DNA of 60,450 bases, filler included, from Porpidia crustulata (Eukaryota), in assembly GCA_964255105.1 (NCBI GenBank). It is 8 parts of 8 records of this genome, joined end to end, with 100 filler letters (N's around TTAATTAATTAA, not from the genome) between each part and the next. Parts side by side here need not be neighbours in the genome. Positions count along the whole stretch, not along the records: positions 30,308 to 37,773 come from CAXUWE010001315.1; 7 more parts are not named here. One strand, 5' to 3'. Made by a program: the position numbers and the translations under genes. Of the stretch, positions 1-60,450 are shown piece by piece (position 1 is the stretch's first letter; every line of letters starts with the position of its first letter). A model generated the notes under the pieces. That model was not told the origin of the DNA. It saw only the letters and a list, made by a program, of their open reading frames with translations, and searched no databases.

Positions 1-57
1 GCGTACGAGTAGGCAAAAGGGGGTGTACGTGTAGACAAAGGGGGTGGCCGGTCAGTA
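1..57. mobile_element. Putative DNA-transposon/MITE terminus (internal direct repeats plus flanking TA)
   Basis: Two ~22-bp near-identical tandem units (gtacgagtaggcaaaagggggt / gtacgtgtagacaaagggggt), then GGCCGGTCAG-TA, at a contig start. Confidence 0.3.
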
Positions 58-896
58 TTTCCCTCGTTTATGATCATTGGGAGGGGCAAGGTGGGGTCGA
101 GGAGGTCAATGTCTCAGCCAAGCAAACGAAGGGTCGCCAGGATATCGGGCACCATACCTAACAGAGATTCATGATACCCGGTAAGACCGAAATTTAGACA
201 GGTGGATAGTAACCGGTATAGGTATCGTGTATATCTATCTGGGTTTGTTGCCCAATCCTGCCCGATGAAGGGATACCTCGGCTTAGTTTGAATTGGACAG
301 ATGATCCAATACTGCTCAGCCTTTAATAGGCCAATTGAGCCCTCACTCCATGAACATTGTAAGGTACCAAGGTCGAGAATGATCATGAGGGAACAACATT
401 TGGGTGAACCAAAGTGTGAGAGTTGTCACGAAGCTCAATTGTCTCAACTGGCAATAGCTTCAAAACGTATTGTTGTCGACAGCTCTTTTCAGCTTCAATG
501 CTAGGATTCGGTCAAGGTGATCCCATGATTGAACAATTCTTTTTCTGTTCAATCCACTCCAACGTGCTCATTCAATATGGCGTCATCTATTGATGAACCT
601 TTGGTACTCCAGCTTACGAAGGTGTGGTTTGGTTTTGAGAGTAAGAGAACATACATTGGGCTTTGGCAGTCTAACGTTGAAGATACGTAACTACCAGAGG
701 GGCAGGTGTGTACCACCCATGCACTTACCTCCAATTATGAGCTCGTGAAGCTCGTGCTGAAAATTATATATAATATCGACAAGAATACTCATAACATTTC
801 ATTGTTTCCTTCAATCCCTCTTCTTACAGGATTAATCAAAGTTATTCATCACATATTTCCCTTCATTTTACCGTAGCAATACCCAAATCTACAATT

Positions 897-2102
897 ATGG
901 CACCTAGACGTAAGATTCTATTCGACTTGGCGCACGATTTATTTGGATGCTGGCTGAATGATTCTAGCTCCTTTGATAGCTTCTCAATTCACTTCGCCTT
1001 CGGGTCAGTCTGCTCAAGGTTCTCGCTGCCCTATTGACGTTCGGAGAAGAGTAGGCAAGGCTTGCCGGAGATGCAGGCTGAGAAAGTGCAAAGTAGGTCG
1101 GCAATGGAAGATTTTGAGGGACGTGTACTGAGTTGATCAGTGCGATGGTAAAAGCCCATGCACACGGTGCCAATCCGACGGTGAGATATGTAACTTTGGG
1201 ATACAAAGGACGTCTGATAGGAGGGTTTTTGAGAATGAGTAGGCTATCTAATCTGTTGCACTGATAGGATGGACACTGATCGCAGTAGTTTTGTCCAAGG
1301 CTTGCAGCGGAAAAATGCACAGCTGACACAAGCCCTCCAAGAAATTTATACACACATGCAAAATGGGAGCAAGATGATTCTTCCAGTGGAAACAAACGAG
1401 AAGGGTCAGCCCCAGATACACAGAATACTCGATAGGCTTGGTCTGCTGGATCCGGATGATGAACCTGAAATAATAGTGTTTGATACGCCTGGGGAGGCCA
1501 TAATGCATGTCACGAGACTCAACAACAGGGAACCCACTCAAGTTTTCCGGCAGGCGGACCAGACTCCACCTATCACTCCGCCAAATCAAAATACCTCATT
1601 CTTTTATTGGGACCAAGTTCCCCAGCGGGCGCCCCACGCTCCACCTATCACTCCGCCAAATCAGGATACCTCATTCTCTAATCGGGACCGGGTTCCCCAG
1701 CGGGCACCCCACGCTCCACCTATCACTCCGTCAAATCAAGAAACCTCATTCTCTAATTGGGACCGAGTTCCCAGGGCAGTCTACGAGATGGAACATGCTC
1801 GCCCGATCAGTCAAAATCTGGTAGAGGAGCAAATAAGGAGTAATACCGTCCCATTCAGTCAAACAAGCCAAACAGACCCAGGACTGATGTTTTCAATGCC
1901 GTCGCCAGCACCTGCGTATAACGCTTTGGGTAGAGAGAGCAACACAAGCTTCAATCCAAACTTGAGTACAAGCTTCAATCCAAGCTTCGACTCGAACTTC
2001 AACTCAAGTCTTAATCCAAGCCTTGCCAATGAGTATAACGCTCCGGGTTGGTCAGGAGAATTTTATACATTTCCAGACGTGAGTGGAAATGCAGGGTCAT
2101 AG
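897..2102 (+). CDS. Zn(II)2Cys6 transcription factor, Fcr1-like (3 introns)
   Basis: Hand-spliced with introns 910-967, 1093-1140 and ~1239-1285/88 gives RRRVGKACRRCRLRKCK|CDGKSPCTRCQSDGEICNF, then a coiled coil (FVQGLQRKNAQLTQALQEIY) and GQPQIHRILDRLGLL. This is the layout of small Fcr1-type C6 factors. The ORF track shows only the last exon. Confidence 0.8.
1564..1779 (+). repeat. In-frame 75-bp coding tandem repeat, ~2.9 copies
   Basis: ctccacctatcactccg recurs at 1564, 1639 and 1714; the unit encodes a 25-aa PPITPPNQxTSFxxxDxVPQRAPHA repeat. Confidence 0.95.
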
Positions 2103-2879
2103 AAAACGAAAGCGACGGCGTTTGGGTAGAGGAAACGTAGGCAGGCAGACGGTGAATTACAGGATAGAATCCTTTGTCTGAGTGTCTAAACATGTAAGGC
2201 GTCACACGGAGCTAGGAGTTGGGACTTTTCTTGGCAGCTCGATCTCTCACATTAATCCGATCGACGTTACGCAGCTCACAGGTACAGAGCAGACTCGCGA
2301 GATTAGGTACCTAGACAGTTGAAGGCTCACAAAGCAGCGACTTGAAATTATCTGATAGAGTCCAGCCCACTCCCAAAGTCTTGTGTTCAACCTTGAGCTC
2401 AAGAAAACCGAGTTCTGGGTGGGAAATCACATCTGCGCTAGAAGGATGTGGGCTATCTGTACTTGCCTGTGACAAACGAACAGACTTGACATGAGGAATT
2501 GAGCACATGAGCACCAGAGAGAATACCCAAGTACACCTTGCATTCATCGAGGAGATCTGATATGTAGGTGATGCTGAGAAAGGAAAGCACCAGGGATGAG
2601 ATGGGACTGTAGGCCGCAAAGAGCCCGCAATAGCTAGTCTGATTAGCTGCGATTGGTGATTAAGATATGCTGCGCGTGAGTGTGATTCTGAAAAATTGGG
2701 AAGAGGGGATTCACGAATCATCCTGATGAGCTTAGAATTGGTTCACACTTGATATTGGGGGATTGCTGGGGGAATTCGGTGTTGAGCGTGTTGCTGCTGA
2801 TGTAGTCCGAACTGTTGAGACGTGGAAGGTACAGTGCGTGCCCATGATGGTGGGTTGGTAGATTTGTGTGTGAGTAGTT

Positions 2880-3150
2880 TGGCAGGTAGGTAAGGTATGT
2901 TGATAGTGGTTGAGCGCAAGCTTAGGGTAAGGACGCAAAGGACGCGACTAAGGTACCATGGTACCAAGAGGTACGTAAGCATGTAGGCACGTAAGCACGT
3001 AAGGTGCACGTAAGGTAGGTATGAAAGGCGTGCAGACATGGTAGCGTAGGCCGGAGAATTAAGTTTGACTAATGAAGACTGGGCGCACTGTGCACTAGCT
3101 TCCCGGTTACGTAGGGTGCTACCTAGGTAAGGTAAGGTAGGTAGGTACCA
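2880..3150. repeat. Low-complexity GTAAG/GTAG/ACGT-rich tract with a 14-bp palindrome
   Basis: Repeated cgtaag/gtaggt units; perfect palindrome GGTACCATGGTACC at 2952-2965. Confidence 0.6.
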
Positions 3151-3826
3151 AACTAATCCCTATGCCAGACTACCTATCTAAGGAATTAATCTCAGTTCTC
3201 ATCTGCATAGTCGCCACTACACAGAGATCACGAACCTACGAACTAAACAATCAATTTGGTGATCCTATCATTTCTACTACATTAGAATTTTCTCATCGCA
3301 TACATCTTAAATTGGATCCCGAGCCCTATGGCTGCTTTGCTGTTAGAAGGCTTACAGCCACGTACAATTCGATCAGTTGGAACCCTCACAGCAGTCCTGG
3401 CGCATTTGCTCGCTAAATCTTCCTGAGCTGGGCTTGAGTTGTTGCGGGCATAGTAAATTTCAGTGTCGCAGCGTGGAATAGTGTCCGTAGTATATGTAGC
3501 GACAGCATTCAAAGAATTGGTTTGGTTCGACTACTTCTATTGTGCATGATTGTTGATATCAAGCTACTTACCTCTGGCTACCTTGTCGGCAATTGCGTGC
3601 CCCTGATACGAATCCACGAGTTGCTTGAAGTTTTCATGGTGTCACAGCACATATAGAGACTAGACGCTATCTGGTTTTGACTGACACTGTGTCGTCCGCT
3701 ATTCCATCGATAGAGAGAAAAGAAGCCGTGGACATTATAGAAACCGTCTCCTCTCTGGCGGTACACTGATAATCCTCTTGCGCGGGTCTGTCCATCTTCG
3801 CCTTCCGAAGGAGACCGGGGCAAATC

Positions 3827-6800
3827 ATGGCAGATTTAGAGCTTACTTTAGCTTGGCTGGAAATGCCTCAGTATTTGGATCGATTGGTCCGTGCTGGCTT
3901 TGAATCTTGGGAGACCATGTTAGAGATCACCGAACAAGATCTAGAGAGTCTCCATGTAGAATTGGGCCATCGAAGAATACTGCAGAGGGAAATAGCCAAT
4001 ACACGCAGACTCTCACGAAATCCTGCGTTTGTGACTCCGCAGTATGATATCCCATTCACCGGGAAGAAGCCCAAATCCTTAAGCAGATCAGCGTCCACCA
4101 AAGAGGATGTTTCTGAAACTGTTCCTGAGAAGCGGGGATATAGGCACCACCCAAAACCGGATGCAAACGCACCGGAACGTCCATATTCTGCCTACGTCCT
4201 GTTTTCTAACAAAATGAGGGAGGATCTTAAAGATCAATCTTTATCTTTCACAGAAATTTCAAGGAGGGTAGGGGATAGGTGGCAGACAATGCCGCATGGG
4301 GAGAAAGAGTTTTGGAAACAGAAACCTGCCGCGCCCTGGGTCAAATTTAAATCCGACCTAGCCGAATACCAAAAGACGGAGAATTATAGGGAGTACCTGG
4401 AGTACCTTATAGAATTCAAAGCCGCCCACGCAACGAAGAAAAAGGCTGATGCGCAACGTAAATTATCACGTAACAAACCGTCCGCGGCTATTCCAAGCGT
4501 TTCCCAACCAAAATCAGGGTCCTCATCTAGGGATTCATCGACATTCAAGCCCTTACAGGCTGTCCCAGTAGCCAATCAAATGGCCCCTCCAGCATCTCAA
4601 ACCAGGGAGGCCAAAAGTGAAGACTCGAGATTACCCATCAGTCGAGTGAGAAAGGAAAATGATCCGGGTGGCGTAAACTTGCAGTCTTTACGTGTCGCTC
4701 AGGCTTGTGATCCTTGCAGACAGAGGAAAACGAAATGTCATGGAGAAAAGCCAGTTTGTAGACACTGTCAGGAATTAAACATTGAATGCTACTATGGGGA
4801 AGTGAGGAGAGACAAGGAAAGAAAGTGAGGCCAAGTCTGACAAGGTTACCTAGAACCCCGCTGACTTGAATGAAGGCTGCTGCAGGATCTTTGGCGGAAA
4901 GCAAATGCGTACGAAGAGTTACTCCTCCGGTTCTTGCATCAGGTGGATAATGATGACCAGTCTACGATCCAACAGTGTTTGCTGCTGGTATGCTCACTAA
5001 ATCTACTTAGATTTTCTAAGCTTATCTGCGTAGCCACCACACCTTGAGGAGTTCAACAACTCAGTGGTTGCCACTCCGCGAAGTAGTAGCAACAGTAATC
5101 GCGTTAGTGAGTTTGGCGGCGGTGAATCCACGGCATCTGGTGTTGGGTCCATGGGATCTACAGATCACGCAAACGAAGAGAATTTCACCCAAGGCGAGAG
5201 CGATAAAAACCCACAGGCCTTTGTTGGGCAAGCTTCGGAGATTCGATGGATGCAGCGATTGGAAAAAGAATTAACCGGTGTAGCAAATAGAGAATTTGAC
5301 AGAGAAGCTCAACAAAATTATGATGTCCCAGCGTCGTCAAAGGGTAGGGAGCGATGTGGCAATCCTGTTCAAGCCCAAAATCCAACTCCGTATCCGGAGG
5401 ATATGGATACTTCGATCATTGGAGATCAGCTAGATCCATTCGATGTACCTGTCAGATCTACTGCCGATGGGCTGGTTGACTCATATTTCAGAACTGTTCA
5501 TCCGTCATTTCCAGTCCTTGATAAGGTATACTTTACAGATCAGTACAATGCATATTTTAACAGTGCAGACCCGCCAAATTTCAAAGACAGAAACTTTATT
5601 GCCTTACTTCAGCTCGTGCTTGCCATTGGAGCCGTCCATGCCCACTTGACTGGAGCAGACTGGGCTGGAGATGATAGAGATCATTTGTTGTACTTTGCAA
5701 AAGCAAGGATGTTAGGCATTGATACGGGCATTCTGAATGACATGGCATACTTGGGCCAGGTACAGGTGTTTGGTCTAGGTGGCATGTATTTGATGGTTAC
5801 GGATCAAATCAATAGGTTCGTGTCGGTCTGAATTAACCATTTATACTGATCAATTTGGTAGAGCCTGGAATATCGTGGGCCTTGCCCTACGGTCCGCGCA
5901 GTCTCTTGGAATGCACCTGATCAATACTACTCCAACCTTGACAGACCAACAGAAGCACCATCGAGCAAGGGTCTGGTATGCTATATTGACATTGGAAAGG
6001 AACATCACAGTCATCACAGGTCGGCCGTCTATGGTACGTGATCGGGATTGCAGCATAGCAATGCCTTTATCAACAGCGGAAGATGAGCCTTTCAATAAGT
6101 TTACAACTCCGCAACCGGCAAATCTGGTATCTTCTCAAGATTTCGGATATCGAACATCGACATCGCCTTCGTCCCCTCCCATACAAGGAGCTTTCGGCAC
6201 CAAACAATCAGACCTATCAAAAATCGGCAACTCGGGCGCCTACTTCTTCCACTATGTTCATCTAACAACGCTGATGCAGCAAACCCTAGCTCGACTTTAC
6301 TGTCCCGCGATTCGTCACATGAAATGGTCTGAAATCCAACGCCGAATCGAGGAGCTTGACGGTAAACTTCTTCAATTCAATGCCACCCTTCCTAGACCCT
6401 TTAACATCGAACATCCATCTCAAGACCCCGAATCCGAATCCTATCGTATTGCCTTGGCGATTCTTTCCCACAGCACCCGCACCATCATCAATCGCCCTTG
6501 CCTCTGCCGCCTTGACCGCCGAATCACAGACCAATCGGCCCATTCCAACCACCTCAACCACGTCGCGGCAAACAAATGCGTCTCCTCTGCCCGCGCCGTC
6601 CTCCAAATCATCTCCAACAAACCCCACAACACAATTCTCCATCGCGGCACCCTCTGGTGGATGATCCTCCATTCCATTAAACGTGCCGCTACTACTGTTC
6701 TGCTCGAACTCGCCTTCCGCGCAGAACACATGCCCTCCGAGGCCGAAGATATCCTCTCGGAAGCGAAAACAGCCATCAATTGGCTCCGCGGCATGGCTAT

Positions 6801-7233
6801 CTCCGATAACGCCGCTCGCCGCACTTGGATCAAGCTGAGCCACCTACTCCGCCTCGCCGCCCAGAAAATCGGCGGCGACGCCTCCGAGGTCCTTTCCGCA
6901 CCGACCTCGCAGTTCGGCGAGACCAGACCCTTTGGGTCCATGATCCAGCAGCCACCTCACACGCCATCCGACGCGTTCGACCCGAATGTCTGGCAGCCGT
7001 TGGACAATTATTACACCGGTCATTTCTTCGGCGATCAGGGAACCTCGGAACACGATCAATATGGTCTCTTCCATCCGAACCTGTTTGCGCCCATGGACGA
7101 GCTATCGGAGATGAGTGGATTCCCGCAGATGGAAGGGCAGCAGGCTCCGGATAGCGGGGACCAAGACTTGTGGAACCCGAACCCGACCCATCCGCCTCTC
7201 GGGGGCTGGCCAGGTCATTTTGGCGGTCCCTGA
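3827..7233 (+). CDS. Multidomain transcription factor: SAM + HMG-box + Zn2Cys6 + fungal-specific TF (Fungal_trans) domain, ~1087 aa
   Basis: Exons 3827-4824, 4876-4987, 5034-5815 and 5862-7233 join in frame through GT-AG introns. SAM (QYLDRLVRAGFESWETMLEITEQDLESLHVELGHRRILQ); HMG (HPKPDANAPERPYSAYVLFSNKMRE...RVGDRWQ); CDPCRQRKTKCHGEKPVCRHCQELNIEC; YFRTVHPSFPVL and NRAWNIVGLALRSAQSLGMH. Confidence 0.85.
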
Positions 7234-7485
7234 GAGTGCGAAGCAGATGTAGGAGTAGAGTCGCTGGGCATTTTCTCGACACCGAAACTTCCCATTTCAT
7301 TACTACTTATAGCTACCATCTTACCCATCTCGATCTTTTACGGCCTTTTCCTTTTTCCTTTGGAACCCGAGACGGAGCGTAGAGTTTAATGGTTGGTGGG
7401 ATGAAGATACCCCTTGGCGATTTATTTTTACTTTTGCGCCTCGGCGGGGTTGATGTGGCCTGAGCTTGACGGGGCGGTTTTTGGG

Positions 7486-7585
7486 NNNNNNNNNNNNNNN
7501 NNNNNNNNNNNNNNNNNNNNNNNNNNNNNTTAATTAATTAANNNNNNNNNNNNNNNNNNNNNNNNNNNNNNNNNNNNNNNNNNNN
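7486..7585. other. Artificial contig linker
   Basis: N44-TTAATTAATTAA-N44, a six-frame stop linker. Confidence 0.99.
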
Positions 7586-9604
7586 CTGCAACCCAACGCA
7601 ATACCTCATAAACAGCGTGTCCAAAAAATGCTCATGCCGTATCCCCGGCGGTCTCTTGTCCCCAAACTCGTGGATTGCCCGCTGCACCGTGAAGCCTTCC
7701 TTCTCGATCAGGTAGGCGCAGATGAAGAAGCCGGTCCGGTTGAAGCCGTAGTGGCAATGCACGCCGACGAGGGGTGACTCGCTGGGGTCGGACGGCGTTA
7801 GTTCGGTGGGTGGCGGTTGGGATTTGGAGGAGCTGCGCAGGCGGTCGACGAGTCTAATGAAGTCGCGCACCTCCTCCGCGGTTGGCGGGATCTTGGATAC
7901 CGTGGGGAATTTGTTGTACTTGATGCCGCCGGCGTCCAACGCTTTGGGGTCGTACACGGGGCTCTCGTGGCTGATGTCCACCACGGCCTTGATGCGGCCG
8001 CCCCACTGCCGTACAAACACCTCCGGGCTGTGCGTTTCGTCGATTTCGCGCAAGGTCTTCATTGCTCGGAAAATACCGGCGATAGGCTCCGAAACTGGTG
8101 TGACGGCTTGCCATTTGGCGAGGTTCTTCACATCCCATTTGCCCTCAGTGGACAGGTGCTGCAGCTGCCAGCCGAGGGAGAGGCGGGAGTCGACGTGGGC
8201 GGCGAGGAATGTTTGGATGAGGCCGGCTAAAGTGCGGTAGGTGGCGGGGTCGTAAAGGAGGGCGTGGGAGGCGGGAGCAGGAAGGATCGTGGTTTTGAGG
8301 ACTTGACGTCTTTTGGTGAAGGTAAAAGGGTCATTAGGAATTTGGCTCGTGGTCTCTTCGTTGTCCCCCACGGCTATAGGATCCGTTTCCGACGTCCTTT
8401 GCGGTTGGTTTCTCTTCCTACTGAGTGGTTCTGGATTTCGTTTTTCGTCATCGCCCTGCTTCTCTGCTTCTCCCGGGGGCGGCCGATCGGCTTTGATAAT
8501 GGCTTGAACAATTTTGGCAACCTCTCCCGGCTTCGTAATGCTGTCAGCTTCACCGGCGACTAGAAAAAGAGGCATGGTAAGACCTTCCCAAACCTCGAGT
8601 CCTGGCATCCCTCCGCGGACCTCGGTACCAGATATTTTTCTTGGCAAACACCCCCATGCCATCCTGCGCCAGACTGCCGTGCGACTCTGCGTATTGAATC
8701 TTTCTTGCAGCTTCTTTGTTTCTATATCCGCATGTGGCCCAACGAAACGAGCGACACTTGCGCTTTCCGGGCCCCCTCTCCTGTCCCAACTTCGCCATAT
8801 GTCGAATATAGGAGTCGGCACGCGAAGTAATCGTCGATAGGTTGTAACTTGCTCCTCTGAGGGCGGCGTGGCCGACGGGCAGATTGCCAAAAGAGCAAGC
8901 ACGTCAATTCCTTCCGCATATACTGGAGACGTCGTAGAAGCGAGGAGTGAGGAGAGGGAACATCCTAAACTGTGTCCCACCAATACTATTCCTTGATTTG
9001 CTTCATCTTCGCGGTGCTCTTTTATGACTTCGGCAAGCAATCCGGCCAATGCCTCTATTGTGTAGTATTCCCACGCTACTGGCGAAAACTTAGAGAGACC
9101 ACAACCAGGTAGGTCTATGCCAAGGCACGGAGCAACGTTGACCAAGCTGGTGATAAGCGGGTGGAATTGTGCCAATGAACCCCCAAGGCCATGTATGAAC
9201 ACGAGGAGAGGAAGGGGTGTTGGTTTGCACGGAAGCTTATCGGCTTGAGGGTGTGGCCGATAGAACGTTCGAATTGATGGGTAGGTTGCAATGGAAGTAG
9301 TGTAAGACCTTATGCTTGAGTGCTTCCGCAGCAAACCCGGATCGCTCTTTTCTGCATCTATGATTTGCAAGATCGATGACATACTGTTCAGCACTTTCCA
9401 AGGTTCCTCCAGAAAACACTTTCACCCACCTGTTCTCAAGCTCCGGCTGATCTCCCGGGATGATTCCTTGGGGCTATCGAAACCGTTCCGAGCCTCGCTT
9501 CCCAACAGTTTTACTGCTTTTGAGTCCTTCTGTGGTGCTTGTCGTCGCTGCTTCCAATGCCTGAAACCCCCAATCAAGGTGCATGCTGCTATCAGCTGCA
9601 CCAT
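7586..9604 (-). CDS. Alpha/beta hydrolase fused to a cysteine-based dual-specificity/RNA-triphosphatase-like phosphatase (3' end truncated by contig end; start uncertain, possibly 9844)
   Basis: FIHGLGG, IDLPGCG and the GHSLG nucleophile elbow, then a C-terminal VHCHYGFNRTG (HCx5R). A phase-1 intron at ~9359-9429 links the upstream exon. Confidence 0.85.
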
Positions 9605-11234
9605 GTCCCACACCCCTAATTGACCACCAATTGCTCGTGCATAATGCTTGCGTGTCAGGGCTGTGAGTATGTGAAAAGAGCAACGAAAGCGTTGTTGAAG
9701 TTCATTGAGTGTAGAGTCTGAGATTTGTCCTAGTTGTGAATCAAATGTCCGTGTAGCTTCTGTCAGTTTTGTAATACCGAAGGACAGAGAGAAAAGAACG
9801 AAAAAGCTGTGAGCTGCGATCAAGCCTTTTGGCCATGTCGCCATTTTGCACAACGGAGGGATTAAACGGCCAGGTAAATGCTAGAGAGCCAATGGCAGGC
9901 GCGGGAAGGCCCAGCTGCAGCAGTCGCTGGCTACAGATGTACCCCCAAACCAATGATAGCTCGCTTTAGACAGTTCCCAGGCGGTTCACGGACAGTCCCT
10001 GCCTTGATAGTACCGAGCTTGGAAACAGGCAGTTGATAGGGATTTCGGTAAGACTCATGCAGAGATGTCTGCGCTTCGGCACGATCTCCTTTCGGTTCCA
10101 GTTTATGAGGAAGACGTAGTCATTGCTAGGAACACTTTATTCCCAGGACCAATGATTGTGTACAGAGTAATCCCAATGGTTTGGGTGAGGATTTCCAAGC
10201 TGTTACTCCCGTTGCAGCAGTCAATACACTATTGAACGCTCGCATGAGCAGTCTGCGACCTGTCGCCCTCGGGCTTTTCAGATTATTCGATTGGCTGCAG
10301 TCCGTGCTGACTGCCAGCAACACCTCAGGGGTAAGAAGATCAGGGCGTTACAGCGGTATGCTGTGGGTGGCTATATGGGGGTTTGGAAAGAGAAGTTTCT
10401 ACGTTTCGATCTTTTGATCTTTCAACACCCTCCAATCACGCCCTAATCTCGATACTGCAGAAAACAGCAACAACGATCTACCACCCGGCAATGGGCGACG
10501 AGGCTAGAATAAGTATTATTGCTGCCAAGGTTGAAGCGTCTAGCTTACAAATGTCTGTTACTCGTACTATTGGATCCGTGGGGAAGTGTTTACTCCATTG
10601 TGGACTGTCGAAATTCGGCTCCCCAAGAGTAAAAGTATCAGCAGGCAGTGGAACCCACGTCGCAGATACGGGAGTCACTATCATTGTTACTACGACCATT
10701 ACGAGACTGTGATACTACTGTTATTTGTTATGGCTATCGATTGTACGATGTATAGAATTTGTGTTTTACTTTTGCCACAAGGTTGCCCTAAGTGGATGGG
10801 TAAGGTAGTTCGAGCCTGATAGCCACATAGCCTGCCACCTGCGTACTGCGGAGTCTCCCACCATCCACTGCCTAACTGCCTAACCACCTACCAGTGCTAC
10901 CTTTACCCTGCCTTAATCCACTGAACCTTCTCCCCGGTCTTCGGCTTTCACTACACCGCAAATTAAGCATAGCACGAGACATCGTGAACTTTTTATTTCT
11001 CTATAACCGCATCAATCATGCCAGACTGAATTTTCCAAGCTTTCTTCGGACACTGTATTCTAGAACATGTGCATGCAGCTCTATATATAATATCTTCTCT
11101 TTTGGGTAAATTCTTCTTCAATATATTATCAAATTCGCTTTACCATTCCGTCTGATTCCGTACCATCTCCCTTCTTCTTCTTCTACTTCTTCCTCTCTCT
11201 GGGTAGTGCTGTGGCTTGAAGACCGCTTGTCACA

Positions 11235-13294
11235 ATGGACCCTTCCAATGTCAAAAAGCAGAGTCTATCCGAAGAACCAAGATTCCTCGACTTTCCTCAT
11301 TTACCAGATGATGCCACAGATGCAGAAGGCAAGCCAAGGCTGAATAAATACTCTTCAACAATCACCAAGGACCATGACTTTCCTGGTGCCCAGGTAGGCC
11401 ATTCGGGCTTGTACATCGGAGCTTTCAGCGCCTGAAGGCAGTGCTGATGGATCGATGTAGGCAATGCTGTACGCTGCTGGTGTGCCGAATAAGGAGGCCA
11501 TGAAGAACAGGCCACAGGTTGGGGTAGCATCTGTATGGTGGGAAGGAAACCCCTGCAAGTACGAGGCGTCTTTCATACAATATCTTCTTACTTGCTGAAT
11601 CGTATACAGCATGCACCGTAAGTATCCTTCCGGGTTCAATGGTGAGTCACGAGCTTGGAGCCTGATACGAGATCTTTTACAGTACTGGATCTTGGGAGAA
11701 TAGTCAAAGAAGCCGTGGAGAAGCAGGGCATGCTAGCTTGGCAATACAACACCATTGGAGTTTCTGATGCCATAACTATGGGTGGTGAAGGTAGGTTCGA
11801 GAAGCTGACTGATCCATGATTCCTGTACTGAGCCGTCTAGGTATGCGGTTCTCCCTTCAGACAAGAGAAATCATCGCCGACAGTATCGAGACTGTAACAT
11901 GTGCTCAGCACCATGACGCCTGTATCACCCTACCGGGCTGTGACAAGAACATGCCAGGATGCGTTATGGCAATGGCCCGCCACAACAGACCGTCCTTGAT
12001 GATTTACGGTGGCACAATCGCCGTGGGATACAGTAACCTCCTTCGGAAGCCAATAAACATTTCAACTTGTTACGAAGCTTCCGGAGCGTACATTTACAAC
12101 AGTTTAGTCCAGCCAGAAGACGGCGGAGACAACAAGAAAACCAAGGACGAAATCATGGACGATATTGAGCAGCACGCTTGTCCAGGACCTGGTGCTTGCG
12201 GAGGGATGTACACGGCAAACACTATGGCCACAGCAATTGAAACGATGGGACTCACCTTACCCGGTTCTTCCTCAACCCCAGCTACCTCACCAGCTAAAAT
12301 GCGCGAATGCGCCAAAGCCGCTGAAGTCATTAGGATTTGTATGGAGAAGAACATTAAACCGCGCGATCTCATGACTAAGAGATCTTTCGAAAATGCAATG
12401 GTCATCACCATGGCCCTGGGCGGAAGCACCAACGGTGTTGTGCATTTCCTCGCAATGGCGGCTACGGCCGGTATCTCCTTGACACTGGACGACATTCAAC
12501 GCGTCAGCAACAAAATTCCATTCATTGCAGACCTCGCCCCATCTGGGAAGTATTACATGGCGGACCTGTACGACATCGGTGGAGTCCCGTCGGTCCAGAA
12601 GCTCCTGATAGCCGCTGGTCTCCTTGATGGCGGCATTCCAACTGTCACAGGTAGGACCCTCGCCGAGAACGTGGCCTCTTTTCCTTCTCTCGCACAAGAT
12701 CAAGTCATCATTCGTCCGCTGTCCAGTCCCATAAAGTCCACCGGACATCTCCAGATTCTACGCGGCAATCTGGCTCCAGGCGGTGCTGTTGCAAAAATAA
12801 CCGGAAAGGAAGGTACCAAGTTTGTCGGTAAAGCCCGTGTCTTTGATAAAGAGATTCAGCTCGATGCTGCTTTGAACTCCGGCTCAATAAAACATGGCGA
12901 AAATCTGGTACTGATTGTGCGTTACGAAGGCCCCAAAGGTGGTCCCGGCATGCCCGAACAGCTAAAAGCATCGGCAGCGCTCATGGGCGCAAAGCTTACG
13001 AACGTGGCCTTGGTGACGGATGGTCGGTACAGCGGTGCAAGCCATGGATTTATAGTGGGACATGTGGTGCCTGAAGCAGCCGTGGGCGGGCCTATCGCGC
13101 TCGTGAGGGATGGAGATATTATCACTATAAGCGCGGAGACGAATGAGATCAGTATGGACGTCAGTGACGGTGAAATTGCTTTACGAATGAAGGATTGGAG
13201 AAGGCCTAGAACAACAGTCACAAGGGGTGTGTTGGCGAAGTATGCGCACTTGGTGGGCGATGCAAGTCATGGAGCAGTGACAGACATGTTCTGA
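11235..13294 (+). CDS. ILV3: Dihydroxy-acid dehydratase (IlvD/Edd family), second fungal paralog type, 4 introns
   Basis: Spliced AQAMLYAAG...WWEGNPCN-MH-LLDL; TIGVSDAITMG; PGCDKNMPG; GACGGMYTANTM; LVTDGRYSGASHG. Introns 11394-11460, 11559-11609, 11618-11682 and 11791-11840. Confidence 0.95.
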
Positions 13295-13716
13295 TGTTCG
13301 TAGGAAAAGATTGGTTAAATTGAAAAGATGTGACAGATCATGAAGTCAGCGTAAGAGATGCCCGTGCGTGGGAGTGTGAGATCTGATACAAGAGAATACT
13401 TCTGTCGCAAAGAAAGACAATCATTGCGAATCTTCCGATTAAAGATATATACTGGAGGAATCTAGTCCATAATTTGACTGATAAGCTGCACCGTAGACGA
13501 TTATCTTTGAATTTCATACGTAGATGGTCTCCGCTGGAACTTAGCTTGCTGTGCAGTGATAGGAGATTCTAAACTGGGTTAGACTCCAGGTTAAGCGAGC
13601 ACACACTTGGAATTTCGAGACCCGCAGGACCCATACCCACCAAGCGTAACGCCTAACTTTACTTGCAATACATCAAGCACCGCTGCGACTGCTAAGGTTC
13701 ACCAAGTCCCGCAATC

Positions 13717-14676
13717 ATGACTGGGGGTGTCAGTGTTCGCGATGTTGACGTGAGTAATCCTTCTGTCCACCTTGTCTAAGGAGAGAGAAGCCGACGGAGT
13801 GACCAATCGATGCTACACCGCACGGAGAAATGCTGTCCAAGGACAGCCTTCTTGGAGCATTTCAGTCAGAGGATAGAAGGGCTCTATAGAAAGATTGGAT
13901 GGCTGATGAAATGTTCAACTTGTAGGCGCAGAAATTCATAAATGCATACTCGGCCTTTTTAAAGAGACAAGGAAAACTACCAATTCCAGGTTCGTCGGCA
14001 AAGCAAGTCCTTGACTGTCGCTGGAATATCGAACAGCGGATGGAGAAGGAAACCGCTAAATACATCATCGATTCCTAGGTTGGGTCGACACTGTCAAAAC
14101 CTCGCCATCAAAAGAGCTTCCCCCTCAATCCATCGACTGGTATTGCCCCCTCCATCCTACAACCACATACTCCAATATGTCCACCCTGACTTGTATGTTT
14201 GCTGGCGAATCACCTAATACTTCCAATTACTAGGTTCTACACCCGTGCCGCCTCGGTCGCCCGACATATTTACCTCCGCAAAACCGTTGGCGTCGGCCGT
14301 CTACGAAAATATCACGGCAGCACAAAGAACCGCGGTTCGAGACCCTCGCATCATGTTGATGCATCGGGTAGCGTCGATAGGAAAGTGATGCAGGCGTTGG
14401 AGAAAATCGGGGTGTTGGAGCAGGATGAGGAGAAGGGGGGAAGGAGGATCACGCAGAGTGGACAGAGGGATTTGGATCGTAAGTCTAGCCTTTTACTTCT
14501 ACAAGGGAGCTCAGATGCAATTCTCAGGCCTAAGCCATTCACCTGCATGGAGGACGCGACAGAAGAAGTTATGAACATGTTGGTCACACAAAACCAGACC
14601 GCTAACACAAAATCTCCGTGTAACAGGAATCGCACAAACCACCATCGAAGAGAGCGAAGACGAGGACGAGGAGTAA
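13717..14676 (+). CDS. RPS19: 40S ribosomal protein S19 (eS19), 4 introns
   Basis: MTGGVSVRDVD|AQKFINAYSAFLKRQGKLPIPG|WVDTVKT..KELPPQSIDW|FYTRAASVARHIYLRKTVGVG...GQRDLDR|IAQTTIEESEDEDEE*. Confidence 0.97.
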
Positions 14677-15062
14677 AGGGTAGGAGAACAACGGTCTGAG
14701 GATACTCATGCCGTTGTTCATACAAACCTCAACGCTGCATTAGACCAAAGAACCCTTCAAACATCCCCGCCGCCACTGTGAAACCGACACATCCGATCCG
14801 CATCCAGGGGCCCGTATCGTGCGATATCCAGACACGAGATTCTTCCATCGTGAAACCTGATAAACAGAGGCGATGTCTTATCATCAGCCGCAACCCGTGC
14901 CGTCGTGTGCCTCTCTCTCGTATCCAGGATTCTCCAGACTTCCTTAACCGACGGTCTGATCGTTCGCTACTGGATCCAGGCAGAACGAACCCTCTTCACA
15001 TGCTTTTCTCTTGCACTTTCGACGCACTCCATGACAGCGCGGTCGCGTCCCATGCACTAGAC

Positions 15063-15162
15063 NNNNNNNNNNNNNNNNNNNNNNNNNNNNNNNNNNNNNN
15101 NNNNNNTTAATTAATTAANNNNNNNNNNNNNNNNNNNNNNNNNNNNNNNNNNNNNNNNNNNN
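15063..15162. other. Artificial contig linker
   Basis: N44-TTAATTAATTAA-N44. Confidence 0.99.
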
Positions 15163-16479
15163 GTTTATTACGTTTTCGGGCAGGAAATGACCGCATACAC
15201 TGGCGCCACCGGGGGGAACGACGCGCGGGAGGCCGGTTGGCACGGGATTACAGAGGCGTAGGGATTCGGAGCATACGGCGTTGAGGAAGGGGAGGGCTTT
15301 CAGGGCGGCGAAGGTCATGTCAGAGTCGGAGGTGAATGAAGAGCGGATTTCGCGAACGAGTTTCTCGTACTCGACAGGGTTCTGGATGAGCTCGTTGGTC
15401 AAGCCGGAGAGGATGGTGGCCGTGGTCTCGCTGCCGGCGATGATGATCATTGAGAAGGTAGATTCAATTTCGCCGAGGCTCATCTTGTCGTAGTTGGTAT
15501 TGTTCTGCAGCACCGGAGTCATGAAATCCTCGCGCTTATCTTCGAGATTCATGCGCCGGTGGATCTTGTCGATGGCTTGTTTGAAATGGTCTCGCTGCAG
15601 TTTGCGGATGCTAGGAGGAAGAAGCAGCAGGAGAATGTTCTCAAAAGGCGGATAGTATCGCGTTGCTGTAGCGAATGTCATTCCTAGGTAGTGTCAAGGA
15701 TGATCAGTAGATCATGTCGGTTGGAGTTCTGAGGGAAAGGGGGCCAAGCCGGCCTACCTTTAAGGAAGAAAAAGATTGTGGACACCCAGGGATGGTATGT
15801 AGTATTCTCCAAGCAGCCAAAGGATTCCCCAAAGGCCAGGTCCCCAATCAAATCAAAGGTGAAAAAGTTGAACCATTTCACAACGTCAACCACAGGATCA
15901 CGGCCTTTCTGTTCCGAATCGTCGACCATGACCTCCAGCTTTTTCATAAGCAAGTCAATGTAAGACTGAATATGAGATTCCTGCTTCACCATGGCCTTTT
16001 CCGTAAAAGCAGGAGCCAGAAGCTTCCGCATGCGAGCATTATCGGCATCGTTTGTCGTTATAATCATACTCTCCGTCTGCCCCTCCGGCGTCTTGAAGAA
16101 CGTGGGATTCTTGGGGAAAGGCTTGGTTCCGAAAACGTCATGCCAGGCCTCCTCTTTGGCAAAGGAGAGCTCATTCGGGGCAATGCGTACAATGTCCCCA
16201 TACTTCTCGTGGAACGTCTTGACATCGGCAACAAAATTTCCCCGCAACAGCGAGATGACAAATCCTACACGATACGCGCACCAAAAGGGAGGCCCTTTGT
16301 ATCTAGCCAGAGGGTGGAAATGTAGGTTGTAAATGGCCTGGAGGACTAAGTACTGTATACGAAGTCAGCACAGCTCGAATTGATTCACGTGTCCGTGTCT
16401 CGCTTTCCCTTACCAGCAATAATCCGGCGCAAGAGAGGACTGCCCATGAAAGCAAGCCATTGGGCAAGCTGGACCACAT
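15163..16479 (-). CDS. Cytochrome P450 monooxygenase, secondary-metabolism type (Tri11/CYP65-like); C-terminus missing
   Basis: N-terminal anchor MWSSLPNGLLSWAVLSCAGLLL|YLVLQAIYNLHFHPLARYKGP; KYGDIVRIAPNELSF; FDLIGDLAFGESFGCL; I-helix AGSETTAT; ExxR (ESLR). The heme Cys lies beyond the contig end. Confidence 0.93.
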
Positions 16480-16900
16480 AGCGGCCGCCGTTGCATACAG
16501 AGTGCAAAGACGTTCAAAATATCGCGGAATCTTTCACTCAATCTTCACATTATGGCGGTAAAGGTGAGCATTGCCGCAGCACGGAGAATGATTCATGCTG
16601 CAAGGCGGCAAGAATTCGATTGTTTTGACTTTGAACGCTGAAACATCATTTGTGTAAGAGAAAATTGATTATAATGTTAAGAGTATCTAAATCTCCTGAT
16701 AGACTCTAGCATTTTCAAAAAAGCTTAGCGTCGTTCATTGATAGACAGCATCTAGGTCTCGAAAAATTACGTCGTTGGAATCAATTACCACGTTTAAAAA
16801 GTTACTAATCTAAACTAATTGGGTCAAGTGTTGTTATTTGCTAGGATCACAGCGGACAGCCTCGCATATAACCCTGAACCTGCATACAACAACGCTTAGA

Positions 16901-17749
16901 CTAAGATACATGCGATTTTGCCCGTTCTTGGGAAGCCAGACGCATGAAGATGACAGGATATAGCAGCTCGGCAAGTTCCGTTGCAACGAATAGAAAGATG
17001 GCGATAGGAGACCGGGCAAAGGGATAGTCATCAGGGTAGAAAGCGTAACGCCATTGGAAAAGTATAATCGGACATAGTGTTCCAATCCACCGGCACACCC
17101 TATTTTCCCACCACGTTATTGGTGTTGGATGGAGAAGGTGATGGGCTGAGCACTTACCAGATGGTCATTGACTGACCGCGAGTGTTTCCTCGGGATAGAA
17201 GCTGGGCAACGGAAGCCCAACTCAGAAGGACTTGACACCCAAAACCGGCCCAGAAGCAAGCTACGAAGGAATCTGCGAAGGAGAGGATGAATGCCCAGTG
17301 CATGGCGACCATGAGCACACTCCCAGCAAGGATCATTGGGCCAAGGTTTTGCGCGACCAGGGGCGCATGTTTCCATTCGTGGGGGCCGAATTTGATGGTT
17401 GCATAAACCAGTACCAAATCGATCAGAACCCATAAAATGAAGGTTATGGTCTCGGCCATGGATGGAGGATAGAAGAAGCCGTACATGATTTCCCAGCCAA
17501 GGTTTGCGCAGCTGACACGGACACACATGAGCTCCATGCGAACCTAGAACAACGAGGCTGAACTCACAGCGCAATCATAGGCATCCCGTAGGATTTGTCG
17601 CGAAAAGATTCCCGGATGTACAGGATGTACGCAATGCTCCAAAGGGAGCCCATGGTAAGAACCAGTCCATCCTGGACCCACAGAAAATGCAATGGTGGTT
17701 TGTTGACGGCATCGATTGGACTGAGGGGAAGATGGAACTGGAAACCCAT
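16901..17749 (-). CDS. Pyr4/PaxB-family integral membrane terpene cyclase, 2 introns
   Basis: Spliced ~245 aa multi-TM protein with W..AY, RDKSYGMPMIAL|CANLGWE, RGNTRGQSMTIW|VCRWIGT, all hallmarks of the family. Confidence 0.93.
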
Positions 17750-18449
17750 ATCGGTCTTCGGTGACATCTCAGGCAAAGGCTGTAGGAGTGAAACAGGCAC
17801 GTCGGTACTTGGGGCGTCTAGAAGGAAAAATCGAATACTAAGAGACCGTCATGCGGATAGATAGCAACTTCTCGAGGAAATGGAAGCCAGTGGGATGGCG
17901 ACATTTTCATCTCGTGCAGACAGGAGGCGTACCGCTACACGGGGCTGAGTTCTGCGAGTGATTATGATCCAGAACGCTATAGTGCTATCTGCTTGCCTAT
18001 ATCGCCATCGACCATGCCGCAGCCACAAAGCAGTCCGTTGCTGGCATGATTATCATACCGGCACTGGACGGAAGCTGTTGCTGACCGCACATTCTTGGCA
18101 TGGCCCTAATATCGAGTACAGTTAGACACCGTCGTGAGTGGTTCACCCTACCACCCTACGTGGCAACACACTAAACGTCAGACTTGTAGTCCCTAGGTAC
18201 TCCTGCGCCGCAGCCGCTGACTTCACACTTCTCGGGCCGGATCGGGTGGGGTGACGATCTGGGGTAGAAAACTTCAGACTCTCGCAAGAATCCTTGCGGT
18301 AGAGAGGTCGCCGGGTAAAAGACTTTGCATAGCGCTGGTGTGCAAAACCAGAACTGTACTGTAGTCCCTCTAACAGAACGCAATCCAGTCGATCTATGAA
18401 CACAACGTAATAGGCGAGAATACCCATGGATGATTGAAAGCTCAGACGG

Positions 18450-19424
18450 CTATAACCTTCTCAAATACTCTCCAAGCAAGCTCAAAAATTCGCCCCCTCC
18501 CACCAGCAGCGCGCCGTACTTGAACCACCACCAGCACGACGAAGGATTTCCAACGTCCACTGCCGCCACCATCTGAAAAAGTAGTACCGCTGTCCCAACG
18601 ACGCCAGTGTAAAACGCTGGCCCAGCACTTATCATCGCTCCGGTCAAGACAAGGAATCCCATTTGGATCAGTGACATGACAAAGAGAAACGGCTTGATGT
18701 GGTTCTTGTGTCGGATCGCCATGGACATGATCCCCGCCTGCATGTCATCCTCAATATCTTGAAATGCGTAGATTGTATCGTATGTTATCGTCCAAAACAC
18801 ATACGACAATGATAGCGCTAGCAGTCCCATGGTCGGTGGCGAAAGGCCCAGCTCTAGCGGAAATACATTCATCATGATACATCCAACAAGCGTGCCCCAG
18901 GAGAAAGTGAATCCGAGGACGATTTGAGCATAGCTAGTGATCCGTTTTGCAAAGGGGTAAAAGGTTCCCATGGCGATCAGTGGAGGTATGTAAGGCAGGC
19001 ATTGTGTGGAATTTCGGACCAAGAGGGCAAACAACATCAGATACTGGTTCGCAGTAAAGATATATGCGGTAGTCGGCGACAAGGCACCGCGAGCCATCGG
19101 ACGATTGCGGCATCGAGCCACTTTGCGGTCTAATTCTCGATCGACAATGTCATTCCAGGTGCAGCCGACACTTCGAAGAACGAAGGCCACGGCGAAAAGT
19201 TCAACATTCGCGAAGAACATCTGACTTGGAGCCGGGATTGGATTCGAAAGACAGGCAGCAAACAAGCTTCCGAACAGTAAAGGAAAATAAGTGTACATGA
19301 TTCCTGCTGGCTTGTGAACCCGCATGAGTTCGGCATAAGGAATCCATGCGGCTGGGAGGTAAGATAGAAAGCCTGTAGATGGCGAAGTGTATGGAGGAAA
19401 GGTAGGCAACTTTGCTGAAGACAT
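18450..19424 (-). CDS. UbiA-family aromatic polyprenyltransferase (meroterpenoid type, YanG/AusN/Pyr6-like)
   Basis: YAELMRVHKPAG; Asp-rich motifs NDIVDRELDRKVARCRNRP and YDTIYAFQDIEDD; YPFAKR; no mitochondrial presequence, unlike housekeeping COQ2. Confidence 0.93.
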   Translation of the reverse strand: MSSAKLPTFPPYTSPSTGFLSYLPAAWIPYAELMRVHKPAGIMYTYFPLLFGSLFAACLSNPIPAPSQMFFANVELFAVAFVLRSVGCTWNDIVDRELDRKVARCRNRPMARGALSPTTAYIFTANQYLMLFALLVRNSTQCLPYIPPLIAMGTFYPFAKRITSYAQIVLGFTFSWGTLVGCIMMNVFPLELGLSPPTMGLLALSLSYVFWTITYDTIYAFQDIEDDMQAGIMSMAIRHKNHIKPFLFVMSLIQMGFLVLTGAMISAGPAFYTGVVGTAVLLFQMVAAVDVGNPSSCWWWFKYGALLVGGGEFLSLLGEYLRRL

Positions 19425-20692
19425 GATGTTACGAGGTGATGCTCAGACGAGAAACATTGAGTTGCACCTGTCTCTGAAGACGTAGCCAAGCCAAGATTTC
19501 AAACAATACCCCACGTAAGAGCTAGAAGACTGGAAGAGAGCTGAAAGGGAGCATAGCGTGCCTATCATATGATATCACAGTTATGGGGCTCTGCTCTGTC
19601 CGGCATTCCACCGATGTCCAGCGCATCAGGAAGGTGTCGGACAGTGTGTAATAGTACTAGTCGTCTCACATAGTACCGGCGTCGGGTATGAGCAGGCTGA
19701 TAAGTCATGGGGAGATATGCCGGGCTGCGAATTGACTTTCTGCACATTTAGCATGAAACGAGGATGATGAGGGATTGACGAGACTTCTAGAATCAGTCTG
19801 TCGGTGAAGATTAGGTCGATAGGGATTCATGGCGTAATGGGCAGCTAGGGTAAGCACGTAAGGTAGACTGGTAGACTGAGCGTTGGATCAAGAAAGCGGT
19901 GCCCCTGTGACTCTACGGCACTTCTGCATCAATAGCGTATAGTAAGGCCCGCCATGCGTCGTCGGAAAACAAAGGATTGACATCCTGCCCTCTTAGTCGT
20001 AAATTATGATTCTCGCGTTATGAATAACCCGAAAGGTGGGGAGGGGGAGAGTCAGCGATGTAGAGACGGAAGTTTTCACAACTGCCTCTCTCCACTTCCC
20101 AAGGCACTCTCTGGCCTCAACAGTATTATCGCGATAGCCGATAGCAATCCCAAGCAGCAGTCAATTGTAGTATCCGAGGAAATGACCTAGATACAGATTA
20201 CAAAAGCTGAGGTGCAGCTGAAAGAAGGTCGTTCTTGATGGGGCACAGCAAGCAGCCAGTCAGCAAGTAGACAGTCTTGGCTACCTAAGTTCTCGGAGCA
20301 ATCTGCTTAATCGGTAACTTTATTGGTTGAGACTTTGTTGGCCCCATGAGATCGTCCAAACGAAAGCCGACGGCAGTGAGCGTACCTTTCCCAGATGACT
20401 GCATACCTTGTGGTAGTTCGATGCTGTGCCACCTGGTTTCACACACTTCTTGCCCATACACCAACTCTGAATTTCAATTGCTCTTGAATAGAGGCAGTGC
20501 AGCGTTTTGGCGGTCATGACTGTACTCAAGTCAGAGGCTAAGCAAGCCTCAAACTCCATCTATCTCGTCTCAGAGTCTAGATAACCTTTACATATACTCG
20601 TGGCTTCCATGTCCTCAATTGTCTTTCTTTCATCCACTAGATTTCGAATTCGTTGATATTTCACCGCATATTACTGCATCAGGGTTTTCGCT

Positions 20693-22021
20693 ATGCCTCC
20701 CATTGGTCCACCTCCTCCCGATGGAGACGTTCTCGGTGGCACTCCCATTATTGTCATACAGTCCATGTTCATCGCGATTGCAACATTGATTATAGCATTT
20801 CGATTGTATGTTCGAGTAAAAATCAGCCATGCCTTGGGTCTTGATGACTTCTTCATAGTATTCGCTTTGGTAAGGGGGCTTCATCTTTCTTCATCTTTGA
20901 AAGTACTCGATTAATTGTTCATCAAGGTCTGGTGCTGGGCGTTCTATATCGACACCATCGTTTTGGTCGACAATGGCGTCGGACGACATATCTACTATTT
21001 GTCGCGACACCAATTGAAAGTCTTTGCCAAAGCTGCCACCATCGGCTTTTGGATAATCACTCCCGCCACTGCTTGCTCGAGGATATCGATTGCGCTCTTC
21101 CTTCTACGTATCGTCAATCCTGGTCGGCGATGGAGATTATTCCTCTATGGCCTCGTTATCTTCATGGGAGTGACCTTCTTTGCCCAATTTATCTCGTCCA
21201 TTTTCGAATGCATTCCGGTGCAAAAGCAGTGGAACCCCTCTATTCCGGGTACCTGCTGGTCAGATAAAGCCTCGCACGCTTCCAGTTCTTGGCAAGGAAG
21301 TAAGTGCACGAAGGCGATTCTATTTCCGGGCTATGCAATAGCTGACACTGGTCTCCAGTATTCTCCGTTATTTGCGATTTCACACTTGCTCTCATACCCA
21401 TTGCATTCCTGTGGAATGTTCAAATCAGCTTGAAGCGTAAAATCGGAATCTGCCTGCTAATGGGTACCGGCGTGATGTAAGTGTTTCAGTAGAGACGTTT
21501 TGTCTCTTATGCTGATGAATTCCAAGAACTGGCATCTTCGCAATCCTGAGAACTATCGCTGCATGGAATCCTCCACTCCATGATCCCGATCCAACCTGTA
21601 AGTACACACTCTTATCCCGCACGTATTCTATCGAAGCTCGAGTACTAATCACAAATTACAGGGAACGCGATCAACGGAAGCATTTACGCCGCGTCAGTCT
21701 CCCCCACAACCGCCATCCTTATCTGACTTCCCCAATTAATATCATCCCAGACTCGAAGAGCACCTCCTCCTAATCGGCGCCTCCATCCCCGCCATCGCCC
21801 CCTTCTTCAAGACCGTCAGCCGCAACAACAACAAACCAAAGTACATACCCGATTACGAAAGGTCCGGCGCAAAGAAGCTCGTCTCGACCGACAAAAACCT
21901 GTCGGATGCGTATTCCAGCAGACATCCGTATGGATCCGCGACCACCGAGTCAACGACCAATACGTCCGGAGATCACGAAAGAATACCCGAGAGGGTTGCG
22001 ATGAATGACATGTATGCGTAG
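20693..22021 (+). CDS. PTH11-like/rhodopsin-domain integral membrane protein (no CFEM), 5 introns
   Basis: FRLYVR...LGLDD; GVGRH; RISIALFLLRI; CIPVQKQWNPSIPGTC; ICDFTLALIPI..LWNVQ..KRKIGICLLMG; EEHLLLIGASIPAIAPFF. Confidence 0.88.
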
Positions 22022-22639
22022 TGGGGGATCGTAGAACTTTCGTATGTTGGAAAATGGAGTAGGGAATCCTGATCTGGGTTGTAGGGTTCACAGATAGATA
22101 CCAGGGAGTTTGAGCAGGTTTGACGTTGAGCCGAATCCCAAACTTGGAACATCATATACATATAACAAACCAATCCAAATCATCACGCCCAAACAAAAAC
22201 AAACATCCCCTCGAAACTCCACCTCCCTTTCTCCCCTCCCTATAATCTCACCCCCGTGGGTTTCTTTTCATTGTTCGATTGCATATCTATCACGTCCATC
22301 ATACCTTTCCAATAAATCCCACATTTCCCCAAACCCAAACCCAAAACCCACCTAACACCCACATCTAGCTCATCAGAAGCGACACCACCAAACATGATAC
22401 CCACCTTCCTCGTCGCGACGTATGCATGAAAATCCATGGTCCCACAGATCCCTTCCTAGGTATAGCCCATGAATTACAAACTTTAGCTAGATCGATACAT
22501 AGGATAGATATAATAACAGTAATACCATCTCTCAAGCAATCCCGTCCACCCAAACTCTCAAGGAGCCTCAAAATTTACCCTCTCGGTCTCGACCCCGGAC
22601 AGCCCCCAACACCCCGCATATACACATACCCACCTACAC

Positions 22640-22739
22640 NNNNNNNNNNNNNNNNNNNNNNNNNNNNNNNNNNNNNNNNNNNNTTAATTAATTAANNNNN
22701 NNNNNNNNNNNNNNNNNNNNNNNNNNNNNNNNNNNNNNN
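22640..22739. other. Artificial contig linker
   Basis: N44-TTAATTAATTAA-N44. Confidence 0.99.
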
Positions 22740-22815
22740 CTACTATATTGAGATAACTGCTGAGGAGCCATATCCTCGTGTGCCATAAGGGCTGCCTATA
22801 TAGTCCTCAACCCTC

Positions 22816-22910
22816 ACGGCTCTACCGGCTCTACCGGCTCTACTGGCTCTACCCTGAGGACTGGTAGAGCTGGTAGAGCCGTTAGAGCTAACCGGGTCTA
22901 CTGGCTCTAC
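22816..22910. repeat. 9-bp (GGCTCTACC) tandem array in both orientations (foldback)
   Basis: Four direct copies at 22818-22853, inverted copies GGTAGAGC(T/C) at 22863-22882, and further degenerate copies to 22910. Confidence 0.85.
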
Positions 22911-23290
22911 TCGCATGTCCTAGTCCTGCAAGTAGAGCCCGCTAGGAATGATGGTTGTTCCGACCCGAAACCTTGTTACTAACTTCCTTGAGTATGGTTC
23001 GTAACAGGATGTGGTCATTTGAGGGGTAAATACGACTTTTGACACCTTGTGGTGGAACTCTACGTCCGAGGATTCAGTAAATATCATCATAAATTCATTC
23101 GATAACCTTACTATAGTAAACCGCGATGTTAGGTCACGATGCCGCGAAATCATCCTCCATATGCCCCTATAATGTTCCCATTGTACACATGGGCAATGCC
23201 CGACACTTGACACGGCTACGCTTACAACAGCCCTCAATTGAAACGCCAGGGCATATTATAACAACTATGTCGACAGTAAAGGTCCGTAAG

Positions 23291-24001
23291 CTACATATTT
23301 TCATGAAACATGCTCCTTCTTTCTGTCGGACTAGTATCCTGCCCACCGAGACTGTCCTTTTGCAAATCCCCCTTTCCATCACCCTCTCCTCCCATTGGCC
23401 GTGGACTGACACCCCTTAACTCGCTTCTCTCGGCCTCGTCCCCAAACGGATTGTCCCTCCGCATCTGCTCGTCATATCTGCGGTCCAGTCCATCGTGATC
23501 GCCGCCGATATACCCAGGACCTTCCCGACTTCTACTTCTGCCTCTGCTCATTTCCTCGGCGCCGTAGTCAGGTAAGATCGTCCCACGCCCTCCGTAGCCG
23601 CTCCCAGCGTACGATCCTTCTCCAGGCGCGCCCGGTCGTAAGCCCAATTCCTGCTCTTCGTAGTATCCTCCCGGTCCGTATGCATCCGCTTCATTCCCAA
23701 CCCTGGCATCCCAGGCCTCGTCTGGATCCAGATCTCTCCTCCCACGTCCTCCTAGTGGTTGTTGGTAGCCTGCGCCCGAAGGAGCATTCTTCACTGATTG
23801 AAATTTTGAGCGCACCCAACTAAGTGGGCCCGTTGACGTAGAGGAACTCTCCGATCTTCCTTTCTTAAAGAAAGGGATGTATGATGAAAGGGGTGGAGGT
23901 GGACGGCCAGCGCGTTGGGCGCGTCGGCGGGCGAAGAAGATATAGATGATGGCGATTCCTAGGACGAGGAGGATGATCACAAGGAAAAACAGACCGAACA
24001 T
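23291..24001 (-). CDS. Conserved fungal single-pass membrane protein of unknown function
   Basis: N-terminal TM helix followed by a basic patch; LDPDEAWDARVGNEAD and GGYYEEQELG motifs, an NPF motif and a C-terminal ERRSMFHE; 236-aa intronless ORF. Confidence 0.75.
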   Translation of the reverse strand: MFGLFFLVIILLVLGIAIIYIFFARRRAQRAGRPPPPLSSYIPFFKKGRSESSSTSTGPLSWVRSKFQSVKNAPSGAGYQQPLGGRGRRDLDPDEAWDARVGNEADAYGPGGYYEEQELGLRPGAPGEGSYAGSGYGGRGTILPDYGAEEMSRGRSRSREGPGYIGGDHDGLDRRYDEQMRRDNPFGDEAERSELRGVSPRPMGGEGDGKGDLQKDSLGGQDTSPTERRSMFHENM

Positions 24002-24489
24002 CGTGAGGGTGAAGGAGTCGTACTCGTCTGCAACGCCTCGTGGGCGGACAAATCCTCACGTCGGCAGAGCTTCCAATACCAAGCCAGTGGAGACGATAGT
24101 ATGGCTTAATCGGAGGTTCTTCTGCCAAGCGTAGAAGAAGTCTCGCGCAGTCGACAGGTCACATAATTAGCTGTCTAATCTGGAACAGTATAAGGCCGCC
24201 AACATAGGATCATGGAGGGGCTGGCACGCTGGGTATGTTGGATGTTGTTAGTATAAGATTGGACTAAGCTACAAAATACGAGACAACAGGGCTCGCAGGA
24301 ACGCCGACGAATGACGTTCAGCTTAGTAATCGCGGATCTGCCGCCGGTGTGGTGGGTGGTTAAAAGTACTTGCATAAGCGTTGTGTACCGAGTCGTGCGA
24401 GTTTGATGCGCAACATCGTACTAATTTGCATGCGACGTGAGTATGTTTGTTAATAAATCTTGTGAGTAAAGTAGGTTTTCGGACTACTA

Positions 24490-25938
24490 ATGTCGACGTC
24501 TCACGAGAAACACCAAGCGCTTGAGGATACAGATGCTAATTACAATAATAATATTGTCTACCATATCAAAGAAGGCGGCGACTGCCTGATTCTCGAATCC
24601 GAACGACGCAAAAAGATAATCCATTACGAGGACGTAATAGCTGTGATCAATAACGATAAATCGCTCGATGAGGATCGAGATGAATTACTCACGAAACATT
24701 CAATTCTGCTCGTAGGTGGACAGACGGAAGATTCGACCAGAAAGGAGTTCGCTTTTGAACATTACCAGCTCGAGAACGTTTCGCAGCCAATTTTGAATGA
24801 CTATTGTATTCCATCGCGTCCACCTCATCTATTCTTTCTGCCAGAATCCGAGAACAGCTTGCCAAATTTGTATGTAATCATTTCTGTACGATCGGGCACT
24901 GGCGAGGCGGAGCGATTCTTTGAAAATGTCGTTCGAAAAGCTTTCAAGGCTGTAGGCCTTGGGGAGCAAGCTTATCAGACTCATATTACTGAATCCGAGA
25001 AGTCTATCACCGAGCTAACACATTCAATACTTTTACCACGCGCCAACGATGGTGTTGCCCAAACAATCCTCCTTCTGTCAGGCGATGGCGGGATAGTAGA
25101 TATCGTCAATGTGCTGCTCTCATCTTTACAGAGTCCACGCTATGTCAAGCCGGCTATTGGACTCGTGGTTATGGGCACAGGGAACGCTCTAGCCAACTCT
25201 ACTGGCCTCAACCATGGCATGACGAGAGGCCTCGGCATATTCCTTCGAGGCGTACCTCACAGTCTACCCACCTTCAAGGCAAGCTTCTCACCCGGGTCTA
25301 AGTTCCTTATAGAGGAAGTTAGAACTAGAGAGCCCTTGCCACTGACGGACGATGGCTTTGGTGTGGTATTTGGGGCAGTGGTGTGTAGCTGGGCTCTTCA
25401 TGCTTCGCTAGTTGCGGATAGCGACACCACGGAATATCGAAAGCATGGGACGAGTCGCTTCCAAATGGCTGCCAGGGAATTACTCGCGCCTTCTGACGGC
25501 TCTCAACCACATATTTATAAAGGAGAGGTTACACTCGTCAGAAAGAGCCAAGATGGCCAGGAAACCCAAGAAATTTTGAGGCGCCATGAGCATATGTACA
25601 TGCTTGCCACTCTCGTTTCAAACCTGGAAGAAAAGCTGACCATCTCACCTTCTTCTCAGCCGCTAGATGGCCAGCTTCGTTTAGTCCACTTTGGTGCAAT
25701 GTCCAGCACTGAAGTTATGAGGATATTGGGGATGGCGTTCCAAGGTGGAGGCCATGTTGGAGATAAGTCGGTAGGATACGAGAGTATTGACGGCTTGAGA
25801 ATTGAATTTGATGAGAAGGACAGTCGCTGGCGACGAGTATGTGTGGACGGTAAGATAATTGAAGTGAGTGAGGGTGGCTGGATGGAGGTGCGGAAGAGCA
25901 CAAGAGACGTAGTTGACATAATCGCGGACCTGCAATAA
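24490..25938 (+). CDS. Diacylglycerol-kinase catalytic-domain protein (sphingoid/lipid kinase family)
   Basis: ISVRSGTG, LLSGDGGIVDIVN, MGTGNALA and the C-terminal VCVDG motif. Confidence 0.88.
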   Translation: MSTSHEKHQALEDTDANYNNNIVYHIKEGGDCLILESERRKKIIHYEDVIAVINNDKSLDEDRDELLTKHSILLVGGQTEDSTRKEFAFEHYQLENVSQPILNDYCIPSRPPHLFFLPESENSLPNLYVIISVRSGTGEAERFFENVVRKAFKAVGLGEQAYQTHITESEKSITELTHSILLPRANDGVAQTILLLSGDGGIVDIVNVLLSSLQSPRYVKPAIGLVVMGTGNALANSTGLNHGMTRGLGIFLRGVPHSLPTFKASFSPGSKFLIEEVRTREPLPLTDDGFGVVFGAVVCSWALHASLVADSDTTEYRKHGTSRFQMAARELLAPSDGSQPHIYKGEVTLVRKSQDGQETQEILRRHEHMYMLATLVSNLEEKLTISPSSQPLDGQLRLVHFGAMSSTEVMRILGMAFQGGGHVGDKSVGYESIDGLRIEFDEKDSRWRRVCVDGKIIEVSEGGWMEVRKSTRDVVDIIADLQ

Positions 25939-26425
25939 CCAAACCATGTTTAGATGGTCTTCTCATTATGAAAGCAGCTCAAGGGAAAATGTCTTGGAAG
26001 ACTGGTCGTTGTCTGTTCTCATAGGATGTGTCGGACCATGTGATAGAAACGGTCACCAGGTAGGTGTTGGAAGTTGAATATCTAAAAGCAGAATCCTGCA
26101 AAACTTAATTGCCTGTTGTAGAACTATCTAGCATCTGAAAAAGGTACGTGTTGTGATTTTTGAGTAAAATAAACAAACAACCAAGACTTCTTTAAGGCTG
26201 AATGAAGCAGAGTGGCTGAGAGACCGGCGCCAAGGATTCCGCTCCGCCCTAATCGCATCCTTGCCAACTACGTGGTCAACGACGTGGGCTTCCGCATCAA
26301 TGCTTGTGACACCACACACTTACCAGCAGCTCGGGATTCTTGAAAGAAACTATAAGAGGAAAGGCAATTTCCTGCCCGATACTGGCTGGCTAGTAGCTCC
26401 GGACGCGGTCCGTAATGCGCGTAGT

Positions 26426-29400
26426 ATGCTGCTTGTGCACCAGGTCGGAAGCGTCAGGATCGGTGAAGTTGTGCGGTACGTTCATATATATATAATTTCC
26501 GAGCTATGCTTATTAAATATAGCTATACTATAACATACTCGCCATCTGAAGATCCCATCCTTCCAACTCCAGGGGAGCTTTGCGTGAGGATCAGGAACAC
26601 ATCTGCGATACCGCTAAGGGCGGCTTATCTCCACGGACCGTACACCTTGTATGCGGCGTGCTATCCTTCTACGTTCAATCCAAACCAGGAAGATGAGGCG
26701 CCTTCGCATGCTGGTTCTCCAACATTCGAGCCCAATCTCAAAGCCGGTGGAAGCTGGCAAAGTCGACTTACTGTCCCAGAAAATATTCGAGAAAGAGTGG
26801 GCAAAGCGAACTTAAGAAGGACGACTGATGGTAAAGTTCCGAGCTTCACTTGGATCATCGAAGTCTCCTCCCAGGTCATATTCTCTACATCTGCGACAGT
26901 CCACTACGAGTTATTGGTCGGGAGGGATGAGAAATCCATTGAGCTAGGCTTCTCGGGTTCAGCGTTACAAGCAAACGCAGCGCCAGGTCATTTGCAGGAT
27001 CATAACAAAGGGAAGAGAAGTAAGGATGACCGTACCACTGCGCAGCGCAAGGGAGTCCTCTCGAAAGCTGTGGACTTAAAGGTTGATGACACAGAGAGTC
27101 TTTGGAGTAAACCCATATTGCCGGGCTGGGATGATGAAGGAAAGCATAGAGGTAAGAGGCGCGAAAGGCTAAACCCCGGGCACGGCGAAGCGTATTCTTC
27201 GCCCGTAAGCAGAGATGGAACGACACTGGAGAGCAATCAAACAAGCAAGGAGTCGGAGGAAAAGAAGACCAAAAAGATCCATCTCGTAGTCCTAACACAC
27301 GGGCTCCACAGCAACCTAGGTGCAGATATGCTATATCTGAAGGAGAGCATTGACGCAGCTGCAAAACAAGCTCGGGTGGATGCCAGAAGACGAAAACGCG
27401 TGCTGAAAAATCGTGGCTCAGGGCACAACGGCCGAAGTAGAGAGCAGTCCATACGAGATGTCAAAGATACAAGCGATGGTGGAACGTCGACGGCACCTTT
27501 ATCAGGCGGTCAGGACGAGCTAGACCCAGACAATGAGGATGATTCTGAAGCCGAGGAGGTCGTTGTCAGAGGCTTCTCCGGAAATGCTGTGAGAACAGAG
27601 AAGGGCATACAATATCTTGGGAAGCGTCTCGCTAAATATGTACTTTCAATGACCTACCCGGACCAGCCTTTTCTACCCGTTAAGAAGTCGGTCAAAAAAA
27701 AGCTTTCCCAAGCTTTCACAAACGATCACGCCTCTGGCTTAGAGCGTGCCCCGGCGTCTCATGATCACAGCAGTATCCATCGTGCCCCAATGAAAACCCA
27801 CCACCTCGCATACCGAATCACGAGTATAAGTTTCATTGCTCACTCTCTAGGAGGTTTGACTCAAACATATGCAGTTGCATATATCCACAAGCACTCTCCA
27901 CAGTTCTTTCGACTCATACGACCCATCAACTTTGTCGCAATGGCTTCCCCATTTCTTGGTCTTAGTAATGAGAATCCCTTATATGTTAAATTTGCCCTTG
28001 ATTTTGGGCTCGTTGGCAGGACTGGTCAAGATCTTGGGTTGACCTGGAGAGGTTCGACTATGGTACGAAGCGGTTGGGGTGCCATGATAGGTGGAATAGG
28101 TTCTGAAGCTCAGAGAGCTCACCGACGGCCGGATCCAGGGGCAAAGCCATTATTACGCATTTTACCAACTGGTCCAGCCCATCAAGTTCTGAAATTATTC
28201 CGCAACAGAACGGTATATTCGAACGTGGTTAATGATGGGATTGTACCATTACGAACATCTTGCCTTCTTTTCCTAGACTGGGGAGGACTAGGGCGTGTTG
28301 AGAAAGCGAGGCGTGAGAATGGCCTTGTCGGTACAGTAGCTGGATGGGGCTGGGCCGAGTTGACAGGAGCAAACTCATCTTCACATACTCATGCTAGGCG
28401 AGATTACGAGTCAGATTCTCCTATTGACGAGAGTGGCGAAGAAGCGAGAGGTAGATCTCCGTCGGGAAAACGGCAAGCCGTCGTGCCCCAGCCTGCGGAT
28501 AATGCAACAGAAGACGATTCGGCTACAGCAAGTCAGCAGGAGCCAGAAGGACACCAATATCTTGCTGGGAATCGCTTTGAAGATGAAAGAGAAGGCTCGT
28601 CCAGGGTTCAGTCACCTTCACAGCCATCACCGGCTTTGATTGGCTTCTTCGATTTTCTACGTCCAAATCAACCAAAAAGCCATCAGCATTCACCCAGGCA
28701 AAGAAAGATCTACAATAGAAGTCAGACCACAAAAAGCGAACTGGGTGAGGGGGCAAGCCAGTCATCCGTGAGCACAGACGGTATAACTTCACCAAGTCGT
28801 AATGTTGTAGCAGGCGACGCAGCCCCTGACAATCCGGAGGATGTCTTCGCCCCTCCAAAAACCACATTCTTCGAGTCTGCAGGGGACATCCTTAACCCAC
28901 CATTACCTTCAGAAGATTTCATCATCAATCCAGTCAATCGGCCACGGACCATTTTTCATGATCGTGTATACCATCCAGACGATATCCCACCTCCCCCTCC
29001 AAAAAAACGAATGAGTCTACGAAGGTCTTCCTCTAGCGATGCAGGAACCGGCGCCTCAATGTCCAACGCAAGTTATGCTCGCCAAATCAATAGCAATCAG
29101 CCAGATACTAGCGGTATGAAGGTCGAAGAGAAGATTGCGCGCGCCTACCATAACGAACTCTCATGGCGGAAAGTTCTCGTCCGCCTTGAACCAGACGCTC
29201 ACAACAATATCATCGTCCGCCGCATGTTCTCAAACGCTTATGGTTGGCCAGTTATTAAACATCTAGTTGATACGCACTTCGCCGACACCTATGCAGCAAC
29301 CACAGCCGACGAGCAAGAACCGAATGAAGATCGCGCGAAACCCATGCAAGAGCCCGTAGGCGAACATGGTGAGGAATTGAAACCTGATCCCGGAAAGCAT

Positions 29401-29925
29401 CTCCTCCGCACCGACAGCGAGAAGCGCGAAGCCAATGATCATGTCTCCGACCTGAATTCGATCGCCACGAGTAGTATGAGCAGCAAAGCCTCAAGACCGA
29501 GGATCTGGAGAGACGACTCGGCGCAGTGGGATGATGCGTTCTTTGAAGCCACAGACGATGACGATGATATTGATAGTCCAATTGAAGCAAGACGACAGCG
29601 TAGCATTTCTCTTCCTGAGAACAGGCCGGGAGGTTTGCAGGAGGAAGATGTTCATGGGGCTACGCGTAGGGAGATTACGGGGGTTTTAAGCGCTTCACCT
29701 CCAAAGGTAGAAGGAGGCTTAGGTAATGAGAATAGAGTGACTGCAAGTGCAACGCCGGTGACGCTACGTGGAGGCACCACGAGCGTGGGGTTGGGGAAAG
29801 CGGTGGAGAAGCAGCTAGAGACGTTGGGGAGAGCGACGAGTGAGGAGGCCGGAGATGGGGGAGAGCATCATAAAGGCGGCGTTTCGGCTGATGTGGCGAG
29901 ATTGAGCATTGGGAAAGGCGCATGA
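26426..29925 (+). CDS. DUF676 putative lipase/serine esterase, ROG1-like
   Basis: MLLVHQVGSVRIGEVVR|YTITY (intron 26476-26522); HLVVLTHGLHSN; SISFIAHSLGGL; YSNVVNDGIVPLRTS; DAHNNIIVRR. Confidence 0.9.
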
Positions 29926-30157
29926 GCGATTCGTTGCATCTGCTTTTGTATAGGCATCGGACGTTGGGTGTTGTGCGAGTGATACCATCTCGGAGTGTTG
30001 CTGTCGAAGCGCAATGTATTTAGTTCTACATAAATATTTGCAATGGGCTACATTAACGATAGTTGGACATGGTCAGGTCTTGAATATTTTATTGCCTATG
30101 ATGCTGATCTCTTTCCTTCTTGTTTTAGAAATCATCCTACTATCCTAGGCTAAGGGT

Positions 30158-30207
30158 TAGGAGTATTCCCGGGCCCGTGCACGTTCCGGTCCCGTGCACA
30201 CCCCACT
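30158..30207. mobile_element. Putative DNA-transposon terminus (17-bp tandem direct repeat) at a contig end
   Basis: ttcccgggcccgtgcac / gttccggtcccgtgcac at 30166-30199, shortly after a TA and immediately before the contig break. Confidence 0.3.
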
Positions 30208-30307
30208 NNNNNNNNNNNNNNNNNNNNNNNNNNNNNNNNNNNNNNNNNNNNTTAATTAATTAANNNNNNNNNNNNNNNNNNNNNNNNNNNNNNNNNNNNN
30301 NNNNNNN
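30208..30307. other. Artificial contig linker
   Basis: N44-TTAATTAATTAA-N44. Confidence 0.99.
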
Positions 30308-31307
30308 ATTCCCTCCCGATCCCTCCTCTCCGCATCTACCGCCCCCTCCGACACCTCGTCCAACACAAACTTACCCATCAGCCCGTTCCGCCACCTTTGG
30401 ATCATCCACAGCGCTGCCGCCTCCTCATCGGGCGTGCCACCTTTTTGCAGCCGCCCCGTCGCCAACGCCAGCGCGGCGAGAAGCTCCATGATATCATTTG
30501 TCGGCGGGGAGTATTCCGAGTACAGGGACGGGTCGTGCAGATTCAAATGATAAAGGAGGTAATCCGCCAGCATCGTCGGCGCGATAATCGTATCCTTGAC
30601 GCTCCCGCACAGCGCAAGCTTGAGCATTGCCTGAGCGTCCGGCACGTACGGCACAGATACCCCCGGCGTGTCGACCAGATACACGCCCTCGCCGTGCTCG
30701 GCGCCCTCGATGATCTTGACCGTGGTGCCGATCTTGCGGGTGACGCCGGGCTGGGCGCCCGTAGACGCGGCTTTGGGCTTGCAAACGCCGAGGTTGCGCA
30801 GGGCGTTGAGGAGGGAGGATTTGCCGACGTTGGGCATGCCGACGATCATCATGCAGGAGCCAGTGAGGGCGTTGCGGGCGCGGGCGTGCGAGTGGGCGAA
30901 GTTGAGGACTTTGCGGACTGAGGAGCGGTCGCGGTGGTTCGAGAAGAGGGTGGGGGAGGGGTGGTGCCAAGTTTGGATGAGGGCTTCTCTCTATGCGCGG
31001 GGCCGTTTAGTAGTACTCTTTCTCTTATAGGTGATCTTGAACGTACAGCTCTATCTTCACGCTTGCCCTCGCTGCCCAGGTCTTGCTTCGTGTAGACGAT
31101 CAGTCTCTCGCGGCCTGATAGATTCTCTTCGAATAATGGATTGCGAGAGGTGAGAGGGACTCGGTAGTCGCGACATTCAATCACGAGGTCTATGTATGTG
31201 AGCATTGTCTTCATCTTTGCGAGTCCAGTGCGGTGATGGCCTAGGAAATATGACCGAGGAAGCGATTCGAGGGTCGGAAACACCTGACGAGGAAGGAAAG
31301 ACGCCAT
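30308..31307 (-). CDS. MTG1: Mitochondrial ribosome-associated GTPase 1 (RbgA/YlqF family); 3' end truncated
   Basis: DLVIECRDYRVPLTSRNP, YTKQDL, VGMPNVGKSS, PGVT and DTPG in circularly permuted order; one intron at ~30992-31046. Confidence 0.92.
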
Positions 31308-33592
31308 TGAGGCCACTGCCGCGGAGACTCATGTTGGCAAATTCCGTATAGTTAACAGCATGTCCGAAGGATGGATGTGATATGAGAATCCTGAGGCTCA
31401 GGCTTTTCTTGTGGTTTATGGATCTATTTGGGCGGCGAAGCATCCAAGCACGCCGAGGTCGAGAAATTCTAATACTAAACTATAAAGAGCTTAGTGCCCC
31501 CTAGCTAGGTATTACACCAAGTTTGCTTGCCGTACACTCTCATGACTCCCACGACTCTCGATCTCTCATCCGTACACCCTCTTTCTAATCGGAGATGATA
31601 GGAAATTAATCAAATGCACACGCTCAATGTACAGGTCACGAAATCTTTCGAGCATTCTTGATGAAAGGAGTCATTTCAAAAGAGATTTTCAGACAAACGA
31701 GGCCGAAAAGCTCTGTTTTAGACACGGCTCAATTCTCTTCACTCATTACAATGAAAACGCACTATTCAGAATTGTAGAGTCATTTAAAGGCCTTAGGCGG
31801 TTTGTTTTATGAACTTCTGACAATTCTCATTTTGTTGCTCATCTTCTCCATATTTTCTTCCTTTTCTAATCTTCTCTCTTTTCTCGCCCTGGCTTTCGCA
31901 TTTGCTGATCTTGTTCATTCGCCGCTGCTTCTGTCTCTTCGTCTGCGATGTGACGTGAAAATTTGATGGAGGATAGGGTGCTAACCCTACCACTAAGCTT
32001 ACTAGGGAGGTGATGTATGAGCAGGAGATAAGGGACGTGCGAGTACGCAAAGGTGGTGTGTCGTTATATGCGCTCATTTCATTTTCAGTTAAATCTAGTC
32101 CCATCCTAGAGGGTGAGCAATAACGCTTTAACCTGGGCTTGAGGTGAACCTTGGGTGAGCCCTCAAGGAGCGCTCCCTGAGCAAATCCCTGAGCTACAGA
32201 TGGAGGGAGCCTGAGCAGGCTAAAATTGCCTATCGAGTTTTCATCGCCGGTTCCGGCTACTCTGGGCCTGGCTGTTCCCTAACGTTCCTGCCTGCGTGAT
32301 TGGTCCACATCTTCCAACTTTCAAGTCTCTTCTATCTACTTCATTCAGTAGATCAGCTCCCTATCGCCAAACTGATTTCTTGGACGTTTAGCAATCATTC
32401 ATATTAATGATCTCTTCATCCCGTTAGAGCAGTTCAGGACATCATCAGCGGAAAACCTAAACAGATAGGCCGTCATCTTGGCCCATGAGAGAGACTTTTT
32501 AGAACTTTCACGACCACCAACAGTTCCTTGGTTCTATGTGCAATGGTGAATCCAGACTGGCGAAATTGTTCTACATCACTCAGATTAATGTATAATGACT
32601 GCATTGCGTTTGACGCTTTCTATCAATTTCTACTATTTATCTACCGTCTAACTCACACTGGCGACCCTGATGACCTATGATACACCATACGAGAAATTTT
32701 CCCATTCGCCCGCCGGCTTGAAAAGCTGGAGTGCCATTCTCTGCGCTATATTTCCCTGATTCGGCGTGGGACGGCAATGTATGAAGTAGACCGCGACTGC
32801 AGCGTTTGCTTTACTGGCCGGCATAGGAAGAACGGCCCGCACTCCTGTCATGGATTCAACTGAGGCTGTGGGAGTGTGATAAAATTTAGCTACAAAGGAA
32901 GAAGTGTCGGTGCATCAAAGCAGTGTGCAAGTGCCACCGGCCCTCAATGAAGATTTTGCGGCTTAGCTCCCGCAGAGCCTCAAGAAGAGGGGGCTGAGGT
33001 AAATCCATGACAGTCAGGGAGGTCCAGATCTCGCTTTTGGGTCAGGAAGCCAGGAGTGCAGTGATATTAGAACGTGCCGGCGCACACCACCTCATCACCG
33101 AATTCCCGGTGAGGCTTCCCATTCAGCCTCTATCACAAGGCGGGAAACTGAACGGCGAATCATAAATGTATATGATTGAATACGGTTGCACACTTCCTAT
33201 CTAGACCAACTATTACGTATTAGACACACCCATAAAGCAAGTGTTCTCAGTGATATTGTTTAGTTCGGCATGACACGAGAACCTACAACATCATTGGCGA
33301 ATTAGTCATTCACCCACTCGCAACACAATCACAAACGGTGTTGCATTATTATTAGCACAAAGTCATTGTTGCAACCAGGAACGTTGGCGATCTCCGCCCC
33401 ATAGGTCTGAAGGCGTTAGCAGATATTTTCTAGTCCTTCTCCTTTTTACCCTCTTGATAGCCTCCTAGCTGTAACATCATCAACGTCGATGCCCATCAAT
33501 CCATACCTGGTATATCAGCAGCCATCTGCCTTCTTACAACGATGTAAGAGCAAAGGGAAAAAGGGTGGGATTTTGGTAATAGCCAAAAAATT

Positions 33593-33713
33593 TGAACCCT
33601 GTCAGATTTGAACTGGCAACCTTTCGATCTGGAGTCGCTGTGATATATTAACAACCGCACATACGTAAAGAAAGGGGCAGCCCTACAACGCGCTACCGTT
33701 GCGCCAAAGGTCC
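33593..33713 (-). tRNA. tRNA-Trp(CCA) interrupted by a 49-nt GT-AG intron-like insertion at position 28/29
   Basis: Exon 1 33713-33687 plus exon 2 33637-33593 gives GGACCTT TG GCGC AACGGTA GCGC G TT^CGA CTCCAGA TCGAA AGGTT GCCAG TTCAAAT CTGAC AGGGTTC A (72 nt, full cloverleaf, one C-A mismatch in the T stem). A T6 Pol III terminator follows at 33585-33590. Confidence 0.88.
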
Positions 33714-35599
33714 AGAGATAAATAAAAACTGCTTATATCATATATAATTTGCCTAAACTAGCCTGAGCATAAACGTTCCCACCCCTCAACGGACCACTCA
33801 AACCAAAATGGCAGAACCCTACCCTTAGACCAGGTGGTCCGACAAGAGGTGCGGTCTGATGAGGGGTGTAAACAAGTATCGTAAAAGAAAGAAGAAAGAA
33901 ACAGAAAGCAGACGGTCGAGGGATCTGACATCCACGAATTGATTTTGACAATGAACTCGCGCCTGTGTTTTGTCTTCATTTTCAACATTGTGTCGTAATC
34001 GTCAAGAAACAATTAAAAGTTTCTAGGACAATCGAACCACATTCTTGTAACACCAGGTACTATCCATAACGTGGGGACCAAACCTATCCACAACATGGGG
34101 GACCAACCCGTAACACCATGAATGGATTCACCGGGCTAATGAGCTCAGACGCCTACAACTTCGCATCAAACTGGTCATATCTGTTCAGAGTAATTCATAC
34201 TAAGTTGAGCCCTTTCCAGAGCAGCAATGCTATAGTGATCACATTACCACGGACTACACCAAGAGGCAGTGGAAATAGTCACGCAGGAGCCATTGTGAAT
34301 ATGGAAAACATGACAGCGTACTCACTCTGGAAGACACTACGAAGAATAATTTCATAATTGTTTTGCTTGAGTCTCAATTAAACGGGACCGAAGTTTATAT
34401 TTGGAAAAATCTTTGTTTTACAGTACATCCGGCAGAATCAAAAGGGCACATTCGTCTTCGTTACGTCTCAGTGGAGTATGGGAGACAGCCATCTCAGGAG
34501 AGGATGTATTTTCTTGTGGGTGCTCTATCTTCAGATTCTCGCTCTCTGTTGCTAACATGTGATCTAGCATAAAATATGATATTGATCTACGTGATGGGGC
34601 TGGCATGCCTTGTTTGGTTGCGAGCGGAGGTTTCTGAGAATATGGTTACCGTCCCCATTCCCCGTCTCGTGAAAACGCAAGAGCTAGACATGCTGAACTA
34701 TTTAGCTGTGGGAGCAAGAGACTGGCTTCGATTGGACCAAGAAAACATTAAATCCGGCACATCGAAGGAAAATGCTAAGTATAGTGAATCTACGAAAATT
34801 ACAAAAGGGAGACCAGAGTCTTTCATACGGCGTCAATTTGCCACGGCACGGTGTTGTGCGCCTACCTCCTGGTGTATTGATCTCATGAAACCGCTTGTGA
34901 ATAGAGCCAGTAGGCTATGAAAATATACAGCTCCGTAAAAGCTTCACGTCGACCAGTCGCTGCTTAACAGAGACATTAAGTAATGAATGCTACATTTTAT
35001 TACCTAGCAAGATGCGTAATCCGAATACAACTTGCTACACATATCAATCTCTCACTACGAATATATCCCTGGCGCGAATTTCGGTCACCGCTGTTGTTTA
35101 GAATGCCGCTTCAATAAACAAATTCAACAAGATCCTGCATTACCTACTTTCTTCTAAATCCCCTCAAGGAACTTCATATTGCTCTTTAAGAGAGTGACAT
35201 TTTCTGTTGTACTCAACTCAACTCATCCCTACCTCGATCACCAGTATCCTACGTTTGACTCGCTATCTGCTCATTCTCTGATCAGCATTAGCCGATCCCA
35301 CGGACTTGGAAAAATCACAAGTATAGATAGAATCCATTCACGCCATTGCAAGGATTAGGGTTAGCAAGTTAGGTCTCAAAGTCGGGACTCGGCACGATGA
35401 CACCTTAACCAGGCCAATGAGCGCCCGCCAAAACGGCCCAACTACGACATCACTGCAAGACCTTTCTGTTCATGATTTAATCTGTCTAGATAATCAATAT
35501 CCTCAATCTCATCAGACTATCATCACAAACATGAACACCTTTAGGAAACAACGAACCAAGCTTACCTGACCTGCACAGCTGTCAGACCTCTTTGAGAGC

Positions 35600-37663
35600 A
35601 TGAAACTCTCCTACGCTCTGCGACCCTGTCGTCTCCTGCGGCAAGACCTTCAGAATCTCTCTCATCGTTATATCTCTGACTGGAAAACCTTCAATCAGCT
35701 CGTGTTGGCCAGTGCTGTTTATGTGTTTTTCACTAATTTGCTACCTGGAATCACGTTCGCCAGTGATCTGTACGTGCTAACTGGGAAGCAATGGGGGACT
35801 ATCGAGGTGGTGTTTAGCACGGGGCTATGTGGGGTTATCTTTGCTCTGTATGTCTAAGTTTGATATATGCTTACAACCTGGTCTCTGTCTTTCGCTTCGA
35901 TGTGCGCTCATGATGTGAGATCTCTTGGATCCTGCAGATTGGGTGTTGTGATTGTAGCTTCAAAAAGTACCAAGTGTCTGTGCATTTGACAGCCGTTGTC
36001 CTCCTGCATCCTCCAGGACTGTTCACTTATAATGTGCATATTACACCAAGTGCGTTTCTAAGAAGTATTCTAAACTTCTGCATTTTTAGTCTTTTGGCGT
36101 CTTATTCTCTAAGGGATTCCAGGGAATACCGCTCAAGAGCGTCATCTTACTGTATTTACAGATTTTCTATCCAACCTTTGACAATTCTTGGCGTGACCGG
36201 GCCTTTCTCCGTCCTGGCCGAGAATATCTATTCTTTATGCATCGGATCTTTTAATGTAAGTACTCACTCAATCAAAATCTTTTGCTCATGGTGGTTTTCA
36301 TATTGTGGCGTAGATACCATTCCTACCCTTCATGGCCTGGTCATTGATCCACGCTGGATGGATGCACTATATTCTTGCCATCGTCAATGCCCATGACTGG
36401 ACCATGCGATATGTCACAACATTCTCTACCGAGATTTTTTCTCTCCTGAATAGCATCATCTACTTTCACAAAGCCGTTCAGGAGCTTCAGCGAGCACATG
36501 GTGATTTATCCTTTGCAGCCTTTCTATACGCCATCATCGGTGCGATCGGAACCATGCTTGTTGCCATATCCCTCTCCACTGCTGAGAGTTGGAAGCCCCT
36601 TTTTCATCGCTACGTCCGTATGGGTCTTGCAGAGTATGCGGCGGCAATAAGTATCATCATCTTCATTGGAATGCCTCATATTGGAGAATTGGCCTCGCTA
36701 GACAAGTCAGTGTTGCCGGTCAGCTCCCATTTCAAACCCTCAAGTCCGGATCGATCTGTATTCTTTGTTCAATTCTGGCATCTATCTGTTGGCTGGATCT
36801 TCGCTGCTATTGTCCCGGGTTTAATCATTACCATACTATTCTTCTTCGACCACGAAGTTAGCAGCATCATTTGCACTATTGATCGATATGGTACAAAGAA
36901 GCCCGGCGGATTTGCATGGGATATTGTACTTCTGGGCACGACCACCGCAATCTGTGGCATACTGGGTATCCCCCCAGCGAACGGACTTTTACCTCAAGCG
37001 CCGCTACACTCGGAAAGTTTGTTACATACCGAAAAGGAAGATTTCCGATATGTGGAGAACGGTGAAGAGAAAATCGAGAGTCGGGATATCAAACGAGTCT
37101 ATGAGCAGCGATGGAGCGCCTTCCTGCACGCTGGAGCAATTTTGGTCTTCATCAGTCCACCATTTCAAGTCATCTTGGGACTGACGCCAACAAGCGTCTT
37201 AGCTGGCCTGTTTCTGTTCATGGGAGAGCAGAGTCTCTCCGTAAAGTAAGATAAATCTACGTCACCAAATGTTGGCATGCTAATAAGATTTAGTCCTATC
37301 CTCTACCGCACTTTCTACCTCCTCACCCCTCCATCCGAATTACCCAAGCTACCAAAAGCCGAGGGGACTTACCTAGGCGTCCATATCTACACTGTAGTAC
37401 AAATCATAGTCACCGTCATCATCTTCATCGTCACGCTAACGAAAGGAGCACCGGCATTTCCAGTCATCATCATCGCGTTGGTCCCAATCCGGCTGTTGCT
37501 AATGCCTAAATTGTGGAAGCGGGAAACTTTACGATTCGTCGATGCCTGGGCCTGCAGAGCTGGCACGCCCGAGGATGATGAGGATCTTCTCAACGACAGC
37601 GAAAAGCACGCTGCATCTCAAGATACCTCGCCGGCCCCTCAGGAAAGCCTAATGCCAGCTTGA
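35600..37663 (+). CDS. HCO3-/borate transporter family (SLC4/BOR1-like), 3 introns
   Basis: FTNLLPGITFA; |FSIQPLTILGVTGP; LFFFDHEVSS; GIPPANGLLPQAPLHSESL; VYEQRWS; VLAGLFLFMG. Confidence 0.9.
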
Positions 37664-37773
37664 TCTAGGCGAGCCCTGGATAAGGCTCGCAACACCAACT
37701 GTGGACTTTTCGAAATTGGGTCGCAGGGGCGATGCCGAAGTGGAGGCCCAACCAGCCAAATCGATGAAGCCCC

Positions 37774-37873
37774 NNNNNNNNNNNNNNNNNNNNNNNNNNN
37801 NNNNNNNNNNNNNNNNNTTAATTAATTAANNNNNNNNNNNNNNNNNNNNNNNNNNNNNNNNNNNNNNNNNNNN
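37774..37873. other. Artificial contig linker
   Basis: N44-TTAATTAATTAA-N44. Confidence 0.99.
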
Positions 37874-37968
37874 TATCTTCATAGACTTGCGAGGGAGAGA
37901 CTTCAAAGGCCTAAATTGGTGGTTCGTCTCGCGACGGGGTGCGTCTCGCGACCCAGGGACGGACGTTA
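37874..37968. mobile_element. Putative pogo/Fot1-family transposon or MITE terminus
   Basis: CGTCTCGCGAC twice (37925, 37942; 17-bp spacing), ending ...GGACGT followed by TA (37967-37968); reads TA|ACGT on the minus strand. Confidence 0.45.
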
Positions 37969-38641
37969 GTCAAGAATTGGAAAAATAGTACGGAGACATA
38001 AGAGGTTGTCAGTACGAGTAGTCGGGACCTATAGGTCTAGATTTCCTAGATGGCTTAGATATCCATCGAGCACAGATCTATATACATGAATCCATCAAAA
38101 ATCCACCGTCATGGCCATTAGCCATGAGTTTGTTCCTTGAAAACGCCCTGCAAATGCCCTTCGCTATGGCGTCGCTCGCGAGAATATGTCCATAGAAGGT
38201 GGTTCATAGGTAACAGATAGGAACATTGCCTCTTTTACGGAAGACGATATATCAACTGATTAAGCCCTCTCTTGACAACCAACTAACGAAGAAGGCGGAG
38301 TCCCATTGGGGTATTTATGGAGTCTCAGATCCACAGTCTGGATCAGTACAGTCGCAAATAGGTACTTTTGCTCTTTATACGGAGGTCAAGACCGCGAATA
38401 TCGATTTAATTGTTGGCAGAGGAGTTGGATGCCGATGTGGGGGGAGGTCATAATACATTCGAATGGTCCAGACGGAAATGCACGCTAAGCCTTTCCAACG
38501 CCGCCATCATACAGTAATGCTGTTATGCATCGAGTAAGATCCGCGATCATCGAATTTGATGCGAGGATAAAGGGAAGCTTGGATTGACTTGTTGGATGGT
38601 TTCAATCCTGTTCGTGTGGACCTCAGTATTAGGAAGGGAGG

Positions 38642-39968
38642 TCAGTCATTTTGGTGGCGGATAAAGTAGGCTTTCGCCATTTCGTAAGACGTCCTGATTT
38701 TAGCGGTCAGTATCAGCAGGCATTTCCTCTTTTAGGGTAGACCTACCAGCAAATGGCAGTGCTGGGCATGGTAGTGATAATTCGGGGTCGTAGCCCACGG
38801 AAAAACCCTCCCCAACCATGCTGTCGCTTAATGATAGAAGCTGCCATGATCAGTCCCTTCGCAGACCGTATCTCCGCATCATGTGCAGCGCCACGAGTCT
38901 GTAAAAGAGTCTTGATGACATCGAGCGGGGTGGTTAGGCCTGCAGCGAATGCACCAGCTAGGCCTCCAGCACATATATGAGTACCTGGGCTATACTCTTT
39001 TGACGGGTTGATAATCTTGGAGAGTGATTCGTAGGCCGTAAATTGAAGTGCCGTGAACGGGACGGTCATTGCTAGGGTAGTCGGATAGGAGACATAGAAA
39101 GCCGCCAAGCCCTCTGTTCTGTAGACTGCTCTCGTACATTGAGACATCGTGGTATAAAGAGATCCATGGACTTGCATACGCTGCTTGATGACTGATCATT
39201 TCACGTCAGGAGAGGATGGCGAATTGAGCGGAGAATTTGACGTTCTTACCATCGAATGGATTCATTATGGCGTCACTCGCAATGGTCGCACAGGCGCCGC
39301 TGGTAGCTGTTGGCAAATTAATGATGTACAGCACCCCAGAAGTCACCACTGGGTTTTGAATGCTTACCTGCAGCAAGAGGATGATGTTGACTACCATTGT
39401 TGCCCCCCATAGCCTGCTTGACCGCCTCATATGTTGCGAAATAGACAGCGTGAGCCGGACCTGCGCCGAATTAAAACCTCCATGCGCCCCGTTTTAGCAA
39501 TAGTCTGCCTACCTGCGCCTACGACGACACTTGTAATGCCTCTCCACATTGAGCTGACTCCTTCTATTCTCGAAATAGTAGAGACGGCATTGGAAAGACT
39601 AGTGTAGATAGCCCCGGGGGAGGGATTCACTATCTGGAGACGCGTCTAAAGACAGTAAGCTTAGGGGCTTGGTCAATCGTTTTGATGTGGCTCACTTTGA
39701 GCGTATCGACAGGAAACATGACAGTATGCTCCTGGCCATTTTTCAGCATCCAGTCGTATTGTTCACAGAGGCTCGAAGGGAGCAGGCTCACGGCAATCCC
39801 AGCGAATGCGCCGGCGGCCATATTTTGCAGGAGGGTGAAGTCGGGCGGTAGGCTTTCATAACTATGATAGGGCATCAGCAATGCCAGCTCGAGAGCTCAA
39901 GATTTGGGTCAGGGAGGCGCATACTCAAGTTCCTCCACCGGGGCAGTAGGATCTACATGGGCGGCCAT
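38642..39968 (-). CDS. MRS3: Mitochondrial iron carrier (mitoferrin, MRS3/MRS4-like), multiple introns
   Basis: YESLPPDFTLLQNMAAGAFAGIA|EHTVMFPVDTLK; GPAHAVYFATYE; ASDAIMNPFD|VIKQRMQ; AFYVSYPTTL; TTPLDVIKTLLQ; MPSTAICW|TSYE. Confidence 0.9.
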
Positions 39969-40698
39969 AGATCCACCAACAGCGGCGAAGGAAAGCCTAT
40001 GGACAGCGCGCAAGGTACCACAATCTGGACTGTAAGACCAGAGGAGACCCTAAACAGAGTAAAGTAAAGACATGGTCATGATCACTAAAGATATGAGGTT
40101 GGGGGAGCTGTCTGGGCTTGACCTATCTAAGTACTATGGAAATTTAAAAAGCGACATCATAGACCGCACATGTTGACAGGGTCTAGAACATAGGCTAGAG
40201 ATGTTTTGGAGACGATAGATAAAATCTATGATAAAATGATCATCCATAAACATGCAACACCTCTAAACCACAGTTGCTTTTCTTTTATTTTTGTACTAGA
40301 AAGCTTGCAAGAACTATGTGTATTGTTCTCTGACTCTATCCTGAGTCTTCAGCGGACTCTCAAGTACAAAAAATCCCGAGTAGCCTCAGCCCATCCAACA
40401 GCTTATAACCGCAAAATCCAAGGAGCTTCAACATGAGCTATCCAAAGATACAATCATGTCCCCTCCATGGAGTCATGGCTTCTCGCAAGTAATGAGAGAA
40501 TTGAATTGGTGTTCTAATGAAAACCTGGTTAGAATAGATGCGGCACCTCAAATTTTCATCTTATGAATAGGTAGACTGATAGATGATATCTAAATTACAA
40601 GAACAAATGCCGCCTAGAATGAAACCAAGGTCGCCATCTGACCTCTGTGAACGCCGATACATTGCGTCTCACGGGTATCCCTTTCATCAAATGCAACG

Positions 40699-43537
40699 CT
40701 AGATGTTGACGCCAGTCCCTTTGCCTTCCGTTTGAGCCTTTGAAAATTGATATACCAAACCTAGAACTCCTGGTCCTCTATCCTGACTAATACCTTGCAT
40801 GTCATCTTCGCCGTCGTCATCCCGAGTGCCAGCGCGAGTAGTCTTCCAAGATTCGCCCAAATTACTATCAGTCACAGCTCCTTCACTGCCGTCTCCGACA
40901 GATCGTTGCGTGTTCTCCAGCGTCAACTCATTTTCATCCTCGACTGGGTCGACGAGGGGTTTACGCGATGCTCGCAAGCGGGAGTGGCTAGGCCTATGAG
41001 GTGTCTTACTCCCGAATCGCGACGGTTGATGGTGGGGGTCCAGCAGAATCGACGCCACGGGTGATAGCTGGCCTCCGGTGGGCGTGAACCTTGGAGTTGG
41101 ATGCGTCGAACGAGGTCTTGGTCCTTGACCAGCTAATACTGATCGGCTGGGTCCTCGATATTGACGGTCAAGCCTGTCTAGTCGGCTGCTGCCAGGACCG
41201 TTCAACTCGGCAGCGAGGGTAGGCGACATCAGTCCCGGAAATGCTGGAGGAGGATGGAAATTGCGCTTCACTGAATGATGCAAATACGGTGCACCAGATC
41301 GCTGGTTTGTAACATAATTGTCAATAAAGCCATAGTAAGACGCGAGCATTTTGCCATCCTTTGAAGAGTAGTATTCCTCACGCAAATCCTGGGCGGCGGC
41401 CTCATCTTGTCTGGCAATATTATTGCTTTCCTTTTTAAAGTCGAAAACAGCGAAAGAGCACACGTATCCCAAGCCATCTACATGAAGAGTAAACTCGCGG
41501 AAAAAGTCTACAAGCCGGTCACTGCTTTTGGGGAGACTGAACCAGAGGATGAACGGGGTGAAGAACATGCTGAGCATTTCTTCAAGAAATATGACGACCT
41601 TCATTTTGTAGAGCTCCGCAAATTCCGTTCGTACTTCGTTGCTATGCAATCGTCCGCGCCAATGATTTGGGGAATAGTGTGTATATTCGGTTACGTTGTT
41701 GAGGGCATATCCGGGGTCGAAGACCAGATTCTCTTCTGGAACCGCTCCTCTGGCCACCGCCCACACCGTTCCAAATACTCCAAGATAGAACAAGACTGTC
41801 CGATCCTGCGTAATCTCGAACCCTAGGAATAGTTCAGGGTCTATTACAGAGGCCAAAGCTAAGACCGATACAACGGCGCCAGTGATAAAGGCAACAAAAC
41901 GTGAGATCTGAATCGTTTTGTCCTTGGGAAATTGGTCCATGTAACGCGAAGCAAATGGATATGACATATTGATGCGACGTTGGAACAGGTGCCACAACTC
42001 ATTGAACTCTCGGAATTTCCATTCAGCGAGAGGCGTGTATTGACGGGATCCAATTTGAGACGGATTCTTTTGGTATTCGTTAAAATAGCGAAAGAAATAG
42101 AGCATTGCAAAGTAAATTATGATGAAAGGAGCACATAAGACGTTCATAAATCCAGCAAACAAGAAACGTCTCCGCAGACCTTCACTGAGAGCCCGCCGGT
42201 GGGTGTCTTTGAGGAACAACGGTCGAACTTGGCCCTGCTCATTGAAGACGTAGTCAAGAATACATAGGCTCAGGTTCCACTCGAGCGTCTTTGAGAAGAG
42301 TTGCTTGTTTCGAAGGAATGGAATCGGTAGCGTCAGATCTAGGATGTCCTTGTTGATCAGGGCTATCAGATAGTTGTCTCGACGCATTAATCGATTTGCG
42401 ATATCGTGAGCGTCCATGCGTTGTTTCGATTGACTTCCCATGAATCGAAGATGCCGCTCTGTGACCCCTGCAGCCGTTGCTGGGTTCGAATCTCGTAACA
42501 ACATGAGACGTTTGACAATCTCTTGCCACGAGACTGTTTGCATATCGGTATCGGAAACTTCGAGAAGATAGTAGTAGAAATTGTGCATATTCTGTAGCCG
42601 ACGAATATCTAGGATATATTGAAATAATTTACAGATCCACAGGAATGCAAATAGCCAAATCAATAGATTGGCCGAGCCAGACATATTTTTGGTACATTGC
42701 GGAATCAGGATAGCGGACATAGTCTGACTCGTTCGGACCTTTGAGTAGTCGATGCAAGAGGTAAGAAATGTACTGAACCCTACAACAAACGCCAGGGTGC
42801 TATAGAAAAGTCAGTGACCATGTTGATACTCTGTCGCGGAGAGCTCACAGAAGGTTCAACGTTCTGCTCAGGAGAATACACCAGATTCCGTTTGCAAGGA
42901 AGTAATCATAGACATCTTTAAGAAAATTATCAAGGTTTTCCACGTTCGCCCATCTCCACATCGCCATCTCTTTGGGATCCAATGTTGCGGCAGGTCGACC
43001 TCGGTGAGTAGGCATCCTGGCTTGCGGTCGAACAGAAGCCGCATCTTGGTGAAGACGTTGTTGCTTCTGGGTGGCCTGCCACTTGGCCCTTGTTTCCCTC
43101 GAGGCAGGTCCCACTATAGGTGGCGGTCTAGTGTCTCGCTGTTGGTGGGCAATCGGCCCTAATAGAGCGTCCTGATCGCCTTCAATCAGCAATGATTGAG
43201 GAACCTCGTCATCTATCTCATCTGCCTCATCTCGCCTCGACGACTTCGTGTAATGCGTCTGTCGTCGACCAGCTCTCCTTGAGGGCTCCCTGCTCTTGCC
43301 TCCTAGTAGTCCTGGTGCTGCTTCGGTAGCGGGACTGGCAGCAGCATCAAAAAGCCCCTCCTCAAGCTCATGGTCCTGAAATCGCCTGCCCAGATTTTCT
43401 TCGTCGAGCATCATGCCTGCGCGTTCTTCGACGTCAGACTGATCCGAAGGTTCATCGTGCTGACGAAGCGTTTCATAGACAGATGGAGTTCCCAAGGCAG
43501 GAGGTAGGAATCTGGAAAGAATATTTGACGCCATCAT
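40699..43537 (-). CDS. ATG9: Autophagy-related protein 9 (lipid scramblase)
   Basis: [79 protein letters not shown]; one intron at ~42801-42848. Confidence 0.96.
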
Positions 43538-43920
43538 GGTCAAGCAGGTAGCAAGGGAAGGTATGGGTCAGGTGTATTTAAGTGCACGGGTCCACGACAT
43601 TCTTTAGCAGTGTCAGCCATGGACCTATGTCCCGCTATAATCGTGACATCTGCCTGTTGCTCATCATATCATGTCGTTTAGTCGCCAGTGTTACCTTCCA
43701 GCTGATTTCCGAAAAACAAGTACGATATGAAAAGAGTCATGAGGTACTGTGATTCCTGGGAGGTTACGATTTAGGTTGGTTTATGTTCTGCCATCTAGAA
43801 CAATCCAGCATAACAGGACCGTAGAGGCGACCGTACAAACACTGCATATAATTATGTCTGGTATGCCGTACTTGATCAGATTGATCTCACTTCGCGGTGG
43901 CATGAATCGCTACCAGCAAA

Positions 43921-45338
43921 ATGAACGGAAATATCGACCACATTGTGGATTTGCCAGATGAACTTGATGGGAGATTGACTGCATCAGCGATTTCCCAGAG
44001 ATCTAATGTTCTCTCTAATAAAGTCACATCTATCCTTTCTGCATCATATGCAGACAATGAGATCAGGGATGCGCTACAAACACTAGATGGGAGAGAAGTT
44101 GAGAACACTGCCGAATTTAGACGAAACCTGCGTCTTGATGTGCAGAAAGAGGTCATTGAACGCAATGGTGCAATTGTGCGAGATTTTGGTCATGTAGCGG
44201 AGGTTCGTTACAAAGCGCTGTGTTGACAGCTTTGCGCTTTGGCTGAAAAGTCAACAGCAACTGAAACGTATAGGAAATACTATTACTAGCTTGAATAAAT
44301 GCTGTCAAGAAATGCGCCAGCATGTCGCTGCCGCTCACCAAGATAATGCGCCAGTCATTGAAGAAGCCTCGACGCTGCTCCAGCAAAAGCGGGAGATGGA
44401 AAGTAAAAAGCAATTACTCGATGCTTTCAACAAACACTTCATCATGTCGGAAGAAGAGTTGAGGGTCCTGACAGCCACATCAGAGAATGTGAACGACAAG
44501 TTCTTTGCTGCTTTGAAGAGAGTCAAGCAGATTTACACTGACTGCCAGATTCTGCTTGGAAGCGAAAATCAGAGACTTGGCCTTGAACTCATGGATGAGA
44601 GTTCGAGGAACTTGAATAGCGGGTTCCAAAAATTGTACAGATGGATTCAACGTGAATTCAAATCTTTGAACCTAGAGAACCCGCAGATCAGCTCCATCAT
44701 CCGTCGAGCACTACGAGCACTCGCAGAGCGCCCTACGCTATTTGAAAGCTGTCTCAATTTCTTCGCTGACGCCCGAGAGCAGGTTTTGACGGAGGCCTTT
44801 TACTCAGCGTTGACAGGCTCATCCAACGATGCCGGGCAAGACCCACTAACAAAGCCTATCGAGTTCAGCGCGCATGATCCTCTGCGGTATGTTGGAGATA
44901 TGCTTGCCTGGACTCATTCTGCAACGGTATCGGAACGCGAAGCGCTGGAGAGTCTTTTTGTCTCTGACGGCGACGAAATCGCCAAAGGAATCCAAGCCGG
45001 AAGAATCAGCGAACCCTGGTCTGGTTTCGACGGCGAGGTTTTTGACGGACGGAAAGCGCTTGATGAGCTGGTCAATCGAAACTTGGCTGGTGTAGCACGA
45101 GCAATACGACAGAGAATTGAGCAAGTGATTCAAAGTCACGACGACCAGGTATTGACCTACAAAGTCGCGAATCTATTGGAATTCTACTGCGTGATGTTCC
45201 ATAGGTTATTAGGAGACGGGTCAAGTGTCTTGCAGACTCTTTCGAACCTCAAAGGCTTCGCTCTCAGCCATTTCCGAACCATAACGAGAGACCACATTGA
45301 ATCCATCCAAGCCGATCTCACCCAACCTCCACCCGATC
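43921..45338 (+). CDS. COG6: Conserved oligomeric Golgi complex subunit 6; 3' truncated, start approximate
   Basis: [30 protein letters not shown]...[32 protein letters not shown]. Confidence 0.93.
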
Positions 45339-45438
45339 NNNNNNNNNNNNNNNNNNNNNNNNNNNNNNNNNNNNNNNNNNNNTTAATTAATTAANNNNNN
45401 NNNNNNNNNNNNNNNNNNNNNNNNNNNNNNNNNNNNNN
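45339..45438. other. Artificial contig linker
   Basis: N44-TTAATTAATTAA-N44. Confidence 0.99.
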
Positions 45439-45441
45439 AAA

Positions 45442-47836
45442 CTAAATAACCCCCTCCCACATCCCCGGCCCCGGCTCTCTGGTCCGGTCCACAATTGCTC
45501 GGTTGAGGCGCCTCGCCTCCTCTTTCCCGGCGCAGGTTCGCTTCCTCGACGCCCCTTCTTTGAGCAACGATTGCACGTCGGCGCAGTTCTCCTTCCTGAC
45601 GGCCGACGGGTCGGCAAGCCTGCGGTCCTCCAGTACCGTGCCATCATCCCCGTTTCTCGAGCCGTTGGTGATGTCGCCGAGACAGCGGGGAGCAAGGAGA
45701 TTGCGGACACGGTCTTGGACGTTGCCGGCCAAGTCCATGGAAAGGGGGCGTTCGCGTTTTCGGCAAGGTTTGCTACGAGGTGAGTGAGATACGATCGTGG
45801 GATTGGCTAGTGCGCGGCGGTTGAGGGCGAGGTCGCGCAGAGCGGCGGCAGCTTCCTGAGTTGACGCGCTGTGTGGTAGGGTAAATTTTTCGGATTGGGG
45901 TATTGCTTGGGTTTTGTAAGGTTTGACGAGATAGTCAGAATCACAATGGGAATCGTCGTCGGCTTCAGGAGATACCCAGATCGGTTCCCAAGATCCACGC
46001 CTAGAGCCCTTCTTAGCAGGGTTCTGCCGAGAGAATGTCTCCCAAGAGATATCTCGATCGGAATCTACAATCTGGGGACCAGATCGTTCGTTTTCCTTGA
46101 GACATGGCAATTGCATATTTGCACATCGACGAGTCGCTTGGACAGCCAATCTTGGCTGTGGGAGCGCGCATGTTGACGACGCAACGGATGAAATTGACGA
46201 AGATCTAGAAGAACGAGATGATACGTCCGATACCATTGACTCTGGTGAGGATAATGAAGAAGTCGAGCGTGCGAGTGATGTTCGGCGTGTGGACGTTGAA
46301 GGAGTCTCGGGTAATGTAGGCTCCCAAGAACATTGGGAAGAGCTTGGATGCGGATCTAAAATTACTCTGGACAGGCAGATATTGTTAGCTTGCGCCATTG
46401 CAATACCCATCGATGACCGCCGGGGGCATAGTCCATAAGCACCCACTGCAGGAGTACTAAAGTTGCTGTTCTGTGGCGTCATGACTGGTGTCGGTAACGG
46501 GCCTAAGCGTGGCAGTGGCGGTAGTATCTGATCGTTCGTTTTACTATCACGCGGTGCTGGTTCCAGCACTCGAGGGATCTTATAAGGATTGGTGGGAGTT
46601 TGCTCATTCGATTCGGAACAAGTCGGTACTTGGAGAGTAGCTGACAGCAGCGGAGAATCAAGTTCTGAACCCGGGGAGTTGTAGCCCGAGTCGTTCGATA
46701 TCGTAGCTGCTCCGAAATCGATATCGTCAAGATCTGGCGTCAGATGCGGAATAATTGTTCTCCACAAACTTGGACACGTCGGGGATGATCGTGGAGATGT
46801 AGGAGATTGTGCAGATGGAGAGTATTTCAGGACAATGTCTGTCCATCGATGAAATACTGGCTCCGGTATGTGTAGTTTCCAGCTCACGGCAGAAAGAAAG
46901 GCCATCTCATTAGCGTTGATCTCGCACGTTCTTAATCCGGATATTTTGCTCCAAGCGCGGGCGGAGAAATTCCGATCCTGGAGGTATTTCGAAGCAAGGA
47001 TCAGGGCTGCAAGAAACATCCGCCGGCCGCACTGCATGGCTCGGCACGATTGCGAATCCTCGAGCTGCTCCATAGTAAAGTCATGCTTTGGTACACACGA
47101 TTGGATGAGTACCAGGTAGTACAATGCGACCTGTAACGTCGAGTAACTGGTCTTAGATCGTCTTAAAACTTCCTGGACGAAAGTGCGCAGTCCAATCAGA
47201 TTTTGGGGTTTTCCGCCAAGAATTGTTTCCCGAGGGCATGAAAGGATGGAGAGCGGCCAAATCGTCTCTATCATTTGCGTAGTGGTATCTCCAAGGTGAA
47301 GAGTGTAAGCGAACATTCATCAGAATTCGAAGCAATCAAGGTAACTTACCAACAAGGCTGTCAACGAAATTGTTTTTCCGGTCGCATTGCCTTACAAGAG
47401 ACGGTGGTGGTCGGGGGTATGAAGTGGTCGAGCCGCTTTTATGAGAATCGACTTCTGCCAAACGCTGCGTCCGGCGGGGATTTTGTCGCGACTCCGGTGC
47501 CACTACCTCGTGGAATTGCCGTGGCGTAGGTATGCGAGGCGCGGCGCACTTCGTGGCACATGTCGTTGCGGTCACAGATGCGTCCGACGAGGCTGATACG
47601 ATCGGTTGATCATGATGACGGCTTGTAAAGTATGAGCTATTGTTATCATGCTCCCAAACAGGATCAAGGGAGTCAGTTGACGTCGACAATGCAGAGCTCT
47701 TCGATGAAGGAGCGTCGATGGAAAATACCGACGAGGTTGAAGATGAAAGCGGTGAGGTGGATGTGTCGTAGGCGTAGCTATGTGTAGATATCCTTAAGGA
47801 GCTTGGCGCTGCATCACAATCTGATATGCAAGCCAT
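45442..47836 (-). CDS. Pho85-type cyclin, Clg1/Pcl5-like, 1 intron
   Basis: LVRQCDRKNNFVDSLV|DTTTQMIETIWP; LRTFVQEVLRRSKTSYSTLQVALYY; CGRRMFLAALILASKYLQDRNFSARAWSKISGL. Confidence 0.88.
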
Positions 47837-50768
47837 GAGAAGGATACAAAACACCGAGCAGGGTCCGATGAGGAGCGAGTAGAATAGGAAGATGGGTGTT
47901 ACTGATGTAAAGCAAGCGAGTAGAATATGACCGTTAGGCAAACCGTTTCGAGTAGTCCAGAAACCGTGTAGACAGAGAGGCAACAGTACCCCCCTAGATC
48001 ATTTGACCGCGCAACTTGAGTCGAGATCGAAGGCACAACAGGTTAGACTGCAGAAACTTTTGAAACCAAATTAGAAGTCGGTCAGAAGGTCAGTAATAGG
48101 ACAATAACCAATGACTCAGATGGGAGCAATCCAAGAGACTAATCCAGGCTCCAGAGTACCACCTAAATTCCACCGCAAACACTTGCTGAAGGTGATCTTG
48201 ATGGCAGTAGAGATGGATCGTTTCTCAGACCTTCCAGCCGCCTAGTGACACAAGGTCCTTTCTGGAGACGATTGTAGTACTAGTGGGCCCGTAGGCAATG
48301 ACTGGAAGACTTGGAAGATCTCTGTTCGGTGATTGACACATATCTGCGTAAAGCTAGAGAGACAATTCGGTCTTGGATGCGCTGTGCGACACCAGATAGA
48401 ATACGCTCTCGTCCTCACTTAGCTGTGTTGCTCGAGGTCGGTGGAAGAGATTCGGGGGAAGTTTAGAGAAGGTCCAGGTACTGTTATGCTTGGCTCTTAA
48501 GTTGATGTGAATATTCAGTGGAGGGGCGAAGGGCAATATGACTAAAGGGTAGGCGTGATGGAGAGGTATGGAGCGAGGAAGGCGAAATAAGCAGGTGTCG
48601 TTTTCGAAGAGGCGAAACGGTAGGGTGAGGTGAGCTGTGAATATCAAAGCTTTGAAAAGGACCTGTAGGGGGCGTTTATGAGTCCTGCTTTTGCCAGCTG
48701 TTGTTTGGGTGTGGGCTTTGACATACAATACGGTCGCAAACGACAAATTCAGCATGAAATGTTGTTAGAAATACAGGTAAAAATACACGATATTATTATG
48801 ATTTGAGTGGAGAGTGTGAGAAGTCATCAACTGTAGTATTCACAGGCGGAAGAGTGGAGGTTCATTCATCATCGTTGCTTGCATTCTTTTGTGACTCTTT
48901 TCGTTGGAGGGGGGTTTCGCCGGGAATGGTAGTAGTAATAGCAATCCGGAGTAAGGTAGGAGGTGTGCGGCCCCCGTTTAGTGCGCTGATGACTCTTTTG
49001 CCTTCGTCCCAGCCAAGAGCCAGCCAGCCAGCTTCTCTATTTCTCCCCAGCCCAACTCATCCTCGCAGACCCGCAAGCGCCAACAAGCATTTGTAATTTC
49101 AAAATAATTATTTATTGTTTAATTGTAATTTCCAAGTCATATCTCTCAAACATTACTACAGTACAGTGAATTTACCATTACGTTAAATCTACAGCACAAA
49201 GGAAGAACTGTTGCGAGCCTGGCACGCCTGGGCACCGCACCCGGAAATCACTTCAGCACTACTTGCTATGTGATGCTGACTAGTTCCATGACACGCGTAT
49301 TTGTTATACTGCCACTAATCCTCGTATCCTGCGAGTCATATTTGGCCGAGAAGCACCTGAGCGGCTGAGATTTCCCATCCGCCACTCCTGATCGACGGCT
49401 TTTAGGCAACTCGAACCTACCCGAAATGAAAGCATGTGGCGATTCTTGAATAATATTATGACAATAATACCAAACATTAAGAATGCAAGTGTGGTGCGTG
49501 GATGACTTCTTGTTGGCTTGCCACTGGCGCTGAGTTGCCTGTGCCGGATCCGTTGTGCAACCGGCCGGATGAGTCAAGCTCGTTGTCGGTAATTGATCAA
49601 TCATATGGATTGCAGTACCACATCGATGCTGGCTATATCCTTGATAAATCGTAGACTACCTGCGTGATGTCTCTCATCCTGCTTCGTTCCACGAGGCTGA
49701 AGCTCTAGGCAACTCAAACTTCGCTGATGCAAAGTAGCGTTAGCGTTGTTTGACGCCTAAATCGACAACGCGACTTCCACCCAAGTGTGGAATTTGCGAA
49801 ACTGGTACCTGGAATTTCAACCATTCAGGATCCTGAAGAAGTCAAGGAGTGGTTTCGCAAAAGTCTCAGTAAATGGTGTGTAATGTACCAGACCAGTCAG
49901 GTAGCCGCTGGCTCAATACTGAGCACTGAATCTTCGAAGGCAGGTATCAATGCAATAGAAGTAATACCCCAGCATGTACAAAACACATGACTAAAAGTGC
50001 TGGAGTGAGTCAAGCGTCAAACGTGTGTAAATAAAATAGGTAAGTCATTTCTAGCAACTCATGTCTTGCCACAAAGGATGTTCGACGACAAGCGTGAGAT
50101 AAAATTTCGAACCGACGTCCACGGCAGCGTGGAACGGAAGCCAAGATCTGGTTCCCTCAAGGCGAATGCATCATCCTGAAGCGTTGAAGCAAGGACGAAG
50201 TAGGATTAATTGGGGTGAAATTTGGTATTTTTCAATAGACATGCCAAACAACGATACAAATGAGATAAATCATCTAGAAGTTGAATCATGGAGCAATGCT
50301 CACGGAAGACCTGCCTGCCTGTCTAAAGATGTGCCATGTTATCTACAGATAATCGTTTCGACTATGCAGGACGTAGCTGTTTGTACACTTTTCCCAGATA
50401 AGATCCATTTAGATATACGAGCTCTTGTTCGGCTAAATATTTGTTGAGGTGGAGTTTGGTCTTGTTTCTAGGCGAAGCTCGGGATGAAAAGAGAGGAATT
50501 GGATGAAAGGTAGGTATGAAGTGGACGGCGATTGTGCTCCGAAGGATCACGTGAGCACGCACTCCGGCCGAGCGATTCCGTAATGAATTATTTATCATTA
50601 GAAGTCTTGGCATTTTGGTCTTTTTTTTTGAGACAACGACTCCGAAGCTCCGAAGCTCCGACAATCTGCCTTCACTTTCCTATGGTCGAAAGAGAAGTCG
50701 GTTGAGGTACCTTATTCTTCACGTGCTTCAATTGGTGTGTCAAGGCCCTTTGTAACGGCCAGAAAAGA

Positions 50769-52487
50769 ATGCTGTCCCGTCTACCGTTCTCTCAGTCACA
50801 TGCTATAAGATCCGCTTTAAGTGCACAAACGCCGAAGCTGCCATTACCCCTCAATGCGTCAATAAGTAGCCGATATTTCGCAAGGTATATAGGCATGGTA
50901 CGTTGTTGCTTTACTTTCGAATGTCCATGTCAAGTATCAACTCAGCAGTCTGACGACAAATATGACGCAGGCGACTCGATCGGAAAGTGATGCCTTTGGC
51001 GAAGTCCAGGTTCCCACGGATAGATACTGGGGAGCGCAGACGGAGAGGTCGTTGGAAAACTTCAAGATTAATCAACCACAAGATCGGATGCCCCCGCCTG
51101 TTGTGAGAGCATTTGGCATTCTCAAGGGAGCTGCGGCTACGGTGAACATGAACTACGGGCTCGGTAATTGTGCCATATGTGAAGAATGGGAGCAATAGCT
51201 GAGAGAAATCAAGATCCTAAGATTGGGAAAGCTATACAGCAGGCCGCTGAAGAGGTGGCCTCACTGAAACTGGTCGACCATTTTCCCTTGGTAGTGTGGC
51301 AGACTGGATCGGGGACTCAATCAAACATGAATGCCAATGAAGTCATCTCAAATCGAGCCATTGAGATACTTGGAGGCACGATGGGGTCGAAAAAGCCTGT
51401 TCACCCAAATGATCACGTCAACATGTCCGCTTCGTCCAATGATTCTTTCCCTACCGTCATGCACATCGCTTCGGTATTGGAAATCGAAGAGTCCCTACTG
51501 CCTTCTCTAAAGAGTCTTCGAGATGCAATGCAGGCAAAGAGCGAAGATTTTGAGAAGATTATCAAGATCGGGCGGACACATCTTCAAGACGCTACGCCAT
51601 TAACTCTTGGGCAGGAGTTTTCTGGATATGTTGCACAGCTGGACTATGGAATCGAACGCGTTGAATCGACTCTTCCTCATCTACGGCTCCTGGCACAAGG
51701 CGGAACTGCCGTCGGGACAGGTCTCAACACCTTCAAAGGCTTTGCCGAAGCCATTGCTGCTGAAGTCAGCAAAATGACCAAGTCGGAATTCAAGACCGCC
51801 CCGAATAAGTTCGAGGCGCTTGCCGCTCATGATGCGGTAGTCCAAGCATCAGGAGCGCTAAATACCTTGGCGTGCTCTCTTTTCAAGATAGCGCAAGATA
51901 TTCGCTTTCTTGGCTCCGGACCTCGATGCGGTCTTGGAGAATTGCAGCTCCCAGAGAACGAGCCGGGTTCTTCAATCATGCCTGGCAAGGTCAACCCGAC
52001 ACAGTGCGAGGCGCTGACTATGGTGTGCGCGCAAGTAATGGGTAACCACACTACGGTGACAATATCCGGCATGAGCGGACAATTCGAGCTCAACGTCTTC
52101 AAACCCGTTCTCATCAGGAACCTGCTACACAGCATAAGGATCTTGAGCGACGGCATGACGAGTTTCGAGAAGAATCTTGTCGCAGGCATTCGAGCTGACG
52201 AAAAAAGAATCGGTACCTTGCTGAACGAAAGGTAAACCTCCTCCCCCAAACCACATTTACGCCGCCTTGCCTTCGCTAACGTCCTTAGCCTCATGCTCGT
52301 CACGTGCCTCAACCCCGTCATCGGCTACGACATGGCATCCAAGGTCGCAAAGAACGCGCACAAGAAAGGCTTGACGCTGAAGGACAGCGCGATGGAACTA
52401 AAGGCGCTCAGCGAGGAGGATTTCGATCGATACGTGCATCCGGAGCTGATGTTGAGCCCGAAGGAGAAGAAGGAGGAGGGTCCGTAG
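50769..52487 (+). CDS. FUM1: Fumarate hydratase (class II) with mitochondrial presequence, 3 introns
   Basis: [46 protein letters not shown]; signature [15 protein letters not shown]; introns 50898-50970, ~51164-51213 and ~52232-52289. Confidence 0.97.
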
Positions 52488-52820
52488 CTGTAGCCGGTGC
52501 TTTTTTTCTCGGCGGCCGTAGGCACGGTTTTTTTTTAACGTGGTAGGGAAAAGAGGCGGTAGAAGTATTTTGCATACAATAGCTTTTGACTTGGCCTGTA
52601 TACAGCCTTTTCAGAGTGATCTATTCAATCCATCTAGAAATCGCTGTCGTTTAGGCATCTACCTCGGCAACCGTGACAATGATATTCGCTTGCGCTCCGA
52701 CCTGCGTCCGACCGGCCCTTGTCCGACTTCATTAGTCCCGTATGTCGCCGATGAGTAACTTGGGTGGGTATGGCTGATTTGAAGACCACCTAACCTGAGC
52801 TTCTGCTCCGACATCCAATT

Positions 52821-52857
52821 TTAGGGTTAGGAGTTTCTAGCAGCGTTAGGGTTAGGG
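52821..52857 (+). repeat. Short telomere-like TTAGGG units near a contig end
   Basis: ttagggttagg (52821-52831) and ttagggttaggg (52846-52857). Confidence 0.5.
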
Positions 52858-52900
52858 TTTCTTGAGGGTTTTGGTGGAGGGTATGGCTGAGTTTGAGAAG

Positions 52901-53000
52901 NNNNNNNNNNNNNNNNNNNNNNNNNNNNNNNNNNNNNNNNNNNNTTAATTAATTAANNNNNNNNNNNNNNNNNNNNNNNNNNNNNNNNNNNNNNNNNNNN
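52901..53000. other. Artificial contig linker
   Basis: N44-TTAATTAATTAA-N44. Confidence 0.99.
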
Positions 53001-55146
53001 GGGGAAGAGGGGCATGCATGCTGCGACGGGGGCGTATTGGAATCGGCAGCAGGATGGGATGTGGAGTTTGAAGCATGAGAAGCAGGATTTGAAGGGGTTT
53101 GGGGTGGTGGTTAGTGTGATTTGGATTTCGACGGTTTGAGGAGAGGGGTTTTCGGTGTACTGATTTGAGTGTTCGGATGAGTTCTGCAGGCTGGGCTTTT
53201 GATTTTGGGCATTTTCATGGGGCTTCGTGTTTTGTTTGTGCTAAAAGTCCTGCTAGAGTTCACAGTGATTCAGAGCTTCCTGTGAGGATGAAAAATTCAT
53301 CTCTTTGACCGGGCAATGCTCGATTCAGTTCGGTTGACAGACAGTCCAGAGAGTCATACTGCGGAATAAGCTGGTCACAACAAGGAGAACGCGAGTTTCA
53401 AAAGCTTCTCAATAACTAACAGGTGTCCTTAAAGCAATCCACGCCACGAACGGAAAGGAGACAAATCCCGGTATTACACCAGATGTCCCTGGCACCAACT
53501 AGGTAGGACCCGGTGAAGCAAGACCGATGTACGCTATAGGCTGAACGAAAATCTACGAGACCAGACACGACGAACTTCACGACGATAAGTGCATTGGCTG
53601 ACGATCTAGTTCAGTTGTTCGAGATCTCGAGGAACACAATCAGAGAACCTGCATCATAGAGTACAATCAAATTGACTGCCGGAGAATGGAAAGACTGTAA
53701 GATGAAAGCCACTGGTGACGAAAGATCCCTGATTTCGAAAGATACAAACGAGGTTGCCATGATAACCGCTACCTCGCGTGGTTGACCTTGGAGAAAGATA
53801 GGCGATTCCTATAACGTGGCCGCAGGTGGTATTGAGACTATCAGTACTCTCGACACTAGCGCCTCGGAATGTTGGGAGTACTAATACCATCTATGCCCGT
53901 CGATTCATGGAGGCCGAAAGAGAATCCCGTGCTGCCATGTGTACTCGAATCACTTTGATCCTACGTTGGACTCATTAGTCCGACCATGTCGCGGGGAAAT
54001 ACCGCACAGCAATTTCGGATAGTCTTACATCTCTGAGCTCGTCCACTATGCGACGCTCTCTGCAAGGAAATGCATCCCTCGAATGAAGCCTGGTTGTTCG
54101 ACCACTTCATCCTGGCTGCAACCTCATGGTGAGAGCCTGGTCTTTGCAGCATTGCCGTTGGGTGCTTTCGGGCAACGCGATCAATGGCTGCAATACCCGA
54201 CCAGTGATATGTTATCACCGGATCCGAACAACGGATTGAGACGAAAAGACGGCCATATAAGAAGAGCGGAGAAAAGGCGTGAGCCAGTGACTGCGGTCTC
54301 ACCCAAGTCTGGGCTTAGCATCGATGCTAGAATATCACGGTCTTTATTGACGATATTGGTGCACTATATCGGATCTCGAGGGTACCTTCAGATTCTTGAT
54401 TTATGGCCGCGATTGCAACGATTCCGGGTTACAAGATCATATCCATTGACTGGCTCGCAGCTATGTGGCAGTGTCAAATCGCTAGCAAGATATGGATTGA
54501 TGGCCTGCTTACCATTGTGTATGTGTCGAAGATGGTTCCAACACTCCACATAGAAGATGTGTTGTCGAGCCGTGGAATTCCAACGTATCAGCAAAAAGTG
54601 GATGTTCAGAATAGCTATGCTGGAATTATTTCGTCTGAAAGTTATAATGTGTGAGACGACTTCAATTCAGAACCAAATTCCCGGCGACGTTGATCCCTTG
54701 CAACTCGTTGCTCCGGTCTGCTTCTTGGACTGCTTTTAAGGTAAGGTCATGGTGGCGCACAATTGCAGAACTGTGTCATGTGTGAGGAATTCTACTAGAT
54801 CTGATCATTGAACTTTGTCTCCCTTCTCTCATGTTTCGAAACTTGCTACACAATTTGTTACAATCGAAACCGTTGGCCACTTCAACACAAAAGGATGGCT
54901 GCTCCTTACCAAATTACCTAGGGATTCTCGGGCAACGATTGGCTAGTGATCGCTCGTGAAAAGCACAAAGGAAGAGATCCAAACCACAGTAATGCTGCGC
55001 TAAAGCTGCCGGTAGGCGAGCGACAATTTGTTCTGGAATCCACATTATCCACTCACCTCACATTTCGTACCGTCATCCGCATAGCCGGAGCACACACTGA
55101 TACAAGCTTACGGAAACTCAGCTGTTGTACGCAGTACAGGAGCGTG

Positions 55147-56504
55147 ATGGCTCCTGTTGAGGTCAAAGTCGACTACTACGCCGTCCTTGAGGTATCAAAC
55201 ACTGCTACTCTTGAGGTTATGACCAAGAACTATCGACGATTGGCCATGATTCACCACCCTGATAAGAATCTGACAGGCAACTCAACAGCTATATTCCAGC
55301 TTGTAGGACCTACTAATGTTCTTAAATCAATTCTTTCAGAAGACAGATACTGACTTGTATTGACCAAGCTTCAAAATGCTTATGACACAATTGGTGACCC
55401 CCAGGGACGCCGCGTGTACGACATCAGATGGCCAGCCATCAGAGATAGTCTGAGGGCGCAGCAGGCTTCGGATTGGCGTCAAGCTGATGCCGTAGAGACA
55501 GAGAAGAGGAGGGCGACCGAAGAAAAAGCTAAAACCCAAAAGGGAAACGAAGCTCGGCAGGAATGCCTTCGATGTCTCTACTTATCCAAGTCCCGATACG
55601 AAAGCGAAACCTGCGAGCTCCGACGCGCGGTAAGAAAGCTCGCTGCAGACTTGAAGCGTCTCCAGGACCGGGACGATAAGGACGTGAGAAAGGAGAAGGA
55701 GCAGAAGAGTTGGTGGACATATATTGCTTCACCCTTCTCCGCCAAGGTGGAAGAGACCGACGAGCAGAAGCAAGCGCGGGAAACCGCCCGTCTTCATCGA
55801 CTCGCAAGTAAAACTATCAAAGGCATCGAACTTCGTGGAAGTGAGGCCAAGCTTCGGAGGCAGCAAGATGCGCTGCAAGACGTCGACAGTAAGATTGCCG
55901 CCGAGAAGAAGAATGCAGAAGATGAGGCACGGGCACAAGCTCGGCAAAGAGAATCAAGGATGGACCAAGAAGCAAGAAATAGAGCGCAGCAGGAGATGCG
56001 TGAAAGCAGGGCTAAGGTCCAGAAGGAACAGGCCGAACGTGCCGCAAAAGCAGCCCGCGACGCTCAAGCAGCCGGTGAGACACAAGAGGCCCGAGAGCGT
56101 GCTTCAAGGGAGCTTCAAGGGAGAGAGAGACGGCAAGACGTAGGATGCAAGAAAAGGAGCGAGCGGAAGCGGAAGAGGTTGCCCGACAGGCAGAAAAGTC
56201 GCGGAACAAATATTCTCGAACGGCAACGCCTTCGTATGGCTCTCATGGCACACCTAACCATACGGAGAGCACGTGCCTGCACAACAAATTCTGGCCGAAG
56301 ATTTCAGGGAGCCACGTTTGTAGCCAATGCAGCCATTTCTTACGAACATTTGCCTTACAATGCCCTGGATGCATGATGATTGCCTGTGCGAGTTGCAGGC
56401 AGAAGCTGAGAGACGAGAAACCGAGGAGATTCAATGATAGCAGACGATCTAATTTTCAAGGATATTCTGGTGCTGATGAGTGGTTCCATGACGATTTTGA
56501 CTGA
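55147..56504 (+). pseudogene. DnaJ-domain / coiled-coil / C-terminal Cys-rich protein, frameshifted by an 11-bp tandem duplication
   Basis: J domain DYYAVLEV...YRRLAMIHHPDKN...FQL|LQNAYDTIGDP; coiled coil; CLH..W..CSQC...LQCPGC...ACASC lies in another frame; gcttcaaggga is duplicated at 56101-56122. Confidence 0.75.
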
Positions 56505-59429
56505 GGATTTAAAATTGCCTAAACATGAATACGGGGCTAGGCCAGAGAGACGTGGGAATCTCGGTGAAGCCGTCAAGAATTTCTCGCCACCGAGACCATT
56601 TCTGAGGATCGGGGGAAGCGCTTGGAGCGGGCTGATCTATTCAGGTTGCGGAAGTTGGGGGACTGACGTTGGGTTTGGATATTACTAACATAGTATTAGT
56701 ACTCTTCTAGAAATTTCCCATCATCCCTCTTCATCTGTTGCGTGGTAATTCTCGGGCGCAGTGTGTTTGAACGCTATTCCAGATATTTCTGACATTCTTC
56801 TAGTTGTCGACTTTCCCGCGAAGCATATGACGAGATCTCTCTGGTAGCTTTGCTGAATATCGTACTTGACGTGAAGCGAGTCGCGCGAAGGTTTCCAAGG
56901 TCTCTCTGCTCGTCGCTTCGTTATGGGTTTGAGAGTTCCGGGTGAAACTGCCGGTAGGCTCAACGTCCCCATCCGAAATATATAAATTAGATCCTAGCTA
57001 GCAGCCCAGTGCTCAATAAACATAAGAATTTTACATTCGTGAATGTTCTTTTTATCCTCTGCTTTCTTGAAACTGAACTCACAGTCACGTCTTTCCAACG
57101 TATTCTTTATCACTACAAGTTGAAATTCAAGGACAAGAATTGGAGGCGGAATGATGGAAACATTACGTCTCAGCTATACAGGCGATGCTCATGATGGTGA
57201 GATAATTTCTTTTTCGTGGATATGACTGACGTCGTCGTTGAGAACCTTGATGATACCAGGGGCTTCTAATTCCAGTAATTTACGAATTAATCATTGGTGT
57301 CTGAGTAGAGAGCGCGGTGGAAAGGAGCCTCTCAAGGACTTGCAAGTAGTGCGCCGAAGAAGGAAAGTAAGACCTGGACGGGTTGAAAAGTGTTTTACCT
57401 CGGAAACCTTCAGTGTCATATGTGGAGTAAAGTAATGTTTTTGTTGTTGTAGCAATAGGGGACATCAGAATGCTGGCTATGCCTAGGGGACTGTCCCCGT
57501 CATCACGTCATCGTAGTTTATACTTTTTACACTGTGATATGTCAACTTGGCATAAAAAGAGGTGATTTCTCTCGAGTATCCCCTGAATACCAGTGGTATT
57601 GTCAGCCTTGAGACATTGCCGGGAATATCGCGCGGAGCATATTTGAGAAGGCATCAAGAAAAAACATCGACGATTCGGGAGCACGGCTCGATAGATAGCA
57701 TTTGCGCTTTTCGCTCAGAGTGCTTTTAGCTGCTGATTAGCTGAATTAATTATCGACGAAAGCCAAGTCATTATTCTGCTTGGATCTTGATGCTAATATG
57801 GAACAAATCAATGTATTACGTCAAACGCGAATTAAAAATTTTATCATGTGATTATGACAGTATGTTGAGTTGAGATTTTAGATTCTCATTCTTTCGATTC
57901 GTGAGTTCTCATCAAGTCAATTTAACGATTGCACTAATATGTTCACAGCGTCGTTGGATCCTTCTCCTCGTGCGTTAAGGGATTCCAGCAGTGATGCTCA
58001 AGCGCCTGACCGGCTGACCAACGTTGCTCAGGCTTCCATATCCTAGAGTACCCTCTTCAATCCATCAACATCACGGCATGGACTCGAGAGGCAGCTGATG
58101 CGTGCGATAGAATTTTTCATGGGTATATTCAAGAATATCTTGATCACGTTCACAAGCTTTCAGATGAGTACCGCGCGGCAGGTTATCCCAGCGGCGTTCA
58201 ACCCGTGTGGGAACCGGCATCATCGGACTCTGAATATTCAAGCAACGGAGCCCCGTTGAGTCCACCGGCATCGCCCAGAGGCGAAAGACCTGACCTCTCT
58301 ATTAAAGCATGGGATCGTCGTAAATGGTCGGACCTTTCACAAGGTATTGAAGCCAGAGACAGTGGCTTTGATAATTATCAGACATGGCGATCTCAGATGA
58401 TGGCAGAGCATGCGTCCAAAGTCTTACCTACTATCAGCCCGCCAGAGAAGCCGGACATACGTAAAAAACAACGGCGCTCTACTGCAGTAGTCTCAGAGCG
58501 GTCAGTGCAGATGAATCTAGAGACTCTTCCTCTTTTCTAACCGATCCAATTAGCCTTACTCGATCTAAAGCTTCTACGGCATCGTTGTTCTATGAACTTA
58601 ATCGTGACGGCAAGACTGGCCAGCCTCTTCCCGTAGTAGGATCTACTCGATATCACAAACACCGACCTACACGTCGAGTCCAGAAAAAACAGCTACGCTA
58701 AAGGAGCGATCCCTTTATGACTCTTTTACAAACTAGTTGTTGTGACTTCGGAAGTCTTAGACAAGGCAGAGGATGGTGACGTTCTTCTGTCTTGACACAA
58801 GCAATCTTGGAGGTTGCCACTTATTCGTTATGGCGTGTAACAAAAACTCGAATTGGCGTGTAAGAAATGCGGGAGCTTGATGAGCTTCTACCTAGCCCGC
58901 GAAGAGCTACATCAACGTAATTGAAGGAAGTTATAAATTACTACCAGGGGAATGAATTCCCTCTTCCACGAGGCTATCAAGAAGCCCTCGAAGTTCAACA
59001 TGCAAAGTAGATCGAGCGTTGGCTACAATTGCGGCTCAAGTTCATGTTGGAAGAGAAATAAGGCATTGAATAAGATGTCTTTCTTTACCGACAGGTTTCT
59101 TTCCTGGTATAAATTCTCAATGTATTAAAACATGCTCAAACCTTCTAAAACTGAAACACTATCTGTCTATTGATTCCAAGAGACTAATGTCGGGGAATAC
59201 CGTATAGACCTGAAATGGAAGAGTCACACGCCTTGACGTCGTATGAAGCATTGCAGAGCCTGATTGATATTTGAAATTGAGACGGCGTGAGTAGTTGTTA
59301 GCTTTATGCGACACTCGCAATGACTCTGCAACCTTCTATACACAATCATTTTAGTGTTGATGCTGCACTTTTCTGTTTCATTGCAAGTAATCCAACATAC
59401 TACAAATGACTGGGAAAGGTTACCGCGGA

Positions 59430-60088
59430 GAGCACGGTCACGAGTATATTTTTGACGTCCTGATCTGCCCGGCCGGCTTCATATCAGCTTCACTTCCACT
59501 CTCTCGCCAACTTGGGGAACCTGCAGGACCTATGGGAAGAAGTCCCGGAACCGTACCTGGGCATCGCTGTCCCTTCCTTCCCCGATATGTTCTTCCTGCT
59601 GGGCCACCACTTGCCCGTCGGCAATGGTCCCGTCATCTCCGCAATTGGTAAGCCCCTTGTCCCTTTCCCAGAAAATCCTCCTCTGGCCCCCTGACGCTAG
59701 CCTAACAGAAGCCCAGACGGACCACATCCTCACCCTAATCGACAGCTTTCACATTTAAATCATCCTTACCTTCTCACCCCACCCCCCCGCTACCGCCGAC
59801 TTCATTGCCCATACCGACGCCTACATGCGCAGCACCGTGCACGTCCAACCCTGCCGCTCCGGATGCGTAAACCACACCACGGATTCCCACGTCCGCACCC
59901 TGTGACCTAGTAGCACCCTGTATCATCTCGAAGCGCTGCGGCATCTGCACCCCGACAGCTGGGATATCCGGTACCGCGGGAACCGGTTCGCGTGGCTGGG
60001 GAACGATATCAGCCAAGCGGAGTTTGACGGGACGTGCGACCTAAGGTATTACTTGCGGGAGGTGGATGAGGGGGGTATTTGCGAGTAG
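59430..60088 (+). pseudogene. Degenerate 3' part of a flavin-dependent (Baeyer-Villiger/StcW-like) monooxygenase
   Basis: DVLICPAGF (degenerate DxxxxATGF); LQDLWEEVPEPYLGIAVPSFPDMF..PVGNG; RSG; L*PSSTL; NRFAWLGN. In-frame stops TAA 59756 and TGA 59903, plus a frameshift near 59500; no N-terminal FAD domain seen. Confidence 0.8.
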
Positions 60089-60450
60089 GGAGGTATTGAA
60101 AAGGAGCGGGACATACGTTACGAAGTTGCTTGGGCGGTTGCAGCGGAAGGGGGATTAGATCGGCGATAATATAGAGGTTAGGGTAGGATGATGGTCCTTG
60201 GGATTAGGAGAACTTTTATGGACACATATCCCCGTCTCATCCCACCCAAGAAATAAAACCCTCTGCCATCCCATTGCACCAACGACCATCCACCCTTGAG
60301 CATTCCCACCATCCCATTTGCAACTACTCCTACAACAGGAACTACGAGATCGAAAGCAAAAATCAGCCGAAATCACAGTAGAGATCCAAGATAAGCGAGA
60401 GAACGATCGTGGGTCTCGCCGTTGAAGCAAAGTAACGGAATTCCCAGGCA

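What the first reader, a model, noticed from the sequence alone, without database searches (positions are those of the whole stretch)
33593..33713. tRNA-Trp gene split by an apparent spliceosomal (GT-AG) intron inside the anticodon stem
Seen: removing 33638-33686 (49 nt; minus strand GTAGGGCTGCCCCTTTCTTTACGTATGTGCGGTTGTTAATATATCACAG) restores a 72-nt cloverleaf with anticodon stem TTCGA/TCGAA, anticodon CCA, intact A and B boxes and a T6 terminator. The boundaries cannot slide (exon ends T vs intron ends G; intron starts G vs exon starts C), and they fall exactly on GT...CAG. A branch-like GTTAAT sits ~10 nt before the AG. The length matches the shorter mRNA introns in this window (~46-60 nt), and there is no T4+ run to stop Pol III. 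Known: eukaryotic tRNA introns normally sit at 37/38 and are cut by the SEN/TSEN endonuclease, and spliceosomal introns are known in fungal rRNA (notably lichen ascomycetes) and snRNA genes. Inference: a Pol III tRNA matured by the spliceosome, probably gained by reverse splicing. I know of no well-described case, and standard tRNA scanners would likely miss such genes or call them pseudogenes.
Basis: partly seen in the sequence, partly recalled or inferred. Interest (0 to 1): 0.92.

Follow-up and report, generated by a model that had tools for sequence, protein, structure and literature searches.

The report
tRNA-Trp gene with mRNA-type intron
A fungal tryptophan tRNA gene is interrupted inside its anticodon stem by a short intron that carries the signals of ordinary messenger-RNA introns, and the same arrangement is conserved in several other fungal lineages, which suggests that the spliceosome, not the usual tRNA-cutting enzyme, matures this tRNA.

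Summary
On the minus strand, 33713-33593 becomes a 72-nt tRNA-Trp(CCA) only when 33686-33638 (49 nt) is removed. ARAGORN and Rfam miss or misname the unspliced gene.

A metagenome scan that fixed only the exon flanks found 13 more loci with an insert at the same site, 28/29. All 14 genes splice in silico to tRNA-Trp(CCA). All 22 introns (16 distinct, 47-54 nt) start GT and end YAG, and all 16 distinct sequences have a YTRA branch box 9-12 nt before the 3' end. Across lineages the intron interior is randomised, and only G1, T2, G5, the branch TAA and the final AG are invariant.

Some lineages carry a second GT..AG intron, in the D loop or the variable loop. No bulge-helix-bulge exists. Acceptor and T stems covary, and a T5+ run follows 14 of 14 genes. 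mRNA introns in the window have the same size and signals.

Best reading: a functional, probably Pol III-transcribed tRNA-Trp gene whose intron the spliceosome removes. No RNA data could be obtained. Eight literature searches found no description of this.

The parts
33687..33713 (-). tRNA-Trp exon 1 (27 nt): acceptor 5' strand, D arm, position 26 and the first two nucleotides (27-28) of the anticodon stem. It holds the A-box-like stretch at 33706-33696.
   Evidence: ARAGORN cloverleaf after in-silico excision. Positions 8-15 are identical in 14 of 14 genes although the search pattern did not fix them.
33638..33686 (-). 49-nt mRNA-type intron between tRNA positions 28 and 29. The donor is GTAGGG (33686-33681), the branch box GTTAAT (33652-33647, putative branch A at 33648) and the acceptor CAG (33640-33638).
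   Evidence: Introns at the same site in 13 of 13 other loci share the same signals. GTAGGN donors occur in mRNA introns of this window. No BHB.
33593..33637 (-). tRNA-Trp exon 2 (45 nt): anticodon stem positions 29-31, the loop with anticodon CCA (33632-33630), the 3' strand of the stem, the variable loop, the T arm (B-box-like GTTCAAATC at 33613-33605), the acceptor 3' strand and discriminator A73 (33593).
   Evidence: The T and acceptor stems covary among lineages.
33585..33590 (-). T6 run, 2 nt after the discriminator: a Pol III-type terminator.
   Evidence: a T5+ run starts within 12 nt after the discriminator in 14 of 14 genes. Only 1.7% of 25-nt windows of this window hold a T5+ run.
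33732..33750 (-). AT-rich, TATA-like box at about -37 to -19 upstream of the tRNA 5' end (AAATTATATATGATATAAG).
   Evidence: Read. A similar TAAATATAT..GATAAG box lies upstream of L001, L003, L008 and L010, and other AT-rich boxes upstream of group B and L012. That it acts as a promoter is inferred.

Best explanation
This is a live nuclear tRNA-Trp(CCA) gene of an ascomycete-type fungus. Its precursor carries a 49-nt U2-type (GT-AG) intron between positions 28 and 29 of the anticodon stem.

Proposed mechanism, all steps inferred:
1. RNA polymerase III transcribes the gene from its internal A and B boxes, helped by an upstream TATA-like box, and stops at the T6 run.
2. The precursor cannot form an anticodon stem, so it offers no substrate for the tRNA splicing endonuclease.
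3. U1 snRNP pairs with the GUAGGG donor. The branch-point factors and U2 bind the UGUUAAU box. The spliceosome removes the intron as a lariat, using CAG as acceptor, and joins U28 to C29 with an ordinary phosphodiester bond.
4. The cloverleaf then folds, and the ends are processed as usual by RNase P, RNase Z and CCA addition.

The same intron is inherited in at least five other fungal lineages. Some of these have gained a second intron of the same type, in the D loop or in the variable loop.

What is shown: the sequence anatomy, the conservation pattern, the covariation of the stems and the absence of a BHB. What is inferred: transcription by Pol III, splicing by the spliceosome and the order of the processing steps.
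For: (1) Excision restores a tRNA-Trp(CCA) in 14 of 14 genes.

(2) The metagenome pattern fixed only 11 and 15 exon bases on either side of a gap of 35-65 nt. All 13 of 13 hits nevertheless have inserts that start GT and end YAG. In all, 22 of 22 introns (16 distinct sequences, 47-54 nt) are GT..YAG. Of the 16 distinct sequences, 14 have YTRAY and the other two have CTAAA or CTAAG, 9-12 nt before the 3' end. The chance of GT..YAG plus such a box is 0.015% per 47-54-mer of the window.

(3) In an alignment of the 28/29 intron from 8 lineage representatives, only 8 of 56 columns are invariant: G1, T2, G5, the TAA of the branch box and the terminal AG. Interior identity between lineages (0.39-0.59) is at the level of shuffled sequences (0.44-0.55). 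Within group B the variable-loop intron varies in 19 of 50 columns, yet its changes keep the consensus: CTGAT, CTAAT and TTGAT for the branch box, and TAG or CAG for the acceptor.

(4) Further introns of the same kind occur at two other sites of the same gene. One is in the D loop of L012 and one in the variable loop of 7 group-B loci. Both sit at G|GT proto-splice-like sites.

(5) mRNA introns of the same window, placed by continuity of Pfam matches, are 46-74 nt long with GTRNGN donors, including GTAGGC and GTAGGA, CTRAY-type boxes and YAG acceptors.

(6) The tRNA body is under selection. Compensatory changes occur in 4 acceptor pairs and 3 T-stem pairs, and none in any pair that involves the intron.

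(7) A T5+ run starts within 12 nt after the discriminator in 14 of 14 genes, against a background of 1.7%. No intron has a T run longer than 4.

(8) The predicted exon junction is real tRNA sequence. Contigs of two other organisms (runs X2 and X3) hold intronless Trp genes that skip exactly 33638-33686.

(9) There are precedents for the spliceosome acting on transcripts not made by Pol II. Review passages list spliceosomal introns in U6, U2, U5 and U1 snRNA genes and in rRNA genes (PMC5855946). Yeast spliced a lichen rDNA spliceosomal intron out of Pol I transcripts (PMC8527467).
Against: - No RNA evidence of any kind could be obtained. There is no spliced junction from this organism, no lariat and no expression data.
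- The donor here (GTAGGG) and the branch box (TTAAT) are weaker than in most other lineages (GTAAGT, CTAAT).
- The T stem has a C50:A64 mismatch, shared with L008. L001 and L010 have a T53:T61 mismatch at a pair that is normally G:C. This could mean relaxed constraint.
- Spliceosomal splicing of a very short, uncapped Pol III transcript, with a 5' exon of 27 nt (17 nt in L012), has no direct precedent for tRNA.
- The 14 genes are not 14 independent events. The 28/29 intron is most simply a single ancestral gain, and group B is 7 near-identical loci.
- The search pattern required the exact exon flanks, so lineages with other anticodon stems, and all intronless genes, went unsampled. How common the arrangement is stays unknown.
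- GT..AG is forced only for the 28/29 intron. The D-loop and variable-loop introns allow a 1-nt slide of both boundaries.
Confidence: 0.75

Rival explanations
1. The same spliceosomal intron, but the gene is transcribed by RNA polymerase II. This could be as its own unit from the upstream TATA-like box or as part of a longer non-coding transcript. The tRNA would be released by RNase P and RNase Z after ordinary co-transcriptional splicing.
For: Spliceosome recruitment is normally coupled to Pol II (general knowledge; see also the passage in PMC8527467). A TATA-like box lies about 20-40 nt upstream. Repeated gains of introns at three sites of one small gene would be easier if its transcript routinely meets the spliceosome.
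Against: A T5+ run within 12 nt of the 3' end in 14 of 14 genes is what Pol III termination predicts, and a Pol II unit has no need for it. The A-box and B-box sequences are intact. No intron has a T run longer than 4. No long ORF or gene is evident on this strand around the locus. TATA boxes upstream of Pol III tRNA genes are known in fission yeast and plants (recalled, not checked here).
Confidence: 0.12
2. A tRNA-Trp pseudogene or relic. The insert is never removed, or is removed without consequence, and other intact Trp-CCA genes do the work.
For: Non-canonical inserts in eukaryotic tRNA genes are usually taken to be pseudogenes (passage in PMC4090602). The T stem has a C50:A64 mismatch. 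Other organisms have intronless Trp genes (X2 and X3). The tRNA gene complement of this genome could not be inspected because no genome is held.
Against: A decaying pseudogene would not keep exactly G1, T2, G5, the branch TAA and the final AG while the rest of the insert is randomised across lineages. It would not show compensatory stem changes. It would not keep a terminator in 14 of 14 genes. It would not keep positions 8-15, 44-48 and the T loop identical in 14 of 14 genes.
Confidence: 0.06
3. A non-canonical tRNA intron that is removed by the tRNA splicing endonuclease and ligase, or by another protein-only pathway. This is how the ectopic introns of Cyanidioschyzon merolae, nucleomorphs and archaea are handled.
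For: That pathway is the only one documented for nuclear tRNA introns (passages in PMC10275265, and PMC13149111). Non-canonical positions, including the anticodon stem, the D arm and 45/46, and several introns per gene are known in archaea, nucleomorphs and C. merolae (PMC4090602).
Against: None of the 17 introns in 11 distinct precursors has a canonical bulge-helix-bulge. The central helix has 0-1 of 4 pairs in most. The best case, L004, has 3 of 4 but 0 of 3 outer pairs. RNAalifold finds no compensatory pair that involves the intron. Endonuclease introns carry no conserved GT, branch box or YAG, yet these are the only invariant intron positions here. The position is not 37/38, so the eukaryotic ruler mechanism (recalled) would not apply.
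Confidence: 0.05

Closest known systems
mRNA-type (spliceosomal) intron in the U6 snRNA gene of Schizosaccharomyces pombe and other yeasts, and in the U1, U2 and U5 genes of Rhodotorula hasegawae (Tani and Ohshima 1989, 1991; Takahashi et al. 1993, 1996). These were seen only as citations and summary passages in PMC5855946.
   Same: A short GT-AG intron with a branch box sits inside a small, highly structured, non-coding RNA gene. For U6 the gene is a Pol III gene. The host RNA works only after spliceosomal removal, and reverse splicing is the proposed origin.
   Different: Here the host is a tRNA, which is not part of the spliceosome, so closeness to the catalytic centre cannot explain the gain. 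The gene can carry two such introns at three alternative sites. tRNA is absent from the list of known ncRNA hosts in that review passage.
Ectopic spliceosomal introns in the nuclear rDNA of lichen-forming ascomycetes (Bhattacharya et al. 2000, seen only as cited; passages of PMC8527467).
   Same: Short spliceosomal introns (57 nt in the Cladonia grayi example) sit in a gene not transcribed by Pol II, in ascomycetes. The signals overlap those of mRNA introns. Nine of the related loci here come from Antarctic rock metagenomes. A reference title in that announcement describes such communities as dominated by lecanoromycetes and dothideomycetes.
   Different: That case concerns Pol I rRNA, not a 72-nt Pol III-type tRNA. 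The taxonomic identity of the window and of the loci was not established here, so a link to lichen fungi is a lead only.
Non-canonical tRNA introns of Cyanidioschyzon merolae, cryptophyte and chlorarachniophyte nucleomorphs, and Crenarchaeota (passages of PMC4090602, and PMC3978253).
   Same: Introns lie outside position 37/38, including in the anticodon stem, the D arm and 45/46, with up to two or three per gene. Standard tRNA finders miss the genes.
   Different: Those introns are defined by a bulge-helix-bulge structure, or are 3-24 nt long, and have no GT, branch box or AG. Here the BHB is absent and the spliceosomal signals are the only conserved intron positions.
Canonical intron of fungal tRNA-Trp genes at 37/38, for example in Saccharomyces cerevisiae
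   Same: The same tRNA species carries an intron in many fungi.
   Different: That intron lies one nucleotide 3' of the anticodon and is cut by the Sen endonuclease. The genes described here have no insert at 37/38.

Membership tests
U2-type spliceosomal (GT-AG) intron | GT at the 5' end, with a donor resembling GTRNGT (G at +5) | tested here: met
   22 of 22 introns start with GT. All 14 introns at 28/29 have G at +5 (GTAAGT, GTAAGA, GTGAGC, GTTAGT, GTAGGG). The 8 D-loop and variable-loop introns start GTAAAT after an exonic G.
U2-type spliceosomal (GT-AG) intron | Branch box of the fungal YTRAY type a short distance upstream of the 3' end | tested here: met
   14 of 16 distinct introns have YTRAY with 9-12 nt after the branch A. 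The other two have CTAAA (10 nt) and CTAAG (11 nt). TAA of the box is invariant across lineages.
U2-type spliceosomal (GT-AG) intron | YAG at the 3' end | tested here: met
   22 of 22 end in TAG or CAG.
U2-type spliceosomal (GT-AG) intron | Size and signals like the mRNA introns of the same genome | tested here: met
   The tRNA introns are 47-54 nt. mRNA introns in the window, inferred from Pfam continuity, are 46-74 nt with GTRNGN donors (including GTAGGC and GTAGGA), CTRAY-type boxes and YAG. That sample is small, about 8 introns, and GT..AG was assumed when placing them.
U2-type spliceosomal (GT-AG) intron | Removal by the spliceosome as a lariat | not testable with these tools
   No RNA run was listed. 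It needs RT-PCR or tRNA-seq and branch mapping.
Endonuclease-type (TSEN/EndA) tRNA intron | Position 37/38 (eukaryotic rule) | tested here: not met
   The introns lie at 28/29, in the D loop (18/19) and at 45/46. None lies at 37/38.
Endonuclease-type (TSEN/EndA) tRNA intron | Bulge-helix-bulge at the two splice sites (archaeal, C. merolae type) | tested here: not met
   0 of 17 introns in 11 distinct precursors fit the canonical 3-4-3 geometry. No covarying pair involves the intron. Relaxed BHB variants were not searched exhaustively.
Functional nuclear tRNA-Trp(CCA) gene (Pol III type 2) | Cloverleaf with anticodon CCA after intron removal | tested here: met
   ARAGORN calls tRNA-Trp(CCA) of 72 nt in 14 of 14 genes.
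Functional nuclear tRNA-Trp(CCA) gene (Pol III type 2) | Stems kept by compensatory change | tested here: met
   4 acceptor pairs and 3 T-stem pairs have changes on both sides among 5 genes. Single mismatches remain: C50:A64 in the window and L008, T53:T61 in L001 and L010.
Functional nuclear tRNA-Trp(CCA) gene (Pol III type 2) | Internal A and B boxes and an oligo-T terminator | tested here: met
   TGGCGCAACGG and GTTCAAATC are present. In L012 the D-loop intron starts with GT, so the A-box reading is kept in the DNA. T5+ follows 14 of 14 genes. The box consensus sequences are recalled.
Functional nuclear tRNA-Trp(CCA) gene (Pol III type 2) | Expression, aminoacylation, and being the gene that supplies tRNA-Trp | not testable with these tools
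   No genome is held and no RNA run is listed.
Self-splicing group I or group II intron | Ribozyme core of at least about 200 nt, detectable by Rfam | tested here: not met
   The introns are 47-54 nt. Rfam gave no hit at the locus, even at E-values up to 10.

The most novel reading that the evidence does not exclude
In a clade of ascomycetes, possibly rock-dwelling or lichen-forming ones, the nuclear tRNA-Trp gene depends on the spliceosome. The gene may be the only one for this tRNA. A Pol III precursor would be spliced like an mRNA, so the supply of the one tRNA that reads UGG would be tied to spliceosome activity. tRNA genes could also gain spliceosomal introns repeatedly, here at three sites, two of them proto-splice-like G|GT sites. 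That would be direct comparative evidence for intron gain by reverse splicing into an abundant non-coding RNA followed by retro-conversion. It would add a third kind of nuclear tRNA processing, and it would mean that current tRNA annotation drops an essential gene in these genomes.
Probability: 0.5. Interest if true: 0.93.

Novelty: new variant of a known kind. Interest (0 to 1): 0.88.

Why it matters
Reviews up to 2026 state that tRNA splicing does not use the spliceosome and relies on RNA structure rather than on GT-AG signals (passages in PMC10275265, and PMC13149111). A review passage lists snRNAs and rRNA, but not tRNA, as the non-coding hosts of spliceosomal introns (PMC5855946).

A conserved tRNA gene family with one or two mRNA-type introns would break that rule. 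It would also have these consequences:
- It gives a natural test case for spliceosome action on a short Pol III transcript.
- It gives a clean system for studying intron gain: a 72-nt host, three insertion sites, and lineages with and without each intron.
- It exposes a blind spot in annotation. ARAGORN named these genes Ile, Ser, Pyl or Stop, or missed them, and Rfam's tRNA model did not report the window's gene at all. Affected genomes would therefore seem to lack tRNA-Trp.

Tried and rejected
- Whole genome of the window: none is held. The number of Trp-CCA genes and a search for other split tRNAs could not be done genome-wide.
- RNA evidence: no RNA holder was listed. The three listed runs are kept as contigs of unrecorded kind.
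- Second copy in X1: in run X1, which holds the window and may be its source, only one contig lay on the tRNA exons at 80% likeness. The other 6 records lay only on 33774-33868. The tool warns that such a blank does not prove absence, so this is not used as evidence that the gene is single-copy.
- Earlier findings of this scan: three look-ups returned nothing.
- The genome search on the metagenome records behind L002, L005, L007, L009 and L013: not held.
- Prokaryote genome scan with a looser Trp pattern: 6 hits. Five are ordinary bacterial tRNA-Gly or tRNA-Thr genes and one is not a tRNA; 0 of 6 is a split Trp gene.
- Rfam at gathering and at E-values up to 10: no tRNA hit anywhere in the window.
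- ARAGORN in pseudogene mode proposed a 97-nt tRNA-Ser(TGA) at 13615-13711. It has no proper T loop and poor stems, and was rejected as chance.
- T-run depletion as a test of Pol III against Pol II: the tRNA introns have T runs of at most 4, but so did the few mRNA introns inferred in the window. The test does not discriminate.
- Transposon insertion: there is no target-site duplication at the boundaries (read), and the introns of different lineages are unrelated in sequence. Rejected.
- Intron structure: the conserved GGTCGC in the group A introns can pair with the 3' splice junction in the RNAalifold model, but without covariation. Left uninterpreted.
Full report
**Observation**

The minus strand of 33713-33593 reads as 27 nt of tRNA, then a 49-nt insert, then 45 nt of tRNA. 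Slicing out 33686-33638 gives a sequence that ARAGORN calls tRNA-Trp(CCA). It has a 5-bp anticodon stem, a CTCCAGA loop and one C50:A64 mismatch in the T stem. The unspliced sequence gives nothing, or with the intron option a false tRNA-Ile(AAT).

ARAGORN in default mode and Rfam report no tRNA anywhere in the window. This holds for Rfam both at gathering scores and at E-values up to 10.

The insert lies between standard positions 28 and 29. Its ends cannot slide, because exon 1 ends in T and the intron in G, while the intron starts with G and exon 2 with C. It starts GTAGGG and ends CACAG. It holds GTTAAT with 10 nt after the second A, and it has no T run longer than 3. A T6 run starts 2 nt after the discriminator.

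As a chance control, I excised every one of the 13,024 GT..AG stretches of 40-70 nt in the window and ran ARAGORN on each product. Exactly one product gave a tRNA across the junction, and it was this one. Seven other dinucleotide pairs gave 0, 0, 0, 0, 0, 2 and 0 such calls, and the two were mis-spliced versions of this same locus.

**Relatives**

No genome is held for the window. I therefore scanned the metagenome collection with a pattern that fixed only 11 exon bases before and 15 after a gap of 35-65 nt. It did not ask for GT or AG. Thirteen loci matched. All 13 inserts begin with GT and end with TAG or CAG.

Reading the full genes and splicing them in a script gave a 72-nt tRNA-Trp(CCA) in 14 of 14 genes, counting the window. 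By flank similarity the loci form these lineages:
- the window;
- L008;
- L003;
- L001 and L010 (together with L003 and L008 called group A here; they share patches of flank and an upstream box with the window);
- L004;
- L012;
- group B, seven loci that are 94-100% alike: L002, L005, L006, L007, L009, L011 and L013.

The flanks of the loci encode HeLo, Med18, an FMN-dehydrogenase split over two reading frames and an ABC transporter, so the contigs are eukaryotic and look fungal. The window itself encodes Zn2Cys6 and fungal-specific transcription-factor domains.

Nine loci lie on contigs of Antarctic cryptoendolithic rock metagenomes (passages of PMC7171226). A reference title in that paper describes such fungal communities as dominated by lecanoromycetes and dothideomycetes. 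I did not establish the taxon of any contig.

**More introns**

Group B genes carry a second insert, in the variable loop at 45/46. L012 carries a second insert in the D loop, between the two conserved Gs. Both can be read as GT..AG, although both boundaries can slide together by 1 nt. Both sit at G|GT sites, which look like proto-splice sites.

That makes 22 introns and 16 distinct sequences, all 47-54 nt long, all GT..YAG, with T runs of at most 4. Fourteen of the 16 distinct sequences have YTRAY with 9-12 nt after the branch A. The other two have CTAAA and CTAAG at 10 and 11 nt. Among all 47-54-mers of the window, 0.36% have GT..AG ends, 0.16% have GT..YAG, and 0.015% also have a YTRA box at 8-13 nt.

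**Selection on the signals**

The 28/29 intron is most simply a single old gain, so the 14 copies are not independent trials. The informative result is what has been kept.

In an alignment of eight lineage representatives, only 8 of 56 columns are invariant. They are G1, T2, G5, the TAA of the branch box and the terminal AG. Interior identity between lineages is 0.39-0.59, against shuffle means of 0.44-0.55. Within group B the variable-loop intron varies in 19 of 50 columns. Its branch box changes only among CTGAT, CTAAT and TTGAT, and its acceptor only between TAG and CAG. This is the pattern expected of an intron recognised through spliceosomal sequence signals.

**Against a structure-recognised intron**

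I tested the canonical bulge-helix-bulge geometry on 17 introns of 11 distinct precursors. The central helix had 0-1 of 4 pairs in most. One had 2 of 4 (the L012 D-loop intron). One had 3 of 4 (L004) but 0 of 3 pairs in the outer helix. RNAalifold on five single-intron precursors found compensatory changes in 4 acceptor pairs and 3 T-stem pairs, and in no pair that touches the intron. No intron lies at 37/38. Relaxed BHB forms were not searched exhaustively.

**The gene looks alive**

- Stems covary.
- Positions 8-15, 44-48 and the T loop are identical in 14 of 14 genes, although the pattern did not fix them.
- G1:C72 and A73 are present. These are recalled as identity features of eukaryotic tRNA-Trp.
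- A T5+ run begins within 12 nt after the discriminator in 14 of 14 genes, against 1.7% of 25-nt windows in this sequence.
- AT-rich, TATA-like boxes lie about 20-45 nt upstream.
- In L012 the D-loop intron begins with GT directly after the exon, so the A-box reading is preserved in the DNA.

Points against: the window and L008 share a C50:A64 mismatch, and L001 and L010 have T53:T61.

**Comparison with mRNA introns of the same genome**

I placed introns using Pfam matches that continue from one ORF fragment to the next, together with frame-preserving GT..AG joins:

| Gene | Coordinates (strand) | Length | Signals |
|---|---|---|---|
| ATG9 | 42800-42848 (-) | 49 nt | GTGAGC..CTGAC..TAG |
| GTPase | 30991-31046 (-) | 56 nt | GTACGT..CTAAC..TAG |
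| HCO3-transporter-like | 36256-36313 (+) | 58 nt | |
| HCO3-transporter-like | 37246-37293 (+) | 48 nt | |
| Transcription factor | 5816-5861 (+) | 46 nt | |
| DUF676 | 26476-26522 (+) | 47 nt | |
| P450 | 15684-15757 (-) | 74 nt | donor GTAGGC |
| DnaJ | 55303-55368 (+) | 66 nt | donor GTAGGA |

The tRNA intron, at 49 nt with GTAGGG, TTAAT and CAG, falls inside this class, and its unusual donor type recurs in mRNA introns here. The sample is small, GT..AG was assumed when placing these introns, and some joins have alternatives.

**Sequencing runs**

One search listed three runs, all kept as contigs and none on record as RNA. Laid at 80% likeness, contigs of two other organisms from the same study hold intronless Trp genes that skip exactly 33638-33686. 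One is a 14,277-nt contig in X2 with 7 other letters over 73 nt, followed by its own T run. The other is a 713-nt contig in X3. The predicted junction is therefore genuine tRNA-Trp sequence, and the intron is present in some taxa and absent in others. Nothing can be said about expression.

**Literature**

Eight searches found no paper that describes a spliceosomal intron in a tRNA gene.

Passages of a 2014 review list eukaryotic non-canonical tRNA introns only for nucleomorphs and C. merolae, and note that other such insertions are supposed to be pseudogenes (PMC4090602). A 2014 review on permuted tRNA genes mentions spliceosomal introns only for C. merolae protein-coding genes (one passage of PMC3978253). 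A 2023 review contrasts tRNA splicing with the spliceosome (one passage of PMC10275265, of which only the first 300,000 characters are held). A 2026 review calls tRNA splicing spliceosome-independent (PMC13149111). A paper on a nematode without tRNA introns treats the intron types as unrelated (outline and passages of PMC12530127).

Known non-coding hosts of spliceosomal introns are U6, U2, U5 and U1 snRNA and rRNA (passage of PMC5855946). Yeast removed a 57-nt lichen rDNA spliceosomal intron from Pol I transcripts (passages of PMC8527467). The library holds only open-access papers and bioRxiv preprints, so a description in a subscription journal could have been missed. No supplements were consulted.

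**Conclusion**

I put the odds as follows:
- about 0.75 that this is a functional, Pol III-transcribed tRNA-Trp gene whose intron the spliceosome removes;
- about 0.12 for the same with Pol II transcription;
- about 0.06 for a pseudogene;
- about 0.05 for a non-spliceosomal excision route.

What is missing is any RNA-level proof and a genome-wide count of tRNA genes.

Noticed in passing
window 33774-33868 (minus strand, 60-155 nt upstream of the tRNA): A short element upstream of the tRNA gene is multi-copy in run X1: six other contigs match 33774-33809 or 33835-33868 at under 95% likeness. Their loose ends, and the window itself (..CTAAGGGTAGGGTT..), contain telomere-repeat-like TTAGGG/CCCTAA motifs.
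   Followed up: no
L002, L005, L006, L007, L009, L011, L013 (variable loop) and L012 (D loop): These are second mRNA-type introns in the same tRNA-Trp gene, at 45/46 and in the D loop. In group B the 28/29 intron is far more conserved (46 of 51 columns invariant) than the 45/46 intron (31 of 50) in the same genomes.
   Followed up: partly
L001, L003, L008 introns; alignment A1 columns 52-57 with 82-87: The group A introns share a conserved GGTCGC that can pair with the 3' splice junction (G|CGACT) in the RNAalifold model. There is no covariation, and its meaning is unknown.
   Followed up: no
window 15118-19442 (minus strand): Neighbouring ORF fragments carry cytochrome P450, Pyr4-like transmembrane terpene cyclase and UbiA prenyltransferase domains. 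This looks like part of a meroterpenoid-type biosynthetic cluster.
   Followed up: no
window 43978-44054 (minus strand): A weak match to a C/D-box snoRNA family (snoR44_J54; 26.5 bits against a gathering score of 48; E = 1), with C and D box-like ends. It lies between the ATG9 and COG6 genes.
   Followed up: no
window about 30256-30300: A run of N (an assembly gap) lies at the lower end of the ORF that carries the MMR_HSR1-type GTPase domain. It is seen as X in the translations.
   Followed up: no
window 3773-4825 (+): One open frame combines SAM, HMG-box and Zn2Cys6 domains. Fungal_trans fragments follow at 5034-7230.
   Followed up: no
L003, L005, L007, L008, L011, L013 and the window: ARAGORN with its intron option names these split Trp genes Pyl(CTA), Ile(AAT), Ser(AGA or GCT), Stop(TTA) or Ile(AAT). 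It reports nothing for six other loci. Only L004 is called Trp.
   Followed up: yes
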